From Patescibacteria group bacterium (GTDB lineage Bacteria > Patescibacteriota > Patescibacteriia > JAHJFT01): a stretch of 64,000 bases of DNA. The first letter of the stretch is position 1. Each line of letters starts with the position of its first letter. This document shows, piece by piece, positions 1 to 64,000 of this stretch. The notes beneath the pieces are model-generated. The model saw nothing but the letters and a program-made list of their open reading frames with translations, had not been told where the DNA came from and did not search any database. The translations under genes were made by a program, and so were the position numbers. Where the stretch lies: positions 457,864 through 521,863 of the forward strand of contig JAQTTB010000001.1 of the NCBI GenBank assembly GCA_028710985.1, in the 5' to 3' direction.

Positions 1-281
1 AATCGGCGAGGATTAATGCCGACGTCAAGGGCCAGAACGCGGTAATTGCCGGAGAGGTGAACGGCAACATGAAGATTTCGGAAAAGATTGAACTCCTGGC
101 GAGCGCCAAAGTGAACGGCGATATCGAAACCAAGATACTCTCGGTTACTCCCGGCGCCGTAATCAACGGTAAGATAAGCATGGGAACCGAAATGCCAGCC
201 GTGGCTCCGATGGCGCGCGGCAAAAAAGGAGCTCGGGATATTGAAAAAGAAATCACTTCAAGCGAGGATACGGAACTTTAA
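1..281 (+). CDS. Bactofilin-like protein, 5'-partial (frame continues upstream of the window)
   Basis: Repetitive beta-helix-like translation (INADVKGQNAVIAGEVNGNMKISEKIELLASAKVNGDIETKIL...) typical of the bactofilin/DUF583 fold; no stop in frame back to position 3. Confidence 0.5.
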   Translation, partial: SARINADVKGQNAVIAGEVNGNMKISEKIELLASAKVNGDIETKILSVTPGAVINGKISMGTEMPAVAPMARGKKGARDIEKEITSSEDTEL

Positions 282-284
282 AAT

Positions 285-1019
285 ATGTATTATTATGTTT
301 ATGACGAGTTCGTTCAGGCTCGCCGGTATGAAAAGGATTTATTTCAGATCGAGAGTCGCTTGACCGATCTCGGCATTTCTGGGAAGATAGGGCGACTTGC
401 CTTATTTAAAGATGCGTGCGAACTGGTTCGCGATGAAATTCGTCGTGGAGCCAAGACCGTGATTTTTATTGGCAACGACGAGACCGTCAACAAAATCGTA
501 AAAATTTTGCCCGAAGTTAAAGCGACATTCGGAATCATTCCGCTCGGTGAAGAAGGAAACAGTATGGCGAAGATTCTCGGCATGCCCGAAGGCATCGCCG
601 CCTGCGATGTGATTTCCGCGCGCATGGTCAAAGAACTGGATATCGCAAAAGTCAATGACCGCTGTTTTCTCTCGCGCGTTGTGATTCCAGATACGACCAT
701 TGCCCTGCGTTGCGAAGGTAATTACGCGATATCGCCCTCGAGTCGCGGCGACATCGAAATCCGAAATTGGGGAATCATTGATAAAAAAGAAACCGCATTC
801 GGCAATCCGGAAGACGGACTTCTGGATATCGTGATACACGCGAAGCTCGGAAAGAACAAGGAACAGATTACAAATCTGAAACTCAAGAGCGTGGAAATAA
901 AAACCCGCGAACAATTTTCCATCTTCATTGATCACGAACGCATCAACGGCAATAATTTCAAAATTAAATTTGCCCCGCGCCGCGCGCGGTGGATTGTCGG
1001 CAAGGGTCGGCTTTTTTAA
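285..1019 (+). CDS. Diacylglycerol/lipid kinase catalytic-domain (DAGK_cat, YegS-like) protein
   Basis: N-terminal VIFIGNDETVNKIV nucleotide-binding segment and overall DAGK_cat-like layout; ORF is 244 aa. Confidence 0.55.
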   Translation: MYYYVYDEFVQARRYEKDLFQIESRLTDLGISGKIGRLALFKDACELVRDEIRRGAKTVIFIGNDETVNKIVKILPEVKATFGIIPLGEEGNSMAKILGMPEGIAACDVISARMVKELDIAKVNDRCFLSRVVIPDTTIALRCEGNYAISPSSRGDIEIRNWGIIDKKETAFGNPEDGLLDIVIHAKLGKNKEQITNLKLKSVEIKTREQFSIFIDHERINGNNFKIKFAPRRARWIVGKGRLF

Positions 1020-1050
1020 AAAAATATTTTACTTTAAAAACTTATTAAAC

Positions 1051-1136
1051 GCCGGGATGGTGGAATGGTAGACACACTAGCTTGAGGTGCTAGCGGGGGC
1101 AACCCTGTGGGAGTTCGAATCTCCCTCCCGGCACCA
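1051..1136 (+). tRNA. tRNA-Leu (anticodon GAG), class II with long variable arm, CCA encoded
   Basis: Acceptor GCCGGGA/TCCCGGC; anticodon arm CTAGC-TTGAGGT-GCTAG; T arm GGGAG-TTCGAAT-CTCCC; discriminator A plus CCA. Confidence 0.85.
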
Positions 1137-1143
1137 AACTAAA

Positions 1144-1416
1144 ATGTTTTGTGTTTATGCAATTGATAGTTTGAATAGAAACTATATTTATATTGGCATT
1201 ACAAATAACTTGAGCCGCCGACTCCGACAGCATCAGGGCGGTAAAAATAAAACCACAGCGCCCTATCGTCCATTTAAACTGCTGTACAAAGAAGAGTATA
1301 ATACGAGAGCAGGGGCAAGGCAGCATGAAAAATATTTAAAGTCTGGCTGCGGTAAAGAGTGGATAAAGAGTAATTTTAAAAAACGCGCTAGCCTGCCTGC
1401 CGGCAGGCAGGCTTGA
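1144..1416 (+). CDS. GIY-YIG nuclease family protein (small stand-alone YhbQ/UPF0213-like)
   Basis: MFCVYAIDSLNRNYIYIGITNNLSRRLRQHQGG carries the GIY...YIG and R..H..G motifs; ATG is 8 nt after the tRNA-Leu CCA; 3' end reads through the 20-bp palindrome (LPAGRQA*). Confidence 0.8.
   Translation: MFCVYAIDSLNRNYIYIGITNNLSRRLRQHQGGKNKTTAPYRPFKLLYKEEYNTRAGARQHEKYLKSGCGKEWIKSNFKKRASLPAGRQA
1392..1411. repeat. Perfect 20-bp palindrome CCTGCCTGCCGGCAGGCAGG (family copy 1)
   Basis: Read directly; same element at 14710-14729 and as the C>T variant at 43526-43545 and 51744-51763. Confidence 0.9.
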
Positions 1417-1467
1417 GGTGCTAGTGGGGGCAACCCCGTGGAGGTTCAAGTCCTCTCCGCAGCACCA
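1412..1467 (+). pseudogene. tRNA-Leu-like 3' fragment (anticodon loop to CCA), diverged duplicate of 1081-1136
   Basis: CTTGAGGT-GCTAG-TGGGGGCAACCCCGTG-GAGG-TTCAAGT-CCTC-CCGCAGC-A-CCA; the 3' acceptor strand does not pair with any adjacent 5' half; 5' stem CTAG(C) lies immediately upstream of the palindrome. Confidence 0.5.
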
Positions 1468-1470
1468 GAC

Positions 1471-1525
1471 GTATGAATTAGGAATAAGCAAGACCCTGAT
1501 TCCTGATTCATGATTCCTAATTCCC
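1471..1525. repeat. REP-like intergenic repeat (GAATTAGGAAT ... ATTCCTAATTC inverted arms with internal TGATTCCTGATTCATGATTCC)
   Basis: Inverted repeat read directly; related copies at 6541-6608 and 34182-34253. Confidence 0.5.
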
Positions 1526-1579
1526 GCTGCCCATTCGGCATAATCATTTTTTAAAGTATAGCGATTTATAAACAGACAT

Positions 1580-1771
1580 ATGGAACTCAAAATAGACAAA
1601 GAGCTCTGCATCGGTTGCGGGCTTTGCACGTCAATTTGCAAGGATGTTTTCCGTCTGGGAGCCGACGGCAAGTCGGAAATAATTCCGGACGTCGATCTCG
1701 CAAAACACGCCGACCATATTGACCAGGCCGCGGCTTCCTGCCCGGTGAGCGCGATTATATATAAAGAGTAG
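1580..1771 (+). CDS. Ferredoxin (single 4Fe-4S cluster type)
   Basis: CIGCGLC...CP cysteine motif in a 63-aa protein. Confidence 0.65.
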   Translation: MELKIDKELCIGCGLCTSICKDVFRLGADGKSEIIPDVDLAKHADHIDQAAASCPVSAIIYKE

Positions 1772-1772
1772 G

Positions 1773-1849
1773 GGGCGCGTAGCTCAGCTGGTTAGAGCAT
1801 CTCGTTTACACCGAGAGGGTCAGGGGTTCGAGTCCCTTCGCGCCCACCA
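1773..1849 (+). tRNA. tRNA-Val (anticodon TAC), CCA encoded
   Basis: Acceptor GGGCGCG/CGCGCCC; anticodon arm TCTCG-TTTACAC-CGAGA; T arm AGGGG-TTCGAGT-CCCTT. Confidence 0.85.
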
Positions 1850-2007
1850 AATAAACTTTGTTTAAGGCAAGGTTTTTTTATTTGCTCCGTCGGTCGGCAA
1901 TTGACAATCTCGGTAAAATATGTGATTATATTGTGTTGCCGGGATGTTCTCGGCAGGTTTCCCCGCCAGAGGCGGGCAGGCTAAATTCCGGTCTGGAGGA
2001 AAAGCAG

Positions 2008-2337
2008 ATGAACGCAGCCATGAAAAAGCTCCCGGCCCATGAGCTGATTCTGAAGAAAATCGAAGACTATCAATCCGGAGTTCATCGCCGCGCGCTGGAG
2101 CCCAAGAAACCTCAAAGTGATATCGCGGCAATGATGAATTACGCACGCGCAAAGGAAAGAGAAGGGTTATTCAATATTCTCGTGAGCATGACCCTTCCGT
2201 CGGAAGAAGTGCCGAATATTCTCCGCCGTCTGCAGAGTCTTAGAGAGGCGGGGCTTTTCGACGACGATCTCGGTATGCGCACCAAGCTTAACTCAATTAT
2301 CTCAGAACTTTCCGGCGCCCCGGATACGGAAACGTAG
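2008..2337 (+). CDS. Hypothetical protein (109 aa)
   Basis: ATG 8 nt after GGAGG; the listed longer ORF (1858) has no RBS; upstream TTGACA(1901)-N18-ATTATA promoter-like. Confidence 0.4.
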   Translation: MNAAMKKLPAHELILKKIEDYQSGVHRRALEPKKPQSDIAAMMNYARAKEREGLFNILVSMTLPSEEVPNILRRLQSLREAGLFDDDLGMRTKLNSIISELSGAPDTET

Positions 2338-2471
2338 CGTGGATTCATGAATCGCCGCGAATAATCGTTCTTTCTTTCCCGAACTTCGGTTCGGGACATT
2401 TTTTGAGGCCATCCCTGAATTTTGTCGAAGGGGCGGTATTGAAGAATGGACTTTGAAAAAGGAGCAAGCGG

Positions 2472-2771
2472 ATGAGAGAATATTCTTTGCGCTACGAATT
2501 ACTGAAACGTGAGTACGATAAAGTGACGAGTGGCCGGAAATGCGTGGCCTCGTGCCAGCGCATTTATGATTTTACGGCCAAGGGTGATCGGCAAGCCGGG
2601 AACATTGCCAGAGGGTTTCTTGATCGCCTCGTGCATCGGCGCGGCAAGAACGCCGTGGGCAGGGTGCGCTTGGAGCGGCTGGATCCGGATGACGAGATGC
2701 CCAGTTATGCGGTCGCGATTCCATCCGAAGTGCGCCTCAGTATATGTCTGAAAGCGAGGAGGGTTTCATAA
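2472..2771 (+). CDS. Hypothetical protein (99 aa)
   Basis: ATG preceded by AAAGGAG. Confidence 0.35.
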   Translation: MREYSLRYELLKREYDKVTSGRKCVASCQRIYDFTAKGDRQAGNIARGFLDRLVHRRGKNAVGRVRLERLDPDDEMPSYAVAIPSEVRLSICLKARRVS

Positions 2772-2924
2772 ACGCGGGTTTATCCCCGCTGTCTCACCGG
2801 TCATCTTGCATTGGAGGATGTATAGCTGGCCGGATTTTTTTCAGGCAAACATTGACACTGGCCGGGTTTTCTGTTTTAATGCATTGAAAAGTTGATTATA
2901 ATCGTCAGGAAGGAGGAAGAAGGG

Positions 2925-3689
2925 ATGAGAGAGGTAATAAACGACCGGAAAGCGCTCGGCGAAGCGGGAAAGTCTGCCGAGCGTCTCAGGGAAAGGCGTT
3001 TTATTTACCGCAACGCATTCGCGCAATATGCCGCGTTTTGCTATGAATCGTCACTACCCGGTCCGCCGCCGAAGATGGATCCGGCAGCTGCCAAGACGCT
3101 CGAGCGCTGGCTTCGCATTTCGGAAGTCAAGATCGCGCTCGGCGGAGCGACGCTCGCCATGGACGAGATTTTGGCCCCCGGCTACCCACCGGAACGCGCC
3201 GGTTACGCCAAGCTCCTCGAAAAAGTGCTTAACGACTGGCTCAAGCCAGCGGATCCCGAAGGCTGCGCCATGAAGGATTTCTGGCAGAGCTATCTTGTCG
3301 CCGTCGCCACTGGTACAATCAGCGCGCCGGTTTCATACGAAAAACTTATCACTGATGTGATACGGCGTTTTACCGCCGATCAGCGCTCCGAAGTCCGTCC
3401 GGTATGGGATGAAGCCGCGTTTCAGCTGGTCGACCGGGTTCTGAACGAACTTTCCGAGCAGGAACGGAGCGTGATCCGCAAGCACTATGGCATGGATGGA
3501 AAGGCCATGACGCTCGATAGAATCGGCCGCGAATTTTCCATCTCTCGTGAACGCGTGTATCAGATTGAGGTTGCTGCGCTGCACAGGCTCCGCGATCCAA
3601 AGCACAGCCGCCGGCTCAGGCCTCTCGTTCAATCCGTTACGCAACTGCTTACCGACCGGCTCGCGTCAATCAAGCGGATGGTTTCATAG
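2925..3689 (+). CDS. Sigma-70 region-4 (HTH) domain protein; putative atypical sigma/anti-sigma-associated regulator
   Basis: C-terminal ...LSEQERSVIRKHYGMDGKAMTLDRIGREFSISRERVYQIEVAALHRLRDP matches sigma-70 region 4.2; ATG 2925 follows AGGAAGGAGG (ORF-track TTG 2892 rejected); TTGACA(2852)-N17-TTTAAT upstream. Confidence 0.5.
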   Translation: MREVINDRKALGEAGKSAERLRERRFIYRNAFAQYAAFCYESSLPGPPPKMDPAAAKTLERWLRISEVKIALGGATLAMDEILAPGYPPERAGYAKLLEKVLNDWLKPADPEGCAMKDFWQSYLVAVATGTISAPVSYEKLITDVIRRFTADQRSEVRPVWDEAAFQLVDRVLNELSEQERSVIRKHYGMDGKAMTLDRIGREFSISRERVYQIEVAALHRLRDPKHSRRLRPLVQSVTQLLTDRLASIKRMVS

Positions 3690-3792
3690 CCGCCTCTCGC
3701 TGGCAGCGAAACTCTGTTTCGTTGCCGTTTTTTTTATTCACCTCGCCGTTCATTATTGGTATACTGATAGCAACAACAAGGAGGTTCGCACA

Positions 3793-3996
3793 ATGGATAA
3801 GAGAAGACTCAAGAGATTGACCTCTCTCGATGGAGTAAGTGTCGAATATCGCGAGAGCGAGCTCAATCATAGCTTGAGCAAGGAAGAACTCCTGAAAGAG
3901 CTGAACGAGCTGGTCGATGACTATAATTCAGGTCTTGAGAATCCTCAGGTTGCGGAGGCAACCGAGATTCCGAGAGGATGGGAGATTTTCTTCTAA
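3793..3996 (+). CDS. Small hypothetical protein (67 aa)
   Basis: ATG 9 nt after GGAGG; preceded by a TGgTATACT extended -10. Confidence 0.35.
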   Translation: MDKRRLKRLTSLDGVSVEYRESELNHSLSKEELLKELNELVDDYNSGLENPQVAEATEIPRGWEIFF

Positions 3997-4046
3997 TGGC
4001 CGAGCAATAAGCGTAGACGCTCTTTCATAGGCAATCGCCAATCCTT

Positions 4047-4079
4047 GCCGATCAAAAAAAGATCGGCTTTTATTTTTAT
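4047..4079 (+). terminator. Rho-independent terminator
   Basis: GCCGATC-aaaaaaa-GATCGGC followed by TTTTATTTTTAT. Confidence 0.6.
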
Positions 4080-4101
4080 GGTATTTTTAAGGTTGAAAGC
4101 C

Positions 4102-4130
4102 TTGACTTTTTTATTCTTTCGGCGTATAAC
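4102..4130 (+). promoter_or_regulatory. Sigma-70-like promoter TTGACT-N17-TATAAC
   Basis: Read directly; followed by AAGGAGG RBS 8 nt before ATG 4173. Confidence 0.5.
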
Positions 4131-4172
4131 CAAATATCTTGTACTTTAAAATATTTTAAGGAGGTAAAGAAC

Positions 4173-5642
4173 ATGAACGCTAACGATATGACGCATGAGA
4201 ACGAGCGTACTGGTCGGCTTCCCAAATATCCTGTTTCCGAAAGCGCTTTTGATTTGGCAAAGAGGCATGGCGGCATTGCCACAACGCCCGAAGAGGCGCT
4301 CCGCGAGCTCGGCGTGAGGAAAGTCTACTGCGAAACCAGGGCTTTTTACACGCTGGTCGCCGAGAAGGAATATGCCGAGCTTTGTTCAATCAGCCATAAT
4401 CTAATGCGCGAGTATCCCGGTTACATCTTTGCCGATCATCTCGATCGGATGCGCCGGATGATCAATGGTCACGAGCTGCTCACTCGCGGCGAACTGGGGT
4501 TTGTGAAATCCCGCGCCGAGCAATTTATTGCCGCCAAGGTTCCGCCGATATTCAATCCGGATCTTTACGGATATTCCTATTACACGGTTTATCCTCTTGA
4601 TTCCGTGGAAAAGGGCGTGACGATCATGCGGCTTTTTCCTTCGGTTGACTTTATTATCCAGTTCGCGATCGGTATGTTCGAACTGCGCCGAACGGCAATT
4701 GCCGCCCGCCTTAAGAGCAAGGGCGGGTTCTCCCCCTCGGCTTTGCTGATACAGCCGACTACCGTCAGCGACGTATACAGGTTTAGAAGTCGGGCTTTTC
4801 ACAAGCCGAAGCAAATCAATCCGTTTCTGATTCGCGAAACGCTTTCCTACGTCAAGGAGCACTTTAAGTTTCAAGACGGGGATCGCGCGAGTTACGTATC
4901 CGAACGGCAATGGAAAATCTTCCTTCACCTGGAGGAAGCCATGTCCCGGATGCCGTTTGTTCGCGAATACGAGACCTGGAACGGCGACACGGATGTCGTT
5001 CTTGAAAGGTGCTGGTATCTCCGCTTCAAGTCCGCAGACATTCTGAAGATTATCCGCGCGCGCAAGGACGCTATGCCCTTTCCGCCGCGCGACCGGGATC
5101 GGCAGATCTGGAAGCAGTTCAATATGCTGTTTCCGAAAATCTGCCCGGATCTTCAGGATATCGCCGCACGCCAACGCGCCGAACAGATACTTGAATTGGA
5201 GGGTCGTTTTGAGCGCGTCGAGTCGGTTGACGATCTGTGCGGTTTGCCGGACTGGATCTTCACCAAGGAGCCTTGGCGTTCTCGGTTCATGCCAAAGCTC
5301 GTCGGCCTCTTTGAAAGCGCTTGCGAATATCTAGCGCGGGAATCGTCGGAGTCGATTTTTCTCGCAACTACGGAAATTTCCGAGCGCGTCCATATTCCAT
5401 CCGTCGTCCTCTACCGACAGCCATTCAAGCAGGTCTTGAGTGCGGTGCGGCTCCGGACGGTACGCGAGATGGATGACCGGACTTTCATACTTGTTTTCTG
5501 CGGCGAGAGCAACCGACACCGCAAAGCAAGTATTGCCTGCTCCAGGTTCTATGAGTTGGATTCATCTTCGCGCGCCCTGCGCCAATATCTCCGGCACCGA
5601 TCCCAGCAGCTTCATAGTTCTCTCTCTGCTTCTTTCGATTAG
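4173..5642 (+). CDS. Hypothetical protein (489 aa), no recognisable domain
   Basis: Long ORF with strong promoter, RBS and terminator signals. Confidence 0.55.
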   Translation: MNANDMTHENERTGRLPKYPVSESAFDLAKRHGGIATTPEEALRELGVRKVYCETRAFYTLVAEKEYAELCSISHNLMREYPGYIFADHLDRMRRMINGHELLTRGELGFVKSRAEQFIAAKVPPIFNPDLYGYSYYTVYPLDSVEKGVTIMRLFPSVDFIIQFAIGMFELRRTAIAARLKSKGGFSPSALLIQPTTVSDVYRFRSRAFHKPKQINPFLIRETLSYVKEHFKFQDGDRASYVSERQWKIFLHLEEAMSRMPFVREYETWNGDTDVVLERCWYLRFKSADILKIIRARKDAMPFPPRDRDRQIWKQFNMLFPKICPDLQDIAARQRAEQILELEGRFERVESVDDLCGLPDWIFTKEPWRSRFMPKLVGLFESACEYLARESSESIFLATTEISERVHIPSVVLYRQPFKQVLSAVRLRTVREMDDRTFILVFCGESNRHRKASIACSRFYELDSSSRALRQYLRHRSQQLHSSLSASFD

Positions 5643-5649
5643 CCGCTGC

Positions 5650-5680
5650 GCTCCGACCTCGTGTCGGAGCCTTTTTTTAT
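5650..5680 (+). terminator. Rho-independent terminator
   Basis: GCTCCGAC-ctcgt-GTCGGAGC followed by CTTTTTTTATT. Confidence 0.6.
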
Positions 5681-5734
5681 TCAGCCGGCGCTTGCCCATT
5701 TTACGCAAAAATTATATAATAACCGTAGAATTTT

Positions 5735-5977
5735 ATGATTGCACAGATAATCATCGGAATCGTCATTATCCTGGTCGGTGCTTTTATGGTCATTAAAACC
5801 GAAACCTTTTACGGCATCTTCGGACCAATTGCCTGGGCGGACGCCAAATTCGGCGGTACGCGATTTTTTTACAAAGTTCTGGGCATCGTATTCTGCATCA
5901 TCGGATTTATGGTTGTCACCAATATGTGGCAGGGAATTATTACTTGGATTTTCGGATCATTACTTGGAAAAAAATAA
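5735..5977 (+). CDS. Small membrane protein (2 predicted TM helices)
   Basis: Hydrophobic 80-aa ORF. Confidence 0.4.
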   Translation: MIAQIIIGIVIILVGAFMVIKTETFYGIFGPIAWADAKFGGTRFFYKVLGIVFCIIGFMVVTNMWQGIITWIFGSLLGKK

Positions 5978-5990
5978 TTTTTTTATAGAT

Positions 5991-6542
5991 ATGTCAATCA
6001 TCCCATCAACCAGCGAACTTATTAACGCCGCCACTCTTCTTGCCCAGGGTGCGATTCGCCAGGGCATGAAGGTTGCGGATTTAGGTTGCGGCAGCACCGG
6101 CCATTTCGTGTTTGCCGCGTCCGAACTTGTGGGAAAAGACGGAATCGTCTACGCGGTTGATATTCAAAAAGGAGCGCTTGATGGCGTTGAAAGCCGCACG
6201 CGGCTTGAGGGTGCCGAGAATGTCAAAACCGTGTGGTCGGATATTGAAATGTTCGGCGCGACTCGTATCCCGGCGGCGAGTCTTGACCTCGTTCTTCTTG
6301 TCAATAATCTTTTTTTGGCAAAAAACAAAAGCGAACTGGCGCGCGAAATCATCCGCCTGATGGTTCCTGGCGGCCGGCTCATTGTCGCAGACTGGAAGAT
6401 GACGCAGGCGCCGTTTGGCCCGTCCGTGAATGATCGCATTTCGCCCGAAGAAGCAAAGAACGTATTTTCTAAGGCCGGGATGAGGCTGGAAAAAGAATTT
6501 GAAGCCGGCAAATATCATTACGGCTTAGTATTTGTAAAATGA
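5991..6542 (+). CDS. Class I SAM-dependent methyltransferase
   Basis: Motif I VADLGCGSTGHF, motif II IVYAVD, post-I LDLVLLV; start ATG 5991 (upstream part of ORF-track 5778 lacks homology). Confidence 0.7.
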   Translation: MSIIPSTSELINAATLLAQGAIRQGMKVADLGCGSTGHFVFAASELVGKDGIVYAVDIQKGALDGVESRTRLEGAENVKTVWSDIEMFGATRIPAASLDLVLLVNNLFLAKNKSELAREIIRLMVPGGRLIVADWKMTQAPFGPSVNDRISPEEAKNVFSKAGMRLEKEFEAGKYHYGLVFVK

Positions 6543-6608
6543 ATCATGAATCAGGAATCATGAATTAAGAATATCGCGCATCGCACGTCCCTGATTCCCG
6601 ATTCTACG
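6541..6608. repeat. REP-like intergenic repeat GAATCATGAATCAGGAATCATGAAT ... CTGATTCCCGATTC
   Basis: Starts inside the stop codon of the methyltransferase; same family as 1471-1525 and 34182-34253. Confidence 0.5.
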
Positions 6609-6647
6609 CATTGGTAAAAATTTACTATAAAATAAATAACATCCAAT

Positions 6648-7064
6648 ATGTTTGATATCAGCCCTTTATTAAAAATTTCGTATTGGTTTGACCGCCGGCC
6701 GCCGGCGCTTGAGCCGGCCGCCCAGCAGGTATTTTTTTATGTCTTTGCCGGGCTGGTCGCGCTCTCGGTTGTCATTTCCATAATTATAAAAAAGAAAAAA
6801 GAAGAAGATCCGTGGGTTGCCAAAGGGTTTCAAAAAGTTTCATCGTGGTGCCTCACTATGGGCGTGGCCGGCCTGATGATTTTCTTTTTTAGTTTTGAAC
6901 AGGTGCCGATTCTTTCCATGAGAATTTGGTTTGCGGGCTGGGCGGTTTGGGCGGTCATTTGGATGATCTTTATAATCATGTTTTTCGTTAAAACCATTCC
7001 GGCGGAAAAATCCAGGATAAAAGAAAAAGAGCGGCTGGAAAAATATCTGCCCGGGAAAAAGTGA
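6648..7064 (+). CDS. Hypothetical integral membrane protein
   Basis: 138-aa ORF with 3-4 hydrophobic helices. Confidence 0.45.
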   Translation: MFDISPLLKISYWFDRRPPALEPAAQQVFFYVFAGLVALSVVISIIIKKKKEEDPWVAKGFQKVSSWCLTMGVAGLMIFFFSFEQVPILSMRIWFAGWAVWAVIWMIFIIMFFVKTIPAEKSRIKEKERLEKYLPGKK

Positions 7065-7126
7065 GAATGTTGAATAACTATTCAACATTCTCATCCCGAC
7101 CCCGAGCGAAGTCGAGGGGAGGGATC
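7063..7126. repeat. Composite structured element A: AT-rich 14-bp perfect hairpin + ATCCCGA + GC hairpin (CCCC-GAGCGAAGTCGA-GGGG) + AGGGATC
   Basis: GAGAATGTTGAATA/TATTCAACATTCTC hairpin then ATCCCGA...AGGGATC; same architecture at 60275-60338. Confidence 0.5.
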
Positions 7127-7145
7127 CCTTATCTTCCGCAAGAGA

Positions 7146-7544
7146 GTGTTGGTTGATTATAAAAACCACATCAAAAATATGATCAAGCGGCTCGGCGAAT
7201 GGGGGGAGGACATTGCGGCCGCTTTTTTAGTTAAAAAAGGATATACCCTGGTTGAGCAAAACTGGCGCTGTGAACTCGGGGAGATTGACTTGGTCATGAA
7301 ATTCAATGATAAGGGAAATGAGGTTTATGCTTTCATCGAAGTCAAGGCTCGCGCCGATACGGAATTTGGATATCCGGAAGAGGCAGTCACCCGGTCAAAG
7401 CTTAATCATCTCGTCGCCGCCTGCGAGGCATATTCATACGAGCATAATTTAAAATCAATCTGGCAAATCGATATCGTGGCGATTATCGGAACGCCATCGT
7501 ACGGGATTAAAGATATCAGGCATTTTTCTAAGTTGGAGCTATAA
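7146..7544 (+). CDS. YraN-family (UPF0102) endonuclease
   Basis: GEDIAAAFLVKKGYTLVEQNWRCELGEIDLVM...EVKAR matches the YraN/UPF0102 core; the true start may be ATG 7179. Confidence 0.7.
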   Translation: MLVDYKNHIKNMIKRLGEWGEDIAAAFLVKKGYTLVEQNWRCELGEIDLVMKFNDKGNEVYAFIEVKARADTEFGYPEEAVTRSKLNHLVAACEAYSYEHNLKSIWQIDIVAIIGTPSYGIKDIRHFSKLEL

Positions 7545-7598
7545 TTTTGAATTTCTATGGGCCTTGCGTCTATTTTTGCCGCATGCTATACTCAACGC

Positions 7599-7630
7599 AG
7601 ACTAGTCTCAATAGACTAGTTAATTTTTTA
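7599..7630 (+). terminator. Tandem AGACTAGTCT palindromes forming a hairpin followed by TAATTTTTTA; terminator candidate after yraN
   Basis: AGACTAGTCT-caat-AGACTAGT + T-run. Confidence 0.4.
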
Positions 7631-7640
7631 CCAAGAATAT

Positions 7641-7687
7641 GAAATCGTTGATTTTTCAACGATTTCACCCTGAGCGAAGTGAAGGGT
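7641..7687 (+). promoter_or_regulatory. Two adjacent hairpins in the nusA upstream region (11-bp GAAATCGTTGA/TCAACGATTTC, then ACCCT-GAGCGAAGTGA-AGGGT)
   Basis: Read directly; second loop identical to the loop of element A. Confidence 0.3.
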
Positions 7688-7715
7688 CTTATGCCTAAAC
7701 AGAAAGTAAATTGCT

Positions 7716-7724
7716 TGCTATAAT
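7716..7724 (+). promoter_or_regulatory. Extended -10 promoter element TGcTATAAT upstream of nusA
   Basis: TGCTATAAT 35 nt before ATG 7759. Confidence 0.4.
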
Positions 7725-7758
7725 TAGATAAAACTTAGTAATACTTATACCTAAAAAT

Positions 7759-9120
7759 ATGCCATCAGCAATCACCCAGGCGATCAAGCAGATTTGTGAG
7801 GAAAAAAACATTTCCTACGAAGCCGTGCTTGAGACAATTGAGGCGGCCATGGGCGCCGCGTACCGCAAGGATTTCGGCAATAAAATGCAGAATATCCGCG
7901 TTAATTTTGATCCCGAAACCGCCGGGATCAAGGTTTTTGACGTTAAAGAAGTGGTGGAGGATCAGGAAATCGAGGAACTTGAAGAAGGCGAAGCCGAAGC
8001 GGCCGAAGAGCCAAAGGGCAAAGAGGTCAAAGAAAAAGAAGAGGAAAAAGAAAAGCCCGTTGAGCCCAAAGAGGGCGAAGTGGCGGAAGGCGAGGAAGCG
8101 AAATTCAATCCCAAGACCCAGATTATGATTTCCGACGCCAAGGATATTAAAGCCGACGCGAAAATCGGGGACGAGATACGCGTTGAGCTTGAGGTTCCGG
8201 GAGAATTCGGCCGCATGGCCGCGCAGACCGCGAAACAGGTCATCACGCAAAAATTGCGCGAAGCCGAGCGTGAAAATGTTTATAAAGAGTATAAAGATCG
8301 CGAAGGTGAAGTCATCAACGCAGTTGTCCAGCGCCGCGAAGGCCGCATCGTGCTTATTGATCTCGGCCGTATCTCAGGCATCATGAGGCCCGAAGATCAG
8401 GTGCCCAGTGAATTTTATCGCCCGGGCGAGCGCATTAAGGTTTTTGTCGCCAAAGTTGAAATGACCACCAAGGGTCCGGAGATACTTCTTTCGCGTTCGC
8501 ATCCCGAGATGGTACGGCGCCTCTTTGAACTAGAAATTCCGGAGATTGCCTCCGGCGCGGTTGAGATTAAAGCTATCGCCCGCGAAGCCGGATCGCGCAC
8601 CAAAGTCGCGGTAACCACGCGCGAAGAAAATGTTGATCCAATCGGCTCCTGCATCGGTCAGCGCGGCACCCGTATCCAGACAATTATCAGCGAACTCGGC
8701 GGAGAAAAGATTGATATCATTGAATGGAAAGAAGATGCCGAAACATTTATCATGAATTCGCTTTCACCGGCCAAGACCGCCCGGGTTACTTTGGATCAAG
8801 AAGGGCACAGCGCGCTTGTGTCCGTGGCACCGGATCAGCTTTCGCTCGCCATCGGCCGCGGCGGACAAAATGTGCGCCTGGCCGCGCGCCTCACCAGCTG
8901 GAAGATTAATGTTGCCGAAGAAGGTGGTGGCGTGATTGCGGATTCGGAAAAAGGCGAAATCGCGGCTGAAGCCGAAAAGCCGGCCGAAGAAGCCGCGCCG
9001 GTCGCAGAGGTCAAACCCGCCGAGGAAATTGCCCCGGTTGAATCCAAGAAAAAGAAAGAACCAAAAAAGAAGAAAGTGAAAAAAGAGAAAAAAGAAGATA
9101 AAAAAGAAGGCAAAGAATAA
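7759..9120 (+). CDS. nusA: Transcription termination/antitermination factor NusA (with acidic/Lys-rich insertion and K-rich C-terminal tail)
   Basis: S1 and KH regions present: ...VVQRREGRIVLIDLGRISGIMRPEDQVP...PIGSCIGQRGTRIQ...AIGRGGQNVRLAARLTSWKINV. Confidence 0.9.
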   Translation: MPSAITQAIKQICEEKNISYEAVLETIEAAMGAAYRKDFGNKMQNIRVNFDPETAGIKVFDVKEVVEDQEIEELEEGEAEAAEEPKGKEVKEKEEEKEKPVEPKEGEVAEGEEAKFNPKTQIMISDAKDIKADAKIGDEIRVELEVPGEFGRMAAQTAKQVITQKLREAERENVYKEYKDREGEVINAVVQRREGRIVLIDLGRISGIMRPEDQVPSEFYRPGERIKVFVAKVEMTTKGPEILLSRSHPEMVRRLFELEIPEIASGAVEIKAIAREAGSRTKVAVTTREENVDPIGSCIGQRGTRIQTIISELGGEKIDIIEWKEDAETFIMNSLSPAKTARVTLDQEGHSALVSVAPDQLSLAIGRGGQNVRLAARLTSWKINVAEEGGGVIADSEKGEIAAEAEKPAEEAAPVAEVKPAEEIAPVESKKKKEPKKKKVKKEKKEDKKEGKE

Positions 9121-9132
9121 CCAGAAAATTTT

Positions 9133-9894
9133 ATGGAAATTTTTCAGACCATCCTTTATCAGCCAATATTTAATCTTTTGGTTTTGATTTACGATTTTAT
9201 TCCGGGCCACGACATCGGGCTCGTGATAATCGTGCTCACGCTCGCCATCAAGGTTATTCTCTACCCCTTGTCCCGCCAGTCAATAAAATCGCAAAAAGCC
9301 ATGACCGAGCTTCAGCCCAAGATTGACGAGATCAAAGAGAAATATAAAGACAAAAAAGATGAGATGGCCAAGGCCATGATGGAGATGTATTCTAGCCAAA
9401 AGGTGAGTCCGTTTTCTTCGTGTCTGCCACTCATTATTCAGTTGCCGATTATTTACGCCCTTTACCGCGTCATGCGCGACGGTTTGAGCTCGACGCATCT
9501 TGACCTGCTTTACGCCTGGGTGCCGAATCCCGGCCACATCAGTTCAATGTTTTTGGGAGAAATTGACTTGGCCGTGCCGAGTATTTTTCTCGCCGTGCTT
9601 GCCGGCATCGCTCAATTCTGGCAAGCCCGGATGATGAGCGTGCGCCAGCCGCCTAAGTCAATTCGCAAAAAAACCGGAGCCATTGACGAGAACCTGCTCG
9701 CTACCATGAACAAGCAAATGGTTTATTTCATGCCCATCATGACGGTGGTGATCGGCGTGTCTCTTCCCGGCGGCCTTGCGCTTTACTGGTTTATCAATAA
9801 TCTTCTCACCATCGGCCAGCAGTATCTGACTTTTGGCAAGAAAAAAACCGCGGCCGCGATTCCGCCGCCGGCTAATCCAACCCCGACCGTATGA
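9133..9894 (+). CDS. yidC: Membrane protein insertase YidC (short Oxa1-type form)
   Basis: ...MTELQPKIDEIKEKYKDKKDEMAKAMMEMY...LPLIIQLPIIYALYRVM... Confidence 0.85.
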   Translation: MEIFQTILYQPIFNLLVLIYDFIPGHDIGLVIIVLTLAIKVILYPLSRQSIKSQKAMTELQPKIDEIKEKYKDKKDEMAKAMMEMYSSQKVSPFSSCLPLIIQLPIIYALYRVMRDGLSSTHLDLLYAWVPNPGHISSMFLGEIDLAVPSIFLAVLAGIAQFWQARMMSVRQPPKSIRKKTGAIDENLLATMNKQMVYFMPIMTVVIGVSLPGGLALYWFINNLLTIGQQYLTFGKKKTAAAIPPPANPTPTV

Positions 9895-10229
9895 TTATCC
9901 CGTGGGAAAAATTAAAAAATTTACCGGTTGAAACCCAGAGCGGCGAACGGCTCGGCCGGATGAGTGGTTTTGATTTATCGAGCGACGGCCAGGACATTAA
10001 AACCTACCGCGTTAAAAGCCGCGGAATAATCAAGGGATTGATGAATGGGGAACTCCTGATCAGCCGTGAGCAGGTCGTGTCAATCAATGACGAACGTTTG
10101 ATCGTTCCCGACGCCCTGGTCACCGAAAAAAACGCGCTTCGGAGCGAAGTCGCGTCGCGCGTCACGGCCGAAAGCGCGCCCGCCACCCAGAGTCGGATTT
10201 CAAGCTCACAAAATTTAAATAATTCTTAA
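9891..10229 (+). CDS. PRC-barrel-like domain protein, translationally coupled to yidC (ATGA overlap)
   Basis: LGRMSGFDLSSDGQDIKTYRVKSRG...LISREQVVSINDERLIVPDALV resembles the PRC-barrel fold. Confidence 0.4.
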   Translation: MIIPWEKLKNLPVETQSGERLGRMSGFDLSSDGQDIKTYRVKSRGIIKGLMNGELLISREQVVSINDERLIVPDALVTEKNALRSEVASRVTAESAPATQSRISSSQNLNNS

Positions 10230-10239
10230 TTAAAATTTT

Positions 10240-10836
10240 ATGAATCAAGTCTTAAAAATTATCATCGTCGCATTGATCGCCGCAATTATTATCGGGGGTG
10301 GTTATTATTTCTGGCAAAAAAATCAAGCAACTCAGTCAACGGCAGGATTAGGAAACACAGCAGCACCGGCTGGGGAGGAGCTGCCCGATCCACTCTTGTA
10401 TTCAACGGCCGGCCTTCCGGTTTCAGTTTCGAAAAATGCAGTATTGTTTGATTACACAGTCGAGCAATTGGAGGGGATGGCAGGGGAATGTGGTTCTCAA
10501 CACGACCCCGATTATTTTGATGAATTGATTTTAAAGTTCGTCGCTGCGGGTGCGACAAAGCATATTTACAACCTTAAATATTCTGATGCGAGCCAGGAGC
10601 CTGACACTTTCGTCATTACCCTGTTGCCTAATGAAGCGGGATACGCTTCCCTTGATCAGTTCAAAAAAGATTTTGATATATGCGCCGCAGGTGGCGATGC
10701 TTATCCCACCATGCTCAGCGAAAATTGGCTTCTTTTTGTAAATTCATGCGGAAGCGGATTTGATGACGGTTCGGGACGACCGATCGGGTGCGAAAAAGTA
10801 CGAGAAATCGTTGAGCCTACATTGAAGTTGAGATAA
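10240..10836 (+). CDS. Membrane-anchored hypothetical protein
   Basis: N-terminal TM helix, 198 aa. Confidence 0.45.
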   Translation: MNQVLKIIIVALIAAIIIGGGYYFWQKNQATQSTAGLGNTAAPAGEELPDPLLYSTAGLPVSVSKNAVLFDYTVEQLEGMAGECGSQHDPDYFDELILKFVAAGATKHIYNLKYSDASQEPDTFVITLLPNEAGYASLDQFKKDFDICAAGGDAYPTMLSENWLLFVNSCGSGFDDGSGRPIGCEKVREIVEPTLKLR

Positions 10837-10857
10837 AAATCAGCGTGCAAAATTAAA

Positions 10858-10950
10858 CCGAAAAAATTTTTCAAGCCATCTCGAAAACACTGGCGTTGAG
10901 AGCCCGGGAATAAAACCGAAGTCGGTTTCCCCGGGTTTTTTGGCCGGAAA
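10858..10950. repeat. Degenerate, internally deleted duplicate of 13592-13800 (5' region of the gene at 13474-14490)
   Basis: cgaaaaaatttttcaagccatctcgaaaacactggcgtt matches cgaaaatttttcaagcaatcttgaaaacactggcgtt; ...cggtttccccgggttttttggccgg matches cggttttttccggggtttttattttttggccgg. Confidence 0.6.
10903..10941 (+). terminator. Nested hairpin (CCCGGGAA ... AAACCGA-ag-TCGGTTT ... CCCCGGG) + TTTTTT
   Basis: Read directly. Confidence 0.45.
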
Positions 10951-10979
10951 AATTAAAAGATTTATTTCGTATTAATCTA

Positions 10980-11007
10980 TTGACAAAATTGGGGATAGCA
11001 CTATGAT
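10980..11007 (+). promoter_or_regulatory. Sigma-70-like promoter TTGACA-N16-TATGAT upstream of the peptide/radical-SAM cassette
   Basis: Read directly; ~140-nt leader contains a long-range inverted repeat TGCTGCTTTGGGTC ... GGCCCAAAAAGCAGCA. Confidence 0.45.
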
Positions 11008-11147
11008 GATCATAGGTCCTTAACATCTAGCCTCAAGTCCTACTTCTCTTGCATTGCTGCTTTGGGTCAATGAAGTTAAACGAAAATTCATGGTGAATTT
11101 TCGGCCCAAAAAGCAGCAGAAGACTGTAGGCGAGAAAGGAGGAAAAA

Positions 11148-11285
11148 GTGAAAAAGCCGCGGAAAAACACCAAGCCAGTCGTGCTCAAGGCCGATGATCG
11201 CGCGAAGGTTCTGGGAAATATTCCCAAACCTGGTCGCGACGTCGCTGACTGCGTTTGCTACACATCGTGCACGCGCTGCACGTAG
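11148..11285 (+). CDS. Putative RiPP precursor peptide, 45 aa, Cys-rich C-terminus (SCIFF/ranthipeptide-like)
   Basis: GTG start 5 nt after GGAGG; translation VKKPRKNTKPVVLKADDRAKVLGNIPKPGRDVADCVCYTSCTRCT*; not in the ORF track (<60 aa); sits directly upstream of the rSAM/SPASM gene. Confidence 0.5.
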   Translation: MKKPRKNTKPVVLKADDRAKVLGNIPKPGRDVADCVCYTSCTRCT

Positions 11286-11296
11286 CCGCAATTGCA

Positions 11297-11339
11297 GTGG
11301 GGGGTGTGGAAAGTAACTCTTCCCACCCCCGCATTTTTA
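11297..11339 (+). terminator. Imperfect GC hairpin + ATTTTTA between peptide and maturase (partial terminator/attenuator candidate)
   Basis: GTGGGGGGTGTGGAAAG-taact-CTTCCCACCCCCGC then ATTTTTAT. Confidence 0.4.
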
Positions 11340-11358
11340 TAGAGAAGGAGAAAATGCT

Positions 11359-12717
11359 ATGCAACTTTCCCGATGGTGCCACACGTTGCATCAAGATGGC
11401 GTTTCGGCGCTGGTGAACGCACTGACTCTTGGAGTAGTGTACATTTCAACCGAGGAACTGCGCGCTTTTATGGAAGCACTGCCCTCATCAGATAATGTTG
11501 GTGAGGTGGGGCTCATAGAAATTCTTACAGCCCAGGGATTATTAGTTGAAAATCAGACTACCGATGAGTTGGTATTCGCAAGAACGCGCGAACGGCTCAG
11601 ATCGGAGATGTCGCTCGAGCTGCTATATTTGCTTGTCACCGACGGTTGCAACCTGCGATGTACCTATTGCTTCGAAGAAACGCCGTCGCTTACGGCCCCA
11701 TTCCATTCGACGCAGATGACTAAGGAAACGGTTATCAGGGCGCTCGATCTATTCGCGAGGATGACGGCACGACACGGCAACCCGGAAAAAAAGAAGGTGA
11801 TTCATCTTTATGGCGGCGAGCCGTTAGCGAACCGCAAGGCGGTATATGAGGCCGTGTTCTATGTTGACGAACTCAAGTCGCGCGGTATTTTGTCCGACAG
11901 CTGTCAGATCGCAATCGTGACCAACGGAGTACTTCTCAAAGAGGAGGACGCACGGCTCTTCGCGACACACAACGTTACGGTTGGACTCTCGATTGATGGC
12001 CCAGCATCAGTTACCGATTTTTATAGGATTCCAAAACGCCGAGATGTGCGCGTTACGGAACGCATTACTTCTGCATTTCGCCTGCTCAAGCGTCATAATG
12101 TGAGTATCGGGCTGTCGGTAACCTTGACGCCCCAAGCGATTGAACGCTTCGATGAATTCGTCGCCTTCTTCACGGACGGGGAATTTCGCGAGGTGGACGG
12201 TGTTAGTCTGAATTTACTTCATTTTTCGCCCAATCTGATATTGCCTGACGATTATTATCACGCGGCCGTAGAGTGCCAGATAAAATTCTTTAAACGGTTT
12301 CGTGAGGCCGGACTCTACGAGGAGCGGGTGATGCGTAAAGTTCGTGCATTCGTGGATCAAGAACCGATGTACGCAGATTGCGGCGTGGTAGGCCGACAGC
12401 TCGTCGTCGCTCCGGATGGACGCATTGGCGTCTGTCAGGACTTCGTCAAGCCAAGAACTTACTTTCCGCGCTCTGTGTACGACGTGGAACATCACGATCT
12501 CCTTGAGGCGCTCTTCGCGGACTGGCGCGATCGTTCACCGTTTTTCATGCCACAGTGCAGGGATTGTTTAGCCATTAGCATCTGCGGCGGCGGGTGTCCC
12601 GCGAGTGCCGAGCTTAAAACCGGTAGTCGGTATAATCTCGACGAACGCGCTTGCCATCATAGTAAGCAAATACTTGAATGGTTGGTCTGGGATGCGTACG
12701 CAAAGCTCGACGGCTAG
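11359..12717 (+). CDS. Radical SAM/SPASM-domain peptide maturase (N-terminal RRE-like region, CxxxCxxC, C-terminal SPASM cysteines)
   Basis: VTDGCNLRCTYCFEE; C-terminal CGVVGRQLVVAPDGRIGVCQDF...CRDCLAISICGGGCPAS; AAGGAG RBS 8 nt upstream. Confidence 0.85.
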   Translation: MQLSRWCHTLHQDGVSALVNALTLGVVYISTEELRAFMEALPSSDNVGEVGLIEILTAQGLLVENQTTDELVFARTRERLRSEMSLELLYLLVTDGCNLRCTYCFEETPSLTAPFHSTQMTKETVIRALDLFARMTARHGNPEKKKVIHLYGGEPLANRKAVYEAVFYVDELKSRGILSDSCQIAIVTNGVLLKEEDARLFATHNVTVGLSIDGPASVTDFYRIPKRRDVRVTERITSAFRLLKRHNVSIGLSVTLTPQAIERFDEFVAFFTDGEFREVDGVSLNLLHFSPNLILPDDYYHAAVECQIKFFKRFREAGLYEERVMRKVRAFVDQEPMYADCGVVGRQLVVAPDGRIGVCQDFVKPRTYFPRSVYDVEHHDLLEALFADWRDRSPFFMPQCRDCLAISICGGGCPASAELKTGSRYNLDERACHHSKQILEWLVWDAYAKLDG

Positions 12718-12761
12718 CGGCTATCAGGGGGTTGAGAATGCTCAAAATATTTGCTACAATA

Positions 12762-12797
12762 GGGAAGATGAGAAACGCTTATCTTCCCTAATTTTTT
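12762..12797 (+). terminator. Terminator hairpin GGGAAGAT-N11-ATCTTCCC + TAATTTTTTA, overlapped by the TTGAGA-N17-TACAAT promoter of the next gene
   Basis: Read directly. Confidence 0.5.
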
Positions 12798-12799
12798 AT

Positions 12800-13540
12800 A
12801 TGAACTATCCTCACATTACTTTTCGCAAAAGCGCAAAAAAAGATTTTGAAACTTTACGCGCCTTCACGAAAGATGCCGAATATGATAATGGCAGAAATTT
12901 GAATTGGGCAGTATTCAAAAAATATCCCCGTCTAAAAATATATTTTGATAAAGATAAACATTTCAAAATCAAAAATGAAAAAGTATTGAGCAATTTTATT
13001 GATGAAACATATCGTGGTGAACAGATAAATATGAATCGTGCCTTGGCCCAGCACAAAAAACGTTGGGAAAAAATTGCTTTGGATTATTTTTCACTCGTTG
13101 ACGAACTCTTCAGCGGACGCAAGTGGCCGCGGGGTAAATATGTCGCCTTAGGCACGATCTGGGGCATGTATCCGCGTTTTCTGGAAGACAAAACATTCCA
13201 GATTCCATTTCGCCATCGTACCCCCGGGTATATTTCAGTTGTGATTGCGCATGAACTACTCCATTTTATGTTTTATGACTATTTTTACGCTCATTATCCA
13301 AAATATCGTGGTTCCGGAAATAATTTTATTGTCTGGCATATCTCAGAAATTTTTAATACCGTCGTTCAGAACTCACCGGCGTGGCTTAGCCGTTTTAAAA
13401 TAAAATCACTTGGATATCCAGAACACAAAAAAATTGTCGCGCGCATAGGCCGTACCCTGTACTGCAGTAATACATGGGATCTGAACGCGCTGGTGGACAA
13501 AATAATAAAAGAAGTGCAGAATCAGAAAATAAACAAATAG
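12800..13540 (+). CDS. Hypothetical protein with an HExxH motif (AHELLHF); possible zincin-like peptidase
   Basis: 246-aa ORF; AT-rich and K/N/Y/F-rich, unlike the adjacent GC-rich rSAM gene; start ATG 12800 rather than ORF-track 12605. Confidence 0.5.
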   Translation: MNYPHITFRKSAKKDFETLRAFTKDAEYDNGRNLNWAVFKKYPRLKIYFDKDKHFKIKNEKVLSNFIDETYRGEQINMNRALAQHKKRWEKIALDYFSLVDELFSGRKWPRGKYVALGTIWGMYPRFLEDKTFQIPFRHRTPGYISVVIAHELLHFMFYDYFYAHYPKYRGSGNNFIVWHISEIFNTVVQNSPAWLSRFKIKSLGYPEHKKIVARIGRTLYCSNTWDLNALVDKIIKEVQNQKINK

Positions 13541-14490
13541 TCCCGACTGATGTTTTGCTTCGCGAAACAAAAAACTCTGTGCAAAATGATTCCTCGAAAA
13601 TTTTTCAAGCAATCTTGAAAACACTGGCGTTTTTTGACATTTTTGATTATCCGCTCACTTCATTGGAAATCTGGCGGTATCTGTACGCGCCGGGTGAGCA
13701 AAAAATTTCCCTGAATCAAATTATTGAAGCCCTGGGAAATCCGGAACTAAAAGCCAAAATCGGTTTTTTCCGGGGTTTTTATTTTTTGGCCGGCAAGCAG
13801 GATTCGGTTGAACTGCGCCGCGAGCGGAACGCAATTGCCGAAAAAAAATTAATCCGCCTCCGGCCATACGCAAAATATCTCAACCGGCTCGGCGCGGTCT
13901 CCGGAGTCGCGGTGGCTAACACTCTTGCCATAAAACACTCACGGCCCGAATCGGATATTGATTTATTCATCATCGCGCGTCCGCATGCGGTCTGGAGCGC
14001 ACGGTTCTGGGCCATTCTGCCGCTTTATTTTTTCGGCGGACGTCCCCGGCCGGGAAGCATGCGCGATAAATTCTGTTTGAGTTTTCTGGTTGATGAAAAT
14101 CATCTTGATATTCTGCCGTGGAAAATGGAGCAGGATATTTATTATATATACTGGCTCGCGACGCTCATGCCCGTCTCCGGTCCGGAAGTGTTTGCGAATT
14201 TTTTTGAAAAAAATAAATGGATAAATAAATATTTGCCGAATTTTTTCCCGCCCGAGATGAGCGCGCGCGGGGAGCGGCGCCCGGCCTCGCGCCTTCCGTG
14301 TTTCGGCGGACGCATCTTAAAAGCGATTCAGCTTTTTGTGATGCCAGCCGCGCTCAAGGAGGCGGCGGCGCGGCATCACACGGACGTTATAATTTCCGAC
14401 ACTGTTCTCAAATTCCACCTTAATGACCGCCGAAGTGAATATGAAAAATGCTACCAGAAACGAGTTGCGAAAATTATTGATACAGTATAA
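13474..14490 (+). CDS. Hypothetical protein with nucleotidyltransferase-like (GS...SDIDL) segment; start uncertain (TTG 13555 or GTG 13579 possible)
   Basis: ...GAVSGVAVANTLAIKHSRPESDIDLFIIARPH...; the 5' part is duplicated at 10858-10950. Confidence 0.45.
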   Translation: MGSERAGGQNNKRSAESENKQIVPTDVLLRETKNSVQNDSSKIFQAILKTLAFFDIFDYPLTSLEIWRYLYAPGEQKISLNQIIEALGNPELKAKIGFFRGFYFLAGKQDSVELRRERNAIAEKKLIRLRPYAKYLNRLGAVSGVAVANTLAIKHSRPESDIDLFIIARPHAVWSARFWAILPLYFFGGRPRPGSMRDKFCLSFLVDENHLDILPWKMEQDIYYIYWLATLMPVSGPEVFANFFEKNKWINKYLPNFFPPEMSARGERRPASRLPCFGGRILKAIQLFVMPAALKEAAARHHTDVIISDTVLKFHLNDRRSEYEKCYQKRVAKIIDTV

Positions 14491-14709
14491 AGCCCTTCCT
14501 ACAATGTGTTGGGCAATTATAATCGTTTTCTAGCATCACTCTTGTTTGCTTTCAGCAGGACATACTTTTGTAACCAAAAGTATGCAAAAGTTTCGGGGGC
14601 GCAAATTCGCTCTCGAATATAGGTAATGATTTACCGATTTAATCCACGCTCAGTTGCGCCCCCGAACCCCAGGGCACTGGTCAAGACGTTCTTAAAGGGT
14701 TCTCTCCCT

Positions 14710-14729
14710 CCTGCCTGCCGGCAGGCAGG
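14710..14729. repeat. Perfect 20-bp palindrome CCTGCCTGCCGGCAGGCAGG (copy 2), nested in a larger inverted repeat TCTCTCCCTC...GGGAGAGGCAGAGAGGG
   Basis: Read directly. Confidence 0.9.
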
Positions 14730-14796
14730 TTGTAAAGGGAGAGGCAGAGAGGGATTTTACGTCGTCGGTTAGGGCAGGGGTTAGGTAAGAAATAAT

Positions 14797-16122
14797 ATGT
14801 TACAACGCATCGCAAAATATCTCCTCTGGTTCTGGGTTTTTCTCATACCGTGGCAGACGCGGTGGATTATCGTTGATCCGATAATCGGCGGAGCGGCGTG
14901 GGAATATGGGCGGGTTAGCCTTTATGCGGGTGATATTATTTTTATAGCCCTTGCCGTCATTGCGGCATTTTTGGCTAAATCCCAAATCTCTCTGCCCGAG
15001 GCGGATGCGCCTCTGGTGCAAAATCTCAAATCTCAAAAATTTGGATTGAATTATATTTTAATTTTGATTTTTTTTCTGTGGGCCGGGGCGACTTTGATTT
15101 GGGTGGATGACCGGTTGGTCGGATTTTATTATGTTTTGCGTTTTAGCCAGATTGTTGCGCTTTGGTTTATCATAAAAATTATCAAACCAAATTTAAGTTT
15201 ATTTTTGTCCGCGCTGATTGCCTCCGGCGCGGTTCAGGCCGGGCTCGCGATCGCGCAGTTCGGATTTCAGTATTCTCCGGCCGATAAATGGCTCGGACTC
15301 GCCTCGCACGCGCCCTGGGAGCTTGGTCCGGCCGTGGTGGAAAGCGCGGCCGGCCGGTTTCTGCGCGCCTACGGCAGTTTGCCGCATCCCAACATGCTCG
15401 GCGGATTTCTGGTTTTTTGCCTGATCGCGGCCGCGCATTATATCAGCCGCGTTTCCGGACGAGTGGCGCTCTGGCTTGTCCTGCCCGTCCTCGTAATGTC
15501 GCAGGCCCTGGTCTGGAGCTTTTCGCGCTCTGCCTGGCTTGGACTCGCCTTCGGTTTTGCGGTTCTTATTCTAGGTTCGCGCGGCGTAAGAGATACACAG
15601 AAAAAATTCATCGTGATATTTGTTTTAATTTCGTCGGTTTTTCTCGCGAACGCCGCGCTCGCGCCCGATCTCCTGGGCTCGCGGCTCGCGGCCGCCGGCC
15701 GGCTTGAAGCCCAGTCAATTGCCGAGCGGGGAGCGCAGGCCGGACTCGCGCTTGAAGCCGCGAAATCCCATCTTCTGGGCCTCGGCCCGGGAAATTACAC
15801 GGTTTGGCTCATGCAAAAGTTTCCCAATTTGGCGGGCTATGCCTATCAGCCGGCCCACAATCTTTATCTTCTGGCATTGGCCGAACTCGGAATTCCGGGG
15901 GTAATAATTCTTGCCGCCCTGGCCGCCATGTTTTTGAAATTTTGCCGAAAAAATCTGCTTTGCCTTTCCCTGCTTGCGGCCGCCGGCATAATCAGCCTGT
16001 TTGACCACTATTTTTGGTCCAGCTACAGCGGAATTTTGCTCCTCGGCCTTGCCCTCATCCTGCCTGGGGTTAATGGGTTTTCAATTCACGCGCATTCTTG
16101 GTATAATAATCGCGAGGAATAA
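14797..16122 (+). CDS. O-antigen ligase-like (Wzy_C family) polytopic membrane protein
   Basis: Multi-TM protein with the ...SRSAWLGLAFGFAVLILG... segment typical of O-antigen ligase/O-oligosaccharyltransferase families. Confidence 0.55.
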   Translation: MLQRIAKYLLWFWVFLIPWQTRWIIVDPIIGGAAWEYGRVSLYAGDIIFIALAVIAAFLAKSQISLPEADAPLVQNLKSQKFGLNYILILIFFLWAGATLIWVDDRLVGFYYVLRFSQIVALWFIIKIIKPNLSLFLSALIASGAVQAGLAIAQFGFQYSPADKWLGLASHAPWELGPAVVESAAGRFLRAYGSLPHPNMLGGFLVFCLIAAAHYISRVSGRVALWLVLPVLVMSQALVWSFSRSAWLGLAFGFAVLILGSRGVRDTQKKFIVIFVLISSVFLANAALAPDLLGSRLAAAGRLEAQSIAERGAQAGLALEAAKSHLLGLGPGNYTVWLMQKFPNLAGYAYQPAHNLYLLALAELGIPGVIILAALAAMFLKFCRKNLLCLSLLAAAGIISLFDHYFWSSYSGILLLGLALILPGVNGFSIHAHSWYNNREE

Positions 16123-16140
16123 GAATGTTTAAGCCGAAAA

Positions 16141-16743
16141 ATGGATAGCCAAACTCGAAAGCTCTCCAGAGGCGAGAAGTGGAGCTTATTTGTATTAAGC
16201 GCCGCGACTTTGTGTATCGTAATTTTGGCTTCATGGCAGATGAAAAATACGATTTTTTCACCGTTTGTCCAGACGCCAAGTGAGGATACGCGCGCTCTGT
16301 TTGATAATTCACTGCAGCTTGAGGAATTGCGCGGCAAGGACAGCGATAGCGATGGCTTAAGCGACTTTGACGAGCTCTATGTCCACAATACGAGTCCGTA
16401 TCTTCCGGATACTGATTCCGACGGTATGAGCGATTCCGCGGAAATCACTGCCGGTAAAGACCCAAACTGTCCCGAGGGCCAGGAATGCTATATTGACCAG
16501 ACCGGCGGCACCTCGACCGCGGCCGGAGAAACCGAAGAAGTGAATTTGACGGAAAGCGAAAAGGCCGATCTTATGCTCCAGCTTCCGGCCGATGAGATCC
16601 GCGAGCTTCTGAAAAATGCCGGCGTGCCCGAGGAAACGCTCAACCAGCTTACTGACGACGAACTCAAACAGATGGTTGCCGATGTTCTTGCCGAAGAGGG
16701 CGGCTCATTGCCGGCGACCGGCTCAACTTCAACCCAAGAGTAA
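16141..16743 (+). CDS. Membrane-anchored protein with thrombospondin-type-3-like Ca-binding repeats (DSDSDGLSDFDE, DTDSDGMSD)
   Basis: N-terminal TM helix and acidic D-x-D-x-D-G repeats. Confidence 0.5.
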   Translation: MDSQTRKLSRGEKWSLFVLSAATLCIVILASWQMKNTIFSPFVQTPSEDTRALFDNSLQLEELRGKDSDSDGLSDFDELYVHNTSPYLPDTDSDGMSDSAEITAGKDPNCPEGQECYIDQTGGTSTAAGETEEVNLTESEKADLMLQLPADEIRELLKNAGVPEETLNQLTDDELKQMVADVLAEEGGSLPATGSTSTQE

Positions 16744-16747
16744 ATTT

Positions 16748-19700
16748 ATGATGCGTTTAAAACAACAAACAATGCGGACAATCGTTGCGCTTGTTTGTTT
16801 TGTTTTTGTTTGCAATCTCCTGCTCGTGCCGATTCATTACGCGCGCGCTCAACTGGTAGTAACGGATCCGGTTACCGGCCAGGCAGTCACCATAAAAAAT
16901 GTAAAAGATTTTATAAAGACCCTGCTTGTCGGCGTGGCCGGCGTTGCCGTAATTAACGCAGCAAATTATTTCGCACAAAAGCTCGCCTACGACGCCGCCG
17001 TAGCTTTGGTTTCCGGCGGTAAGGGCCAGATGCCGCTTTTTTCCACCAAGGGCTGGGGCGATTATTTTAAAGACGCATCGCTCGGCGCGGTCGGCGAATT
17101 TGTGGGCACTTTGTCCGAAGGATTTGAGGGCCTAGATCTCTGTAATCCCGGTCCGCCCGGCCTTGTGGCAAAACTTCAGACCAGTTTGGTCAAACCATAT
17201 ATTCCGGTGGGCGAAGGCCCGGAGCCAAAATGCGAGTGGAGCAATATTTCCGAAAACTGGACCGAGTTTACCGAAGACTTTACCACCGGCGAGGTTCTTC
17301 AGCGCTCGGGCGTGATGTTTGAACCCGGCCAGTCGCCGCTTTCCATTACCCTTGAAGCCAGCCGCAATCTTTCGGTTCAGGTTTATGAAATGGAAAAATT
17401 AAAAACCCTGGAACGCGAGGAGGGGGAAGGATTTTTGGCCAAGACCGGCATTATTTCCGGCGAGGTCCAGACTCCAGCCCAGGTCATCGCCCAAAAAGCC
17501 AAAGACCTTTCAAAGAGCGGCGAAGAATCCCAGCAAACTAATGTCCAGATGATGGGTTCGGCGCTCGGCGCCGGCGCGACGCAGATTCTCACTTCCGCGC
17601 TTGGCACATTCGTGAATACCCTGGCCGGAAAATTATTGGAAAAAATATTTAACAAGGGTTTAATTAGTTTTCAGAAAAAGGGAAAAAATACCGGCGCACT
17701 CATTAATCCTGAATTTTCGCTCGTCGGCACGCGCGAGGTGGCGCAGGAGATGCAGTCCGATCTGATTACCCCGCCGATTAAAGAGGCCGAGGTTTTTGAT
17801 CAGGTGACTGATTTTTCGGTCTGCCCCTCCCAGTTCGCCAGCCCGAATAACTGCGTAATTGACCAGGGATTTTCCGAAGCCCTGCGGCGGGAACAATCCG
17901 GTACCCCGCTCTCGGTCAAAGAGGCGATTAATCAGGGCCTGCTCCGCGGCGACTGGCCGCTTATTTCCTCGTATGACCGCGCCCGCAACACGGATATTTT
18001 TTGCTACACCTACGGATATTGCTATTCAAATTTAGTCAAACTTCGCAAGGCGCGCATCGTCCCGATCGGTTGGGAAATTGCCGCGCAAAAAAGCGGCGCC
18101 TCGGCTTCGCAGATAACCTTGAGCCAGGCCATGGATGCTTTCTATGACTGCGGAACCGATGCCGATGGCCGGCCGGTTGTGGATTCCGAACATCCGTGGT
18201 GCCACCTCGTCGATCCAAACTGGATTATCAAATATCCGCTTACCCAGTGCCGCGCTTCGGTCTACGGTTCAACCCTGCTCACCGCCGAAAACAGCCTGCG
18301 TTCCGAAACCTGCGTTGATTCGCCGACTTGCATTGCGGTTGATGACGGCGGATCCTGTGTCGGGGGTTGGGGATACTGCACCCGCGAAAAAAATACCTGG
18401 CATTTTGACGGCGACCAGTGTCCGGCGCGTTACGAGTCCTGCATCGCGCTTGAAGACCGGAGCGGCAATCAGGTTTCGTATTTATTAAATACCGTAAATT
18501 ACGGCGCCTGCACTTCGGAAAATGTTGGCTGTCGCTGGTACGCGCGCGAAAAGGCCGGCGACAACTGGACCGCGACCGCAAGTTATAATTCCACGGATAA
18601 AACCATGGTCGCGACCGCGGGCGCCATTTATTTAAACAAAAACGCGGCCGAATGTTCGGCTTCGGACGCCGGCTGCACGGAAATGATCCGTGCCACGGCG
18701 ACCGGAGCGACTTTGAATATTCTGCCCAATCCGAGTTTTGAAACCGCGTCCGCCGAAAATCCGGCCATGCCCGAGAACTGGGTTGCCGCCCGCGATAATT
18801 CCAAATACACCAGCGCGGCAACTACCCTGGACGCCACGGGGGACAAATCTTACGACGGGGTCGCGGCGGTTTCGCCCGGCACCGGCTTAGCCGCCGAAGT
18901 CAAACTCAATGCTTCAAGATTTTACACATTCTCTTTTTACGCGCGGACTTCCAGCCGCGCCACGCTTCTCGCCGGTGTTTCAGTCCTGAAGAGCGATCGT
19001 GTCAAAGCCGATCTCACGCCATATTATTTTTCTGGAACCAATTGCACGCGCGGCACCCAATTTGGCGAAGGCGGGGTAAATGAATCAGTTTATTTTAATC
19101 AGATTGCACCGCCCACCGAATACGCGCGCTATTCCTGCACCTTTACCACTCCGGTTGCCGCGGCTTCGCCCAAGGGATATTTTATCGGCCAGATATTTCT
19201 CTATAGCCAGGACGGCACCTGGATTGACGCCGTCCAGCTTGAAGAATCCGAAACCGTAACCGCGTTTCATGAAGGGATTTCCAGCGGAGCCGGGAGTGTT
19301 TATCTTAAAAAACCGCCCGAATATCTGGGATGCACCGGCGCCTCAACCGATCCGGCCGAATGTTCCAATTATCTGCGCCAATGCCTGGCATCGGATGTCG
19401 GCTGTTCAATGTATTATCCAACAAACGGCGATCCGGCGCTTGCCGCGGTCGCGACCGGCGAGAATATTTGTCCGGCCGAATGCGTCGGCTACGACACCTT
19501 CCGCGAAGAGCCGAGTCAGTGGACCGCCGCGGCCAAATTCCCGCTTTACTTAATTCCGGATACCGCCGAGATGTGTGAAGCGAGTGTCGTGGGCTGCGAT
19601 GAATTTACCAACTTAGATGCCGCTGAAGCTGGTGGGGAATCCAAAAATTATTTCACTTCAATCCGCTCCTGCCAGAAGCCGGCCGCGGACAGCGAAACGT

Positions 19701-22700
19701 TTTATACCTGGGAGGGCTCGGACACCGCCGGCTATCAGCTCAAGACGTGGGTGCTCAAGGCGAGCGACAAGGACGCCGGCCCGTGTACCACGCTCGCGCC
19801 GGGCGGGACCTGTAATGATCCAGCCGTCGGCACCGCGGACTATGACGAGCGCGACTGCTCGGAAGATTTTAAAACCGACGCCAACTGCCGCGAATTTTAC
19901 AATACCGCCGGCGGAATTTTTTATCGCAATTATTCAGATACCATTATTTCCACCGATGAATGCTATCGCTACCGCAAAACCGAAGCAACCGGGGAGGCGG
20001 ATTGCGAATCAACCGGCGGCCAGTGGAGCGCGGCCGGAGAATGCATTTATCTGGGCTATCCGTCCGAGAGCCAGCGCTGCGGCGCCGAATCCGCGGGCTG
20101 CCGCGCCTACACCGGCCCGACGAGCCGCAATGTTGAGGAAGAATTTTTTGACGAATTTGAAAATAACACAACCCAGGATTGGCAGGGCGGGGCCGTGAGC
20201 ACCGAATCCGTCACGCTCGGCGGGCATTCGCTCAAAGCCGCGTCCGGGGCCGCGGTTTCCAAAACCTGGGAATTAACCGCGGGCGAAACTTATATTTTGA
20301 GTTTCTGGGCCAAGGGACAAGGCACGGTGGCCGCGCAAATTGACGGCGAGCCGCTCGGCAGCGTCGCCCTCGGTTCGGAATGGGCAAATTATCAGGTCGG
20401 GCCCCTGCTCATGAGTGAGGCGGGGATAGGTTCAGTGGTTAGCTTCAGCGGATTTGCGGTTGATTCGTATCTGGACAACATCCGGCTCACTCGCGTATCG
20501 GATCATCTTTATTTAATTCGCAACTCCTGGTATACGCCGATGGTGTGCGACATGAATAATCAGGGCGTCTACCTGCCGCGCGCCCAACTCGGTTGCCGCG
20601 CCTACACGGACAGCGAAAATCAGGAAAAATATTTTAAATCATTCGATCGCCTTTGCAGCGAAGGGGCGGTGGGCTGCGAAGCTTTTATTGATACTTACAA
20701 TTCCGCGTCAACCGCGAAACAGATATTCAATCAGGGAGAGGACGGCGCCGAAGTCACGGTGCCCGGCGACACGCTTTCATATTATGTATATGACGAGAAC
20801 ATGGCCTGCGGCGCCGACGCCAAAGGTTGCGAAGCGATGGGTCGCCCGATTTTGGATCAGGATGGTCATACCGTGCTCTCGTACGATGATGTATATCTCG
20901 TGAACGATCCGGAAAATTATTCCAACTCGCTCTGCCTCACCGAAGAAGCCTACTGCGACGAATTCAAGGGCGATACCGGAACTTATTATTTCAAACATCC
21001 GGAAGACAAAACCTGCGAATTTAAGGAAAAGGTGAAAATTGCCGGGCTGGAATATTCGGGTTGGTTCCGCACCGGCACCGAAGACCCGTGCTATGGGTCG
21101 TATCTCGGCGCCGGCAACTCGTACGGTATCTGGAAAAACGGCGACTCGGGCTATGACGCCTGGTACGGCAACTGCCCGGCCGACATGAGCACCTGCACCA
21201 AATTTACCGATCCAGCCGACACTTCGGCCGATGAGCCGCAGGGCAAATCATATTATTATTTGGATAACGACACGCTTGATACTAAGAGCTGCGCTGGTTC
21301 GGCCTCCAAAAGCGCGGGCTGCGCCTTATTTAACAGTACTTCAAAGTCAACCAAGACAGAAAATTCCTGGGCGACTTATCTCACGAGCGAGGACAATAAT
21401 TTCGCCGCTGTTGCCACAATCGATTGCCTCAAAAGCGATAGTCCGTATTGTACCAAGGTTTGCTTTGATAAAGAATTCGGCCCGGAAGCGTTTGTTCCGT
21501 ACCGGTTCGGCCATAACTGTCGCGATGCCGGCGACTGTTCGGGCTACAGGGGTTGCGGTGAGATTTCAAGTTTTGGCAGCAAATGGCGGCACTGGATTCC
21601 GGAACAGAATATTTATCAATACACCGGTTCGTGCGAGGCCGGTTCGGTTTGCGCGGCCGGCAATCCGGGCTGTACCGTCGGCGATCTTTGCGTGGATATG
21701 GCCAAAGAGCTCCTGCGCAATGATTCAAATGAATTATTGAAAGTCCGCCGCGACCGCGAATGCGGCGAGTGGCTGGCGTGCCGCAGTTCGGTTTCGGTCT
21801 GGGACAATGAAACGCAAAAATACAAAAAAATCTGCACCAGCCTCGGGCTTTGCGACGAGTTTGCCCCGGTCGGGGATTCCAGCGAGTGCGTTCATTTTAT
21901 TGAGAGCGAACACGCCGAAGACGTGCTTTCCGAAGCGCTTTACACCGCGCGCGATGTTTCCTGGGAAGGCCAGGATTATTCGGGCTACGCCATTCCGAAT
22001 TATTATTCCATTGACGAGCTTTCGCCCATTGATTTGAGCAGTATTGTCGCCGGTTCAAGCCTGCCGGATTTGCGCGTTGCTTATGTTGAAACCGGCTGCG
22101 GCGCCGGCGTGGCTACTGGCCAGACATGCGGAGACGCGAACGCGCTCGGCAACAAGGGTGTCTGCGTTGCCCAAAAATGCGTTTATGCCATCAACGGCGA
22201 AGCCCTGCCCACGGCCGGAACATCGGCGGAATTATATACGTCGCTTACCGCCGGGGAAAACAAATACCGCGTGGTCGGCCAGTCCTGCCGCGCTTATCCG
22301 GAAGAAGGCGCGCCGTTCCCCTCAAGCGTGGCCGAGTGGGAGAACGGAAAAATGACCACCATTGACCCCAACTTCAAACGCGCCAATATCTGCGAGCAGT
22401 CGATCTGGGAAGATCTGAACAGCGACGGCGTGCGCGATGAAAACGAAATCACGTATCAGGACTGCGAATGCGATTATCAAAAAGTTGAATTTGGAAACGG
22501 CGCGGTCACGAAATTTTATTCCACCAATGAAGTTAATATTCCCAAAGGCATCTGCCTCAATGGCCCGCGTTCCGGGCTTTCGTGCGTGCCGGGCGCGGAA
22601 TACGACGACACCCTGCCGGCCGATTCCGCGGATAATCAAAAAACCTGCGGCGCGATTACTTCGGGCGGCGCCTGCCAGGCGGTTGAGCGCGCCGACAAAT

Positions 22701-25582
22701 TCGTGGGCTGGCTCGGCCAGTGCCTGGAGCGCGATTTGCGCACGCCATTGAACGGCAGCACCGAAGATTTTGCCTGCCTGACCTGGTATCCGTCTTACAT
22801 TCTTTCCGGCGGACAGGATGTTTATAATCTTTTCCCCAATGCCGGATATAATCCGACCAACACCGGCCGCTACTGGTGCGCCGAGGCGCGGGGCATCCGC
22901 AATTCCATTGGACCGACTCGGGCTGGCGAAGATTATGAAGTCATAACGCGCGATAATATTGCCAGTACCACAAAGTGGACAAAAGATCCGCCGGGCGTAT
23001 TATTCCCCGGGGTGCTGTGCACTGGCGCTATTAATTGTCCGGATGCAACGGGCCAGGAAAAGTCCGTGTGCCACGACTTTGGTTCTTACAGCGCCTGTGC
23101 CACGGGTAAATTTTATGGCAGCTATACGGCTTCTGAAGATTCGGCCTGGAATCTTTTGGTCTATACGGCCGACACCAAGGATTATTCAGAAAGATTTTTG
23201 CCGGCAACACAATACGAAAATTATTATCTTGACGAAATCGTTGCCATTGAACTCGCGGTTGACGGCGCGCATAATCCCAAGTTGTGGCCGGATGGCCAAA
23301 ACAGTGATACTGAAGATTTTTACGAAGACGGAAACAATATATTAAGCCGCCAGAATGAAGTTGAATTGAAAAACGGATTCAAAGCCTGGGAAACAAGCTG
23401 GGGCATTCCCGAAGAAACAAAAATTCCGTCAAGCGCTCCGCCGATTCTCACGCAGGCCAATTATGCGTTTTCCGGAGAATATAAATATGAGCATGTAACC
23501 GAAGACGCTTCATGCGAAAATGATTACAGCGATTCAAAGAGCTATTTTGCCATTCGCGCCATCTTTGACGCAAACGGCAAATTCCGCGGATTTTGGACCA
23601 CAACCTGCAATGGCACAAGCAAGCCGCGCGCCTGGGTGAAATTTAAAGTCGTTTTTCACCTTGCGGAAAATTGCGAATCTGTCGCCCAGGTGGTAAAGGC
23701 GAGCGGAGAAAACAAGGCCTATACCGACCGGCTTTATCAGGCAACGAATTTTTTAATGATTGTTGGCAGCGAATATAAATATCCGCAGACTTTCGCGCCC
23801 TTTGGTTCGGCGCAAAGTTACGAGTCGCCGCTTGGCCAAAAATTGCCGTGGATTGTCGGCGATAATCGGAAAGACAAAAATTCTGTCGGTACGCCGGACT
23901 TGAGCCTGATTCCGGAAGATTACACTCTCGCCGGTTCATCCCTTGGTTGTAAGGGCGCATGCGCCAAAGAAGAACTCGATGATTTAAATTTTAATACTTT
24001 AACGCGCGCCCTGGGCAATCTTCAGCAGTTATTTACTGCGGTTTATAAAATATTTGAGTGGGAGCCGGGCTATAAACAGGGCAAATGCGAACCGTCCGGC
24101 GGCTGGTCGGAAGGAACGGGTTTCTATATTCCCTGCAATGGCGAGGGCAACACATGTGATAATGATCCGCCCGGTTCGTGCGTGCAGTCTCTTGAATGCG
24201 ATATCGGTCCGCTCGCCGGCGATCGAAATTGCGCAATAAATGATTATTGCCAGGGCGAGTCCGGATATTGCTATCCAAATCCAGACACCACTGTTTACGG
24301 CGATACCGGCGGCGGACGATATGGGGTGATTGAGGAAGGCGAAGGCATTTGCACCGGCAGCTTGCGCGGCAGCGCGCTGTGCGGCGATATTGAATACCCG
24401 GATGAGGGCACGAATAATTTTCCGTCTCCCGAGGGCACCATCAATTTAACCGTTGACGCCGAACGGGCCGGTGATGAATTCTGTCAGACTTCGGGGGTGT
24501 GTATTGATTGGCATATTAGCGATGGTCAGACAATTTATCAGTGCTATGGCGGGCTAAAACATGGCGAGTCATGCAGCGGACAAAGCGATTGCGGCATTAA
24601 TGCCATGAACGGCTTTTGCGACAGCGGTGTTTGCACGGGCGGCGGCTTTGACAGCATATCGGAAAAAGTTTTCTGTTCCGATAACTCGCAGTGCATAATT
24701 TCAAATGCCATGTGCGCGACAAATGTTTATCGCTGCAGCGACGGACTATTGTCTGGCGCCGAATGTGATCCGGGCTCAAGCATTTGCGGCCAGTCATTTT
24801 CTTGTACAGTAGACGCTGTTCCGGCAGAGCGTGACTTTTACGAAAAGAGCGTTCCGGCCTCTGTCTCCGACACGGCCGAAAGCCAGGGCGTTCCGCCGAC
24901 CGTCGCGGCCATTGATTTTACCAAATGCGATCAATCAACCGGCACCTGCCGCATTGCCAAGCTTAACGGTTTTGATGTGAACAACTGGTATTACGGCACC
25001 ATCACCGGCCAGGAACAGCTCAAGGCAACCATCCGCTTTTATGCCTGGGCCGACCATAATCAGATGCCAATTGTTTCGCGCACCGTGGACTGGGGAGACT
25101 CAAGTCCCAAAGACATGACCTCGGCGAGCAAATACAAAAACTATAAGCCTTATTGCGACAGTGATTCCCTGGAATGTTCGGACGCTCCGGGCATGACCTG
25201 CAAGACATCGAGCGACTGCCCGTCCGGCACCGGCACGTGCCAGCCGGATCTAAGCGGCGTGCCGCACTTTGGCAATGATGACAAAGCCTGCAGCGAGGGA
25301 TTTTTCCAGTTTGAACACACTTATCTTTGCGATGGCGGCGACGAGCTTGGTACTTGTCCGTTCAGCGGTTCGCCGGCTTCGTCAGACAGCATTCCGGCCA
25401 ATGGCTGCAAAACCGCGACTGCCTGTTATTACCGCCCGCGCGTCCAGGTTCAGGATAACTGGGGCTGGTGCAACGGCGACTGCAATGGATTGGGTGAGGG
25501 GTGCTATGAGGATGAATGCTTTATTACAAGGGATGATCCACATTGGACCGAGTTTGATGGCTACATCAAAATAAATAAATAA
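16748..25582 (+). CDS. Giant secreted cysteine-rich protein (2,944 aa), signal peptide, CBM-like NPSFE region
   Basis: Uninterrupted 8.8-kb ORF; start at the ATGATG 5 nt after the upstream stop; N-terminal hydrophobic signal (IVALVCFVFVCNLLLVPIHYARA); very high Cys content. Confidence 0.7.
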   Translation: MMRLKQQTMRTIVALVCFVFVCNLLLVPIHYARAQLVVTDPVTGQAVTIKNVKDFIKTLLVGVAGVAVINAANYFAQKLAYDAAVALVSGGKGQMPLFSTKGWGDYFKDASLGAVGEFVGTLSEGFEGLDLCNPGPPGLVAKLQTSLVKPYIPVGEGPEPKCEWSNISENWTEFTEDFTTGEVLQRSGVMFEPGQSPLSITLEASRNLSVQVYEMEKLKTLEREEGEGFLAKTGIISGEVQTPAQVIAQKAKDLSKSGEESQQTNVQMMGSALGAGATQILTSALGTFVNTLAGKLLEKIFNKGLISFQKKGKNTGALINPEFSLVGTREVAQEMQSDLITPPIKEAEVFDQVTDFSVCPSQFASPNNCVIDQGFSEALRREQSGTPLSVKEAINQGLLRGDWPLISSYDRARNTDIFCYTYGYCYSNLVKLRKARIVPIGWEIAAQKSGASASQITLSQAMDAFYDCGTDADGRPVVDSEHPWCHLVDPNWIIKYPLTQCRASVYGSTLLTAENSLRSETCVDSPTCIAVDDGGSCVGGWGYCTREKNTWHFDGDQCPARYESCIALEDRSGNQVSYLLNTVNYGACTSENVGCRWYAREKAGDNWTATASYNSTDKTMVATAGAIYLNKNAAECSASDAGCTEMIRATATGATLNILPNPSFETASAENPAMPENWVAARDNSKYTSAATTLDATGDKSYDGVAAVSPGTGLAAEVKLNASRFYTFSFYARTSSRATLLAGVSVLKSDRVKADLTPYYFSGTNCTRGTQFGEGGVNESVYFNQIAPPTEYARYSCTFTTPVAAASPKGYFIGQIFLYSQDGTWIDAVQLEESETVTAFHEGISSGAGSVYLKKPPEYLGCTGASTDPAECSNYLRQCLASDVGCSMYYPTNGDPALAAVATGENICPAECVGYDTFREEPSQWTAAAKFPLYLIPDTAEMCEASVVGCDEFTNLDAAEAGGESKNYFTSIRSCQKPAADSETFYTWEGSDTAGYQLKTWVLKASDKDAGPCTTLAPGGTCNDPAVGTADYDERDCSEDFKTDANCREFYNTAGGIFYRNYSDTIISTDECYRYRKTEATGEADCESTGGQWSAAGECIYLGYPSESQRCGAESAGCRAYTGPTSRNVEEEFFDEFENNTTQDWQGGAVSTESVTLGGHSLKAASGAAVSKTWELTAGETYILSFWAKGQGTVAAQIDGEPLGSVALGSEWANYQVGPLLMSEAGIGSVVSFSGFAVDSYLDNIRLTRVSDHLYLIRNSWYTPMVCDMNNQGVYLPRAQLGCRAYTDSENQEKYFKSFDRLCSEGAVGCEAFIDTYNSASTAKQIFNQGEDGAEVTVPGDTLSYYVYDENMACGADAKGCEAMGRPILDQDGHTVLSYDDVYLVNDPENYSNSLCLTEEAYCDEFKGDTGTYYFKHPEDKTCEFKEKVKIAGLEYSGWFRTGTEDPCYGSYLGAGNSYGIWKNGDSGYDAWYGNCPADMSTCTKFTDPADTSADEPQGKSYYYLDNDTLDTKSCAGSASKSAGCALFNSTSKSTKTENSWATYLTSEDNNFAAVATIDCLKSDSPYCTKVCFDKEFGPEAFVPYRFGHNCRDAGDCSGYRGCGEISSFGSKWRHWIPEQNIYQYTGSCEAGSVCAAGNPGCTVGDLCVDMAKELLRNDSNELLKVRRDRECGEWLACRSSVSVWDNETQKYKKICTSLGLCDEFAPVGDSSECVHFIESEHAEDVLSEALYTARDVSWEGQDYSGYAIPNYYSIDELSPIDLSSIVAGSSLPDLRVAYVETGCGAGVATGQTCGDANALGNKGVCVAQKCVYAINGEALPTAGTSAELYTSLTAGENKYRVVGQSCRAYPEEGAPFPSSVAEWENGKMTTIDPNFKRANICEQSIWEDLNSDGVRDENEITYQDCECDYQKVEFGNGAVTKFYSTNEVNIPKGICLNGPRSGLSCVPGAEYDDTLPADSADNQKTCGAITSGGACQAVERADKFVGWLGQCLERDLRTPLNGSTEDFACLTWYPSYILSGGQDVYNLFPNAGYNPTNTGRYWCAEARGIRNSIGPTRAGEDYEVITRDNIASTTKWTKDPPGVLFPGVLCTGAINCPDATGQEKSVCHDFGSYSACATGKFYGSYTASEDSAWNLLVYTADTKDYSERFLPATQYENYYLDEIVAIELAVDGAHNPKLWPDGQNSDTEDFYEDGNNILSRQNEVELKNGFKAWETSWGIPEETKIPSSAPPILTQANYAFSGEYKYEHVTEDASCENDYSDSKSYFAIRAIFDANGKFRGFWTTTCNGTSKPRAWVKFKVVFHLAENCESVAQVVKASGENKAYTDRLYQATNFLMIVGSEYKYPQTFAPFGSAQSYESPLGQKLPWIVGDNRKDKNSVGTPDLSLIPEDYTLAGSSLGCKGACAKEELDDLNFNTLTRALGNLQQLFTAVYKIFEWEPGYKQGKCEPSGGWSEGTGFYIPCNGEGNTCDNDPPGSCVQSLECDIGPLAGDRNCAINDYCQGESGYCYPNPDTTVYGDTGGGRYGVIEEGEGICTGSLRGSALCGDIEYPDEGTNNFPSPEGTINLTVDAERAGDEFCQTSGVCIDWHISDGQTIYQCYGGLKHGESCSGQSDCGINAMNGFCDSGVCTGGGFDSISEKVFCSDNSQCIISNAMCATNVYRCSDGLLSGAECDPGSSICGQSFSCTVDAVPAERDFYEKSVPASVSDTAESQGVPPTVAAIDFTKCDQSTGTCRIAKLNGFDVNNWYYGTITGQEQLKATIRFYAWADHNQMPIVSRTVDWGDSSPKDMTSASKYKNYKPYCDSDSLECSDAPGMTCKTSSDCPSGTGTCQPDLSGVPHFGNDDKACSEGFFQFEHTYLCDGGDELGTCPFSGSPASSDSIPANGCKTATACYYRPRVQVQDNWGWCNGDCNGLGEGCYEDECFITRDDPHWTEFDGYIKINK

Positions 25583-25593
25583 AAAATAATAAA

Positions 25594-25628
25594 TCGTCCT
25601 GATGGATGGTGAGGACGATTTTGTTTTT
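25594..25628 (+). terminator. Rho-independent terminator after the giant gene
   Basis: TCGTCCT-N11-AGGACGA + TTTTGTTTTT. Confidence 0.55.
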
Positions 25629-25664
25629 AAAAAAAAGAGAGCGCCAACAGGGGGTTGGTGCTCT
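25629..25664 (-). terminator. Minus-strand terminator for the PEGA lipoprotein gene
   Basis: AGAGCGCCAAC-aggggg-GTTGGTGCTCT preceded (on +) by AAAAAAAAG. Confidence 0.5.
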
Positions 25665-25694
25665 TGAGGAGGCGACCGAAGGTCAGACCGCGGG

Positions 25695-26276
25695 TCAGAA
25701 GACGCGCGTGTAAGAAAGGTCGTCAGAACCGAACGAGTTGATGATGTGAATTGTGACGTGGTTGTTGTCCGCGACCGTGCCGGTGATGGTTTCGTCCGCA
25801 TCTTCGTAGCGGAGAGAACTTCCCTCCATGTAGAGGAGACTGGCACCGCAGAGACCATTCACCGTACAGCCATCCTGACCTACGTCGCAGATGCTCGTCG
25901 AGACATCCTCCACCCACCGTCCGGTGAGGTCGTAGTCGCAGGTCGGGACCGCCGGGTCCAGGGAAACATCCACGGGCGTGGTTGTTCCGGATGCCACATC
26001 CACTACGCCGGAGTATTCGTCATATCCGGCGAGCGTGATGCGCACCTGGTACTGTCCGGGTGTGAGGTCGGCGATGACCGTGGGCGTTGTGCCCTTGACC
26101 TCTTCGTTGAGGTACAGGGTCGCGCCGGCGGGCGTGGTGTCCACGGAAAGAATTCCGTAGGTTACCGAGTCTGGCGTTGCGTCCGAGTCGGTCGTGGTGT
26201 CGGCCGGGTTGTCGGTGGTTTCGCACGCGAACGCGAACATGGCCGCCAGGGCCAGGATGATGTATTTCCCCTTCAT
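25695..26276 (-). CDS. PEGA-domain lipoprotein
   Basis: Signal + Cys (AAMFAFAC); GILSVDTTPAGATLYLNEEVKGTTP...LTPGQYQVRITLAGYDEY matches PEGA; GC-rich gene; AGGAGG RBS. Confidence 0.6.
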   Translation of the reverse strand: MKGKYIILALAAMFAFACETTDNPADTTTDSDATPDSVTYGILSVDTTPAGATLYLNEEVKGTTPTVIADLTPGQYQVRITLAGYDEYSGVVDVASGTTTPVDVSLDPAVPTCDYDLTGRWVEDVSTSICDVGQDGCTVNGLCGASLLYMEGSSLRYEDADETITGTVADNNHVTIHIINSFGSDDLSYTRVF

Positions 26277-26421
26277 GATCGTTTCCTCCTATGGTCAATT
26301 CGGGGGTGGTTCAAAGGGCAATGGGCCAGGATTGGTCCATTTTTATTATCGCGCAATTATATCACGGATTCAAGGGCTTGTCAAGGGGGAGACGGTGAAT
26401 ATTTGCGTAATATTCGCCAAA

Positions 26422-27009
26422 TTATTTACACGGATCAAGAATGTTTTTCCAATTTTTGGGATTATTTTTGATGTAATTCGTAATGCGTCGTAAATCCCAT
26501 GCGTCGCGGACGATGTGGTCATAATATGAACGTTGCCATTGAAAATATTCATCCTCGTTTTGATTCGCGATTCGGGTAACCGCGGATTTAAATTCATGGA
26601 TAATTTTTGGCAACAACATTTTATCCCGTTGTACGTCGCGTTGTACGTCGCGTTGTAGGGGTCGCATATATGCGACCCCTACGTCCGTCCATTGCCCGCC
26701 ATGCGAATCGTCCACCCCGTCCGTCCATTGCCCGCCGTACGCATTCCGAATAAATATTAATCCATGAAAATGGTCGGGCATAACAATGTATTGCCCCAAA
26801 TCAATATTCGGAAAATGAATTGGTAAATAATTCCAACATCGGTCCGCGATTTCACCAATCGCTGAACGCCGCATTTCATTTTTTACAATATTTCCAAAAA
26901 AACATTTTTTTCCATCGGTACATATTGTTACATAATATATACTCGGGCGGGAATAATCGCGTTTTTGATATCGGTTTCGTTTTCGCGCGCGTTGATTCAT
27001 GTTAATCAT
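26422..27009 (-). CDS. IS200/IS605-family HUH (Y1) transposase / REP-associated tyrosine transposase (RAYT)-like
   Basis: YYVTICT..., HUH motif MPDHFHGLI, C-terminal WQRSYYDHIVRD; gene contains tandem GTTGTACGTCGC repeats and a 28-bp perfect palindrome GTAGGGGTCGCATATATGCGACCCCTAC. Confidence 0.65.
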   Translation of the reverse strand: MINMNQRARKRNRYQKRDYSRPSIYYVTICTDGKKCFFGNIVKNEMRRSAIGEIADRCWNYLPIHFPNIDLGQYIVMPDHFHGLIFIRNAYGGQWTDGVDDSHGGQWTDVGVAYMRPLQRDVQRDVQRDKMLLPKIIHEFKSAVTRIANQNEDEYFQWQRSYYDHIVRDAWDLRRITNYIKNNPKNWKNILDPCK

Positions 27010-27222
27010 ACGTTCATATCATAACATTGAAAATAATCGACATTCAATCCAAAAATATAATTATTCCATGTCACAATTTACCGACACGCACGCGGGATAT
27101 TGCATAAATATATGAATAACGTTAATGCATAAGAAGACGCGCGAATGTAATTAATTATTTTCAACACCTCAAATTTGACCTAGTCTGATATAAAAATTTA
27201 TAATTAATACATAAACAACAAT

Positions 27223-27888
27223 ATGCGAATGAAAACATACATCATCGCCATTCTCGTTCTCGTTATTTTAGCCGTGATTCTTATTGTCATGATATTCTGG
27301 CAGATGCCGGCAAATCGTCTTGTGCCGCCATTGCCGTCCGAGGAATTATCCGCCGTTCCGCCGGTTGAACCGAACGCGGAACGATTATCAATTTTCGCAA
27401 GCGAAAAATTGGGTTTTGAGATTTCTTACCCCGAATATTTATCCGTGTCGCAAGAAATCGCATTTTATGATCTGGCCGGAGCCTATGAAAAATCCGAAGC
27501 CGCCGGCCGTATTGTCTCCGTGGGCATTGTGCGCTTAAGCGGTTCGTCATCTCAGCCGGATGCCGAATGGAACGATATTTCAATCTACGCGGTTCATCCG
27601 CAGGATATGGGCGCCACCGCCGAGGAATCCGCCGCATTCATCCAAAAGTTTGAAAATGATTTTCCGCAATTCAAAGAACCGGGTGAAAAAATTTCCAGCG
27701 CCGAATCAATTACAATTGGCGGGCTGGATTTTAAAAAAAATATTTCAGAAGCCGCTGCGGGCAAACGGATAACATATATTTATAACTCGTCTCCGGATTC
27801 TTTATACATTATTTCCGCCAAAGCGGCGGGCGCCGAGGTCGGCGGCCTGCTCTCCGAAATCGTGCCGACCTTCAAAGTCAAGCAATAA
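27223..27888 (+). CDS. Membrane-anchored hypothetical protein
   Basis: N-terminal TM helix, 221 aa. Confidence 0.45.
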   Translation: MRMKTYIIAILVLVILAVILIVMIFWQMPANRLVPPLPSEELSAVPPVEPNAERLSIFASEKLGFEISYPEYLSVSQEIAFYDLAGAYEKSEAAGRIVSVGIVRLSGSSSQPDAEWNDISIYAVHPQDMGATAEESAAFIQKFENDFPQFKEPGEKISSAESITIGGLDFKKNISEAAAGKRITYIYNSSPDSLYIISAKAAGAEVGGLLSEIVPTFKVKQ

Positions 27889-27961
27889 TTTAGTTATGTG
27901 CCGGCCGGGCATGCGGCAGGTAATTATGCTTGCACTTTGAAAATCCACGAGGAGGTGGAAA

Positions 27962-30004
27962 ATGAAGGTTGTGCATTTCGTCGCGCTCATCGCGGCCATG
28001 ATTCTCATCTGCGGCTGCGAAACCCGCTACGACATGGAGGAGAGTCCATCCGACGAGGGAGGTCCGGCCGGCGAACGCCGTCTGCCCTTCCTTCCGAACA
28101 CCACGGTCACGGTCTCGCAGGGGAATGACCAGGCCGATCCGGCGAGTACGCACTATCGCTTGGGCGCGCTCGCCAAAGCCGTGGACTTTACGGCCGGACC
28201 CGGCTGCGAAGATCGGGGAGTGCCGATTATCGCGGCCGCCGGCGGCACGGTGATTGAAGCGGTTGCCGGCTTAGCCGACCGGTCCGGAACCGGCACCGGC
28301 AATCATGTCTACGTCCGCTACTCCGACGGCCGCGTTGGCCGTTATTTTCATCTTCGCGACGTCATGGTGCGCCGCGGCCAGCCGGTTCTTGAGGGCCAGG
28401 CGCTCGGCACCATGGGCACGAGCGGTTACTCAACCGCGTGCCACCTGCATTATGACGAGGTGGCCGACGGCTCGTCGCAGACCCTGCCGCTGAACTTTCT
28501 GGAATCCGACGGCGTGCCGCAGGAAGGCCGTTCGTACTCATCCCGCAACACCGGTCCGTACGACCGCGCCTACTGGTCAGCCGGCGGCCCCTCCATGCTC
28601 GGCGAGCCGAGCGAAGAGGCGCGCTGGTACGATTCATACGCGCGCTGCGCGGACGATGACGGCGACGCGGATTTGCTCTGCGACAATGAATCCGCGCATC
28701 GCGCCAATATTCACATTCTGCCGTTTGAGGGTGGCCTGGTCGGCCGCGCCGCACTGGTCTACGACGCTCTGCGCGGCGCGCGCGAAGCGGTCATAATTCA
28801 TGGCCGTCTGTACGATTGGTATATGGCGAGCCACGGTCCGGCATCGCCATTCATCGCGCCCCTGAACAACGAATACGTTGATTCGGCCGGCGACACGCGG
28901 CAAGACGGCATCGGAGGATATCTCTCCTGGGACGGCGCGAACGCGAGCTTTCATGCCTGGCCGGATGATGCCGCACCCGGTGAGATTGCCGGGCCATCGG
29001 CGTGGAATCGGCTCGCGAGCTATGCCGTGGTTGAAGCGTATAACGCGCTTGGCCGCGAAACGCTGGCCGGCGAACCGGTTGCTCAATTCGGTAATCCGGC
29101 CGAACTGCATCTCTGGAGCGGATATCGTTATCTAGTGCAGGACTTTAACGGCGGTCCGCACGGCTGGTTCGTGATTTTCTACGATTCCGAGAATTATGCT
29201 TACGGCGGCGCAAATCGCGCCATCTCGGTCATGGACCAGTTCTGGGGATATTACATCACCCATGACGGCGAGCGCCATTTCGGCGCGCCGATCTCGGCCG
29301 CCTACATCGATTCCGCAAGCGGCAAGCGCCGCATGGATTGGGAGAGCGGATTCTGCCTTCTCGCCCAAGGCGAAGCGGTTGAGCAGGGAACAATGTCCGC
29401 GGCTCCGGTGCCCGGATATTTACCCAATGCGAGCATCTGCCAGATTTCCGGCGGCACAACACCGCCTGAACCCGAACCCCATGATCCCGATAACGACGTC
29501 GACGGCTACACCATTGCTGAAGGCGATTGCGATGACACAAATCCGCTCATTAATCCCGACGCGGTTGAGATTTGCGACGACGGCCGCGACAACGACTGTG
29601 TCTGGGGAGTGGACTGCGACGATCCGAATTGCGCCGACGATCCGCATTGCGCGACCCCGCCCATGCCGGTTGATCGTCTTGTGGTGCGCTACACCGCGCC
29701 GGCCGCATTTTCCGGAACCATCATCTACTCCGACTGGAGCGGATACTCGGCCGGCGGCACTCTGCGCGCGCCGTGGGCCGAACGCTGCCGCGCCGCAAGC
29801 GGCTCGTCCCTTGAGTGCGAGCTTGATCAGCCCGCCGGCACCTTTGCGGTTTTCAACATCCAGTACGGTTCATCCTGGGCCTGCGCCAACTGGCCGGCGA
29901 GCACGGGCGGAACGATCAGCCTCACCTGGCGGGGCATCTCTTACTCCGCGATTCCCGAAGCCAATGGTTCAGGCGGCTGCAATTTTCGCGTCAGTCTTTA
30001 CTAG
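27962..30004 (+). CDS. M23-family (LytM-like) peptidase lipoprotein with C-terminal myxobacterial-type Cys-rich metal-binding repeat
   Basis: GNHVYVRYSDGRVGRYFHL...GTSGYSTACHLHYDE (M23 HxxxD/HxH motifs); later DPDNDVDGYTIAEGDCDDTNPLINPDAVEICDDGRDNDC; very GC-rich. Confidence 0.75.
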   Translation: MKVVHFVALIAAMILICGCETRYDMEESPSDEGGPAGERRLPFLPNTTVTVSQGNDQADPASTHYRLGALAKAVDFTAGPGCEDRGVPIIAAAGGTVIEAVAGLADRSGTGTGNHVYVRYSDGRVGRYFHLRDVMVRRGQPVLEGQALGTMGTSGYSTACHLHYDEVADGSSQTLPLNFLESDGVPQEGRSYSSRNTGPYDRAYWSAGGPSMLGEPSEEARWYDSYARCADDDGDADLLCDNESAHRANIHILPFEGGLVGRAALVYDALRGAREAVIIHGRLYDWYMASHGPASPFIAPLNNEYVDSAGDTRQDGIGGYLSWDGANASFHAWPDDAAPGEIAGPSAWNRLASYAVVEAYNALGRETLAGEPVAQFGNPAELHLWSGYRYLVQDFNGGPHGWFVIFYDSENYAYGGANRAISVMDQFWGYYITHDGERHFGAPISAAYIDSASGKRRMDWESGFCLLAQGEAVEQGTMSAAPVPGYLPNASICQISGGTTPPEPEPHDPDNDVDGYTIAEGDCDDTNPLINPDAVEICDDGRDNDCVWGVDCDDPNCADDPHCATPPMPVDRLVVRYTAPAAFSGTIIYSDWSGYSAGGTLRAPWAERCRAASGSSLECELDQPAGTFAVFNIQYGSSWACANWPASTGGTISLTWRGISYSAIPEANGSGGCNFRVSLY

Positions 30005-30010
30005 TCTCTT

Positions 30011-30040
30011 TGAGGCTCCATCCCGGGGCCTCATTTTTTA
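30011..30040 (+). terminator. Rho-independent terminator
   Basis: TGAGGC-N11-GCCTCA + TTTTTT. Confidence 0.55.
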
Positions 30041-30108
30041 TGTATTGACAAATTATTAATCTTATATTAAGTTGGTATGACGCCCTTTGAATATAAAAGG
30101 AGGATATC

Positions 30109-30444
30109 GTGGAGAATCAGAAGGCACTCATTTACAGCACCATTTGCCGTGTCGTGATAAAGCGGAACGGCATCACGCTCGTCAACGATATTTTTAGCTT
30201 CCAGGTCGGCGTGGATCCCAAGACCGCGATGGAGTATACGATTCGCGACCAGCTGGCAAAGAAAAGGATCGATTGCGATCCTCGGACCTTCCTGGTCGAG
30301 ATCAGCGAGGTGAGAAAGCAGGCGGTTAACCCGATTCTCATCTTCGTCCGCTGCTGTCCGAAGCACGGCCTGGCCGATGAGCAGTACAAGTTCTGCGGCC
30401 AGTGCGGCCAGCAGACCGAATGGAAGATCAAGAAAACCGAGTAG
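30109..30444 (+). CDS. Small protein with C-terminal CPxH...CGQCG zinc-ribbon-like motif
   Basis: GTG start 6 nt after AAAGGAGG; CCPKHG...CGQCGQQ. Confidence 0.4.
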   Translation: MENQKALIYSTICRVVIKRNGITLVNDIFSFQVGVDPKTAMEYTIRDQLAKKRIDCDPRTFLVEISEVRKQAVNPILIFVRCCPKHGLADEQYKFCGQCGQQTEWKIKKTE

Positions 30445-30471
30445 TAACTTGCTGTTCCCCGATCCTTTCTT

Positions 30472-30499
30472 GAGGCTAGAAATAGCCTCCATTTTTTTT
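30472..30499 (+). terminator. Rho-independent terminator
   Basis: GAGGCTA-gaaa-TAGCCTC + C-ATTTTTTTT. Confidence 0.55.
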
Positions 30500-30502
30500 A
30501 TT

Positions 30503-30531
30503 TTATCCGCTCTTGACAGCAGGCGCGTTGT
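30503..30531 (+). promoter_or_regulatory. Sigma-70-like promoter TTGACA-N17-TAAAAT for groES-groEL
   Basis: Read directly. Confidence 0.5.
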
Positions 30532-30560
30532 GTATTAAAATCATCTAACGTAAACAAATG

Positions 30561-30581
30561 GCAGTCGGTTTATTTGACTGC
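30561..30581 (+). promoter_or_regulatory. CIRCE-like inverted repeat GCAGTC-N9-GACTGC (variant of TTAGCACTC-N9-GAGTGCTAA) in the groES leader
   Basis: atGGCAGTC-ggtttattt-GACTGCTAA; right half 8/9 to CIRCE, with a compensatory C/G swap. Confidence 0.45.
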
Positions 30582-30609
30582 TAAAATAAGATTAATAATA
30601 ATATAAAAT

Positions 30610-30888
30610 ATGACAATAAAACCATTGGGCGACCGCGTATTGGTTAAGCCAAATCTTGAAGAAGAAGTTACCGAACACGGCATCGTTCTGCCTGACACCG
30701 TGGAGAAAGAAAAAAAGGCCGAAGGCGAAGTCATTGCCATCGGCGCCGGCGAAAAAGTCGCCAAGCTCGGGCTTAAGCCGGGCGATATTGTGATTTTTGA
30801 AAAATGGGGAGGCGAAGAAGTTGAAATCAATAAGGTTCATCACAAGATTCTGGATCACGAGAAAATTCTCGCGATTATTATTAATTAA
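30610..30888 (+). CDS. groES: Co-chaperonin GroES
   Basis: MTIKPLGDRVLVKP...GIVLPDT...GEVIAIG. Confidence 0.9.
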   Translation: MTIKPLGDRVLVKPNLEEEVTEHGIVLPDTVEKEKKAEGEVIAIGAGEKVAKLGLKPGDIVIFEKWGGEEVEINKVHHKILDHEKILAIIIN

Positions 30889-32532
<1,644 letters not shown>

Positions 32533-32558
32533 ATTGAGAGAACGTTTATTAAATCAAA

Positions 32559-32588
32559 GATGAGCTCGGTAAAAGCCGGGCTCATTTT
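32559..32588 (+). terminator. Rho-independent terminator after groEL
   Basis: ATGAGCTCGG-taaaa-GCCGGGCTCAT + TTTA. Confidence 0.55.
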
Positions 32589-32729
32589 AATCATGGAACA
32601 ATCTAAAATCTCAAATCTTAGATCTCAAATCTAAAGATATTAGATATAAGATATATTTTTGAGATTTGAGATTTTATTTATAAGATACTTGTGGTATAAT
32701 ATTTGCGTTTAAGAATTAATATATAAAGT

Positions 32730-33062
32730 ATGGCAGACGAAAAAAAATTTGATCAAAAGGACATTGACGAGAATAAGGTTCTCGCGGCCATTGGCTATCT
32801 CTGCATCTTGTTTTTGGTACCGCTATTCGCGGCAAAATCTAGCCCATTCGCCCAGTTCCATGCCAAGCAGGGTCTGGTTTTGTTTGTTGTCTGGGTAATT
32901 GTTTGGGTCGTCACGCTGATCCCGATCCTCGGTTGGATTATTGGTTTTTTTGGCACGATTCTACTTGCCGTGGTTTCGCTCATCGCCCTCATTAAGGCGC
33001 TTCAGGGCGAGGCCTGGGAAATTCCGTTTGTGGCCGATTTTGCCAAACAGCTCAAAATATAA
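32730..33062 (+). CDS. Small membrane protein (DUF4870-like, 2-3 TM)
   Basis: KVLAAIGYLCILFLVPLFAAK...; TGtGGTATAAT extended -10 upstream. Confidence 0.45.
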   Translation: MADEKKFDQKDIDENKVLAAIGYLCILFLVPLFAAKSSPFAQFHAKQGLVLFVVWVIVWVVTLIPILGWIIGFFGTILLAVVSLIALIKALQGEAWEIPFVADFAKQLKI

Positions 33063-33065
33063 TTT

Positions 33066-34197
33066 ATGAAAGAGCTTATCCGCGAACTTGAAGATTTCAC
33101 TGCGCAAATCTCCAAGACATGGGGGTTACTTTGACCTCGACCGCCTGAAATCAGAAATCAAGGCGTTAGAGTCCGAGGCGAGCCAGCCGGATTTTTGGGC
33201 TGATCCGGGGCACGCCAAAGCGGTTTCGCAAAAGCTCAACAGCCTCAAAGAAGAGGTTGAGACTTGGGATAAAATAGAGAAAGAAGCGCGCGAGCTTCTT
33301 TCTCTTTGTAATTTAGCGGAAAGCCAGGGGGATGAAAGTTTGTCCGCTGAAGCGTCGGGAAAATTTGCTGAACTCAAAAAACGCTACGAGCGATTAGAAT
33401 TTTATCTTCTTTTCGGTGGAAAGTACGATCGCGCGAACGCCATTGTGGCCATTCATGCCGGCACTGGCGGCCGCGAGGCTCAGGACTGGGCAGATATGCT
33501 GCTCCGCATGTTTTCGCGTTTCTGTGAGCGTCGCCGCTGGGGAGCGCGCATCCTTGATGAATCGCGCGGCGTTGAGGGTGGTCTCAAGAGCATTACCCTC
33601 GCCGTCGAGGGCGCCTGGGCTTACGGATATTTAAAATCCGAAGCCGGCGTCCATCGTCTGGTGCGCATTTCGCCGTTTGACGCCGAAAAGATGCGCCACA
33701 CTTCGTTCGCTCTGGTTGAAGTTTTGCCCGAGCTTCCGGAAGGTGTGGAGATCGCGATTGATCCGAGCGATTTGCGCATTGATACATTCTGCGCGTCCGG
33801 GCACGGCGGTCAGTCGGTCAATACGACCTACTCTGCCGTGCGCATCACGCATCTGCCGACCAAGATTTCGGTTTCATGTCAGAACGAACGATCCCAGCAG
33901 CAGAATCGCGAAACCGCCATGAAAATTCTCAAAGCAAAGCTCCATCAACTCGAAGAAGAAAAAATGCGCCGCGAGAAAGCCGAAATCCGCGGCGAATACG
34001 CGGCCGCCGAGTGGGGCAATCAGATTCGGAGCTATGTGCTTCAGCCGTACCATCTAGTCAAAGACCACCGCACCAAATATGAGACCGCGGATACCGAAGC
34101 CGTGCTCAACGGAGAATTGGAGCAGTTTATGGAGGCCTATTTGCGACATTTGGCTAGAAAGAGAGATTTACGCGCAAGAGCGAATCAGGAATTATGA
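33066..34197 (+). CDS. prfB: Peptide chain release factor 2 with programmed +1 frameshift (frame-0 ATG 33066, shift at CTT-TGA-C 33129-33135)
   Basis: Frame 0: MKELIRELEDFTAQISKTWGLL*; +1 frame continues DLDRLKSEIKAL...; internal SD-like GGGGG 3 nt upstream of CTTTGAC; SPF/GGQ regions (GHGGQSVNTT) downstream. Confidence 0.9.
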
Positions 34198-34253
34198 ATC
34201 AGGAATCATGAATCTTTTTAATACCCTAATTCCTGATTCCTAATTCTTGATTC
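34182..34253. repeat. REP-like inverted repeat GAATCAGGAATTATGAATCAGGAATCATGAATC ... GATTCCTAATTCTTGATTC
   Basis: Starts within the prfB stop codon; same family as 1471-1525 and 6541-6608. Confidence 0.5.
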
Positions 34254-34308
34254 AACTTAGTGGCAAATACATTTAATTTTTTTAATAAGCATTAATAGAA
34301 ATAATAAT

Positions 34309-35310
34309 ATGTCCAAAAAAGCAATCGTTACCGGCGGCGCCGGATTTATCGGTTCGCACATGGCGGATCGTTTATTGCGTGAGGGATTTCAAGTTGTTGT
34401 AATAGACAGCTTAATTGCCGGAAAGCGCGAAAACGTTCCGTTGAAAGCCAGGTTTTATAAGTGCGATATCAAGGACATTAAAAAAATAATGAATATATTC
34501 AAACGAGAAAAACCTGATTATGTTTTCCATTTTGCCGCGCAGATAAATCCTCGTTTTTCGGTTGAAAATCCATGGGCCGATGCCGAAGAAAATATCGTCG
34601 GCGGTCTTAACGTCATTGAAGCAAGTCGGCGCATTCGTGTGAAAAAATTTATTTTTTCCTCATCCGGCGGTGCAATTTATGGCGGCGCTCAGGAATTGCC
34701 AACACCCGAATCTTATCTTCCCCATCCCTATTCGCCCTATGGAGTTTCAAAATTAAGCGTTGAGGAATATCTGCATTGTTTTAGACACATAGAGAAAAAT
34801 CCGCTGACGTCGATTTGTATGCGATATGCCAATGTCTATGGTCCGCGGCAGGATAGTTCCGCCGAAGCCGGTGCCATTGCGATTTTTGTCAAAAAACTTC
34901 TGGTCGGCGAGCGGCCAACGATATTTGGCGACGGAAAGAATACAAGAGATTGGGTGTATGTTGGCGATGTCGTGGAAGCGAATATGCTTGCCCTTAAAGT
35001 AGATAACCCTCATCATAAAATTTTCAATGTCGGTACAGGAAAAGAAACTTCGGTAAATGAAATGTTCCAAAAACTTAAGGAAATATTAAAAAGCAACATA
35101 AAGCCCATTCATGGTCAAGCCAAACCCGGGGAAGAGCGTCGGAGCGTGCTCGACTGCTGTCGCGCGCATCGAGAATTAAATTGGCGGCCAAAAGTCAGTT
35201 TTGATGATGGTCTTGTCCAGACAGTGCAGTGGTATAATCAATATGAGCCAAGGCTCAGTGAAAAAATAAAGAAATTATTCAAGGGCAAAGGGAGAATTAG
35301 AAAAAGTTAA
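34309..35310 (+). CDS. NAD-dependent epimerase/dehydratase (UDP-glucose 4-epimerase-like, extended SDR)
   Basis: AIVTGGAGFIGSHMADRLL...YSPYGVSKL (YxxxK). Confidence 0.8.
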   Translation: MSKKAIVTGGAGFIGSHMADRLLREGFQVVVIDSLIAGKRENVPLKARFYKCDIKDIKKIMNIFKREKPDYVFHFAAQINPRFSVENPWADAEENIVGGLNVIEASRRIRVKKFIFSSSGGAIYGGAQELPTPESYLPHPYSPYGVSKLSVEEYLHCFRHIEKNPLTSICMRYANVYGPRQDSSAEAGAIAIFVKKLLVGERPTIFGDGKNTRDWVYVGDVVEANMLALKVDNPHHKIFNVGTGKETSVNEMFQKLKEILKSNIKPIHGQAKPGEERRSVLDCCRAHRELNWRPKVSFDDGLVQTVQWYNQYEPRLSEKIKKLFKGKGRIRKS

Positions 35311-35325
35311 TGCATTAATATAATA

Positions 35326-36174
35326 ATGAGTTTTGACACCCCAGCTAAAATAAAACAGGTTTTATCCAAATACAACCTTCGTCCAATCCACGGCCGGGGG
35401 CAAAATTTTTTGGCTGACAAAAATATCGTGGATAAAATTATGGCCGTCGCGGAAATCGGCAAAAAGGATTGCGTTTTGGAAATCGGACCGGGTCTCGGCA
35501 TTCTCACCGACCGGCTTGCGACGGCAAAAAGAGTTCTTTCCGTGGAAATTGACAAAAAAATTGTCGGTCTGCTCGCCTCCGAGTATGTTTGGCCCAATGT
35601 TACGGTTCTCACTTCCGACATTTTGCGCGTTTCGAACGCAGAAGTCGTAAAAATTCTCGGCTGTCCGCGTTATTCGCTGGTCGCCAATCTGCCGTACCAG
35701 ATTACTTCGGCGGTGATTGAAAAATTTTTAACCACCGAGCCCGTGCCGGACCGGATTATCATCATGGTTCAGCGTGAGGTTGCCGACCGCCTGCTCGCCT
35801 TGGATGGCTACGAGAACCTCCTGTCGCTGCTTGTGAAATTGCACGGTCGCGCCAAGAAACTTTTCAATGTTTCGCGCGGAAGTTTTTTGCCGAGCCCGAA
35901 AGTTGACTCCGCGGTTGTGGAAATTACGCCGTTCTCCGGGCCTGAATCAAAAAAAGTCCTCAATGGCGCGCGGATCGCGGCGGTTCGGAGCCTGATTCGC
36001 GCCGGTTTTCACTCGCCCCGCAAGATGGCAATTTCTAATCTGGCAAAGTACACGAATCTACCTAAAACTACGCTAATTTCGGCATTCCAGGACCTTGGGT
36101 TAGACCCCAAAATTCGCGCCGAAAAATTTGCCATTTCCGACTGGGTAAATCTGGCCCGAACTGTGAATTGTTGA
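35326..36174 (+). CDS. rsmA: 16S rRNA (adenine1518/1519-N6)-dimethyltransferase RsmA/KsgA
   Basis: GQNFLADKNIVDKIM...VLEIGPGLGILTDRLA. Confidence 0.9.
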   Translation: MSFDTPAKIKQVLSKYNLRPIHGRGQNFLADKNIVDKIMAVAEIGKKDCVLEIGPGLGILTDRLATAKRVLSVEIDKKIVGLLASEYVWPNVTVLTSDILRVSNAEVVKILGCPRYSLVANLPYQITSAVIEKFLTTEPVPDRIIIMVQREVADRLLALDGYENLLSLLVKLHGRAKKLFNVSRGSFLPSPKVDSAVVEITPFSGPESKKVLNGARIAAVRSLIRAGFHSPRKMAISNLAKYTNLPKTTLISAFQDLGLDPKIRAEKFAISDWVNLARTVNC

Positions 36175-36185
36175 TGCACCTATTT

Positions 36186-36196
36186 TGTGGTATACT
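36186..36196 (+). promoter_or_regulatory. Extended -10 promoter TGtGGTATACT for the T4SS-like operon
   Basis: TTGTGGTATACT 40 nt before ATG 36236. Confidence 0.4.
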
Positions 36197-36235
36197 AATA
36201 ATGTAAAATTTGACTAAATCTGCGACATTTTTACA

Positions 36236-38698
36236 ATGATTACCGCTTTTAAAAATAAGGTGGTAGATTTGGCGTCAAGGTGGAGGCGGACGGCTTTTGT
36301 TTTGTCCGTTTTTTTGTTTAGCGGTTTGGGAATGGCCGCCGCGCGTCCGGCATACGCGGCCGCCGAAGCGCTTGCCGACATGATTTCATATATTTTGATA
36401 AACTGGGTGATCGCCACCATCGGTAAAATCATTCTTTTGCTTTTTAATCTCGTGGTCGGCTGGCTCGCGCCGTATAACAATTTTATCGATTCCGCTGCTG
36501 TGGTTACCGGCTGGGTTCTGACGCGCGACATGGCTAATATGTTTTTTATCCTTGTGCTTCTGGCCATCGCATTCGGCACAATTTTGAAAATAGAACAGTT
36601 GAATTATCAGCGCATCCTGCCCAAGCTTTTAATTATGGCCGTGGTTATTAATTTCAGCAAAACACTCTGCGGTCTCGTGATTGATTTTGGCCAAGTGGTG
36701 ATGCTTACGTTTGTGAATGCGTTTATGTCCGCGGCCGGCGGAAATTTTCTGAACGCCCTTGGACTTACCAAGCTCATGCAGCTAAGTCAGAACACTACGC
36801 TTGATTTCGGATCGTGGGAGGTGGCCGCGGCTGCTCTTTTTGGCACCATTATGATGGGTGTGACGCTTATGGTAGTTGTGGTTTATGTCATCGTGCTCGC
36901 GTATCGTATTGTCATGCTCTGGATACTCGTGATTCTTTCGCCGCTCGCGTTTTTGGCCGGCGGTTTTCCGATCGGTAAGGCGAGCGCAGCCTATGGCCAG
37001 TGGTGGGACAATTTTGTCGGCGCCGTTCTCATCGGTCCGGTACTTGCGTTTTTCTTATGGCTCGCGCTTCTTACGGCCGGCGGCGGCACCCTGGGCCAAG
37101 ATTTTATCAATACGCAGTACACGGCCCCGACATCCGAAGAACAAATCAGCGGCAGCCTGACTGAGAATTACTTTATTACCGAAGGCGGGACCAGCGAATC
37201 AACCGTGGGATTTATCATCGCCATCGCCCTGCTTCTTGCCGGGCTTGCGGTTGCCCAGCAGGTGGGCGGCGAGCTTGGCGGCGTGGCCGGCCAGTGGGCC
37301 GGTAAAACAAAAGGATTTATGGCCGGCGCCTTGACCGGCGCGGCCGTCGGCGCAAGCAAACTCGGCGTTGGTGCGGCCCGCAAAACCGCGGGCTGGACCG
37401 ACCGCCAGCTCGGAGTCCGGGAAAAGCTCTATGGCGGAATGGCCAAGGTGCCGGGCCTAAAACAGCTTGGTTACACCCAGCTTGCTAAAACCCGCCACGA
37501 ACGCGCGCAGAAGACCGGCGAATTGGCCAAGGTTGTTTCTAGCCTCGCGCCCGCGGAAGTGGAGAATTTGCTCAAGGGTCGGGCGATGACTGCCGATCAG
37601 AAAGAACTGCAGATGCTCGGGCATAAGCAGGCGCTTAGCTCCGGGCATGCCGGCTTTCTTGCGAAACAGGGCAAGAGCAAGCCGGAAATTTTGGCTGAGC
37701 AGGCCAAACATCTGGATGTGTTTACCAGCATGGCCAAAGAACGCGGTGATGTTGAAATGATGAAATTTGCCGGCGAGTATAAAGATAAAAATCCGCACCT
37801 TATTTTGGATTCAAAAGCAAAAGCCAATGCCTATAAAGACGCTTCTTCCGAAGATAGAAAAAAATGGTCATCTGACGCGTGGCGCGATACCGAAGGCTTG
37901 GCCGCGCTTGCCGAAAAAGAACGGCAGACCCCGGGGATTATATCCGAAGTTTTGAACAAGGCAGGGGGCGAGCCATCCAAACTTTTCAATAAGTTTATGG
38001 ATGATTATCCGGCCGGAGCCGCTATGCCGGGAGCCGGCATATTCACAATGGACAAAGGCTTTCAGCCCGCGGTCTTAACCGGAGCTCAGGCTTTTGGCGC
38101 CAAAGCCGCCGGCGTGATTCTTGAAGACTTGATGAAGGCGCGTGATTCAAAACTAAATTTCATCGCCAGAGAAGGCTATAACCCGGCTACCAATGTTTTC
38201 AACCCTGATGTTTTGCGCAGTAGCATGAAGATTCAGGCCGAAGGCGGGAACGCGGAGCAGGCTTTTGGCGCGGACCGGAAAACCGGCCAGTTTATTAACG
38301 ATCAGTTTGGTGCAAGTTTTGGCGCCGCGTTATTGGAGGCGAAAGCCGATACTATCGGTTCGATTGGAGAGTTTCAAACGCTTTCCGAAGCGCAAGTCGC
38401 CGGAGGTAAATTTATACTGGGCATCGATGATCAGGCTTTAAAAGTCAAGGACGGTGATTATCGCGAAAAAGTTATTAATAATATTGATGTGGATAATTTA
38501 GTTACTGCAACCGAAGTGGCAGAGAGGGAAAATATACCCGGAGGCATGGAAAAAATTAAGAGCCTGCTCAAAGAATTTCAATCCGAGGCTCAAACCATCA
38601 GATCTTCGGGTAGTGTAAGCGACAAAGAACAGATTATCCTGGACAAGATTGACAAGATGACGAACAACGACACCCTCCGCCGGGCGATGGGTAAATAA
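36236..38698 (+). CDS. TrbL/VirB6-like polytopic membrane protein with large soluble C-terminal extension
   Basis: About 7 TM helices in the first 330 aa with a Gly/Ala-rich inter-helix pattern, then a 450-aa soluble region; first gene of the VirB4-containing operon. Confidence 0.5.
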   Translation: MITAFKNKVVDLASRWRRTAFVLSVFLFSGLGMAAARPAYAAAEALADMISYILINWVIATIGKIILLLFNLVVGWLAPYNNFIDSAAVVTGWVLTRDMANMFFILVLLAIAFGTILKIEQLNYQRILPKLLIMAVVINFSKTLCGLVIDFGQVVMLTFVNAFMSAAGGNFLNALGLTKLMQLSQNTTLDFGSWEVAAAALFGTIMMGVTLMVVVVYVIVLAYRIVMLWILVILSPLAFLAGGFPIGKASAAYGQWWDNFVGAVLIGPVLAFFLWLALLTAGGGTLGQDFINTQYTAPTSEEQISGSLTENYFITEGGTSESTVGFIIAIALLLAGLAVAQQVGGELGGVAGQWAGKTKGFMAGALTGAAVGASKLGVGAARKTAGWTDRQLGVREKLYGGMAKVPGLKQLGYTQLAKTRHERAQKTGELAKVVSSLAPAEVENLLKGRAMTADQKELQMLGHKQALSSGHAGFLAKQGKSKPEILAEQAKHLDVFTSMAKERGDVEMMKFAGEYKDKNPHLILDSKAKANAYKDASSEDRKKWSSDAWRDTEGLAALAEKERQTPGIISEVLNKAGGEPSKLFNKFMDDYPAGAAMPGAGIFTMDKGFQPAVLTGAQAFGAKAAGVILEDLMKARDSKLNFIAREGYNPATNVFNPDVLRSSMKIQAEGGNAEQAFGADRKTGQFINDQFGASFGAALLEAKADTIGSIGEFQTLSEAQVAGGKFILGIDDQALKVKDGDYREKVINNIDVDNLVTATEVAERENIPGGMEKIKSLLKEFQSEAQTIRSSGSVSDKEQIILDKIDKMTNNDTLRRAMGK

Positions 38699-38709
38699 AA
38701 GAATTTTCT

Positions 38710-40521
38710 ATGGACGCACTGACCACAACCCGCTATCTTCCGAGATCGGTAAAAACATATTTGGGTTCGGCTGAAGTGACGGATATCAATATTGATATCA
38801 AAAAAAAGTTTGATTTGCGGGAAAGGGAACTTGATATTCTCTTTGAACTCACCTGGGATATTCTGGAAGGTCGCCGCGCGCCGCGCGCCCTGGCTTACGA
38901 GCTCAAGGCGCAGATAAAATGGCAGGAAAAAAAAGCCGCTGAAGTTGCGCTGGAAATCCTTGGACGAAAACTTTTGCCCCTTTCCAATCTTATCCCCGGC
39001 ATTCCGGAAGCGATTAAAGATCTCGGCGCTGATCCGGCCAAGTATCCGCAGAAAAAAATCACGTCCGATCAGACGACCCTGCCGGTTTTTGTGGATGAGA
39101 TGATCCGCGATCTCGGCATCCAGCTCGCCGACAAATTTTTGAAACACCGGCTTGAGAATGTTGCCGAAGCAAAAATCAAAGGAGTGCGTGATGATTTTGA
39201 AACAAAAGAAAGAATGGTCCGTGGAATAAAAATCGGTGGGCTCGAGCTCGCCCCGACACAGGCTGACCAAATTATCGCCTACATCGAATCTGCGAAGAAA
39301 ACCATACAAATCGTTGACCGCCCATCCGCTCCGACAGCGGTTGGGGGAACGGCTCCAGCCGTAGCGATTCCGCTGTCAAGGATGCCGGCCGAGTCCGAAG
39401 TGCCGGAAGAAATCACGAGACATGAAACCGGAACCGCCGCGCCTTTCGCCATGCGCCCCGAGGATGTCGCTGAAATCCACGCCGAGCGGGGCCGGGAAAT
39501 CTCGGATGCCGTTTTGCCGGAGTACGAACGAGTAGATAAAGATATTATAAAAGATTCAGGATTCAGTTTTTCCGATCCGGATATGCAAAAGCGTTTTGAA
39601 AACACGGTTCGCGCGCGCGTGCGTGATGTGCGCGACGAACTGGAGACAAAAAATATACTGACCCGCGGGCCCAAAGAGGGCGGACTCGGCTTGCCTAAAG
39701 AAAAATCCGACCGCCTCATCGCTCTCATCAATCAAAAAGTCGGACCCCTTCGCCTGAAACTCGCGAAAATCGAAGAGCAAAAAAAGGCTGAACATCTCGT
39801 GAGAGAAAAACGAAATCGGGAAATCGGCCGCGAGAGGGAAGAGGAGAACTTGAATCGCCGCTACGCCAAACTTACCGGACGAATGCCGAGCTCGATGCCC
39901 AGTGAAGAAAAAAAACCGGAACGAACCCTGCCCTTAAAAGACCATATTATTAAGCCGAGCGCTCCGGTGATAAAACCGGTCGCCCAAGTTTCGGTCGTGA
40001 CAGCCGTGATTCCGCAAGAGCCGGGATTACCGATGACGATTGTGCCGGTCCCGATCGCGATCGGGACGCCGGTCCGCCCGGCATCTCGTCCGGAATCGCT
40101 AAAGCCCAAGGTTCGCGTCTCGCCGCCGAGTATTCCGGCGCAGACGTCGCAAACCGGCCGGCCGCGCGTTGAAGAAATAAAGTTTTCGCGCAGGCTGTTC
40201 GGGCCGATTGAGGAATTGCGCGAAATGAAGTTTGAAGATTTTCGCCGCCTGTCGCGCGAACCGCGGGAACGCGCCATTAAGATAAAGGACAAGATAGATC
40301 TCCTGGGCGAAGAATCATTTGAGAAAAAAATGCAGGGCATCGCCGCGTGGCAAGAGAGCCCGATTAATAAACTGTATCTGAATTTAATACAGGAAGCGTT
40401 CCAGACCGGCAAGAACATTGAGACAATTACGCGCGAACGTGAAGCCGCCGGCCGTTCGACGCTTTCATGGGACGAATTCCAGTCAATTATTGAGCTAAAT
40501 CAAAATTTAGGTAAAATTTAA
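38710..40521 (+). CDS. Hypothetical charged/helical protein (603 aa) within the T4SS-like operon
   Basis: No TM; K/E/R-rich. Confidence 0.45.
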   Translation: MDALTTTRYLPRSVKTYLGSAEVTDINIDIKKKFDLRERELDILFELTWDILEGRRAPRALAYELKAQIKWQEKKAAEVALEILGRKLLPLSNLIPGIPEAIKDLGADPAKYPQKKITSDQTTLPVFVDEMIRDLGIQLADKFLKHRLENVAEAKIKGVRDDFETKERMVRGIKIGGLELAPTQADQIIAYIESAKKTIQIVDRPSAPTAVGGTAPAVAIPLSRMPAESEVPEEITRHETGTAAPFAMRPEDVAEIHAERGREISDAVLPEYERVDKDIIKDSGFSFSDPDMQKRFENTVRARVRDVRDELETKNILTRGPKEGGLGLPKEKSDRLIALINQKVGPLRLKLAKIEEQKKAEHLVREKRNREIGREREEENLNRRYAKLTGRMPSSMPSEEKKPERTLPLKDHIIKPSAPVIKPVAQVSVVTAVIPQEPGLPMTIVPVPIAIGTPVRPASRPESLKPKVRVSPPSIPAQTSQTGRPRVEEIKFSRRLFGPIEELREMKFEDFRRLSREPRERAIKIKDKIDLLGEESFEKKMQGIAAWQESPINKLYLNLIQEAFQTGKNIETITREREAAGRSTLSWDEFQSIIELNQNLGKI

Positions 40522-40961
40522 TGCCGGAAAAATTTGTAGTGCCGCAATTCATTGACGTGGAAGATAAGATATTTGGGCCGATCACGACTCGCCAGTTTGT
40601 AATTTTGCTCGTGGATGGATTGTTCGTTTTTATCGCGTTTAAATTATTGGAGAAGATTTTATTCATTCCGGCGGCTATTTTGCTCCTCGGAGCCGGCGGC
40701 TTGCTTGCTTTTATAAAAGTGAACGGCATGCCATTTCATTTTTTTCTTCTGAACATCATTCAGACAATGAAGCGTCCGTCTCTCCGCGTTTGGGATAAAA
40801 CGCCTAGCAACACCGAACTGCGCGCGTACATCAGCAAGCCTGAAGTCAAAGCCGCGCCCGTTCCTCCCAAGAAAGAGCCATTAACAACAAGCCGCCTGTC
40901 CGAACTTTCGCTCATCGTTAATACAGGCGGTTTATACAAACCCGAAGAATATGAGCACTAA
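40521..40961 (+). CDS. PrgI/VirB3-like small membrane protein
   Basis: MPEKFVVPQFIDVEDKIFGPITTRQFVILLVDGLFVFIAF... matches the PrgI-family N-terminal pattern; sits immediately upstream of VirB4. Confidence 0.45.
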   Translation: MPEKFVVPQFIDVEDKIFGPITTRQFVILLVDGLFVFIAFKLLEKILFIPAAILLLGAGGLLAFIKVNGMPFHFFLLNIIQTMKRPSLRVWDKTPSNTELRAYISKPEVKAAPVPPKKEPLTTSRLSELSLIVNTGGLYKPEEYEH

Positions 40962-41622
40962 AAAAATTGTCAGACCCGGCCAACCAACTCAGCGTTACAT
41001 GGACATCGCAGAAATCCGCGAGGATGTGGTGATAATGAAGGACGGCACACTGCGCGCCGTTATTCTGGTCTCAAGTATCAATTTCGCGCTGAAGTCGGTG
41101 GATGAGCAGGAGGCGATTATTTCCGCCTACATGCAGCTTTTGAATTCGCTAGAACATCCTTTGCAGATTGTAATTCAGTCGCGTCGTATGAATATTGAAA
41201 AATATCTTGACGCCCTGAAGGAAGAGGAAAAAAATCAGAAAAACGATCTTTTGAGCGCGCAGATTTCCGATTATCGCAGTTTTATCAACCAGTTGGTTGA
41301 GCTTGGCGAGATCATGAGCAAGAAATTTTTTGTTACCGTGCCGTACGACCCAATGTCGGATAAGCAGAGAGGTTTTTTCTCGCGGATAAAAGAAATTTTT
41401 TCACCAGCCGTAAGTCTCAAATTGAGCGGCCAGAAATTTATTGAGCGCCGCAAGGAGTTGATGATGCGGGTGGAGCATATCATAGGCGCCCTACAGAGTA
41501 TCGGGCTCACCACCGCGCTTCTTGATACCCAGAGTTTGATTGAACTTTATTACAGTGTTTACAATCCCGAAGTTTACGAAAGCCAGAAGGTCAAGGATTT
41601 AAGCAAAATACAAATAGAATAA
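40951..41622 (+). CDS. VirB4/TraC-family ATPase, N-terminal segment encoded as a separate ORF
   Basis: QRYMDIAEIREDVVIMKDGTLRAVILVSSINFALKSVDEQEAIISAYMQLLNSL aligns by pattern with the VirB4 N-terminus (LPY...VLLEDGS...DGV.FEL); ends with a TAATAA double stop. Confidence 0.6.
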   Translation: MSTKKIVRPGQPTQRYMDIAEIREDVVIMKDGTLRAVILVSSINFALKSVDEQEAIISAYMQLLNSLEHPLQIVIQSRRMNIEKYLDALKEEEKNQKNDLLSAQISDYRSFINQLVELGEIMSKKFFVTVPYDPMSDKQRGFFSRIKEIFSPAVSLKLSGQKFIERRKELMMRVEHIIGALQSIGLTTALLDTQSLIELYYSVYNPEVYESQKVKDLSKIQIE

Positions 41623-41626
41623 TAAT

Positions 41627-43579
41627 ATGCCATTCCGACCAAAAGAAGCCGTTGCTCCTGAAGCCAAAACCGGCGCGGTTGCGCCGACCGGCCGCATCGT
41701 GCGGCGCGAGGCCGAGGCGCGCGCCGAGGCCGAGCGAGAACGCATCGTACTTGAAGAAGAGCGCATTTATCGCCGCGGTGTTGTTTCCATCCGCGACCTG
41801 ATCGCGCCGGCCGCTTTTGAAGTAAAACCGAACTATCTCCGGCTCGGCGACAGCTTTTGCCGCACGATTTTTATTGTCACTTATCCGCGCTATGTTTCGG
41901 TTGGATGGGCGACGCCGGTTATCAACTATAATCACACCCTGGATATCGCCATGTTTTTCTATCCAGTCAAGGCGCCGATAATTTTAAAACAGCTCAAGAA
42001 TAAAGTCGGCGTTCTGGAGGCCCAGATCATGGCCGATTCGGAAAAAGGCGCTCCTCGCGATCCGATTCGCGAAACCGCACTCCGCGACATTGAACAGCTT
42101 CGCGACGACCTGACGCAGGGGATTGAGCATTTTTTTCAATTCGCTTTGTACATTACGATTTACGCGAAAGATGTTACGGAACTGGATAAGATATCAACCG
42201 ATATCGAAACCATCTTCGGTTCAAAATTGATTTATTCCAAGCGCGTTCTTTATCAGTCCGAGCAGGGCTTTAATTCCACTGTGCCGCTCGCGAACGACGA
42301 GCTCATGATTACCTTCAATATGAACACCTCGCCGATTGCTTCGTCGTTCCCGTTCACTTCGGCCGAGCTTACTTCGGACAACGGCATACTCTACGGAATA
42401 AACCGCCACAACAACAGCCTGATTCTCTTTGACCGTTTCTCCATGCCGAACGCCAACATGGTTGTTTTTGCCACTTCCGGCGCCGGCAAGAGTTATGCCG
42501 TAAAACTGGAAATCTTGCGCAGCCTGATGCTTGGCACGGATGTTCTCGTCATTGATCCGGAAATGGAATACAAGCACCTTTCCGACGCGGTCGGCGGCAC
42601 CTACATCAATATTTCCCTGGCTTCGGAAAGCAAGATTAATCCGTTCGATCTGCCGCGGCCCATGGGCGAGGATATCAGCACCGAGGATATTATCCGGAGC
42701 GCCGTAATTACTCTCAAGGGTTTGCTCCGCATCATGCTCGGCAAGCTCACTACGGCCGAGGATTCGCTTTTGGATCGCGCGCTTCTTGAAACCTATGCTA
42801 AGCGCGATATTACGCCAAGTTCCGATCTTTCTACCGTCGAGCCGCCGATTATGCAGGATTTGCAGGAAGTGCTCGAGGGCATGGAAGGTACCGGCGATTT
42901 GGTTGTCCGGCTCAAGAAATTCACTGACGGCACATTTGCCGGTCTCTTGAACTCGCCGACCACGGTCACTATGAAAGCCCAGCTCGTGGTCTTCAGCGTG
43001 CGCGATCTTGAGGACGAGCTCCGTCCGATTGCTATCTATACCATCATCAACTACATTTGGAATGTCGTGCGCTCGGAGAGCAAAAAACGCATTCTCACGA
43101 TTGACGAAGCCTGGTGGCTGATGATGCACGAGGACAGCGCAAAATTTATTTTCGCCTTGGTCAAACGCTGCCGGAAATACTATCTCGGCATTACCACCAT
43201 CACGCAGGATGTTAACGATTTTTTGTCCAATCCGTACGGCCGCTCTATTGTCACTAACTCCTCAATGCAGATTCTGATGAAACAGTCGCCGGCCGCGGTT
43301 GATTTGGTGCAAAAAACTTTTCTTCTCACCGAGGGGGAGAAATATCTTCTTCTTGAGTCCGCGGTCGGAGAGGGGATTTTCTTCGCCGGCACAAAGCACG
43401 CGGCGATCAAGGTGGTTGCTTCGTATACCGAGGACCAGCTCATTACCACCGACCCGCGCCAGCTCTTGGAAATAGAAGAATCAAAAAAGCAATTCGCCGA
43501 AGAGGTGCTCGGTCAGTCCGAAGCCCTGCCTGCCGGTAGGCAGGGCGCTTCCGGGGAACCCCCAGCAATAAATATCTAA
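41627..43579 (+). CDS. VirB4/TraC-family type IV secretion ATPase (middle and ATPase domains)
   Basis: IAPAAFEVKPNYLRLGDSFCRTIFIVTYPRYVSVGW; Walker A FATSGAGKS; Walker B ILTIDEAWWLM; C-terminus carries the palindrome insert (EALPAGRQGAS). Confidence 0.8.
   Translation: MPFRPKEAVAPEAKTGAVAPTGRIVRREAEARAEAERERIVLEEERIYRRGVVSIRDLIAPAAFEVKPNYLRLGDSFCRTIFIVTYPRYVSVGWATPVINYNHTLDIAMFFYPVKAPIILKQLKNKVGVLEAQIMADSEKGAPRDPIRETALRDIEQLRDDLTQGIEHFFQFALYITIYAKDVTELDKISTDIETIFGSKLIYSKRVLYQSEQGFNSTVPLANDELMITFNMNTSPIASSFPFTSAELTSDNGILYGINRHNNSLILFDRFSMPNANMVVFATSGAGKSYAVKLEILRSLMLGTDVLVIDPEMEYKHLSDAVGGTYINISLASESKINPFDLPRPMGEDISTEDIIRSAVITLKGLLRIMLGKLTTAEDSLLDRALLETYAKRDITPSSDLSTVEPPIMQDLQEVLEGMEGTGDLVVRLKKFTDGTFAGLLNSPTTVTMKAQLVVFSVRDLEDELRPIAIYTIINYIWNVVRSESKKRILTIDEAWWLMMHEDSAKFIFALVKRCRKYYLGITTITQDVNDFLSNPYGRSIVTNSSMQILMKQSPAAVDLVQKTFLLTEGEKYLLLESAVGEGIFFAGTKHAAIKVVASYTEDQLITTDPRQLLEIEESKKQFAEEVLGQSEALPAGRQGASGEPPAINI
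43526..43545. repeat. Palindrome-family copy 3, CCTGCCTGCCGGTAGGCAGG, in-frame inside the VirB4 CDS
   Basis: Read directly; the same 24-mer is present in the clpC-like gene in the same gene-relative orientation. Confidence 0.9.
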
Positions 43580-44194
43580 ATGACAAAAACGATAAAAATT
43601 ATTTTAATCGCGCTCGCTGGGGTGATGTTGCTTGCCGGCATAATGTTTTTGATTTGGGCACTCATGACGCGGCCGGCCGTAATTTTCAAACCCGCGCCGG
43701 CTCAGCCTGCCGCCGAAACTACGGAGCCCCTGCCGACCGGCGGTTCGGTTATGGTTCCAGTGAGTACGACAACGCAAGAGGTTTCCGGAATTCCGTTTGA
43801 AGTCAGTACTTCGGCCGAAGCGGAAAAACAGGCCGCCAAAAATCTTTGCATTCTTTTCGCCGAGCGGTTCGGAAGTTTCTCGAACCAGGGAAGCTACGAA
43901 AACATCACGGATTTGTTGTCGGTCATGACGCCGTCCATGCGCGTCTGGGCCGAAAATTATGTTTCCAAGAATGCGTCCGCGGCTCCGGCTGAATACTACG
44001 GAGTAAGCACCAAGGTTGTTGCCAATACTTTTAATAGCTATGATGCGGCGCAGGGCAACGCCGTGATGACTCTCGATACCCAGCGCCGCGAAATGCGCGC
44101 TTCGGTCGAAGATCGGATTTATTATCAGGCCATCAGAATTTCGCTTAAGAAAATTGACGGCGCGTGGCTCGTCGACAGCGCATCATGGCAATAA
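43580..44194 (+). CDS. Membrane-anchored hypothetical protein
   Basis: N-terminal TM helix, 204 aa. Confidence 0.45.
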   Translation: MTKTIKIILIALAGVMLLAGIMFLIWALMTRPAVIFKPAPAQPAAETTEPLPTGGSVMVPVSTTTQEVSGIPFEVSTSAEAEKQAAKNLCILFAERFGSFSNQGSYENITDLLSVMTPSMRVWAENYVSKNASAAPAEYYGVSTKVVANTFNSYDAAQGNAVMTLDTQRREMRASVEDRIYYQAIRISLKKIDGAWLVDSASWQ

Positions 44195-44844
44195 AAGATT
44201 TTTTACTCGATTTAATATTTCCAAAGTTCTGCCTGCAGTGCGGGCGGGAAGGCACCATGCTTTGCGCCGAGTGCGTTTCGGCGATTGATCCGCAATGGGA
44301 TCCCCTTGATTTTGAAAATCAAAAGGAGGTATTAATAGGTCGTTTAATCAGCCTTGGGTACTACCGCGAAAAAATTTGGCAGCGTATTATTCAAAATCTA
44401 AAATATCAATACGTAACTGAGCTTGAAAGCGCGCTGGAAAATCTCGTCGGCCGGTTTATACAAAAATATCCTGAATCTATCGGCGTGCCCTATGATTATC
44501 TTGTTCCCGTGCCGTTGCACCGTAAAAGACTGCTTGAACGCGGATTTAATCAGGCGGAAATAATTGCCCGCTTAATTGGAAAAAATACCGGTTGGCCGCT
44601 TGAAAGCGAAAATCTATACCGAAAAAAGAACACCGCGCCGCAGGCCCAGCTCGAAGATGAAAAAAGAAAGGCGAATTTAGTCGGCGCATTCGGCGTCCGG
44701 AATCCGGAGCGGTTTGAAAATAAGAAAATTTTGCTTATTGATGATGTATATACCACGGGTTCAACTATAAAAGAATGCGCCAGTACCCTTCTCGCCGCCG
44801 GCGCGGCCGAAGTCGGAGCCTGGGTCGTCGCCCGCCGCACTTAG
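44164..44844 (+). CDS. ComF-family protein (double zinc ribbon + phosphoribosyltransferase domain)
   Basis: CLQCGREGTMLCAECV...; C-terminal LLIDDVYTTGSTIKECASTLLAAGA PRTase motif. Confidence 0.7.
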   Translation: MARRQRIMAIKDFLLDLIFPKFCLQCGREGTMLCAECVSAIDPQWDPLDFENQKEVLIGRLISLGYYREKIWQRIIQNLKYQYVTELESALENLVGRFIQKYPESIGVPYDYLVPVPLHRKRLLERGFNQAEIIARLIGKNTGWPLESENLYRKKNTAPQAQLEDEKRKANLVGAFGVRNPERFENKKILLIDDVYTTGSTIKECASTLLAAGAAEVGAWVVARRT

Positions 44845-44909
44845 CCTTTAAGCGGGTCGGATCTTGAAAAAAATGCCGATTTCTGGTAGGATAGAGGAAA
44901 TCTTTTCAG

Positions 44910-44999
44910 GGAAGGGTGGCAGAGCGGACGATTGCACCGGTCTTGAAAACCGGAGTCCCTTCACGGGGACCGTGAGTTCGAATCTCACCCCTTCCGCCA
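44910..44999 (+). tRNA. tRNA-Ser (anticodon TGA), class II, CCA encoded
   Basis: Acceptor GGAAGGG/CCCTTCC; anticodon arm CCGGT-CTTGAAA-ACCGG; long variable arm; T arm GTGAG-TTCGAAT-CTCAC. Confidence 0.85.
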
Positions 45000-45014
45000 T
45001 TCTGTAGACTATTC

Positions 45015-45110
45015 GGAGAGGTGGCCGAGAGGCTGAAGGCGGCGGTTTGCTAAACCGTTATACGTGGTTTTTGCCGCGTATCGAGGGTTCGAATCCCTCC
45101 CTCTCCGCCA
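45015..45110 (+). tRNA. tRNA-Ser (anticodon GCT), class II, CCA encoded
   Basis: Acceptor GGAGAGG/CCTCTCC; anticodon loop TTGCTAA; long variable arm; T arm GAGGG-TTCGAAT-CCCTC. Confidence 0.85.
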
Positions 45111-45136
45111 ATTTATAAAATTCAAATCCAGACAAT

Positions 45137-45610
45137 ATGCCGGAAATTACTAAAATCACCCACGAAGTGCCGGAATTTATCAAACACGAAAGATCGCTTC
45201 TTTGGTATATTGTTGCATTTCTGATTGCCGGCGGGCTGGTCACTTATGCTATTCTCAGCGGGAACTTTTTATTCGCCGTTATTGTTGTTCTCATCGGCGT
45301 GATTATTGTCTTGACTTCGTTCCGCGAACCGCGTAAGCTGAGTTTCGAGATCGATCCAATGGGAGTGGCTGTCGGAGGCAAGAGATATAAATTTACGGAT
45401 TTTAAGGATTTTTCCATCATTTACAATCCGCCGGAAACCAATACGCTGTATCTAGAATTTCGCATGCCTCTGCGCGAGCGGCTTTCGGTGCAGCTCGGTG
45501 ATATGGATCCGAACGAAGTGCGGGAATATTTAATGAATTTTTTGAAAGAAGATCTGGAACGTGAGCAGGAATCACTGAGTGATATCTTAAGCCGTTTATT
45601 GAAATTTTAA
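45137..45610 (+). CDS. Hypothetical membrane protein (2 TM) between tRNA genes
   Basis: 157-aa ORF. Confidence 0.4.
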   Translation: MPEITKITHEVPEFIKHERSLLWYIVAFLIAGGLVTYAILSGNFLFAVIVVLIGVIIVLTSFREPRKLSFEIDPMGVAVGGKRYKFTDFKDFSIIYNPPETNTLYLEFRMPLRERLSVQLGDMDPNEVREYLMNFLKEDLEREQESLSDILSRLLKF

Positions 45611-45611
45611 T

Positions 45612-45689
45612 GCGCCCGTAGCTCAGCTTGGATAGAGCGCAACCCTGCGGAGGTTGAGGCCAGACGTTCAAATCGTCTCGGGCGCACCA
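45612..45689 (+). tRNA. tRNA-Arg (anticodon GCG), CCA encoded
   Basis: Acceptor GCGCCCG/CGGGCGC; anticodon arm CAACC-CTGCGGA-GGTTG; T arm AGACG-TTCAAAT-CGTCT. Confidence 0.85.
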
Positions 45690-45699
45690 TGATAATTAG

Positions 45700-47760
45700 A
45701 TGTACAGTTTGGATGCACCAATTAAAGAATTGGCGCGCGCTGGAAGAGTAAGGGAGGGGCAGATGGCGCGTTTGGGTATTGAGACCGTTCAGGATCTCAT
45801 TTTTTATTTTCCAAAAAGATACGAAGATCTGTCGCGGTTACAAAAAATCGACGAACTCGCGATTGGCGAAAACGCGACCATTCATGCCCGGCTTGAGCAG
45901 ATAAAAAGTTTTCGCAGTCCGAGAAAACACATGATAATTACTGAGGCCCTGGTCGCCGACGAGACCGGCAAGCTGCGTATCGTTTGGTTTAACCAAGCCC
46001 ATCTTTCCAGGGCCATGAAGCCCGGTTCTTTTTATTATTTTTCTGGCAAGGTTGACGACAAATATCATTTTGAAATGCTGAGTCCGGCTTGGGAGCTCGC
46101 TCATGCCGGCGGGGAGCAGATTCACACGAACCGCATCGTGCCGCTTTACGCGCTCACCGAGGGGGTGACGCAGAAACAGCTCCGCTGGCTCATTAAGCTC
46201 GCCCTGCCGTCGGTTGAGGGTTTGGATGAGTGGTTTCCGGAATACATTACCGAGCGGGAATCGTTTCCTTCAATTCGCGACGCGCTTCGCGTGATACATT
46301 TTCCGGATGATCTGGATTCCGCGGCCGCGGCTTTAAAACGTTTTAAATTTGGCGAACTTTTTTTGCTTCAGCTCTTGGCAGCCAAAAACCGCCAGGGTTT
46401 AAAAGAGCTGCCGGCTCCGCGCATCACGCTCCGGCCCGAAGTATTAAACCGCTCTTTCGAGCGCCTGCCGTTTAAATTAACCAGTGATCAACAGGTCTCG
46501 CTACAGGAGATTCTCCTTGATCTCTCTGGCGAACATCCCATGAACCGCCTTCTTGAGGGGGATGTGGGTTCGGGCAAGACGATTGTTACCGCCCTGGCCG
46601 CCGGACAGGTGGTGGCGAATGGTTATCAGGTTGTTCTCATGGCTCCGACATCAATTCTCGCGCGCCAGCATTATGAAAGTTTGCTTAAATATTTTAAAAC
46701 GAGCGGCATTTCCGTCGGCCTCTTAACGCGCACCGACGCGTCAGTCGGCGGCGAGAGCGTCAAGGCCCGCGAATTCGTGGACGCGCTCTCGGTCGGCAGC
46801 CTCAACTTTGTCATCGGCACGCATGCCATTCTTGAGGAAAAAATAAAATTTAAAAATCTCGGGCTCGCGATAATCGATGAACAGCACCGTTTTGGCGTGC
46901 GCCAGCGCCAGGCGCTTCGCGAGCGCAATCAGGGTGAATACTGGCCTCATCTCCTTTCTCTCACCGCGACGCCGATTCCGCGCTCGCTCGCACTTACTCT
47001 TTACGGCGATCTCAACCTCTCCATCATCCAGACCATGCCGCCGGGCCGCAAGCCGGTGATCACCGACATCGTGAGTGAAACCGGCCGGGCTTCGGCGTAC
47101 GGCTTTATTAAAGAAGAACTCAAACGCGGCCGCCAGGCTTTCGTGGTCTGTCCGCTGATTGAAGAGTCGGACAAGCTCGGCGTCAAGTCCGTAACCGCGG
47201 AATACGAAAAATTAATTCAGGTTTTTCCGGGATTCCGCATCGGCCTGCTTCACGGCAAGCAGAAACTCGCGGACAAAGACGCCATCATGGCGGATTTTAA
47301 ATCCGGCGGCATTCATCTCCTCGTCTCCACTACCGTAATTGAGGTCGGAATCGATATTCCGAACGCCAGCATTATTATCATCGAAGGCGCCGAGCGTTTC
47401 GGCCTGGCCCAGCTCCATCAATTGCGCGGCCGCGTCGGCCGGAGCGGGGAACAGGGTTATTGCATGCTTTTTACGGAAAGCGCGAATCAAAAAACCCTGG
47501 ACCGGCTCAATGTCTTCCGCGGCTCAACTAACGGCTTTGAGCTCGCCGAGGCGGACCTTGAAATCCGCGGCCCGGGCGATATCTACGGCTGGGAGCAGTC
47601 CGGCTTTCCGCGCCTGCGCTTCGCGAGCTTCTCGGACAAGGGCCTGATCAAGAAAGCGCAAAAATACGCCCAGGAAATTCTGGACTCTTCCGGTCTCAAG
47701 AAATTCCCCGCGCTCGCCAAGCGGCTTCAACAGTTTGAGCGCAGCATTCATTTTGAATAA
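45700..47760 (+). CDS. recG: ATP-dependent DNA helicase RecG
   Basis: Wedge/OB N-terminus, GDVGSGKTIVTALAA, DEQHRFGV, QLHQLRGRVGR. Confidence 0.9.
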   Translation: MYSLDAPIKELARAGRVREGQMARLGIETVQDLIFYFPKRYEDLSRLQKIDELAIGENATIHARLEQIKSFRSPRKHMIITEALVADETGKLRIVWFNQAHLSRAMKPGSFYYFSGKVDDKYHFEMLSPAWELAHAGGEQIHTNRIVPLYALTEGVTQKQLRWLIKLALPSVEGLDEWFPEYITERESFPSIRDALRVIHFPDDLDSAAAALKRFKFGELFLLQLLAAKNRQGLKELPAPRITLRPEVLNRSFERLPFKLTSDQQVSLQEILLDLSGEHPMNRLLEGDVGSGKTIVTALAAGQVVANGYQVVLMAPTSILARQHYESLLKYFKTSGISVGLLTRTDASVGGESVKAREFVDALSVGSLNFVIGTHAILEEKIKFKNLGLAIIDEQHRFGVRQRQALRERNQGEYWPHLLSLTATPIPRSLALTLYGDLNLSIIQTMPPGRKPVITDIVSETGRASAYGFIKEELKRGRQAFVVCPLIEESDKLGVKSVTAEYEKLIQVFPGFRIGLLHGKQKLADKDAIMADFKSGGIHLLVSTTVIEVGIDIPNASIIIIEGAERFGLAQLHQLRGRVGRSGEQGYCMLFTESANQKTLDRLNVFRGSTNGFELAEADLEIRGPGDIYGWEQSGFPRLRFASFSDKGLIKKAQKYAQEILDSSGLKKFPALAKRLQQFERSIHFE

Positions 47761-47775
47761 ATTAAAATAAAAAAA

Positions 47776-47798
47776 CGGCGAGTGCGCCGGTTTTTTTT
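47776..47798. terminator. Bidirectional terminator between convergent recG and the minus-strand operon
   Basis: AAAAAA-CGGCG-agtg-CGCCG-G-TTTTTTTT. Confidence 0.6.
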
Positions 47799-47806
47799 AT
47801 TTGTTT

Positions 47807-49276
47807 TTATCGATATAAATCCGGGTTCGCCAGGATTTCGTGCGCGTAAACCGGACAATTTTTTACCCAGCCGGATTTTAGATAGCCGATAAGAGATGAC
47901 TTGACCCTGACCGAACGGGCGGTATGATTATTCACCGTGATTGCCGGCGGGCCCCCGCCCATTTCGATGATCTCCTTGCCGGAAATTCCGGTATAATTTA
48001 TCGCATGTCCACAATTGCCATCCAGCCAGATAAAAGTTCCGGCGCTCAACGAAATTTTTTTATTTTCAAGGTCGTTCGCCATATCCTCGGCGCGAGAATA
48101 ATAATATTTTGCCTTTGACTGGTTAGTCTTATCGGGCAGGGGGTTAATATCAGCAATGCACTTATACAGAGTGCGGGTGAATGTTAAACAATCGCCGCAA
48201 TAAATGCTGCCCAGGCTTTGGGCCCAGCTGCGATAGGCGTCTATATCGCCGTTCCATTCTTCAAAGCCATTCTTCGCTAGTTTTTTATTATAATAATTGT
48301 CCGCCGCCGGTGCGGTGCAGGCGCCGGATTTCATGGTGCCGCCGCCGACATAGACAACTTTTTTTGGCAGCGCCGAGGACCAGGCATCAATAACTTTTTT
48401 TAAATTCGCGGCGTAATTTGCTGGATAGCTCTTGTCTTCCGGACATGCCTTCATCATATCGGCGTAAGAAACAAATCCGCCAGCCGCCGGAATTGCTGCA
48501 ATCGTTGCGTCATAGGACGACGAGTCATCTGCTCCGCCGAAGTATCCTTCGTCAAATGTTATCTCTTCGCGACCGATGATTGCGAGCCTCAGTGAATTAA
48601 AACTCACCAGATCTGGGTTTATTAGATTCAAAAGCGTGTATGAGCCGAGCGCAAGCACTAGCCCCATTGCCGCGCCGATAATAGATTTTTTGGCTTCGCT
48701 GATTTTTCCGGAATCGCCGGCCGCCGTCACCCAGCGGAATCCGCCGTACATGATCATTGTAATCGCAAGAATTGTCGCCACGCCGACCATATATCGATAT
48801 ACAGCGGCAATGTATTCGGCAAGCCAAGGGACGGAGACGAATTTTTGTCCGCCGACGTCGCTCACCATGAGTTTGCTAAATTGGATATTGAAGTCCGGAA
48901 TCTGCAGGGACGGTTCAATCGCCGAAAACGGAACGCCCTGGGTGATGCTTCCGCCAGTGCCGAACGCGCCGCTCGTTCCCGTTACTCCATAGCATTCGTC
49001 GCCCGGTTTTTCGTTCCAGTCAATATAACCGTCATCGCAATGCACCGCTTTCCAGGAAACGCTCGAAGTGGTGCGAGAAGCGCAGTAGATGTCGCATTGA
49101 GTTTTAGTCTCGACGTCTTCACCTGTCGTTTCGTCTTCTTCGGTATGATGTTCGCAGACATTGTTTGACCCAAGGCACCAGCAATGATCGCAGTCTACGG
49201 CTAAAACCGTCGACGGCATGAAAACAAAAATAAGCAGAAATAAAACTGCAGTTATTTTTTTATTCATGCGCATCAT
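47807..49276 (-). CDS. Secreted protein with Cys-rich N-domain, central two-helix hydrophobic (VirB2/TrbC-pilin-like) core and C-terminal papain-like (CHAP/NlpC-P60-like Cys...His) region
   Basis: Signal peptide; CDHCWC...; VGVATILAITMIMYGGFRWVTAAGDSGKISEAKKSIIGAAMGLVLALGSY; later IYCGDC ... GNCGHAINYTG. Confidence 0.45.
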   Translation of the reverse strand: MMRMNKKITAVLFLLIFVFMPSTVLAVDCDHCWCLGSNNVCEHHTEEDETTGEDVETKTQCDIYCASRTTSSVSWKAVHCDDGYIDWNEKPGDECYGVTGTSGAFGTGGSITQGVPFSAIEPSLQIPDFNIQFSKLMVSDVGGQKFVSVPWLAEYIAAVYRYMVGVATILAITMIMYGGFRWVTAAGDSGKISEAKKSIIGAAMGLVLALGSYTLLNLINPDLVSFNSLRLAIIGREEITFDEGYFGGADDSSSYDATIAAIPAAGGFVSYADMMKACPEDKSYPANYAANLKKVIDAWSSALPKKVVYVGGGTMKSGACTAPAADNYYNKKLAKNGFEEWNGDIDAYRSWAQSLGSIYCGDCLTFTRTLYKCIADINPLPDKTNQSKAKYYYSRAEDMANDLENKKISLSAGTFIWLDGNCGHAINYTGISGKEIIEMGGGPPAITVNNHTARSVRVKSSLIGYLKSGWVKNCPVYAHEILANPDLYR

Positions 49277-50494
49277 TTATTTTAGTCTCATCTTATTCAG
49301 ACGGCTGGTTGCCTGGTCAACGTAGAACAGATATTTGCCGTCTGAAGAAAGTGTAATCTGTTTTATGGTTGAAGCGTCTTCCGGCTTGCCCACGGTTGTT
49401 TTGCGGCCCGAGGCAAGGTCGATTTTATAAATCGTATCCGGAATGCCGTTCGCGAGGTCGCGCTGGAGTCCAGCGCCTTCAGGAAGATAGTCCGGCACCG
49501 CGCAGTATGCCGTGGAATTGTCGGCGAAAGTGCATTTATCCGCCCAGGTATTGACTTTCAGGGATTTTCGGTTCGCGCCGATATTCTCTCCGGAAGCGTC
49601 AACGACCCAAAGCACGGGATTATAATTGCTGTCCATATTGTACGCGTTGTACACCATTCGTTCGCCGGTTGGAGACCATTCATAGTCAAACCCCCAGCCT
49701 TCAATCACGAGCCCTGGAAAATTTTCATTATTTTTTCCGACCAGGAGCACCTGCTGGCGGTTGATGCCCATGGCTTCGCCAGTTCGCGAGGTAGCGATGA
49801 TTTGGTTATTTGGCGACCACTTTACCTGTACCTTGTCGCCGTTATTGCCGAGCGGTTCAATGGCTTCGGCGTCGGAGCCGTCCTTATTTGCCACGATGAG
49901 CCAGCGATTTTCCTCATCCAGGCCCATGCTTTTCGCCACGATTTTGTCTCCCTGCGGAGAAAAATCAAAATCCTCCCAGTGCTTGGGCAGGGTGATCTGT
50001 TTCTTGCTCTGAAGATCGTAAAGAATATTTGAGCCGTCCGGATATTCCAGAATCGCGCTCGCGCTGTCGCCGGACCAGTTCACTTTTTCCACATTATAAA
50101 AAGTCTGGGAGGAAAGCGACTGTACCGTGCCGTCGGGGAGCACTTTATTAAGCCGTCCGTTCGTCGGATCGTAGAAATTCATTCCCTGTCCGTCGCCGGA
50201 GAGCGCGGCGCTGGAGACGCTGACTGTTGGTGTGAGATTCTCAACCTGCGTGATTCCGCCGGAAGCAATTGGGGAGGCGGTTGGCAAAACCGGCGTCACT
50301 CCTTCAGTAACTTCGGTAGTCGGAGTTCCGAGGCCGGCTTCAGGAAGCTCGCTGGTCGGCGTCACTTCTTCTACGGTGGTAATTTCCAGAGTTTCGGCTG
50401 GCTTAAAGAAAAAATAATAAACTCCATATCCGGCCGCCGCGGCCGCGGCGATGAAAAGAATTATTATCAATATTTTTTTTAAATCAAATCGCAT
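49277..50494 (-). CDS. TolB-like beta-propeller (PD40-repeat) protein, N-terminal membrane anchor
   Basis: Repeated ...SPDG/SPTG...IVA/MVY... propeller-blade pattern. Confidence 0.5.
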   Translation of the reverse strand: MRFDLKKILIIILFIAAAAAAGYGVYYFFFKPAETLEITTVEEVTPTSELPEAGLGTPTTEVTEGVTPVLPTASPIASGGITQVENLTPTVSVSSAALSGDGQGMNFYDPTNGRLNKVLPDGTVQSLSSQTFYNVEKVNWSGDSASAILEYPDGSNILYDLQSKKQITLPKHWEDFDFSPQGDKIVAKSMGLDEENRWLIVANKDGSDAEAIEPLGNNGDKVQVKWSPNNQIIATSRTGEAMGINRQQVLLVGKNNENFPGLVIEGWGFDYEWSPTGERMVYNAYNMDSNYNPVLWVVDASGENIGANRKSLKVNTWADKCTFADNSTAYCAVPDYLPEGAGLQRDLANGIPDTIYKIDLASGRKTTVGKPEDASTIKQITLSSDGKYLFYVDQATSRLNKMRLK

Positions 50495-50529
50495 AATTTC
50501 TAAAAATAATTTTTTATTCCGGCGCTCCG

Positions 50530-51585
50530 TTAGCCGCCGAAGGCGCTTTTGATCGGATCAACGATGTCCGGACCCAAAAGCTTTACCAGGTCGCTGATCA
50601 TTGCGACCGCGTCGCCCGGAGCGGCGATTGCGAAAATAATAAATCCGATTATCGTGAGCGGCAGGCCCCATTGGATAAACCAGTTTATAAACAAATTGCC
50701 GATCACCGCGAAAAGAATCAGCACTTCGGGAAACGAAAGAGGAGTGACCTGATAGCCAAAAAATTTTGTTTTCTTGTTTGAAACGATGCCGCTCGGATCG
50801 CCGTTGCCGATAATATTCCCGAGAATATAATCTTTGATATATGAAAGCAGGGTATAAAAAATTCCGATAATCGCCCCGGCGGCACCGCCGCGCAGCAAGT
50901 CTTTAAATTTTTTGGCGGTATCCAGAGCGCGCTTGGCCTGCGCCATCGCGACATCCGCTTTTTCCGGAGTGACGGCCTTGGCAAGCGCTGATTGCATGCG
51001 TCCGGCGGCAAATTTCTGAACCCTTCCCATTACATCGCCGCCCGCGCCGCCGCCACCAATTTTGCCAAGCTCTCCGCCCAGCCCGCCGATTGCTTTTTCG
51101 GTTTGCTGGAGCGTGCTGCCAAGAGAGGAGAGCTGCCCGCCGCCCTTTTTGGCCACTCGTCCGCCGGCCGCGGCTGCTTTGCCTCCGGCCTGCGCCGCGA
51201 TTCCGGCGCCTTCGGCCGCGGCTCCGCCGCCGACCATAAGTCCGCCGGCCGCCATCATGGGCACGCCCGCTAATGCGCCGAGCCCGGTTGAGCTGGCAGC
51301 GGCGCCGGCCCTCGCGATTCCCATGCCCGTGGTGCGCGCCGCTTCTCCGCCGGCTTGCAATGCCTTGCCGCCGGCCTGGGCCGCCTGGCCGCCAACCTCG
51401 GCCGCGGTTCCAGCCGCTTGGATGCCTTTTCCGGCAACTTTTGCTCCGCCAGCCGCGACTTTGGCGACTCGTTCGGCTTTTTGAATTTTTTCCGCCGGGC
51501 TTTCCTGCCTCATTCTTGCCCGGCTGCGCGCCGCGGCAAACTGCATTGCCATTTCCTCTTGTTCCGGCGTTAATTCCTCCGCCAT
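50530..51585 (-). CDS. Gly/Ala-rich repetitive protein with C-terminal multi-TM region
   Basis: AGGKA/AQAGG-type repeats through the first ~230 aa, then a hydrophobic C-terminus; GC-rich repetitive DNA. Confidence 0.4.
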   Translation of the reverse strand: MAEELTPEQEEMAMQFAAARSRARMRQESPAEKIQKAERVAKVAAGGAKVAGKGIQAAGTAAEVGGQAAQAGGKALQAGGEAARTTGMGIARAGAAASSTGLGALAGVPMMAAGGLMVGGGAAAEGAGIAAQAGGKAAAAGGRVAKKGGGQLSSLGSTLQQTEKAIGGLGGELGKIGGGGAGGDVMGRVQKFAAGRMQSALAKAVTPEKADVAMAQAKRALDTAKKFKDLLRGGAAGAIIGIFYTLLSYIKDYILGNIIGNGDPSGIVSNKKTKFFGYQVTPLSFPEVLILFAVIGNLFINWFIQWGLPLTIIGFIIFAIAAPGDAVAMISDLVKLLGPDIVDPIKSAFGG

Positions 51586-51594
51586 ATTATTGGA

Positions 51595-54162
51595 TTAATC
51601 GCTTATGCTTGCGGAAAAACTGAACTTTCCCCGCGATAAGCTGACTTTAACCGTATCTCCTTTGTTTATTTTACCATTTAAAACCATTTCGGACAAAGGA
51701 TTTTCCACCAAGTTTAGCAGAGTTTTCCGGACGGCGCGCGCGCCCTGCCTACCGGCAGGCAGGCCGTCGCCGGCGTCAATGCAGCGGTCCGCGAGCGCCG
51801 GCACGATATTGAAGTTAAATTTAATACGCACGCCGCGGCTTTCCGCGCCAACGGCGATTTGATTAAGTTCTTTCTTTATGATGCTTTCAAGCGCCGTTCG
51901 ATCCAGGGAATTAAAGTAAATAATTGCGTCGAGCCGGTTTAGCAGTTCGGGCCGGATGCAGTCCTTGAGCCGGGCGTCCAAATCCTTTTTCAGATCGTCG
52001 AATTTCATCATTTCCCCATCTGGCCCGCTAAAGCCGATGCGGCCGGTTCCGGCGTCATAGCCAGCGTTTGAAGTAAGGATGATGACAGTATTTTTGAAAT
52101 TGATTTTCCGGCCGCTCGCATCGGTAATTTCGCCTCGGTCAAGAATCTGGAGCAGGAGAGCCTGCACATCGGCGTGGGCTTTATCAAATTCGTCAAAAAG
52201 AACCACGGCATAGGGTTTTTTCCTGACCTCGTCGGTGAATTTATTCCTTTCCTTGTATCCGATATAGCCGGCCGGCGAGCCCAGGAGCTTGGATGCCGAA
52301 TAGGATTCTTTGTATTCTGACATATTAATAAGCACGAGCGCGTCTTCGCGCGGATATATTTTTGCCGCGAGCGTGCGCGCGAGCTCGGTCTTGCCCACGC
52401 CGGTCGGTCCGACAAATAGAAAAGAGGCGAGTGGCCGCGTCGGATCCGAAAATCCGGCCTTGGCGCGGGAAAGCGCGGCGACAAGCTCGTCAATCGCCCG
52501 GTCCTGGCCGATGATGGTCTGGCTAAGCGCGTTTTTTAATTCAAAAAACTTCTGATCGCCGCTCGTGAGTTCCTGAGCCGGAATGCCAAGCTGCCGGGAT
52601 ATTACTTCCATAATGTGGCGGTCGGTGAGCTTGCCGTAGGATAGATTATTGCCTTCAGCCTCCTGCCGCGCGGTAATTACCGCGCGTTCAAGTTCTTTTT
52701 CTTTTGTCTTGAGGTCAATCGCTTCGGAATAGCGCTCGTCCAAAACCGCCCGCTGTTTAAGTTCGCGGACTTTATTAAATTCGTTTTCCAGCGCGCGGAT
52801 GCGGACAAGCCGCGGGTCAGCCGGCTGGGAAATTTTTATTCCGGACGCCGCTTCGTCAACGAGATCAATCGCTTTATCCGGCAAAAATTTATCGGAGAGA
52901 TAGCGCGTTGAAAGTTCAACTGCCGCGCGGATTGCTTGGTTGCTGATTTTAATTCGGTGAAATTTTTCATAATTCGGTCGGATTCCTTCAAGGATGTGCA
53001 CGGTCTCTTCCTTGCTCGGTTCGCGCACCACGATAGTTTGAAAACGTCGTTCAAGCGCCGGGTCGGATTCAATATGTTTTTTATATTCATCCAGTGTGGT
53101 CGCGCCGATGCACCGCAGTTCGCCGCGCGCGAGGGCCGGTTTCAGAATATTGGCCGCGTCAAGCGAGCCGGCGGTTGAGCCCGCGCCGATGATATTGTGC
53201 ACCTCGTCAATAAAAACAATCAGATTCTTATCGTTGCGGATTTCCTCAATAATCTGTTTGAGTCGCGATTCAAATTCGCCGCGGTACATGGTGCCGGCGA
53301 CGATGAGCGAAAGATCCAGGGCCAGAATTTTTTTGTCGGCAAGTTCGTCCGGCACTTCACCGAGCGTGATTCGTTTCGCGAGTCCCTCAACAATCGCGGT
53401 CTTGCCCACGCCCGGCTCGCCGATCAAAAGAGGATTATTCTTGTGTCTCCGGCAGAGAATCTGCATCAGCCGGACAATCTCATCCTGGCGTCCGATTAGG
53501 GGATCGATTTTTTTCTGCATTTCCGGAGATGTGAGATCAATGGAAAAAAAATCAAGCGCCGGAGTTTTTGATTTATCGGTTTGCCGGTAGGCAGAGTGCG
53601 CGTCCAGTCCGAGTTCTTCATCCACGACTTCCGCGTCAATCGGTTCGGCGGGCAATGCGCCGATGCCCGGCGCTTCGCCGCGGTCCGCAATTTCGGTAAA
53701 GCGGGACGCCATTTTCAGAATATTCTCAATCTGGTTTTTCAGTTTCGCAAGATCGACATGCTGCGCTTTGAGTTCGCGGATTATTGCCGCATCCCGGATC
53801 TCCATGAGACCGAAAAGAAGATGCTCGGTGCCCACGTACTTGTGCGAGAAAAGATTTGCCGCCAGCACCGCTTTTTCAATCGCTCGTTTTGCGTCCGGCG
53901 AAAGAGTCGGCGTGGGATTTTTTATTTTGGTTGCCGTGTCGCCCGGATTTTCGGAAGAAATATTTTTCCGTTGTCCGGCCGAGGGCCTGAAGTTCGTTTT
54001 GTTGATGATTTCATGAGCGATTGATCCGCGCTGTCCGGCAAGCGCGTTCATGAGCCCGAGCGGTTCAATATTTTTTTGATAATTCAAAATCGCGGCCTCC
54101 ATCGCTCGCGCGAGAACCTGTTTCAAATTTGTAGAAAATTTATCCAAGATGTCAATTTCCAT
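51595..54162 (-). CDS. Clp/Hsp100-family ATPase, ClpC-like (two Clp_N repeats, two AAA+ modules, short UVR-like middle region)
   Basis: LIGEPGVGKTAIVEGLA (Walker A1), LIVFIDEVH, FLFVGPTGVGKTELARTLA (Walker A2); about 330 aa between the two Walker A motifs; C-terminus carries the palindrome insert (GLPAGRQGARA). Confidence 0.85.
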   Translation of the reverse strand: MEIDILDKFSTNLKQVLARAMEAAILNYQKNIEPLGLMNALAGQRGSIAHEIINKTNFRPSAGQRKNISSENPGDTATKIKNPTPTLSPDAKRAIEKAVLAANLFSHKYVGTEHLLFGLMEIRDAAIIRELKAQHVDLAKLKNQIENILKMASRFTEIADRGEAPGIGALPAEPIDAEVVDEELGLDAHSAYRQTDKSKTPALDFFSIDLTSPEMQKKIDPLIGRQDEIVRLMQILCRRHKNNPLLIGEPGVGKTAIVEGLAKRITLGEVPDELADKKILALDLSLIVAGTMYRGEFESRLKQIIEEIRNDKNLIVFIDEVHNIIGAGSTAGSLDAANILKPALARGELRCIGATTLDEYKKHIESDPALERRFQTIVVREPSKEETVHILEGIRPNYEKFHRIKISNQAIRAAVELSTRYLSDKFLPDKAIDLVDEAASGIKISQPADPRLVRIRALENEFNKVRELKQRAVLDERYSEAIDLKTKEKELERAVITARQEAEGNNLSYGKLTDRHIMEVISRQLGIPAQELTSGDQKFFELKNALSQTIIGQDRAIDELVAALSRAKAGFSDPTRPLASFLFVGPTGVGKTELARTLAAKIYPREDALVLINMSEYKESYSASKLLGSPAGYIGYKERNKFTDEVRKKPYAVVLFDEFDKAHADVQALLLQILDRGEITDASGRKINFKNTVIILTSNAGYDAGTGRIGFSGPDGEMMKFDDLKKDLDARLKDCIRPELLNRLDAIIYFNSLDRTALESIIKKELNQIAVGAESRGVRIKFNFNIVPALADRCIDAGDGLPAGRQGARAVRKTLLNLVENPLSEMVLNGKINKGDTVKVSLSRGKFSFSASISD
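51744..51763. repeat. Palindrome-family copy 4, CCTGCCTACCGGCAGGCAGG on + (CCTGCCTGCCGGTAGGCAGG in gene sense), in-frame inside the clpC-like CDS
   Basis: Read directly. Confidence 0.9.
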
Positions 54163-54180
54163 ATTCGGCTGGAGATATAA

Positions 54181-54208
54181 TAAGGGTAGAAGAATTCTCC
54201 TACCCTTA
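54181..54208. terminator. Hairpin TAAGGGTAG-N10-CTACCCTTA between lemA (upstream on the minus strand) and the clpC-like start
   Basis: Read directly; loop contains GAATTC. Confidence 0.4.
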
Positions 54209-54225
54209 TTGTTGGTTTTGAAATG

Positions 54226-54777
54226 TTAAAATTTCACTTCCGGAGTTTCACGCTCCATGGCTTCAATCTCAAAGAATTGGTAATTCTTGAAGCCCAGCAT
54301 CCCAGCAATCATGTTAGTCGGAAATACTTGGATCTTGGTGTTGAAGTCGCGGACATTGCCGTTATAAAAGCGGCGCGATGCCTGCACTTTGTTTTCCGTG
54401 TCCGTGAGGTCTTCCTGCAGTTTGGTAAAATTTTCCGAAGCGCGGAGCTGGGGATAGTTTTCCGCCACGGCGAACAATGTTTTCAAGGTCGCGGAGAGCG
54501 CATTTTCCGCCTTGGCCGCCTCTTCCGGGGTCTTGGCGCCCATTGCCGCGCTGCGAGCAGCTGTTACATTTTCAAAAAGCTGTTTTTCATGGCCCGCGTA
54601 GCCCTTTACGGTTTCCACCAGGTTGGGGATAAGGTCGTGCCGGCGTTTGAGCTGGACATCGATGTCCGACCAGGCTTCATCTGTGCGATTTTTGAGCGTA
54701 ATCAGGCCATTATAGGTGCCGATGAACCACAGGGCGACGACCGCAAGTACGCCAAGCAGAATGTAGACTATAATCAT
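54226..54777 (-). CDS. lemA: LemA-family protein
   Basis: N-terminal TM helix; LITLKNRTDEAWSDIDVQLKRRHDLIPNLVETVKGYAGHEKQLFENV. Confidence 0.8.
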   Translation of the reverse strand: MIIVYILLGVLAVVALWFIGTYNGLITLKNRTDEAWSDIDVQLKRRHDLIPNLVETVKGYAGHEKQLFENVTAARSAAMGAKTPEEAAKAENALSATLKTLFAVAENYPQLRASENFTKLQEDLTDTENKVQASRRFYNGNVRDFNTKIQVFPTNMIAGMLGFKNYQFFEIEAMERETPEVKF

Positions 54778-54793
54778 AATTTTGCTTATTTTA

Positions 54794-54816
54794 GCGAATA
54801 TTTTTAAGATATATTC
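54794..54816. promoter_or_regulatory. Inverted repeat GCGAATAT-N7-ATATTCGC in the divergent lemA/PGM-PMM promoter region
   Basis: Read directly. Confidence 0.3.
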
Positions 54817-54896
54817 GCCGGTTTGTATTATTTATTAATAAATTATACAATTAGATTGTAGATAAAATTTGCTAATTTGTAAAGGAATTTTTTTGT

Positions 54897-56249
54897 ATGG
54901 GCAAGATAAATGAAGGAATTTTCAAGGCTTATGACATCCGCGGCGTTTTTGGGCAGGATTTTGACACTGAAACCGCAAAACGCGTTGGCCGGGCAATGGT
55001 TAAATTCACCGGCGCCAAAACCGTGGTTGTCGGCCGGGATATGCGCAAGTCCAGCCCGGAACTTTGTCGGGCGGTGATTGACGGCATTATCTCATCCGGC
55101 GCGGATGTGGTTAATATCGGCGAATGCTCAACCCCGACTTTTAATTTTGCCCTGGCCGAATATGATCTCCACGATGCCGGCATCATGATCACCGCTTCCC
55201 ACAATCCGGCGAAATATAACGGATTCAAGCTTTGTTACGGCGATTCTCTGCCCATCGGCAAGGGTTCGGGCATGGATGAAATTAAAGAACTTGTCATGCG
55301 CGGCGGGTTTGAGGACCAGCCGGCCGGAAATGTCGTTGAATCGCCGATTACCGAGGAATATATTAAAAAGATATTTTCGTTCGTCAATGTTGATAAAATC
55401 AAACCTTTGAAAATCGTGATTGACGCGGGCAACGGCATGGCTGGGCCGATTCTTAAAAAAATTTTTAAACGCCTGCCGCAGGTTGAAGTGACGCCAATGT
55501 TTTTTGAACCGGACGGAACATTTCCCAATCATGAAGCAAATCCGATCAAAGAGGAAAATCTTCGCGACCTCAAAGAGAAGGTGAAAGAAATCGCACCCGA
55601 TCTCGGCATTGCCTTTGACGGCGATTGCGACCGCGTCGGATTCGTGGACGAACGCGGTGAAACCATATCCGGTGATTTTATCACCGCGCTTCTCGCCAAA
55701 GAAATTCTAAAAAAATATCCGGGCGCCATTATACATTATGATCTCCGTTCAAGCTGGGCCGTCCGGGATACGATTTTGGAAAACGGCGGCAAGCCGGAGA
55801 TGTGCATGGTCGGCCACGCGTTAATCAAAAAACTCATGCGCCAGACCGGCGCGGTTTTCGCGGGCGAGCTCTCCAGCCATTTTTATTTTAAAGATTTTTA
55901 CGGCGTGGAATCCGGCGATCTTACGATGCTCTATATTCTGACTTTGCTTTCAGGAGAGGGTAAAAATATATCCGAACTCGTTGCGCCGCTTAAAAAATAT
56001 TTTCATTCCGGAGAAATAAATTTTGAAGTGGATGACAAAGAGGGCAGGATGCGCGAACTGGAAGAAAAATATTCGTCCGAGGCCAAAGATGTTTCTCACA
56101 TTGACGGCATCCGTCTTGAATTTGAAGACTGGTGGTTCAATGTCCGCGCTTCCAACACCGAGCCCCTTCTGCGCCTCAATCTTGAGGCCAAGACAAAAGA
56201 GCTTATGGAAGAGAAGCGGGATGAGATAAGCAAAATTCTGAATTCTTAA
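54897..56249 (+). CDS. Phosphoglucomutase/phosphomannomutase family protein (alpha-D-phosphohexomutase)
   Basis: Active-site TASHNPAKYNGFK; metal-binding DGDCDR; GELSSH sugar-binding loop. Confidence 0.85.
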   Translation: MGKINEGIFKAYDIRGVFGQDFDTETAKRVGRAMVKFTGAKTVVVGRDMRKSSPELCRAVIDGIISSGADVVNIGECSTPTFNFALAEYDLHDAGIMITASHNPAKYNGFKLCYGDSLPIGKGSGMDEIKELVMRGGFEDQPAGNVVESPITEEYIKKIFSFVNVDKIKPLKIVIDAGNGMAGPILKKIFKRLPQVEVTPMFFEPDGTFPNHEANPIKEENLRDLKEKVKEIAPDLGIAFDGDCDRVGFVDERGETISGDFITALLAKEILKKYPGAIIHYDLRSSWAVRDTILENGGKPEMCMVGHALIKKLMRQTGAVFAGELSSHFYFKDFYGVESGDLTMLYILTLLSGEGKNISELVAPLKKYFHSGEINFEVDDKEGRMRELEEKYSSEAKDVSHIDGIRLEFEDWWFNVRASNTEPLLRLNLEAKTKELMEEKRDEISKILNS

Positions 56250-56309
56250 TTCAGGAAAGGCGAATAATTTAGACATTTTAAGGATATTATTGTAGGATAC
56301 ATTTATATT

Positions 56310-58169
56310 ATGGAAGGAAAATTTGGTGAACAATTTTTGCATCAAAGAGAACCCCAGCTCCACACCTCCAGGTTCGTGGAGCATGAAAAGAAACGAAAAA
56401 AGCTCAAGGGTGAAAAAGTATCTCAAAAACCGGCGGAAAAAATCGCCGATTGGTTTAAGGTTATTGAAAAAACCCACATGGGCCACCGCGATGACCCAAG
56501 GGTCTTGGAGCGCATCAAGCGTCAGTATCATAAAGAATACGTGATAAAACCCGATGACATTCCCGAAAGCTATTATGAAAACCAAAGGCGGCTTGCCCGC
56601 GAACAGGGCCACGGCGACATTGAAATAACCCATGAAATGAAAGACCAGCTCTCCGAAGTAATCGTCGCGGACCAGGAATCAACCCTGGACAACTGGGTGG
56701 ATTATCTTTCTTCCGAAGACTCGGACAGCTTTCCAACCTGGGCAAAATACTGGGCTTTTCGCGGCATGGTCAAGCTCTCAACCTATGACAAGGAAAAGCA
56801 CACTTTTGCCAAAAGAAAAAAAGACACGGTCGCGCCGTTCCCCGACTTAAACCGCGAAGCATTAGCTTATGTGGTTGACGCAATCGTTAAAAATGTAAAT
56901 CAGGAGCATGTCCCGGCCGAAGCCGAAAACCCGGAATTTCAAAAACTTTTACAAGGCGCGAACTTTGGCAGGCTCTATGCCTGGGCAATTGAAAAAGTCA
57001 CCCCGGCCGAAGAAAGAGAGCTTTTAACCACCGCCGGCCAGTGGATTAAATACGACCGAGGCTCTGACCACATGCCTCTTGTTGAATCTCTTCAGGGCCA
57101 TGGTACCGGCTGGTGCACGGCCGTTGAAGAAACTGCCAAATCCCAAATAGCGGGTGGCGACTTTCACGTATATTATTCATTTGACAAAGACGGAAAGCCC
57201 ACTGTCCCAAGAATCGCCATGCGCATGGCAGGCAATAGTATTGCCGAAGTGCGCGGCATTGCGCATGAACAAAACCTTGACCCCAATATCGCCGAAACCA
57301 AGATTTTGGACGATAAACTCAAAGAATTTTCTGACGGAGAAAACTACAAAAAAAAGGTGACGGATATGAAGCGCTTGACCGAAATTGAAAAGCGTTGGAA
57401 AAAGGCGCAGGATCTCACCAGGGATGATTTGCGCTTTTTGTATGAGATGGATTCCAGAATTGAAGGATTTGGCTACGATGATGACCCCAGGGTTGTAGAG
57501 CTTAGAAGCCAAAGAAACCCGGAAGCCGACATGCCCGTTGTTTTTGACTGCGCGCCCGGCGAAATCGCGCGCCATATTAAAGAAATAAATGAAAACACCA
57601 AGGTTTTTGTCGGCAAGCTTGAGCCTGGCATATTTGATCAAACGCAAAAATACGGCATTGAGCACCTTTATACCGAATTCCCCGAAAAAAAAATCAGAAA
57701 ATATGAAATCAAAATCGGCGCAAAAACCCGGGAAGAGCTTGAGCAAGAACTAAAAGAAAAAAACATCTATGTCAGCGATTGGGCAAAATCATTATTAGAG
57801 AGCAAAGACTTTCAAGCATCAAAAAACATTGAAAAAGAAAAATTAGCCAGATTAACGGTCAAAGACCTTGGCTTTCCCCGAGGCGCGACCACGGATGAAA
57901 TCTACAAACGCGGCCAAGAGCTCGGCTTAGAGCTTTGCCCGGCAGAAACCGCCCCGCATCTTAGACTGCAGTATTCGGGCAAAGAATGGCTTATGATTGC
58001 CATGAAACAAATTTTTAACCGCGACGGCGGCCTCTTCTTGGCATTCCGCCTGTCCTGGGACGGCGACCAGCTGAAGCTTCGTGGCAATCGTGCTGAGCCT
58101 TCTGACAGGTGGTTTTCGAGGCACGAGTTTGTTTTCCGCCTCCGCAAGTTTGAAACTGGGAAACATTGA
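56310..58169 (+). CDS. Hypothetical protein (619 aa), K/E-rich, no recognisable domain
   Basis: Long ORF, AT-richer than its neighbours. Confidence 0.5.
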   Translation: MEGKFGEQFLHQREPQLHTSRFVEHEKKRKKLKGEKVSQKPAEKIADWFKVIEKTHMGHRDDPRVLERIKRQYHKEYVIKPDDIPESYYENQRRLAREQGHGDIEITHEMKDQLSEVIVADQESTLDNWVDYLSSEDSDSFPTWAKYWAFRGMVKLSTYDKEKHTFAKRKKDTVAPFPDLNREALAYVVDAIVKNVNQEHVPAEAENPEFQKLLQGANFGRLYAWAIEKVTPAEERELLTTAGQWIKYDRGSDHMPLVESLQGHGTGWCTAVEETAKSQIAGGDFHVYYSFDKDGKPTVPRIAMRMAGNSIAEVRGIAHEQNLDPNIAETKILDDKLKEFSDGENYKKKVTDMKRLTEIEKRWKKAQDLTRDDLRFLYEMDSRIEGFGYDDDPRVVELRSQRNPEADMPVVFDCAPGEIARHIKEINENTKVFVGKLEPGIFDQTQKYGIEHLYTEFPEKKIRKYEIKIGAKTREELEQELKEKNIYVSDWAKSLLESKDFQASKNIEKEKLARLTVKDLGFPRGATTDEIYKRGQELGLELCPAETAPHLRLQYSGKEWLMIAMKQIFNRDGGLFLAFRLSWDGDQLKLRGNRAEPSDRWFSRHEFVFRLRKFETGKH

Positions 58170-58245
58170 AGCTTTGTTCGCTTTTGAATCCTTATTTGTT
58201 TAAATTTTTCCTACAACCTAATTCCTACAAGCTACCACCTCGTCT

Positions 58246-59028
58246 ATGATTGGCATTTTTGATTCCGGCATCGGCGGCCTGACCGTGGCGCGCGAACTAA
58301 TGCGGCAGATTCCCGAAGCCGGCATTATATATTTTGGCGATACGGCGCGCTACCCGTACGGCAATAAAAGCAAACAGACAATCGAACGCTACGCGCTCCA
58401 GGACGCGCATTTTTTAATTTCCCAGGGCGCGAAAATTATCGTCGTGGCCTGCAACACCGCGTCCGCGCTCGCGATTGACGCGCTGCAAGCCGAAATCAGC
58501 CTGCCGCTTTTTGAAGTGATTACCCCGGCCGTGGAAAAAGCGGTCCGCGTTACCGCAAGTAAAAATGTCGGCGTCATCGGCACGCGCGGTACGGTCAATA
58601 GCAGTATTTACGCCTCAAAGATCCACGACATTGATCCGCAGATAAAAGTCGCGAGCCAGGCCTGCCCGCTTTTTGTGCCGCTCGTGGAAGAAGGCTGGCT
58701 GCGCCGTCCGGAAACCAAAAAAATTGTCCGCGCCTATCTCGCGCCTCTCAAGGCGCAGGGGATCGATACGCTAATTCTGGGTTGTACTCACTATCCATTG
58801 CTCAAATCCCAGATTCAGGAAAAAATCGGCCGGCGCGTGAAGCTCGTGGATTCAGCCGAAGAGGTGGTCAGCCGGATTGTCGAATATATTAAGAATAATC
58901 CGGCTATTAAGAATCAAATTACCGGGCAGAGCCGCTTTTACTTAAGCGATGTCTCATCCCATACCGAAGGGATCGCCTCAAAATGGCTGGGAAGGGCGGT
59001 TAAGTTTGAGCAGGCGGTGGTGGAGTAA
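58246..59028 (+). CDS. murI: Glutamate racemase MurI
   Basis: IGIFDSGIGGLTV...VVACNTASA...LGCTHYPLL. Confidence 0.9.
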   Translation: MIGIFDSGIGGLTVARELMRQIPEAGIIYFGDTARYPYGNKSKQTIERYALQDAHFLISQGAKIIVVACNTASALAIDALQAEISLPLFEVITPAVEKAVRVTASKNVGVIGTRGTVNSSIYASKIHDIDPQIKVASQACPLFVPLVEEGWLRRPETKKIVRAYLAPLKAQGIDTLILGCTHYPLLKSQIQEKIGRRVKLVDSAEEVVSRIVEYIKNNPAIKNQITGQSRFYLSDVSSHTEGIASKWLGRAVKFEQAVVE

Positions 59029-59132
59029 AATTTGCTAAATCTAACCAAATTTGACAAGCTCTGCCCATCTGGTATTCTGTTATAGAATGAGAAAAAAGTT
59101 TACGCCAATCAAAAAATTATTTCTTGGGACAA

Positions 59133-59162
59133 AATTCCTCCCCGGCTGGGAGGAATTTTTTT
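59133..59162 (+). terminator. Rho-independent terminator (AATTCCTCCC-cggct-GGGAGGAATT + T7)
   Basis: Read directly. Confidence 0.5.
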
Positions 59163-59172
59163 ATCAGCCTTT

Positions 59173-59204
59173 CGGCCCCGGTCCCCCCGGGGCCGATTTT
59201 TTTT
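59173..59204 (+). terminator. Second tandem terminator (CGGCCCCGG-tcccc-CCGGGGCCG + T8)
   Basis: Read directly. Confidence 0.5.
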
Positions 59205-59224
59205 ACTAACATAATAAAAATAAT

Positions 59225-60235
59225 ATGACCAAAGACAAAAACATTATCCGGCTCTTTCACCAAATCATCCGGTCGGTCCGAGGCGGGCTTGAAGAGCGGG
59301 GATATACCGAAGTGGTTGTGCCGCGGCTCGTGCGCGCGTCCGGCGCTTGCGAAAACATCAATACGCTTTTCGAGGTCTCGGTGGAAGAAGATAAAAATTG
59401 GTTTCAGGGCCGCCGGGGATACCTTGCCCAGACCGGCCAGCTTTATCTCGAGGCTTTTGTTCCGTCGTTAAAAAAAGTGTTCTGTCTGGGCCCGAGTTTC
59501 CGCGCTGAACCGAGCGTTGACGGCCGGCATCTCACCGAGTTCACCATGGCGGAAATTGAATTCGCCGGCGGATTTGACGAGCTTCTCGCCGAGATTAGCG
59601 AAATCATTTGGAGGATCGCTCAGCATTTTGTGCAAAATAAGCCTCTCGCCGCGAGCCTCGGCCTTTCGGCCGAACAGATGGAGAGGCTCAGCCGCGTTCC
59701 GCGCAGATTCAAACAGATTACTTACGATGACGCAATTCATCATCTAATCCGCGCGGGCGAGGATATTGAATGGGGAGATGATATCGGCTCGGCGCAGGAG
59801 AAGAAATTAGTCAGTGATTTTGGCGGCGAGCCTCTTTTCATCACCCGTTTTCCGGATCCCATGTGGGATTTTAAAAAAAAGATTGAAGTTGAGAAATTTT
59901 TCAACATGATACCCGATCCCGAACATCCGGGCCGCGTGCTTTCCTGCGATCTGATTTTGCCCCACGGCGGCGAGGCGGTCGGTGCGGCCGCCCGGATTCA
60001 TGACCATGCAACCCTGGTTAAAAGACTCAAAAATTCGCGCATGTTCAAACGCCTGATTGACCGCGGCGGCAGCCTGAATGACTTTGAATGGTATATTGAA
60101 GCGGTTAAAAACGAGGGGTCCGTGCCCCACGCCGGCTGCGGCTTCGGTCTGGCCCGAATTGCCCAATTTATCCTCGGCAAAGAGGATATCCGCGAATGCG
60201 TGCCCTTTGTCGCCAACCGGCAGAATATCATCTAA
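59225..60235 (+). CDS. Class II aaRS catalytic-core protein without anticodon-binding domain (AsnRS/AspRS-core-like; candidate archaeal-type AsnA aspartate-ammonia ligase)
   Basis: Motif 2-like GPSFRAEPS...RHLTEFTMAEIEFA; motif 3-like GCGFGLARI; 336 aa. Confidence 0.5.
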   Translation: MTKDKNIIRLFHQIIRSVRGGLEERGYTEVVVPRLVRASGACENINTLFEVSVEEDKNWFQGRRGYLAQTGQLYLEAFVPSLKKVFCLGPSFRAEPSVDGRHLTEFTMAEIEFAGGFDELLAEISEIIWRIAQHFVQNKPLAASLGLSAEQMERLSRVPRRFKQITYDDAIHHLIRAGEDIEWGDDIGSAQEKKLVSDFGGEPLFITRFPDPMWDFKKKIEVEKFFNMIPDPEHPGRVLSCDLILPHGGEAVGAAARIHDHATLVKRLKNSRMFKRLIDRGGSLNDFEWYIEAVKNEGSVPHAGCGFGLARIAQFILGKEDIRECVPFVANRQNII

Positions 60236-60274
60236 ATACCGGCTTGCCCGCCTTCCACAAAAATGATACTATAT

Positions 60275-60338
60275 GAGAGCATTAAATATTTTTTAATGCT
60301 CTCATCCCGAGTCCCCCGCAGTGCGGGGGCGAGGGATC
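60275..60338. repeat. Composite structured element B: 12-bp AT hairpin (GAGAGCATTAAA/TTTAATGCTCTC) + ATCCCGA + GC hairpin (CCCCCGC-agt-GCGGGGG) + GAGGGATC
   Basis: Same architecture and conserved spacers as element A (7063-7126); ends 8 nt before the rseP ATG. Confidence 0.5.
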
Positions 60339-60345
60339 TCTCATT

Positions 60346-61515
60346 ATGCTTCTCACGATTATTATTTTCATCGCGGTTCTCTCCCTGCTGGTCTTTGCCC
60401 ATGAGCTCGGCCATTTTTGGGTTTCGCGGCTCTTCGGCGTCAAAGCCGAGGAGTTTGGTTTTGGTTTGCCGCCGCGGATTGTCGGCGTGGTCAAGGATGA
60501 TGCCGGAAAATGGCGCGTCGTCGGCGGAAAAGATGAAGCCGTTTTTAAGCGGACAATCTATTCGCTGAACTGGATCCCGGTCGGCGGATTTGTAAAAATC
60601 AAAGGTGAAAGCGGCGAGGCGCAGGGCGATAACGACAGTTTTTCCACCCGAAAAATCTGGCAGAGGGCCTTAATGCTTTCCGCCGGCGTGATTATGAATG
60701 TGGTTCTGGCGGCCGGCATTCTTTCGCTCGGTTTTATGCTTGGCCTGCCGTCGGTGGTTGATGATGAACCTCCGACCGGCGCGATCGTGCGCGACCGCGA
60801 GATACAGATTCTTTCCGTTCTTAAGGATTCACCCGCCGCCGCGGCTGGACTTGCCTCCGGCGATGTTATTCAAAAAATTGACGGCCGGGATTTTACCACC
60901 ACCGCTGAAGTGCAGGAATATGTCAGCGGCCGCGAGAATCAGGAAACCGAATTTATTTTCAACCGCCAGGGGACTGAGCTTGTAAAAAAAATCACCCCCG
61001 TGAAGCTTGCTGAAACCCCGCATGGCGGGGGCATCGGCATCGGCCTCGCCGACGTGGGCCTGGTTTCGTATCCGTTCCATGTCGCGATTTGGCGCGGCAC
61101 CCAGTCGGCCGTTTTTCTCACCGGCGAAGTTATTATTGCTTTCGGCGAACTCATCAAAAATCTTGTGGTGAAACAGGAAGTTGCCGTGGATCTCTCCGGA
61201 CCGGTCGGCATCGCGGTGCTTACCGGACGCGCGGTGCGCATGGGCATTACCTATCTTTTGCAATTTACCGCTTTTCTTTCAATCAATCTCGCGGTGGTGA
61301 ATTTTCTGCCCTTCCCGGCGCTGGACGGCGGCCGCGTGTTTTTCCTTATCTTAGAAAAAATTCGGCGCCGCCCGGTGAGCGTCAGGCTTGAGAGCCTGAT
61401 ACACAATATCGGTTTTGCCCTGCTTATGGTTCTGGTCGTGCTCATTACTTACCGCGACCTGGTGCGCGCAAGCGGCCAGATTATCGGCGGATTAAAGAAA
61501 CTAATCGGAGTTTAA
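60346..61515 (+). CDS. rseP: RIP metalloprotease RseP (site-2 protease, M50 family, with PDZ domain)
   Basis: HELGHFWVSRLFGV (HExxH); PDZ region; C-terminal ...NLAVVNFLPFPALDGG. Confidence 0.85.
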   Translation: MLLTIIIFIAVLSLLVFAHELGHFWVSRLFGVKAEEFGFGLPPRIVGVVKDDAGKWRVVGGKDEAVFKRTIYSLNWIPVGGFVKIKGESGEAQGDNDSFSTRKIWQRALMLSAGVIMNVVLAAGILSLGFMLGLPSVVDDEPPTGAIVRDREIQILSVLKDSPAAAAGLASGDVIQKIDGRDFTTTAEVQEYVSGRENQETEFIFNRQGTELVKKITPVKLAETPHGGGIGIGLADVGLVSYPFHVAIWRGTQSAVFLTGEVIIAFGELIKNLVVKQEVAVDLSGPVGIAVLTGRAVRMGITYLLQFTAFLSINLAVVNFLPFPALDGGRVFFLILEKIRRRPVSVRLESLIHNIGFALLMVLVVLITYRDLVRASGQIIGGLKKLIGV

Positions 61516-61519
61516 ATTT

Positions 61520-62542
61520 ATGGACGCGCAGCTGGAAGGTTTATCAAAAAAATTTAATCAGGAAATCGCCGCCGCAAGAGACAGCAGGACGGCCGGGGAT
61601 ATTGAAATTAAATATTTGGGACGCCGCGGTGAATTGACGCGGATTTTACGCGGTCTGGACCGGCTGCCCATGGAGCGTCGGCGCGCCCTTGGAAGCGAAG
61701 CCAATGCGCTCAAGGTTCAGCTTGAAAAAATTATTAAAGAAAAAATTAAAACTTTTTCCGCCGCGGAATTCAGGGGACTCGGGCAGAAAGAACGGGTTGA
61801 TATCACCGCGCCGGCGCGCCGCCGGGTCGGCCATCTTCATCCGGTTTCCATAATTCAGCGCGAGCTCGAAGACCTGTTCCGCGGTATGGGTTTCATTGTT
61901 GCCGCCGGTCCGGAGCTTGAATCGGATTATTATAATTTTGAAGCCCTGAATATTCCGCCGCACCATCCGGCCCGCGATATGCAGGATACATTCTATATAG
62001 AAGGCCGGGATGATTTGGTTCTGCGCACCCAGACATCGCCGATTCAGATACGCGCGATGCAAAAATACGGCGTTCCGCTCCGCATGATCGGGCCGGGCCG
62101 TTGTTTTCGGAATGAAGCGACCGACGTGCGCCATGAGCACACGTTTTATCAGCTTGAGGGGGTCGTAATAAGCGAGGATACGAGTTTCGCCGATATGAAG
62201 GGGGTGCTGGAAATTGTCGCGCGGCATCTTTACGGACAAAAAACCGAAGTGCGCTTGCGTCCGAAATTTTTCCCGTTTGTCGAGCCCGGTGTGAACGGCG
62301 AGGTCACCTGTTTCTTGTGCCGCGGCAAGGGCTGCCGCCTGTGCAAGGGGAGCGGCTGGCTTGAGATATTCGGCGCCGGCATGATTCATCCGAACGTTCT
62401 CTCGGTTGGCGGCGCTGATCCCAAAAAATATCAGGGATTTGCCTTTGGTTTCGGGCTGACGCGGCTCGTGATGCTTAAATATAACATTGACGATATCCGC
62501 CATTTCCTAAGTGGCGACCTGAGGTTTATCCAGCAATTTTAG
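61520..62542 (+). CDS. pheS: Phenylalanine--tRNA ligase alpha subunit
   Basis: HPARDMQDTFY...FRNE...GSGWLEIFGAGMIHPNV...GFAFGFGLTRL. Confidence 0.9.
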   Translation: MDAQLEGLSKKFNQEIAAARDSRTAGDIEIKYLGRRGELTRILRGLDRLPMERRRALGSEANALKVQLEKIIKEKIKTFSAAEFRGLGQKERVDITAPARRRVGHLHPVSIIQRELEDLFRGMGFIVAAGPELESDYYNFEALNIPPHHPARDMQDTFYIEGRDDLVLRTQTSPIQIRAMQKYGVPLRMIGPGRCFRNEATDVRHEHTFYQLEGVVISEDTSFADMKGVLEIVARHLYGQKTEVRLRPKFFPFVEPGVNGEVTCFLCRGKGCRLCKGSGWLEIFGAGMIHPNVLSVGGADPKKYQGFAFGFGLTRLVMLKYNIDDIRHFLSGDLRFIQQF

Positions 62543-62547
62543 TCAAA

Positions 62548-62650
62548 AGTTAAAAATCAAAAGTTAAAAGTTGAGTTAAAAGTTTACAAGTTAATTTATA
62601 ATGGACTTATTGATTTTTGACTTGACTTTAGACTTTTAACTTTAGACTAA
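62548..62650. repeat. Long imperfect inverted repeat built from AAAAGTTAAAAG / CTTTTAACTTT units between pheS and pheT
   Basis: Left arm GTCAAAAGTTAAAAATCAAAAGTTAAAAGTTGAG..., right arm ...GACTTTAGACTTTTAACTTTAGAC. Confidence 0.35.
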
Positions 62651-62653
62651 GTT

Positions 62654-64000
62654 ATGCTTGTTTCCAGAAACTGGCTAAACGAATATTGCGCCATACCCAA
62701 GAGTCTTTCTGACAAAGACCTGGCTTTGAAATTATCTCTTACCGTGGTGGAAGTTGAGGGCTGGCAGGAAGAGGGCAAAAACCTTGATAAAGTCGTGGTC
62801 GGAAAAATTTTAAAAGTTTCAAAACATCCGAACGCCGATAAGCTCAAAATTTGCGTCGTTGATGTGGGAACGGAAAAGCTTTCCATCGTCTGCGGCGGAG
62901 CCAATGTAGCCGAGGGCATGCTGGTCGCGGTTGCGCGTGTCGGCGCCCGCGTTCGCTGGCACGGCGAAGGCGAACTCCAGGAGCTCGCGCCGGCAAAGAT
63001 CCGCGGCATTGAATCGCGCGGCATGATTTGCGCGGCCGAAGAGCTCGGCCTTTCCGAAAAATTAAATCCCGAGCACGGTATCCTGGATATCACCGGAACC
63101 CGGGCCAAACCGGGCGCCCCGTTTGCCAGGGCTCTCGGCCTGACCGACACGATTTTTGAAGTTGACAACAAGTCGCTCACGCACCGGCCCGACCTCTGGG
63201 GTCATTACGGCATGGCGCGCGAATTATCCGCAATTTACGGCGGAAAATTAAAACCCGTAGATTTGCAGAAAATCAAATCGCCCAAAAAGGGGACAGCCAA
63301 AAAATTAAAAGTAAAAATCCTGGACAGCGCCCTCTGCCCGCGTTATATGGGGCTCGTGATTGATAATATTAAAATCGCCGCGTCGCCGGTCGTCCTGCAG
63401 AAAAGGCTCGCCGCGCTCAATGTCCGGCCGATCAATAATATAGTTGACGCGACAAATTATATTCTTCTTGAGCTCGGGCAGCCCTTGCACGCGTTTGATT
63501 ATTCCCTGATTCCGGGCGGCGAAATCATGGTCCGCCGGGCCGCGAGGGGCGAGAAGATTACAACGATTGACGAAATTCCGAGGAATCTTGATTCCGAAAT
63601 GCTTGTTATCGCGAACGCCAAAGGGCCGGTCGCGGTTGCCGGCATCATGGGCGGCCGCGACAGTGGAATCAGCGGCGCAACGAAAACAATCGTCATTGAA
63701 TCCGCGAATTTTGAGCCGTATTCAATCCGCAAGACTTCAACCAGACTCGGACTCCGGACCGAATCATCAATTCGGTTCGAAAAAAGTCTTGATCCCAATC
63801 TTGCGGAAACCGCGATTCTCCGCGCCGCCAAGCTCATTATGGAAATGTGCCCCGAGGCGCGCATCGCCTCGCCGCTTGTCGACGCGGCCAAATTTTCCCT
63901 GAAGCAGGGGCCGATCAAACTCAGTTTAAAATCATTTGAAAGCAAAGTCGGCCTCAAGCTTCCGCGCGCCCGGGTGGCCTCAATATTAAAAAGTCTGGGT
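62654..64000 (+). CDS. pheT: Phenylalanine--tRNA ligase beta subunit, 3'-partial (continues beyond the window)
   Basis: N-terminal tRNA-binding domain VGKILKVSKHPNADKLKICVVDVG...SRGMICAAEELGL; B3/4 region follows; no stop before the window end. Confidence 0.85.
   Translation, partial: MLVSRNWLNEYCAIPKSLSDKDLALKLSLTVVEVEGWQEEGKNLDKVVVGKILKVSKHPNADKLKICVVDVGTEKLSIVCGGANVAEGMLVAVARVGARVRWHGEGELQELAPAKIRGIESRGMICAAEELGLSEKLNPEHGILDITGTRAKPGAPFARALGLTDTIFEVDNKSLTHRPDLWGHYGMARELSAIYGGKLKPVDLQKIKSPKKGTAKKLKVKILDSALCPRYMGLVIDNIKIAASPVVLQKRLAALNVRPINNIVDATNYILLELGQPLHAFDYSLIPGGEIMVRRAARGEKITTIDEIPRNLDSEMLVIANAKGPVAVAGIMGGRDSGISGATKTIVIESANFEPYSIRKTSTRLGLRTESSIRFEKSLDPNLAETAILRAAKLIMEMCPEARIASPLVDAAKFSLKQGPIKLSLKSFESKVGLKLPRARVASILKSLG

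Follow-up and report, generated by a model that had tools for sequence, protein, structure and literature searches.

Near its start, the window (the whole 64-kb stretch of patescibacterial DNA that was analyzed) carries an intact gene for tRNA-Leu(GAG), a short open reading frame (ORF) for a GIY-YIG nuclease, and the remnant of another tRNA-Leu(GAG) gene, which is split by a 20-bp perfect palindrome termed pal. Four copies of pal are present in the window, and the features discussed below are located as follows.

1051–1136, plus strand: intact tRNA-Leu(GAG), GCCGGGATGGTGGAATGGTAGAC..., detected by ARAGORN and by the Rfam tRNA model (56.5 bits)
1137–1143, plus strand: spacer AACTAAA, 7 nt, from the CCA end of the tRNA to the ATG, read from the sequence
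1144–1416, plus strand: GIY-YIG ORF, 90 aa (Pfam PF01541, E = 1.1e-16)
1144–1380, plus strand: conserved GIY-YIG core, residues 1–79 (Pfam, alignment, PDB profile matches, AF2/Foldseek)
1381–1416, plus strand: read-through tail of the ORF, KRASLPAGRQA and the stop codon (homologues end near residue 78–84; pLDDT of the tail ~50)
1383–1391, plus strand: left part of the tRNA-Leu(GAG) remnant, ACGCGCTAG (alignment to the tRNA of relatives; hot-spot map)
1392–1411, no strand: pal, CCTGCCTGCCGGCAGGCAGG, a perfect palindrome of exactly 20 bp that splits the remnant at its anticodon stem/loop junction
1412–1467, plus strand: right part of the tRNA-Leu(GAG) remnant, comprising the anticodon loop, variable arm, T arm, acceptor 3' strand and CCA
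1772, plus strand: ancestral tRNA-Leu site, now empty (relatives have an 87-nt tRNA-Leu exactly there)
14710–14729, no strand: dispersed pal, exact, intergenic, inside a local inverted repeat
43525–43544, no strand: dispersed pal with one mismatch, at the 3' end of ORF 41627–43579
51744–51763, no strand: dispersed pal with one mismatch, in the 3' part of the minus-strand ORF 51595–54162

The remnant begins within the reading frame of the nuclease. Its left part, ACGCGCTAG, consists of the 3' side of the D stem and the 5' strand of the anticodon stem, with the 5' breakpoint at the D-loop/stem junction, a hot spot, and the two parts (1383–1391 and 1412–1467) cover tRNA positions ~22–87, separated by the palindrome. 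Removal of pal in silico yields a continuous tRNA-Leu (nhmmer E = 1.3e-10). Over its last ten codons (RASLPAGRQA) and its TGA, the ORF runs through the tRNA remnant and the palindrome into the anticodon loop, with the stop codon (1414–1416) overlapping the GAG anticodon of the remnant. The two tRNA copies form a direct repeat (1080–1139 and 1411–1470; 60 nt, 78% identity, spacing of 331 nt), and the second copy is matched by a tRNA-Leu profile at 1407–1465 (E = 1.9e-6). A sequence-only reading made earlier had recognized the complete tRNA-Leu, the 90-aa GIY-YIG protein and an insert of about 330 nt encoding nothing but the nuclease, all of which agree with the present results, and the fragment does align to tRNA-Leu. 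The gap that it gave as 8 nt is actually 7 nt long, and what it called a duplicated 3' half, while indeed a tRNA-Leu repeat, is a larger piece and is interrupted by the palindrome. No obvious Shine–Dalgarno sequence is present in the 7-nt spacer and no sigma-70-like site lies between the intact tRNA and the ORF; the nuclease gene would presumably be co-transcribed with the tRNA, and tRNA 3' processing would leave an almost leaderless mRNA.

Other assignments within this region were considered and rejected. A full-length second tRNA overlapping the ORF could in principle start with GCTGCGG (1346–1352), which is complementary to the acceptor 3' strand of the remnant. However, the conserved SGCGKEW motif has its Cys-Gly codons in this heptanucleotide, GGCTGTGG is found at the same place in the related locus L083, and the profile finds no D arm. 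A tRNA intron or group I intron was also rejected, with no intron or ribozyme family found by an Rfam scan of positions 900–2000 at E ≤ 10; instead of a ribozyme core in the anticodon loop, the insert is ~330 nt of coding sequence. In turn, the spacer at 1468–1579, which matches the spacer between the ferredoxin (Fdx) gene and the tRNA in L089, cannot serve as a marker of rearrangement, since it belongs to a heptad-periodic repeat family that is also found at 6540–6610 and 34180–34255, and the match is not evidence of synteny.

Without the palindrome, the remnant shares 97–98% identity with the intact tRNA-Leu(GAG) found in related Patescibacteria (L083–L087), which identifies it as the old resident gene and bears out the earlier notion of a displaced fragment left behind. 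The intact copy resembles the ancestral tRNA-Leu(GAG) at positions 16–60 only (89–91%), and departs from that of the lineage in the acceptor (GCCGGGA/TCCCGGC), the D arm and the T arm. The differences between the two copies in the T stem and acceptor stem are compensatory, indicating that the second copy comes from another functional tRNA-Leu rather than being a decayed duplicate of the first. The copy at 1051–1136 is a divergent replacement that supplies the tRNA-Leu(GAG) function.

The synteny comparison proposed by the sequence-only reading shows relatives carrying tRNA-Leu between ferredoxin and tRNA-Val, either empty or occupied by a GIY-YIG gene. The gene order in the empty relatives is Fdx–tRNA-Leu–tRNA-Val, whereas in the window the ferredoxin stop codon (1769–1771) is only 1 nt from tRNA-Val (1773–1849) and the whole block sits on the other side of the ferredoxin gene, off the ancestral tRNA-Leu site. 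The orthologous site is empty in L249, L086 and L082 and occupied by GIY-YIG in L083–L085 and L087–L089; pal is found there in the occupied relatives only. L082 and L083, one empty and the other occupied, are ~100% identical over ~1 kb of flanking sequence, but differ at ~10 of the 87 tRNA-Leu positions and in 7 nt upstream, as might follow from co-conversion of flanking markers, although the tRNA of L082 contains a mismatch in the acceptor and could be a recombinant itself. Host-type duplicates are present in L089 and L086, and near-identical strains have either a CAG or a GAG anticodon at one locus. The nuclease of the window shares 65–68% identity with those of the relatives, being no closer to them than to nucleases from other phyla. 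Such presence/absence polymorphism at a single conserved site among close relatives is the behavior expected of a free-standing homing endonuclease gene, and it upholds the mobile origin suggested earlier.

The match to PF01541 (61.4 bits against a cutoff of 22.6) places the protein in the GIY-YIG superfamily. Residues Arg26 and Glu62 are invariant, and Tyr5, Tyr16 and His30 are conserved in at least 90% of the 28 aligned sequences. The AF2 model (pLDDT 90.2) predicts a β-β-α-β-α fold, with strands 2–9 and 15–20, helix 23–32, strand 44–52 and helices 55–66 and 68–78, followed by a disordered C-terminal tail. Profile searches against the PDB match 1zg2 (7.6e-7), 1ywl (1e-6) and SLX1 (3e-5), and the best Foldseek match is 7cq2 (8e-4), with Slx1, UPF0213 and UvrC domains also found and I-TevI reaching only 0.17. 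The sequence and the model together indicate that this is a minimal stand-alone nuclease of the Slx1/UPF0213 type, with a predicted core of 79 residues and no extra domains. The family comprises 351 clusters (50% identity, E ≤ 1e-10), the genomic loci number roughly 570 or more, and the clade has its own signature, TTxPYRPF...EKYLKSGxGKEWIK; an exact look-up found no record of the protein of the window itself.

A same-strand tRNA-Leu abuts the nuclease gene in 76 of the 80 best genomic homologues, in agreement with the earlier remark that small GIY-YIG genes are frequently adjacent to tRNAs. These homologues belong to Patescibacteria, Bacteroidota, Ignavibacteriota, Balneolales and Omnitrophota, many of the loci coming from MAGs, for which some taxonomic labels may be wrong. 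Carriers that can be cultured include Algoriphagus, Mucilaginibacter psychrotolerans and Melioribacter. The adjoining tRNA-Leu lies 5–30 nt downstream or ~20–100 nt upstream of the nuclease gene and may have any of the five anticodons (caa 36, gag 17, cag 12, taa 6, tag 5). On the far side there is usually a partial duplicate of tRNA-Leu, into which pal is set at a loop or a junction. The duplicated piece may be the 5' part, the 3' part or the whole tRNA, with junction positions that differ among the loci; in many type D loci the partial tRNA-Leu is identical in sequence to the intact copy of the same locus, and the type D fragment ends gather in the anticodon loop (25 of 45). The same architecture is shared by more distant sister clades, whose sites are tRNAs for Lys, Asn, Arg and Ser. 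Tandem copies, identical or degenerate, are present in L008, L071, L073, L066 and L089, the family also includes truncated copies, and one MAG has a cassette at each of two isoacceptor genes (L011 and L014). INPHARED (50,697 phage records) and PLSDB yielded no homologue, and IMG/VR (2.9 million viral contigs) has only three homologue loci. Conservation of the arrangement in distant relatives, which the sequence-only reading would have taken for vertical and ancient inheritance, is thus formally present, but the variety of anticodons, the two orientations, the tandem arrays and the presence/absence polymorphism argue for recurrent targeted mobility instead. Full-text searches, with most subscription journals outside their coverage, returned no description of a bacterial GIY-YIG/tRNA-Leu linkage or of the palindrome.

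The insertions of pal are exactly 20 nt long and are located at the D loop, the D junction, both anticodon junctions and both T-loop junctions; in 95 cases a continuous tRNA-Leu is regained when pal is removed. This clustering of breakpoints and palindromes at discrete tRNA positions gives indirect support for the proposed site-specific cleavage of the empty allele by the predicted nuclease. The reading that we prefer, with a probability of roughly 0.6, is that the locus contains a nuclease cassette of free-standing, homing type, specialized on tRNA-Leu genes and present both as a live copy and as a scar. The recurring arrangement of nuclease, tRNA-Leu and palindrome suggests a selfish element of bacterial chromosomes that apparently has not been described.

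Such a cassette would consist essentially of one ~240-nt gene encoding the minimal Slx1/UPF0213-type GIY-YIG nuclease. It is presumably the nuclease itself that would break the DNA of a tRNA-Leu gene, at positions in the loops or loop/stem junctions (D, anticodon or T loop), and recombinational repair from an occupied allele would then place a copy of the nuclease gene within the tRNA gene or next to it. The surviving products would be those with one intact tRNA-Leu, which would leave the cassette flanked by a complete tRNA-Leu on one side and a redundant partial or whole copy on the other. The palindrome pal, usually found in the redundant copy, may be the cognate DNA element of the nuclease; alternatively, it may break the homology of the repeats and so stabilize the cassette. 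In the window, the old tRNA-Leu(GAG) is missing its first ~21 nt, with the break at the D-arm junction, and has gained pal at the anticodon junction. Its function has passed to the other, divergent tRNA-Leu(GAG), which lies upstream of the nuclease gene, and the whole block has shifted across the ferredoxin gene.

Some observations do not sit easily with a homing cassette. SegB and I-TevI owe their specificity to a DNA-binding domain, which the present nuclease lacks. Every cassette still has at its side an intact tRNA-Leu that could presumably be cut, so that there is no obvious self-immunity. The phage, plasmid and viral collections, with no homologue or very few, offer no evident vehicle for transfer between lineages. 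The permuted gene order of the window requires several extra steps. Additionally, most of the metagenomic copies of pal are not near a GIY gene, which is present in only 11 of 155 pal loci and missing from 144, so that pal may be moved by something else.

An unlikely alternative is of the REP/RAYT kind, in which pal would be the real mobile unit, miniature and non-autonomous, the GIY-YIG protein a single-copy nuclease acting in trans, and the tRNA duplications by-products of pal insertion; the gene would be found at tRNA-Leu because insertions of the pal type and repair duplications are tolerated there. The palindrome is the same across phyla and accompanies the nuclease family in most of the loci examined, in every phylum sampled, and its restriction to occupied relatives at the orthologous site fits this alternative as well. 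Beyond the four copies in the window, it is dispersed over at least 120 stretches of metagenomic and 35 of viral sequence. It is inserted exactly and, as in the window, without target duplication, and is sometimes nested in its own center. In L055, tandem mini-duplications of the tRNA 3' end each contain pal with no GIY between them, and other stand-alone GIY-YIG genes (L081 and L180) are also flanked by hairpin repeats. However, no strand-transfer chemistry is known for GIY-YIG enzymes, which act as hydrolytic nucleases, and the choice of tRNA isotype by each clade is left unexplained by this alternative alone. The idea that dispersed pal copies always lie at hairpin tips was rejected, the enrichment being weak (9.8% vs 5.5%, stem ≥5 bp), and covariation among pal variants, sought for a functional hairpin register, gave no clear signal.

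It is improbable that the gene benefits its host, either as a tRNA/RNA processing enzyme or as a factor that, like SegB, drives the amplification or replacement of tRNA genes and so helps against tRNA-targeting defenses or toxins, with the fragments being incidental. The retention of the catalytic residues over a family of 351 clusters, as well as the probable co-transcription with the tRNA given the 5–30 nt spacing, would agree with such a role; prokaryotic Slx1-like domains are fused to the tRNA methyltransferase TrmH and to a COG4123 methyltransferase in some genomes (PMC1564403), and amplification driven by SegB helps its phage (PMC13096335). On the other hand, the presence of the gene varies among near-identical strains, copies may be truncated or degenerate in tandem, no conserved partner gene is found beside the nuclease, the distribution among phyla is patchy, and PADLOC gives no match above noise that would indicate membership in a defense system.

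Classical site-specific integration, as envisaged by the sequence-only reading, would have an integrase-borne element enter the 3' part of the tRNA gene, regenerate the tRNA and later decay to ~330 nt. An intact tRNA and a displaced old 3' piece bracketing inserted DNA do form the usual attL/attR picture of integrase-mediated islands with their partial tRNA copies (PMC9897764), and identical blocks of 14 nt and 11 nt are common to both copies. Nevertheless, this explanation is already contradicted by the evidence and has very little probability left. A domain search of the first 6.5 kb of the window found no recombinase or integrase; the insert is ~0.25 kb long, and the minimal content, one GIY ORF, is everywhere the same. 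The duplicate is often the 5' part or the whole tRNA, the junctions are variable, and the partial copy has the palindrome inside. Where an integrase would leave identical att cores at the two ends, the repeats here share 78% identity and end at variable positions, the intact copy is non-ancestral in its 5' arms too, and the block is off the ancestral site. Chance juxtaposition, or plain local duplication unrelated to the nuclease gene, is the least credible of all, for although tRNA genes duplicate and decay by themselves, it is contradicted already by the linkage in 76 of the 80 loci, the conserved palindrome and the orthology of the fragment to the intact gene of relatives.

If the homing cassette is real, the large bacterial family of stand-alone Slx1/UPF0213-like GIY-YIG proteins would acquire a definite role that can be tested, and partial prokaryotic tRNA genes would have a third source, besides integrases and CRISPR. 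The cassette would also be a candidate mechanism for the duplication, replacement and movement of tRNA genes in streamlined genomes such as those of Patescibacteria, and it brings to light a 20-bp palindrome conserved across phyla. The partial tRNA fragments confuse tRNA annotation, and gene callers yield spurious 'AKLADLPAGRQAR' protein extensions from them, while a nuclease of ~79 residues with a defined DNA target would interest tool makers. We can tentatively speculate, with considerably more doubt than for the cassette itself, that the GIY-YIG nuclease and pal constitute an unrecognized class of prokaryotic mobile elements, in which a nuclease that reads DNA structure would break sequences able to form hairpins or cloverleaves and plant its own ~240-nt gene or the 20-bp pal at loop junctions. 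With isotype preference set by clade (Leu, Lys, Asn, Arg, Ser), it could duplicate, replace and re-anticodon tRNA genes and move them within and between phyla.

Among known systems, pal may be compared with the GC-rich palindromes that flank tRNA genes in Neurospora mitochondria and with the mobile GC clusters of yeast mitochondria. These organellar elements are likewise short, highly conserved, GC-rich and associated with tRNAs, in genomes with GIY-YIG ORFs, but their sequence differs from that of pal, and they are not known to have a demonstrated link to a specific nuclease gene or to tRNA duplication. The REPtrons (REP/RAYT) also combine a single-copy nuclease gene flanked by a short palindromic repeat with many dispersed copies of the repeat. 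However, RAYT is an HUH enzyme with known strand-transfer chemistry, whereas the present protein is a GIY-YIG nuclease with no HUH/Y1 character, and RAYTs are not known to have a link to tRNA. The best matches in both sequence and fold are Slx1 and the YhbQ/YazA-like UPF0213 proteins (1zg2, 1ywl, 7cq2), which are equally minimal and without auxiliary DNA-binding modules; a likeness to them would fit breaks at hairpin or cloverleaf junctions. The profile E-values are only 1e-6 to 1e-7, with 27–31% identity, and the signature of the present clade is its own. The bacterial proteins are given no function or mobile behavior in a published survey (PMC1564403).

SegB of phages T4 and T6 is a free-standing GIY-YIG homing endonuclease in a tRNA gene cluster that recognizes a T-psi-C stem-loop motif, with co-conversion of the flanking tRNA genes (PMC2330249). 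Through break-induced homologous recombination it drives tandem amplification of tRNA+segB units, truncated copies included (PMC13096335); it is often linked to tRNAs in many phages, with homologues that have no isotype preference, and a C-terminally truncated variant has also been tested (PMC2330249, PMC13096335). The likeness thus lies in a GIY-YIG nuclease gene among tRNA genes and in tandem tRNA+nuclease repeats. SegB is, however, a longer phage protein with an I-TevI-type GIY-YIG domain and a DNA-binding region at its C-terminus, whereas the present one is a catalytic core of ~79 residues from the Slx1/UPF0213 branch, has no C-terminal domain and scores 16.5 bits against the TIGR01453 cutoff of 56. 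The cassette is minimal and chromosomal (Patescibacteria, Bacteroidota and others) and absent from the collection of cultured phages, its clade is tied to the Leu isotype, and it is accompanied by a palindrome, none being mentioned for SegB in PMC2330249 or PMC13096335. By analogy, the element would be SegB-like in its working while standing outside the SegB family.

The nuclease locus comprises two tRNA-Leu sequences, one intact and one partial, that enclose a GIY-YIG gene. A sequence-only reading had proposed this arrangement, and ARAGORN, Rfam, Pfam, the direct repeat and a tRNA-Leu profile agree on it.

Features of the nuclease locus
1051-1136, intact tRNA-Leu(GAG) (ARAGORN; Rfam tRNA model, 56.5 bits)
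1144-1416, GIY-YIG ORF of 90 aa (Pfam GIY-YIG, E=1.1e-16)
1383-1391, left part of the tRNA-Leu remnant, ACGCGCTAG (D stem 3' side and anticodon stem 5' strand)
1392-1411, palindrome CCTGCCTGCCGGCAGGCAGG (exact, perfect, 20 bp), between ACGCGCTAG and the anticodon loop of the remnant

The ORF starts after a spacing of 7 nt, rather than the 8 nt first noted. The direct repeat of tRNA-Leu occupies 1411-1470 (60 nt, 78% identity), and a profile made from 80 family loci matches 1407-1465 (E=1.9e-6). A duplicated tRNA-Leu piece is thus present as proposed, but it reaches further 5', through 1383-1391, and holds the palindrome, which has no target duplication; its removal yields an unbroken tRNA-Leu from about position 22 through the CCA end. 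The ORF ends in ten codons (RASLPAGRQA) and a stop that derive from the remnant, the palindrome and the anticodon loop, with the TGA at 1414-1416 overlapping the GAG anticodon of the remnant. The conserved part of the nuclease is limited to residues 1-79, and AF2 models the C-terminal tail as disordered. A separate short-read assembly of the same genome (L081) ends, at its position 4161, within the tRNA-Leu remnant; since the repeat disrupts assembly, MAGs probably under-represent such loci.

Eight related contigs have in common the order bactofilin, kinase (a diacylglycerol-kinase-like protein flanking the window locus), ferredoxin, tRNA-Leu and tRNA-Val. The kinase-like protein of the window assigns its source to a Patescibacteria MAG. 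In the closest relative, L249, and in L086, ferredoxin is followed by tRNA-Leu(GAG) and tRNA-Val with no nuclease gene, which is also absent from L082, where the tRNA-Leu is CAG. In L083-85, L087-88 and L089, the same tRNA is occupied, in the order 5' tRNA-Leu fragment with palindrome, GIY-YIG gene, intact tRNA-Leu; every occupied relative has the palindrome and every empty one lacks it. The empty L082 and the occupied L083 are ~100% identical across ~1 kb of flank and tRNA-Val, and differ by a 322-nt insertion and about ten changes in tRNA-Leu, the anticodon among them. The duplicated segment in L083 is 40 nt long, comprising 7 nt of upstream flank and tRNA positions 1-33. These near-identical strains carry, at one locus, a CAG (L082, 3962-4048) and a GAG tRNA-Leu (L083, 4284-4370). 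The acceptor stem of the L082 tRNA-Leu(CAG) is mismatched (GCTGCGG / CCTCGGC), and this gene looks recombinant, a hint that such events can alter the anticodon repertoire.

In the window, a single nucleotide separates the ferredoxin stop from tRNA-Val, the 87-nt tRNA-Leu being precisely missing there, and the block of remnant, nuclease gene and new tRNA-Leu is located between the kinase and ferredoxin genes. This block is displaced relative to the gene order of the relatives, and no single-step derivation was found. Among themselves the nucleases of the relatives share 83-88% identity, but the window nuclease shares only 65-68% with them and is no nearer to them than to homologues of other phyla; the window cassette thus represents a separate lineage.

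Without its palindrome, the window fragment shares 97-98% identity, the acceptor 3' strand CCGCAGC and the T arm with the intact tRNA-Leu(GAG) of these relatives, whereas the intact window copy resembles theirs only centrally (positions 16-60, 89-91%), with acceptor, D and T arms that are unlike theirs yet internally compensated. Judged by these identities, the fragment represents the original tRNA-Leu gene of the lineage, as the earlier idea of a displaced old fragment had it, and the intact copy is a replacement of xenologous or mosaic origin.

Scanning a single genome per species gave at least 570 loci encoding nuclease relatives, and among the best 80, analysed for tRNA context, a same-strand tRNA-Leu directly adjoins the nuclease gene in 76. 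It lies either 5-30 nt past the nuclease stop (type D) or ~20-100 nt ahead of the start (type U, to which the window locus belongs); 25 of the 26 Patescibacteria loci are type D, Bacteroidota have both types, and all five Leu anticodons are seen. The opposite side usually carries a partial tRNA-Leu. In type D this is a 5' part, ending mostly in the anticodon loop (25/45), and in type U a 3' part or a whole second tRNA-Leu, often with the host's own terminator repeated. At many type D loci the piece shares with the adjoining intact gene a sequence peculiar to that locus, which indicates that the target was duplicated rather than DNA imported; the two copies differ in a minority of loci, including the window. 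Tandem arrays and truncated copies are seen, and in one MAG two isoacceptor genes have cassettes. The family amounts to 351 clusters (50% identity, E<=1e-10), and many database homologues have 20-55-aa N-terminal extensions, such as AKLADLPAGRQAR, that are a translated tRNA fragment plus palindrome. More distant clades (40-57% identity) show like architecture at tRNA-Lys, Asn, Arg and Ser: in the metagenome and viral loci L163, L134, L184, L140, L247 and L242, at tRNA-Lys, Asn, Arg(TCG), Ser(GGA) and Arg(ACG), a 5' tRNA fragment with the palindrome in its D loop precedes the nuclease gene and an intact tRNA. The tRNA-Ser(TGA), tRNA-Ser(GCT) and tRNA-Arg(GCG) cluster at 44910-45689 of the window lacks a neighbouring GIY-YIG gene or tRNA fragment, so tRNA genes of this genome are not generally occupied.

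The palindrome or a near variant is present in most redundant pieces of the 80 loci, some of which have two or three copies, sometimes one nested in the centre of another. The insertions are exactly 20 nt and restricted to few cloverleaf positions.

Positions of the palindrome in tRNA pieces
D loop, ~19 cases
D loop/stem 3' junction, ~33 cases
Anticodon 5' junction, 5 cases, including the window
Anticodon 3' junction, 3 cases
T stem/loop junction, ~13 cases
T-loop 3' side, 6 cases

The identical 20-mer is found in Patescibacteria MAGs and a Mucilaginibacter isolate genome, and a Melioribacter isolate has a copy with one mismatch. Three dispersed copies in the window are all distant from GIY-YIG genes.

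Dispersed copies of the palindrome in the window
14710-14729, exact, intergenic, within a local inverted repeat
43525-43544, 1 mismatch, 3' part of an ORF
51744-51763, 1 mismatch, 3' part of an ORF

At 43525 and 51744, a 20-nt insertion would shift the C-terminal frame (...LPAGRQG-type tails). Scans gave at least 120 stretches with the palindrome in metagenomes and 35 in viral contigs, often within ~7-nt-periodic low-complexity tracts, and only 11 of the 155 loci include a GIY gene. A second dispersed intergenic repeat family of the window (1473-1525, 6540-6610, 34180-34255) consists of inverted repeats of ~7-nt periodic units (GAATCAG/GAATTAG ... GATTCCT/AATTCCT), and similar heptad-periodic tracts flank many metagenome copies of the palindrome. 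At 1938-1982, 3' of tRNA-Val, GCCGGGATG matches the 5'-terminal 9 nt of the intact tRNA-Leu and is followed by a hairpin, GGCAGG...CCCGCCAGAGGCGGG...CAGGCT; a degenerate 5' fragment with a palindrome-like hairpin, or chance, may account for it, and the tRNA-Leu profile has no significant match there.

The catalytic residues Tyr5, Tyr16, Arg26, His30 and Glu62 are conserved in the family alignment. A PDB profile search matches UPF0213 proteins (1zg2, 1ywl) and Slx1, and the AF2 model (pLDDT 90) adopts a GIY-YIG fold, with Slx1 and UPF0213 as best structural matches, above I-TevI and UvrC. The protein is a bare catalytic core devoid of a DNA-binding domain; it has no defence-system match, and no homologue was found in cultured-phage and plasmid collections. 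Just upstream of the window start, the same genome encodes a different GIY-YIG protein (L081, 320-810; 95 aa, YhbQ/UPF0213-like) between a 207-aa ORF and arginyl-tRNA synthetase, with a long imperfect palindrome ahead of the gene (CCGAGCGAAG...CTTCGCTCGG); as TyrRS and ArgRS are adjacent without such a gene in L086, it is probably another insertion. The window also contains a single ORF of 2988 aa (16616-25582, + strand).

On the most economical reading, this is a nuclease cassette of the free-standing, homing type that has specialised in tRNA-Leu genes. Breaks would occur in loops or at junctions of the tRNA gene, and their repair would copy the nuclease gene in, keeping one intact tRNA and leaving a redundant piece that acquires the palindrome, whose part in the process is likewise putative. 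In the main rival, a REP/RAYT-like arrangement, the palindrome would itself be the mobile unit, served in trans by the nuclease. The integrase-style mechanism suggested initially is not upheld, as no integrase or recombinase was found within 6.5 kb.

Full-text searches on the palindrome, and on GIY-YIG in connection with tRNA-Leu, truncated tRNAs or Patescibacteria, gave no description of this arrangement. A survey of the GIY-YIG superfamily leaves tRNA-gene linkage of bacterial Slx1-like proteins unmentioned (PMC1564403), and an article on fragmentary tRNA genes of prokaryotes names integrases and CRISPR as their only sources (PMC9897764). For the homing-type cassette, the closest documented system is SegB, the GIY-YIG homing endonuclease of the T-even phage tRNA cluster, for which the T-psi-C stem-loop is the recognition motif. 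SegB co-converts tRNA genes (PMC2330249) and causes tRNA+segB units to be amplified in tandem by a recombination-dependent route (PMC13096335). The cassette would act in a SegB-like manner, yet it falls outside the SegB family: its nuclease belongs to another GIY-YIG branch and has no DNA-binding domain, and the cassette itself, unlike SegB, is chromosomal, isotype-specific and tied to a palindrome.

Follow-up and report, generated by a model that had tools for sequence, protein, structure and literature searches.

On balance, we take positions 1051-1467 of the window (the whole stretch of 64,000 nucleotides analysed here, from a Patescibacteria group bacterium) to be a single copy of a tiny selfish cassette resident in tRNA-Leu genes. 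As read from its sequence, such a cassette would probably measure about 0.3 kb and comprise the gene of a GIY-YIG nuclease of about 80 residues, a 20-nt palindrome (hereafter PAL) and flanking tRNA-Leu sequence, complete at one end and at the other a partial copy split by PAL. A description of this cassette was not found in the literature searched, in which subscription journals are thinly covered, and a prior description is possible.

The tRNA-Leu sequences, nuclease and palindrome of the window

The intact tRNA-Leu(GAG) gene at 1051-1136 on the plus strand (hereafter copy 1), proposed in an initial annotation of this DNA, is borne out by ARAGORN and by the Rfam tRNA model (56.5 bits), with GCCGGGA and TCCCGGC as the two strands of its acceptor stem. 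As far as sequence can tell, copy 1 is the functional partner of the cassette and its allele is atypical for the lineage; it has no close match in the tRNAs of the relatives compared. Beyond PAL as seen from the nuclease gene (its far side), the plus strand at 1412-1467 carries positions 31-86 of tRNA-Leu(GAG), including CCA. The same annotation had called this stretch a copy of 1081-1136 with about 85% identity, and we find 47 identical positions out of 56 (84%). The two are different alleles: 1412-1467 is of the type common in the lineage, with CCGCAGC as the 3' strand of the acceptor. The tRNA-derived stretch begins at about 1383 rather than at 1412; the nine nucleotides between the nuclease gene and PAL (ACGCGCTAG, 1383-1391, plus strand) correspond to tRNA positions 22-30 or thereabouts of the relatives' gene and match the tRNA-Leu(GAG) of loci L087 and L089 at 9 of 9 positions. 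In a comparison with the tRNA-Leu genes of syntenic relatives, of a kind which the annotation had suggested, 1383-1467 without PAL is identical to L087 at 63 of 65 positions and to the intact tRNA of L084, L085 and L092 at 61 of 62. The claim that a second, degenerate tRNA-Leu copy had been hit by PAL holds only in part. The sequence is tRNA-Leu and PAL is cleanly inserted at the 5' stem/loop junction of the anticodon arm, where CTAG lies directly 5' of PAL and deletion of PAL restores the arm as CTAG-CTTGAGGT-GCTAG, just as described; but a degenerate copy and a chance hit are not supported. The piece is 97-98% identical to the working tRNA-Leu(GAG) of the relatives.

The remnant covers tRNA positions from about 22 to 86; its 5' part is absent, and the 3' end of the nuclease gene stands in its place. 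Within 1300-1480, where a search for a tRNA with and without the insert had been proposed, ARAGORN called none, whether PAL was kept or removed, and the Rfam tRNA model gave no match to the remnant at E<=10 (the only hits were tRNA-Sec at 17 bits and mascRNA at 18 bits). An acceptor 5' strand that pairs with CCGCAGC and is followed by a D arm is absent, and the D arm of the relatives is missing from the segment; the 35 nt upstream, rightly described as having no D arm, are conserved coding sequence in homologous nuclease genes. When nucleotides 1-22 of the relatives are grafted onto the remnant, ARAGORN calls tRNA-Leu(gag). We ruled out GCTGCGG (1346-1352, plus strand), which lies outside the remnant, as a tRNA 5' end: its match to the CCGCAGC acceptor is a coding coincidence, since this 7-mer encodes G-C-G of the conserved SGCGKEW motif, and homologous nuclease genes have GGCTGTGG or GGATGCGG at the same place. 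On these comparisons, 1412-1467 is the cut-off remainder of a genuine tRNA-Leu gene, truncated rather than degenerate, and the remnant, with its lineage-typical allele, is probably the original resident gene.

The nuclease gene (1144-1416, plus strand) has 90 codons and encodes a single-domain GIY-YIG protein (PF01541, E=1e-16, the only Pfam match of the 90-aa product), for which an exact-sequence look-up returned no record. In an alignment with 26 homologues the catalytic residues Y5, Y16, R26 and E62 are invariant, and the conserved core extends to about codon 80. The final 10 codons or so (ASLPAGRQA) arise where the frame runs on through the tRNA remnant and PAL to a TGA stop codon in the former anticodon loop, so the ORF had been read correctly as running through the palindrome to end in ...SLPAGRQA. 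AlphaFold predicts one domain (pLDDT 90 overall, below 70 for residues 81-90), with a fold nearest to SLX1 and UPF0213 and I-TevI as a weaker match; a separate DNA-binding domain is absent from this protein of about 80 residues, the tail being disordered read-through. Many database proteins of the nuclease family bear false N- or C-terminal extensions reading ...KLADLPAGRQAR..., which on the face of it are the tRNA D arm and PAL in translation. The source genome has a second, separate GIY-YIG gene, 37% identical and of the usual '...REKQLKRW...' type, which to judge by its appearance may be Ssn-like. It lies at 523-810 of contig L116, which is of the same strain as the window (0 mismatches) and the only 100% match via the DAGK-like protein. 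This contig breaks inside the remnant.

The presence of PAL itself, the perfect palindrome CCTGCCTGCCGGCAGGCAGG at 1392-1411, was confirmed by direct reading. It falls between tRNA positions 30 and 31 (or 31 and 32, a one-C ambiguity), the palindrome around it extends to 24 nt (1390-1413), and PAL, when single-stranded, forms a hairpin of -8 kcal/mol. The window holds four copies, against 0 expected from shuffles. One solo copy is intergenic (14710-14729) and is bracketed by the two halves of an 8-bp inverted repeat (ctctccct ... agggagag). The other two each have one mismatch: that at 43525-43544 lies in the C-terminal tail of a 650-aa ATPase ORF (41627-43579; ...EALPAGRQGAS...), and that at 51744-51763 is an in-frame insertion of seven codons (GLPAGRQ) in a Clp-type AAA+ ATPase ORF on the minus strand (51595-54162), where it directly precedes the conserved GAR(P) motif and is missing in eight homologues. 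PAL had been said to supply the C-termini of three ORFs; only two, the GIY-YIG ORF and 41627-43579, read through it close to the C-terminus, as the copy at 51744 is internal and that at 14710 intergenic. By eye only, we noted a degenerate PAL-related hairpin (GGCAGGTTTCCCCGCCAGAGGCGGGCAGGC, 1953-1982), which is similar to nested PAL variants, 39 nt long, in L009 and L013.

Recurrence of the arrangement in other genomes

A protein-similarity search in GTDB genomes returned more than 570 relatives of the GIY-YIG protein, and we examined 86 loci, metagenome-assembly loci and the window included, which were chosen only by protein similarity. An intact tRNA-Leu lies on the same strand within 150 nt of the nuclease gene at 80 of the 86, and on the opposite side of the gene almost every locus has a partial tRNA-Leu copy, cleanly split by PAL or by a variant with the same arms. 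Since this PAL-interrupted partial copy is fixed in the architecture of the family, nuclease gene, PAL and tRNA piece form one feature. All five tRNA-Leu anticodon types are occupied, and the cassette adjoins tRNA-Leu in at least six bacterial phyla (Patescibacteria, Bacteroidota, Ignavibacteriota and Omnitrophota among them). Two occupied tRNA-Leu genes are found in a single genome (L014 and L017), tandem units occur in L066, L068 and L074, and a distant homologue (L148) has the same architecture at a non-Leu tRNA. Depending on the locus, the duplicated portion is the 5' or the 3' part of the tRNA, and in most cases its start falls within 2 nt of tRNA position +1. The far-side piece is 99.2% identical to the adjacent intact tRNA, most such pieces being 100% identical to their neighbour, and the gene-side piece 96.0%, an asymmetry for which gene conversion, or selection acting on the ribosome-binding region, could also be responsible.

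The flanks of PAL are contiguous in tRNA coordinates in 47 copies, and in 41 of these the insertion is exactly 20 nt long. Insertions recur in the D loop (17), at the boundary between the D loop and its 3' stem (17), at the anticodon junctions and in the T arm. Of the 83 PAL copies at related loci, 46 are the identical 20-mer, which is letter for letter the same from Patescibacteria to Bacteroidota; loci first scored as PAL-less carry variants with indels or nested inserts. Viral contigs hold 35 PAL stretches, most of them far from any GIY-YIG gene, and PAL lies within tRNA-Met in L141 and L118. Two PALs within a single remnant in L039, together with the solo copies, indicate that PAL can insert independently and need not be the end of the cassette. 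The base before PAL is a purine in 95% of the copies and that after it a pyrimidine in 87%, a preference by which targets could be chosen through sequence as an alternative to structure. We dropped the general rule that PAL always sits at hairpin stem/loop junctions after a crude test of 86 distinct PAL sites outside tRNAs, in which spanning inverted repeats were in no excess over random positions. The rule had looked appealing for the sites within tRNAs and for isolated instances (14710 of the window, 193 in L081, and L137). A target-site duplication was likewise rejected as a rule, perfect direct repeats of 7-14 nt being present at only 3 of the 86 sites (L119, L125 and L135), although this is above chance (4 of 4988 controls). 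As an intrinsic terminator PAL was rejected here, for no T-run comes after it.

Among relatives, the locus could be compared with and without the cassette. L084, L085, L086, L088 and L091 read ferredoxin, tRNA-Leu, tRNA-Val, without the nuclease gene and without PAL, and at the same tRNA L087, L089 and L092 carry both. Occupied L087 and empty L088, with a flank identity of 96.6%, differ by 322 nt including a 31-nt direct repeat; the whole tRNA region of L087 and 7 nt upstream of it are unlike L088, with matching flanks. In L092 the gene-side piece is of a foreign allele type, and positions 1-23 are local in both the spare piece and the intact tRNA. The gene order of the window is unlike that of the relatives, the cassette lying upstream of the ferredoxin gene.

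Possible mechanism and rival explanations

If 1051-1467 is a selfish cassette, it would insert in a tRNA-Leu gene at a loop or at a stem/loop boundary, with the D loop, the D-stem boundary, the anticodon-stem boundaries and the T arm as candidates, and the insertion would duplicate the tRNA segment from the insertion point to the end of the tRNA. With this segment duplicated, one intact tRNA-Leu would be kept and the other piece left beside PAL. The nuclease might act on folded single-stranded DNA, recognising PAL as Ssn enzymes do with hairpin repeats, and its gene may be transcribed together with the tRNA. The window is a misfit to simple duplication, its far-side piece having no more than 84% identity with the intact tRNA; to account for the unlike alleles of copy 1 and the remnant, the model needs a subsequent replacement or a recombination between lineages in addition. 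A bolder version, which we hold tentatively and find more doubtful than convincing, is that of an autonomous mobile element of about 290 bp: the GIY-YIG enzyme, of 80 residues, would bind the tRNA-Leu gene in its folded, single-stranded form and the 20-nt hairpin, insert by an undescribed tRNA-duplicating route that spares the working copy, and also scatter the bare hairpin, even in frame into essential genes. At this length it would be, to our knowledge, smaller than any insertion sequence known.

Classical homing could produce some of the same features, though we consider it unlikely. The nuclease would cut cassette-free, double-stranded tRNA-Leu genes, repair would draw on the cassette-bearing allele, the tRNA pieces would be carried homology arms and PAL would break the recognition site in the spare copy. 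A site that is polymorphic for presence or absence of the cassette is in keeping with homing, as are the unlike alleles of intact tRNA and remnant in the window, expected from co-conversion by a foreign donor, and the departure of L087 from empty L088 in the tRNA region and 7 nt upstream between equal flanks. There is also a precedent in T4 SegB, reportedly a free-standing GIY-YIG homing enzyme within a tRNA gene cluster. However, a protein of about 80 residues without a DNA-binding domain is unlike the known GIY-YIG homing enzymes, an intact and seemingly cleavable tRNA-Leu is always kept beside the gene, recombination would have to rely on very short arms of 15-25 nt, and most far-side pieces match the adjacent tRNA in full. 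The local positions 1-23 in the spare piece and the intact tRNA of L092 further argue for duplication of the target and against carried arms. The model of the initial annotation was that a paralogous tRNA-Leu copy was independently hit by a dispersed PAL and then decayed, next to an unrelated GIY-YIG gene. PAL is indeed dispersed and inserts alone (the three solo copies of the window, the 35 stretches on viral contigs), twice in the one remnant of L039 and inside tRNA-Met in L141 and L118, but we regard this model as very improbable: it is contradicted by the recurrence of tRNA-Leu, GIY-YIG gene and PAL-split copy at 80 of 86 loci, by the undecayed state of the remnant (97-98% identity to the functional allele) and by the replacement of its lost 5' end by the 3' end of the nuclease gene.

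Nuclease and PAL might instead be a domesticated module that serves the host, either by restricting incoming single-stranded DNA or as a stem-loop protecting mRNA; the link to tRNA-Leu would then come from use of the tRNA's strong promoter, and the partial copies would be scars of past events and no sign of continuing mobility. Gene and tRNA always share a strand and, in the layout met most often, are only 5-25 nt apart, which fits co-transcription, PAL would always lie at the outer end of the nuclease transcript, and Neisseria Ssn has a host-level effect on transformation (PMC11893778). We nonetheless find domestication decidedly unlikely, considering its patchy presence at the same site in close relatives, the tandem and multiple copies, the occupation of all five anticodon types and the missing T-run, without which PAL is no intrinsic terminator. 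Moreover, the perfect identity of most duplicated pieces points to recent events, which argues against a domesticated module. An att duplication of the integrase type was rejected: there is no tyrosine or serine recombinase, and the insert of about 0.3 kb holds only the GIY-YIG ORF.

If the selfish cassette is real, the newly recognised single-domain GIY-YIG nucleases would gain a natural role, that of driving a minimal selfish element, and their target would be defined: tRNA-Leu, whose structure is known in detail. The cassette would also explain a common annotation artefact, the false ...KLADLPAGRQAR... extensions, and tRNA-Leu alleles swapped or duplicated around cassettes would matter for tRNA gene evolution, binning and assembly. 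Together, the 20-nt PAL and its 80-residue enzyme would be attractive as a candidate tool for programmable work on single-stranded DNA. The cassette has cultured carriers in Algoriphagus, Mucilaginibacter (including Mucilaginibacter psychrotolerans), Melioribacter and Echinicola.

Comparison with known systems

Integrase islands in tRNA genes resemble the cassette in that they preserve an intact tRNA and have a partial tRNA copy at the opposite limit of the insert. These islands duplicate the tRNA 3' end as att site, whereas the cassette, of about 0.3 kb and without an integrase, duplicates a 5' or 3' portion in a copy split by PAL. Rickettsia palindromic elements are short and insert in frame in protein-coding genes and in RNA genes, much like PAL with its seven-codon insertion in the Clp ATPase. 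They measure 100-150 bp and are not known to have a dedicated nuclease gene, whereas PAL is 20 nt long and co-occurs with a specific nuclease gene. REP/RAYT and IS200/IS605 systems share with the cassette short, genome-wide palindromic repeats that flank the gene of a hairpin-directed nuclease of single-stranded DNA, thought to move them; their enzymes, however, are HUH/Y1 rather than GIY-YIG, they are not known to be tied to tRNA genes, and REPs are mostly intergenic. GIY-YIG homing endonucleases such as T4 SegB and I-TevI have the same catalytic domain with conserved Tyr, Tyr, Arg and Glu, presence or absence at a fixed site, possible co-conversion of flanking tRNA sequence and, for SegB, an association with tRNA genes. 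The known homing enzymes of this family possess a linker and a DNA-binding domain and exceed 200 aa, whereas the cassette protein is the catalytic domain alone; furthermore, they are not known to leave a palindrome or a partial target duplication.

By analogy, the closest known system would be the Ssn nucleases with their NTS/SRM hairpin repeats (Chenal et al. 2025, Nat Commun, PMC11893778). The cassette differs from it in that PAL is a perfect 20-nt palindrome outside the published SRM motif (HGTCWYN(0-2)YYVSBRHN(0-5)WNVSBRGN(0-2)RNCYNB, with 0 matches in the window, in L116 and around the four PAL copies) and in its tie to tRNA-Leu, with PAL inside a duplicated tRNA-Leu piece, whereas the Ssn paper makes no mention of tRNA (PMC11893778). 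In both, a small single-domain GIY-YIG protein (about 90 aa in Ssn; 90 aa with PF01541 only in the window) is encoded beside a short hairpin repeat with additional copies scattered over the genome (three further copies of PAL in the window), and both have a very wide phylogenetic spread. The solved structures nearest to the cassette protein are UPF0213 and SLX1. Ssn enzymes are themselves single-domain GIY-YIG nucleases that cut single-stranded DNA beside the hairpin repeats flanking their own genes, Neisseria SsnA is proposed to restrict incoming single-stranded DNA, and the authors note a likeness to a mobile element (PMC11893778).

The truncated tRNA-Leu at the window locus

An intact tRNA-Leu(GAG) gene (copy 1, 1051-1136), called by both ARAGORN and Rfam, is followed by an ORF for a GIY-YIG domain protein (1144-1416; PF01541, E=1e-16), by the perfect 20-nt palindrome CCTGCCTGCCGGCAGGCAGG (hereafter PAL; 1392-1411, 24 nt counting the flanking AG...CT) and by a copy of the tRNA 3' part (1412-1467; 47/56 aligned to copy 1). 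These parts are all as the initial annotation had described them, and deleting PAL does restore the anticodon arm, as CTAG then joins CTTGAGGTGCTAG. The 64-kb window holds four copies of PAL, and 100 shuffles yield none.

The partial copy had been described as degenerate. ARAGORN detects no tRNA in 1300-1480, whether PAL is present or removed, and Rfam returns nothing there beyond sub-threshold tRNA-Sec and mascRNA matches. The tRNA origin was instead confirmed by comparison with syntenic relatives, located via a neighbouring diacylglycerol-kinase-like protein. In the relatives' loci L084, L085, L087, L089, L091 and L092 the local tRNA-Leu(GAG) has the sequence GCTGCGG...CTAGCTTGAGGGGCTAGTGGGGGCAACCCCGTGGAGGTTCAAGTCCTCTCCGCAGCACCA, and the PAL-free remnant (1383-1391 joined to 1412-1467) is identical to that of L087 at 63/65 positions and to those of L084, L085 and L092 at 61/62, so that it is truncated and split by PAL rather than degenerate. 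When the relatives' first 22 nucleotides are grafted onto it, ARAGORN calls a tRNA-Leu(gag). Given this near-identity and the successful graft, the remnant is positions ~22-86 of a genuine tRNA-Leu(GAG) allele common in the lineage, with its 5' side truncated; PAL splits it between tRNA positions 30 and 31. None of the relatives' tRNAs closely matches copy 1 (acceptor GCCGGGA).

The GCTGCGG at 1346, which had been pointed out in connection with the remnant's partnerless 3' acceptor strand, has the same letters as the relatives' acceptor 5' strand. We treat this as coincidence: the heptamer codes for G-C-G of SGCGKEW, a motif kept in all homologues, and homologous nuclease genes have GGCTGTGG or GGATGCGG at this place.

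A recurrent cassette and its palindrome

The first clue to generality came from spurious N- or C-terminal extensions of many database homologues (MAELVDLPAGRQAR, ...KLADLPAGRQAR...; P0005-P0007, P0011, P0016, P0022, P0023, P0025 and P0026), which are D arms of class-II tRNAs translated together with the PAL behind them, an artefact that gene calling produces systematically. All three contexts retrieved by exact protein look-up carry a partial 5' tRNA-Leu(CAA) copy, PAL, the nuclease gene and an intact tRNA-Leu(CAA). When one genome per GTDB species was scanned, more than 570 relatives were obtained, the best 80 of which were retained; these best 80 belong to Patescibacteria (including Saccharibacteria, Gracilibacteria and Peribacteria), Bacteroidota (including cultured Algoriphagus and Mucilaginibacter), Ignavibacteriota (including Melioribacter), Omnitrophota and Nitrospiraceae, and also to bins labelled Planctomycetales and Gammaproteobacteria. 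Together with the three look-up contexts, two syntenic loci and the window they make up 86 loci, in 80 of which a same-strand tRNA-Leu lies within 150 nt of the nuclease gene, and all five tRNA-Leu anticodons occur. Either a partial 5' tRNA copy with PAL precedes the nuclease gene and the intact tRNA (arrangement A), or the intact tRNA comes first and a partial 3' copy with PAL last (arrangement B, as in the window). In 47 copies the tRNA pieces directly adjoin PAL on both sides and their numbering runs on without a break; 41 of these are exact 20-nt insertions. The exact 20-mer accounts for 46/83 PAL copies; loci that apparently lacked PAL actually have variants in which the arms are the same, CCTGCC(T)...(A)GGCAGG, and the length is 19-22 nt or, with a nested hairpin, 38-39 nt; they again lie within the partial tRNA copy. 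Two tRNA-Leu genes are occupied in a single genome (L014, L017), and tandem units are present at several loci. The tRNA piece, palindrome and nuclease gene are thus one recurrent cassette; the precise palindrome insertion into a tRNA-Leu piece stands as initially annotated, but its unity with the nuclease gene had been missed.

The layout also recurs at a tRNA other than tRNA-Leu, beside a more distant GIY-YIG homologue (L148, 460-900), with the D arm GGTAGCTCAGTTGGTA|PAL|GAGC. ARAGORN does not recognise its downstream full tRNA copy, which may contain an intron; introns have been reported for Patescibacteria tRNA genes.

Within tRNAs, PAL sites recur at few places, and its position exactly at a stem/loop junction is therefore a real regularity there, in line with the initial remark on the window copy. 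The commonest are the D loop (GGCGGAA|TTGGTAGAC) and the boundary of D loop and 3' stem (GGTAGA|CGCGC), and further sites are the anticodon 5' stem/loop boundary (window, L008, L039, L067), the anticodon loop/3' stem boundary and both T-loop boundaries. A purine precedes PAL in 95% of copies, and a pyrimidine follows it in 87%. PAL sites outside tRNAs give no statistical support for a hairpin-junction rule.

As single-stranded DNA, PAL folds into a hairpin, and it is not followed by a T-run. Perfect direct repeats of 7-14 nt flank it at three sites. Three solo copies lie in the window. The copy at 51744-51763, in the ORF 51595-54162 (-), adds seven codons in frame (GLPAGRQ) to the gene of a Clp-type AAA+ ATPase; they stand immediately ahead of the conserved GAR(P)LRR motif, and eight homologues lack them. 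The insert is 21 nt, so the reading frame is preserved only by PAL plus one base. Another (43525-43544) falls within 20 codons of the end of an ATPase ORF of 650 aa (41627-43579, +; tail ...EALPAGRQGASGEPPAINI*), which by eye we take to be VirB4/TraC-like. The third lies in an intergenic region (14590-14780) with no Rfam family at gathering score, where it comes after a long G+C-rich hairpin (tttcgggggcgcaa ... ttgcgcccccgaa) and is enclosed by the two arms of an 8-bp inverted repeat. A degenerate PAL-related hairpin (1953-1982), about 100 nt downstream of tRNA-Val, resembles the 39-nt nested variants of L009 and L013. Among 2.9 million viral contigs the exact 20-mer is found in only 35 stretches, mostly away from tRNAs and GIY-YIG genes. 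On two contigs labelled viral (L141, 2239-2330; L118, 8616) PAL has entered a tRNA-Met at its variable loop. The L141 gene, which may stay functional, is still called by ARAGORN as a tRNA-Met of 92 nt in which PAL forms a long extra arm.

Empty sites and a possible route of duplication

At this locus five relatives have an empty site (ferredoxin - tRNA-Leu - tRNA-Val), and three carry arrangement A at the same tRNA. The flanks of occupied L087 and empty L088 are 96.6% identical, and the two differ by 322 nt. Part of this difference is a direct repeat of 31 nt, composed of 7 nt from upstream, tRNA positions 1-23 and one more base, and the cassette proper therefore measures ~291 nt. Across loci, the far-side tRNA piece, which PAL separates from the gene, is identical to the adjacent intact tRNA at 1089/1098 positions, and the shorter piece between PAL and gene at 863/899. 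In L092 the latter is of the L087 type, with positions 1-23 local in both copies. The repeat boundary lies mostly at tRNA +1, within 2 nt. Empty-site relative L088 has a tRNA-Leu (3380-3466) that is called CAG and has an acceptor mismatch (GCTGCGG vs CCTCGGC); it looks as if two tRNA-Leu alleles had recombined, or as if the assembly were chimeric.

The cassette could be a unit that combines an old tRNA piece with PAL and the nuclease gene. On entering a tRNA gene, at a loop or at a junction, it would duplicate the stretch from there to the end of the tRNA, regenerating an intact tRNA. The empty and occupied sites, insert size, PAL-side identities, foreign inner piece, boundary, multiple copies and L148 all fit such a duplicating unit. 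Alternatively, a cut-and-paste unit of one repeat period, or break repair using carried homology arms, is possible. What the comparison shows is the anatomy and distribution of the cassette; as to mechanism, we infer that folded single-stranded DNA is recognised, that the target is duplicated and that PAL is the enzyme's cognate site.

The window departs from this simple model in two ways. Its far-side piece is the lineage-typical allele, whereas copy 1 is a different, internally co-adapted one, the two differing by compensated changes in acceptor and T stems. Moreover, in the region compared (285-1849) the whole tRNA-Leu module lies upstream of the ferredoxin gene, whose stop codon abuts tRNA-Val, whereas all 59-73%-identical relatives (L084-L092) have ferredoxin - tRNA-Leu - (1 nt) - tRNA-Val. 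Therefore, either replacement of the intact tRNA or inter-lineage recombination within tRNA-Leu plus rearrangement has to be assumed. We favour the remnant as the original resident; the one closer sequence found is from the same strain (L116, 0 mismatches).

The nuclease and its closest described relatives

The GIY-YIG catalytic residues are kept in the alignment of homologues, and a profile search gave 3408 cluster representatives at E<=1e-10. AlphaFold predicts a confident single domain (pLDDT 90), with low confidence for the last ten residues, coded by the remnant and PAL. Among solved structures, those of UPF0213 proteins and of the nuclease domain of the structure-specific endonuclease SLX1 come nearest by sequence profile and fold, with I-TevI further off.

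The Ssn family is the closest described system. Ssn are single-domain GIY-YIG enzymes of ~94 aa that cut only single-stranded DNA, next to an NTS/SRM hairpin repeat that is found both flanking their own gene and dispersed over the genome; their authors remark on a likeness to insertion sequences and REP/RAYT (PMC11893778). The full-text literature searched, incomplete in coverage, holds no account of the cassette, and an earlier description is possible; there is a substantial chance that the cassette is a minimal mobile element of a new type. The same genome has a second, different GIY-YIG gene shortly before the window begins (L116, 300-810; 95 aa, ...REKQLKRWRRDKKEFLI...), whose product is only 37% identical to that of the window. 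Repeats ahead of this gene (CGTCATCCCGA...TCGGAATGACG) by eye recall the Neisseria NTS core; the published SRM pattern has no match there. PAL itself fails to fit the published SRM motif, and tRNA is nowhere mentioned in the Ssn paper (PMC11893778), whereas the cassette adjoins tRNA-Leu. For these reasons we claim a likeness and not membership of the Ssn clade (cd10448): the nuclease and PAL may work together much as an Ssn enzyme and its repeat do.

Follow-up and report, generated by a model that had tools for sequence, protein, structure and literature searches.

Three intergenic copies of a probable REP/MITE-like insertion element with two covarying hairpins in a 64-kb stretch of a Patescibacteria genome

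Three intergenic regions of the Patescibacteria DNA analysed here (a stretch of 64,000 nucleotides, hereafter the window) carry copies of an element that is structured, small and non-coding and is probably a REP/MITE-like insertion, and not a set of RNA switches dedicated to particular genes. This element was inserted at least three times into A/T-rich spacers of the genome. According to the unit that we propose, hairpin 1 would represent the left terminal sequence, TGAGA-nn-GTTGAA(A/T)AA, folded onto an adjacent inverted copy, and hairpin 2 would represent a REP-like stem-loop. The 5' strand of this stem-loop, (A)TCCC, is rich in pyrimidines and its 3' strand, GGGA(T), in purines; between them lie a G-A/A-G internal loop and an inner hairpin of high G+C content whose sequence varies freely, and TCYCTTAT follows as a short tail. 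In the small genomes of the Patescibacteria (CPR), mobile DNA is generally regarded as scarce. In 64 kb of the present one, three intergenic regions have been reshaped by a family of structured repeats.

Copies in the window and their orthologous sites

Copies A (7062-7128) and B (60273-60340) each consist of a first hairpin (TGAGA...TCTCA) that directly abuts a second one. A sequence-only reading of the window had already attributed a common two-hairpin architecture to them, and the sequence, the predicted folds and a covariance model all agree with this assignment. A diverged third copy, C (7640-7690), is located near A. The individual features are:

7062-7093, plus strand: hairpin 1 of copy A, TGAGAATGTTGAAT-aact-ATTCAACATTCTCA, 14 bp, loop AACT
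7094-7126, plus strand: hairpin 2 of copy A, TCCC-GA-CCCCGAGCGAAGTCGAGGG-GA-GGGA-TC
7127-7178, plus strand: remainder of the lineage-specific insertion at locus A, tail CCTTATCTT...ACATCAAAAAT
7640-7667, plus strand: hairpin 1 of copy C, TGAAATCGTTGA-tttt-TCAACGATTTCA, 12 bp, loop TTTT
7668-7694, plus strand: minimal hairpin 2 of copy C, CCCT-GA-GCGAAGT-GA-AGGG plus tail TCTTATGC
60244-60272, plus strand: ancestral rseP promoter, TTGCCC (60244-60249), 17-nt spacer, TACTAT (60267-60272)
60273-60305, plus strand: hairpin 1 of copy B, (A)TGAGAGCATTAAA-tattt-TTTAATGCTCTCA(T), 12-14 bp
60305-60338, plus strand: hairpin 2 of copy B, TCCC-GA-GTCCCCCGCAGTGCGGGGGC-GA-GGGA-TC

Closer examination of hairpin 2 revealed that ATCCC and GGGAT constitute its outer stem, that two GA dinucleotides are opposed as a symmetric internal loop (G-A/A-G), and that the interior enclosed by this loop is a variable G+C-rich hairpin. 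In copy A, the outer stem TCCC/GGGA and a GA/(G)A internal loop enclose an inner CCCCGA-GCGAAG-TCG(A)GGG, which is followed by TC. The corresponding arrangement in copy B (60305-60345, plus strand) is TCCC-GA-G(U)CCCCCGC-AGU-GCGGGGGC-GA-GGGA with a tail, TCTCTCATT, that reaches the rseP ATG at 60346. ATCCCGA and GAGGGATC are indeed shared by A and B, as was noted in the sequence-only reading, but they are not spacers, since they pair with each other in the outer stem of hairpin 2. Likewise, the view that the hairpin-1 stems of the two copies differ completely needs to be corrected: their 5' arms share 10 of 14 positions, and each of the other 4 is matched by a compensating change in the 3' arm. 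A separate hairpin that had been reported at 7667-7687 is real, but it is not a lone structure and corresponds to hairpin 2 of the composite copy C. The predicted RNA folds of A and B have energies of -35.4 and -40.7 kcal/mol, respectively (z-scores of -6.5 and -6.9 relative to dinucleotide shuffles), and the exact 9-mer TCATCCCGA is found at only two sites in the window, which are A and B. For a promoter-like TTGAAA within hairpin 1, neither strand offers a -10 box at the proper spacing.

All three copies are sense-oriented, from which it follows that they would be transcribed together with the genes downstream, which are yraN for A, nusA for C and rseP for B and are mutually unrelated. The next start codon is located 7 nt after B, 68 nt after C and 52 nt after A (ATG at 7179; 19 nt if the GTG at 7146 is used), which does not fit the earlier statement that both A and B are positioned 10-50 nt upstream of a gene start. 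The TGA with which copy A opens is the stop codon of the ORF at 6648-7064.

We compared these loci with the orthologous sites in related genomes. At locus B, a covariance-model search detected no element upstream of rseP in four syntenic relatives (RseP about 60% identical). The rseP promoter of the relatives reads CTTGCC(C/T)-17-TAATAT/TAAAAT with the ATG 10-13 nt after the -10 box; in the window, copy B sits between the -10 box and the ATG, which are separated by 70-odd nt. At locus A, the stop codon of the membrane-protein gene (product ending in PGKK) and the yraN ATG are 2-7 nt apart in three relatives (L085, L086 and L088), as compared to 114 nt (7065-7178) in the window. At locus C, the nusA leader, the closest relatives (L085 and L086) have hairpin 2 alone in the corresponding place, without hairpin 1 and with covarying outer stems (ATCCC/GGGAT and TCCT/AGGA), and the whole element is absent from the more distant L087 and L088. 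Hairpin 1 of copy C was thus found at this locus in the present genome only.

Altogether, 5 copies (3 composite and 2 hairpin-2-only) were identified in the 78 kb examined of this 744-kb genome, namely the window plus 5 kb upstream (L049) and 8.5 kb downstream (L057). The two hairpin-2-only copies form a head-to-head pair 5 kb upstream of the window (L049). In about 100 kb from the relatives, the nusA-leader copy was the only one. Two independent short-read assemblies end inside copy B and, in practical terms, elements of this type break short-read assemblies and create spurious small ORFs in annotation.

The three insertions are placed between a stop codon and the next start codon (A), between the rseP -10 box and the start codon (B), and in the nusA leader (C). 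Copy A would separate two genes that are nearly contiguous in relatives. Since copy B is located downstream of the rseP -10 box, a transcript starting about 7 nt past TACTAT (near 60277-60280) would begin inside hairpin 1. The remainder of B would then form nearly the entire 5' UTR of rseP, and hairpin 2 could still form in this RNA. Its paired 3' strand contains GAGGGA, the sole Shine-Dalgarno-like motif before rseP. In the relatives, the rseP leader appears to comprise only a few nt; apparently, therefore, the gene became leadered through copy B after having had a very short leader.

The element family in other genomes

A genome collection (species representatives) and a metagenome collection were scanned for the pattern GAGA...TCTCATCCCGA...GAGGGATC. 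This returned 48 loci with about 25 distinct sequences that share the two-hairpin architecture and originate from Polyangiaceae, Planctomycetia, Omnitrophota and Gammaproteobacteria/Lysobacterales MAGs (the taxon labels being those of the MAG records), from a low-G+C MAG labelled only 'bacterium', and from freshwater, sediment and groundwater metagenomes. The presence of the same module with the same junction bases in MAGs labelled as distant phyla suggests either a wide horizontal spread or a widely shared recognition machinery. A covariance model was built from 20 copies from other organisms, with the window sequences excluded. It assigned 55.7 bits to A (E-value of 4e-11), 55.8 bits to B (E-value of 4e-11) and 34.9 bits to C (E-value of 3e-6), and nothing above 14 bits to the rest of the plus strand of the window. 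An absence of further copies had been named beforehand as the outcome that would speak against the sequence-only reading; instead, the model and the collection scans delivered many. It is for this reason that a chance resemblance of two unrelated hairpin pairs, which was conceivable as long as only two full copies had been seen, can now be assigned a negligible probability: the independent model gives E-values of about 4e-11 for both A and B, the window contains a third copy, and dozens of copies with the same junctions exist in other genomes.

The stem covariation noted in the sequence-only reading is strong in the aligned copies. In an alignment of 27 copies, which was itself fitted to the covariance model, double (compensatory) changes were observed in 18 of the 24 base pairs, and 92.8% of the cells were paired as compared to 74% in column shuffles and 34-50% in slid controls, with none of 500 shuffles reaching the observed values. 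TGAGA, TCTCATCCCGA and GAGGGATC are invariant in part because they formed the search pattern. In copies that were found independently of this pattern, the outer stem of hairpin 2 covaries as well (TCCC/GGGA, TTCC/GGAA, TTTC/GAAA, CCCT/AGGG and TCCT/AGGA), the 5' strand of this stem is always pyrimidine-rich, and the GA that comes next is fixed. The persistence of the hairpins with compensatory changes would be accounted for if what matters, to a mobilising machinery or to selection acting on the transcript, is the fold plus a few fixed bases and not the sequence of the stems.

We found no prior description of this family, which extends the known kinds of CGTC-type REPs and MITEs. When the window and 29 loci were searched against Rfam at the gathering threshold, and both regions additionally at E-values of up to 10, no family matched the element. 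The searches returned only tRNAs, one c-di-GMP-I riboswitch elsewhere, and sub-threshold matches to generic hairpins (microRNA precursors). Literature searches with the strings CATCCCGAG, GAGGGATC, GAGCGAAGCGAGG... and FAQNDK yielded only unrelated primer matches, and those for MITEs or REPs in Patescibacteria or CPR yielded nothing relevant. In viral contigs, the composite pattern had one chance match and the terminal 16-mer had 25 chance matches in coding sequences. As these are matches by chance only, the family does not seem to be phage-borne.

In 10 copies from other genomes, the two hairpins make up the first 60-70 nt of a 114-133-bp unit. The terminal inverted repeats of these long forms agree at 12-16 of 16 positions, and their 3-bp flanking repeats are identical in 8 of the 10 cases with varying triplets (AAT five times, ATT twice and AGT once). 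Because the surroundings are A/T-rich and 2 of the 10 pairs are mismatched, a target duplication is only moderately supported. One Planctomycetia MAG contains three identical 124-bp copies with unrelated flanks and the triplets AAT/AAT, AAT/AAT and AGT/AGT. The long forms fold with their termini paired around hairpin 2 through a 17-bp terminal stem. This is the anatomy of a MITE, and it identifies hairpin 1 as a structure in which an internal inverted copy pairs with the left terminal repeat. In copy A, the 5' arm of hairpin 1 has its homologue in the left terminal inverted repeat of these units. In one copy (L023), the internal copy tracks two changes in the left arm and the right terminus does not, and in three others (L022, L030 and L040) the left-arm GTTGCAAAAGG was kept despite deletion of its partner. 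These patterns indicate that the fold and the sequence of the left arm are both under constraint. As for the right ends of the window copies, A has a degenerate one only and B has only TCTCTCA past hairpin 2. Their flanking triplets (AAG/AAA for A and ATA/TTA for B) include no convincing target duplication, nor was a convincing right terminal repeat found, and the 52-nt tail of copy A shows weak homology to the tails of the long forms (z-scores of 1.1 and 2.7).

Hairpin 2 is also widespread on its own, usually in the form of head-to-head dimers, as in L049 (the same genome), L002 and L013. The head of such hairpin-2-only units reads (C/T)GTC, their stem opens and closes with AT, and 3 nt form the tail. 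The head is CGTC in both L049 copies and TGTC in L002, L016 and L013. The corresponding sequence is TCTC in A and B and TTTC in C, because hairpin 1 occupies the head position. The AT...AT closure is present in A and B (ATCCC/GGGAT), C closes with AC...GT, and the inner hairpin comprises 7-20 nt. The minimal forms in L013, ATCCCGAGC-GCA-GCGAGGGAT, come close to the stem of a CGTC-REP. The tails after hairpin 2 are CCC in A, CTC in B and CTT in C, and most of the low-G+C copies continue with TCYCTTAT. The tails of L025 and L033 also contain a 12-codon ORF (MV(G/K)M...), which we take to be incidental.

Transcription, termination and the placement of the elements

All copies are intergenic, with A, B and C being singletons, and the genes downstream in other genomes include a pth-like gene, an IleRS-like gene and tRNAs. 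Based on a simple ORF calling of our own, the downstream gene runs in the same direction as the element in 11 of 13 short forms; of the other two, one is located inside a tRNA cluster on the same strand and one lies 3 nt past a co-oriented upstream gene, so that none of the 13 is antisense to both neighbours. The same calls place five long forms antisense to both neighbouring genes. The lack of doubly antisense short forms is a hint of selection acting on the transcript, which would not be predicted for purely selfish DNA. The same pattern could, however, reflect the properties of the opposite strand, on which hairpin 1 and the A-rich target would read as a hairpin followed by a U-run.

The latter property also bears on the question whether the elements resemble each other only superficially and serve the upstream genes as Rho-independent terminators or as stabilisers of the 3' end. 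A and B are strong hairpins just past genes, A even begins at a stop codon, and the opposite strand has a T-rich run after hairpin 1 and was listed as terminator-like. On the sense strand, however, no U-tract follows the hairpins of A (CCCUUAUCUU), of B (CUCUCAUUAUG) or of C. Moreover, B is located past the rseP promoter and 7 nt before the ATG, with no room for another promoter after it, and termination at this position would therefore silence rseP. Copy C comes directly after a canonical hairpin with a T-run (7600-7629), and the genome has ordinary terminators elsewhere (59172-59204). We therefore regard this explanation as highly unlikely.

A role in the RNA deserves more weight, but it is still rather unlikely. 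It would imply a functional RNA module that was perhaps spread by transposition, but that was kept for the action of its two 5'-proximal hairpins on the transcript. Possible actions are protection of the mRNA 5' end, masking of GAGGGA to set the level of translation, and protein binding at the G-A/A-G loop. This is in line with the strong covariation in both hairpins, with the predominant co-orientation of the short forms, and with the pairing of the only Shine-Dalgarno-like motif of B. In addition, the element lies between a -10-like box and an ATG 6-8 nt past GGGATC in B, L002 and L016, and a hairpin-2 element has been kept with covarying outer stems in the nusA leader of three related genomes. 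On the other hand, A and B are absent at orthologous sites in relatives that keep the promoter and the genes, five long forms are antisense to both neighbours, and Rfam contains no match. The stems also do not single out one RNA strand, as 15 G-U combinations were counted against 9 A-C combinations. A gene-specific regulatory role is excluded, both by the absence at orthologous sites and by the mutually unrelated nature of the downstream genes. Consequently, of the two possibilities that the sequence-only reading had left side by side, the structured MITE is upheld by the insertions, the unrelated downstream genes and the long forms with terminal repeats, and the RNA element is not supported, apart from a secondary influence that the copies may have on the transcripts.

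Besides the probable insertion element as such, its placement invites a more speculative reading. A TAnnnT box, often TGnTAnnnT, ends at the first T of the element in 13 of 25 copies. The two-hairpin module might be a recognition structure that is shared across phyla, is bound by a single-strand-specific enzyme or an RNA-binding protein, and is inserted preferentially at melted promoter DNA. We consider this quite unlikely. The conserved parts would then be the fixed head, the pyrimidine/purine asymmetry of the strands and the G-A/A-G loop. If the preference for -10 boxes were true, the element would systematically equip genes that have very short leaders with a longer one in which the ribosome-binding site is masked, and would thus be a mobile 5'-UTR cassette and more than a selfish repeat.

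Candidate enzymes and comparison with known systems

The window contains one gene for a possible mobilising enzyme:

26422-27009, minus strand: RAYT-family Y1 (HUH) transposase gene, 195 aa, HUH and catalytic-Tyr motifs intact

Its product scores 24.5 bits with Pfam Y1_Tnp (cut-off 23) and 46 bits with the NCBIfam model 'REP-associated tyrosine transposase', which is under the cut-off of 80. When the protein was aligned with nine homologues (JGI names some of them RayT), both the HUH and the WQRSYYDHI motif proved to be conserved. No element was found in the flanks of this gene by the covariance model, an inverted-repeat scan or local alignments (best z-score of 2.7 in 12 tests), and tblastn detected no homologue in the other 88 loci. 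The RAYT gene is therefore a candidate mobilising enzyme by co-occurrence only, with nothing linking it to the elements. Judged from the terminal inverted repeats and the 3-bp flanking repeats of the long forms, a DDE-type transposase is suggested as another candidate mover. We found no autonomous element, and no transposase gene, with the same termini; in viral contigs, the terminal 16-mer had only chance matches in coding sequences. The long forms, with their terminal repeats and flanking duplications, provide a handle for finding the enzyme.

GTAG REPs and REPINs, on which Nunvar 2010, Bertels & Rainey 2011 and Ton-Hoang 2012 have reportedly worked, are mobilised by RAYTs. The present elements resemble them in having a structure-defined hairpin with a conserved 4-nt head, in forming inverted dimers, and in the presence of a RAYT-family gene in the window. 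Also the maintenance of the fold by compensatory changes is as expected for recognition of single-stranded DNA. However, the head is (C/T)GTC or TCTC and not GTAG, and the long forms have flanking direct repeats, which are not a product of Y1 transposition. Since the RAYT gene lacks flanking repeats, unlike what is seen for GTAG REPs, there is no REPtron here.

The juxtaposition of G-A and A-G next to a C-G helix is reminiscent of kink-turns and other tandem G-A RNA motifs. A kink-turn reading of the GA/GA loop was nevertheless ruled out, as the loop is symmetric and has no 3-nt bulge, and no associated L7Ae-type gene was noted.

Bacterial MITEs, such as the Correia elements of Neisseria, ERIC, RUP and the RPEs of Rickettsia, are similar to the present family in being small and non-coding and in the occurrence of identical copies in one genome; its long forms, in addition, share with them inverted repeats at the termini and short direct repeats at the flanks. 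As is typical of MITEs, multiple copies exist, and syntenic relatives have neither A nor B at the orthologous sites. A further similarity is the insertion beside genes with which the elements are probably co-transcribed, thereby altering the 5' UTR or the inter-cistronic spacing. The family has no known sequence similarity to the consensus sequences of Correia, ERIC, RUP or RPE elements. The family also differs from these MITEs in that the left terminal repeat is duplicated internally as hairpin 1, that a REP-like hairpin is a fixed internal part, and that the window copies are without a clear right end.

The closest parallel for hairpin 2 is provided by the CGTC-tagged REPs, which include Neisseria dRS3 and Rickettsia RPE-4 and RPE-6 (Di Nocera, De Gregorio & Rocco 2013, BMC Genomics 14:522, PMC3733652). 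As described in the text of that paper, these REPs have a CGTC head (with TGTC and CCTC variants), an 8-9-bp stem with A-T in the first and second positions, a 4-5-nt loop and a 3-nt tail, CCA. They are mostly head-to-head dimers, intergenic and present in many copies per genome, and the authors report that they found no dedicated transposase (PMC3733652). They also describe REP dimers within longer palindromes and REP units to which an unrelated stem-loop is attached (PMC3733652). The main hosts are the alpha-Proteobacteria; Patescibacteria are not named in the text of the paper, in which other phyla are given in a figure (PMC3733652).

Relative to this published description, hairpin 2 has the same layout of a 4-nt head, a stem that is opened and closed by AT, and a short unpaired 3' tail. 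The hairpin-2-only copies likewise dimerise head-to-head, are intergenic and differ very unevenly in abundance among related genomes. Unlike the REPs described in that text, however, the present elements have a two-tiered stem with a conserved G-A/A-G loop and a variable inner hairpin, which departs from the stem and loop dimensions given there, and a tail of C(C/T)C instead of CCA. Moreover, A, B and C have an abutting hairpin 1 where the dimer partner would be. Measured against the class as it is set out in that text, the CGTC-tagged REPs thereby gain a composite form with a two-tiered stem and a G-A/A-G internal loop.

Flanks, tails and setting of the two-hairpin elements

Three copies of the two-hairpin family from other loci (L-numbers) are of note for their setting or tails:

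L024 3891-4350, - strand: element copy in a tRNA cluster, on a metagenome contig of 69% G+C
L025 4725-4790: tail of a long low-G+C form, with a 12-codon ORF
L033, reverse strand: tail of a second such form, with a 12-codon ORF

The 5' flanks were compared across about 25 copies of the family (window 60267-60274, L002 2355-2368, L016, L033, L041, L048 and others). Bases resembling a -10 box are often located directly 5' of the TGAGA that opens hairpin 1, frequently in the extended form TGnTAnnnT. In 13 of the 25 copies, a TAnnnT ended at or beside the element's first T, and the L002 copy is preceded by a complete TTGACA-18-TAAAAT. These flanks could reflect preferential insertion at promoter-like DNA, or they could be promoters that read into the element. 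The L024 copy starts directly 3' of a tRNA gene within a cluster of four tRNA genes that all lie on one strand, and it would belong to the tRNA precursor transcript.

The L025 and L033 tails, which stem from separate metagenomes, share about 85% identity, and their ORFs read MVKMRFLNYSTV and MVGMKLSDYPTV. The start of the tail ORF, TCTCATTATG, was found again at the 3' edge of copy B, the window copy preceding rseP, where the ATG of the match is the rseP start codon.

The RAYT-family gene of the window

26422-27009, - strand: gene for a RAYT-family (REP-associated tyrosine transposase) Y1/HUH transposase, 195 aa, intact
26627-26657: 12-nt tandem repeat, ahead of the palindrome
26655-26682: perfect 28-bp palindrome GTAGGGGTCGCATA|TATGCGACCCCTAC, within the ORF

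This gene is absent from a simple longest-ORF gene map because of a spurious 241-aa ORF on the opposite strand. In the protein collection, the sole NCBI entry of the 744-kb contig that matches the ORF is P0242, a 119-aa 'transposase' with 100% identity across 61% of the ORF. The palindrome codes for VGVAYMRPL in the variable linker of the protein.

The nusA leader, terminators and heptamer arrays

7564-7630 (L085 about 3830-3900; L086; L087 1440-1480): nusA upstream region, promoter-like sequence, hairpin and T-run
16616-25582, + strand: giant ORF of 2,988 aa
25592-25629: hairpin and T-run terminator after this ORF
59131-59204: tandem pair of hairpins ahead of an AsnA-like class II synthetase paralogue
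1495-1524, 6539-6572, 32600-32649, 34182-34253 and 62541-62594: short arrays between genes, with repeats of 7-nt periodicity

The promoter-like TTGCGT-17-TATACT ahead of nusA directly precedes a hairpin, GACTAGTCTC-aat-AGACTAGT, with a T-run behind it, and all three are kept in the three related genomes. Hairpin and T-run are candidates for a terminator or attenuator in the leader of the nusA operon, possibly serving NusA autoregulation. Ordinary intrinsic terminators are in use in this genome, as shown by the tandem pair, in which the first hairpin (AAAATTCCTCCC/GGGAGGAATTTT) is followed by a canonical terminator (TCGGCCCCGG/CCGGGGCCGA with a T8 run). Orthologues of the giant ORF, of about 2,900 aa, occupy the same syntenic position in the relatives L085 and L086.

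The arrays are built from the heptamers CCTGATT, ATGAATC/GAATCAT, AATCTCA/AATCTAA and AGTTAAA. Similar heptamer arrays (GTGAGTCAGTGAGTCAGTGGGTCAG) border the REP dimers of L013.

A hairpin-2-only pair upstream of the window

L049 2761-2812, + strand: first hairpin-2-only element, GTCATCCCGACCGGAGCCCCGAGCCGCGTCGAGGGGCGGAGCGGAGGGATCCC
L049 2842-2916, - strand: second hairpin-2-only element, CGTCATTCCGAGCGAAGCG...GAGGAATCTC

These head-to-head elements, whose layout resembles that of CGTC-tagged REPs, belong to the same genome as the window and lie about 2.3-2.4 kb upstream of its start, with a 207-aa gene on one side and a GIY-YIG gene on the other. The first element has almost the same inner hairpin as copy A, the window copy before yraN.
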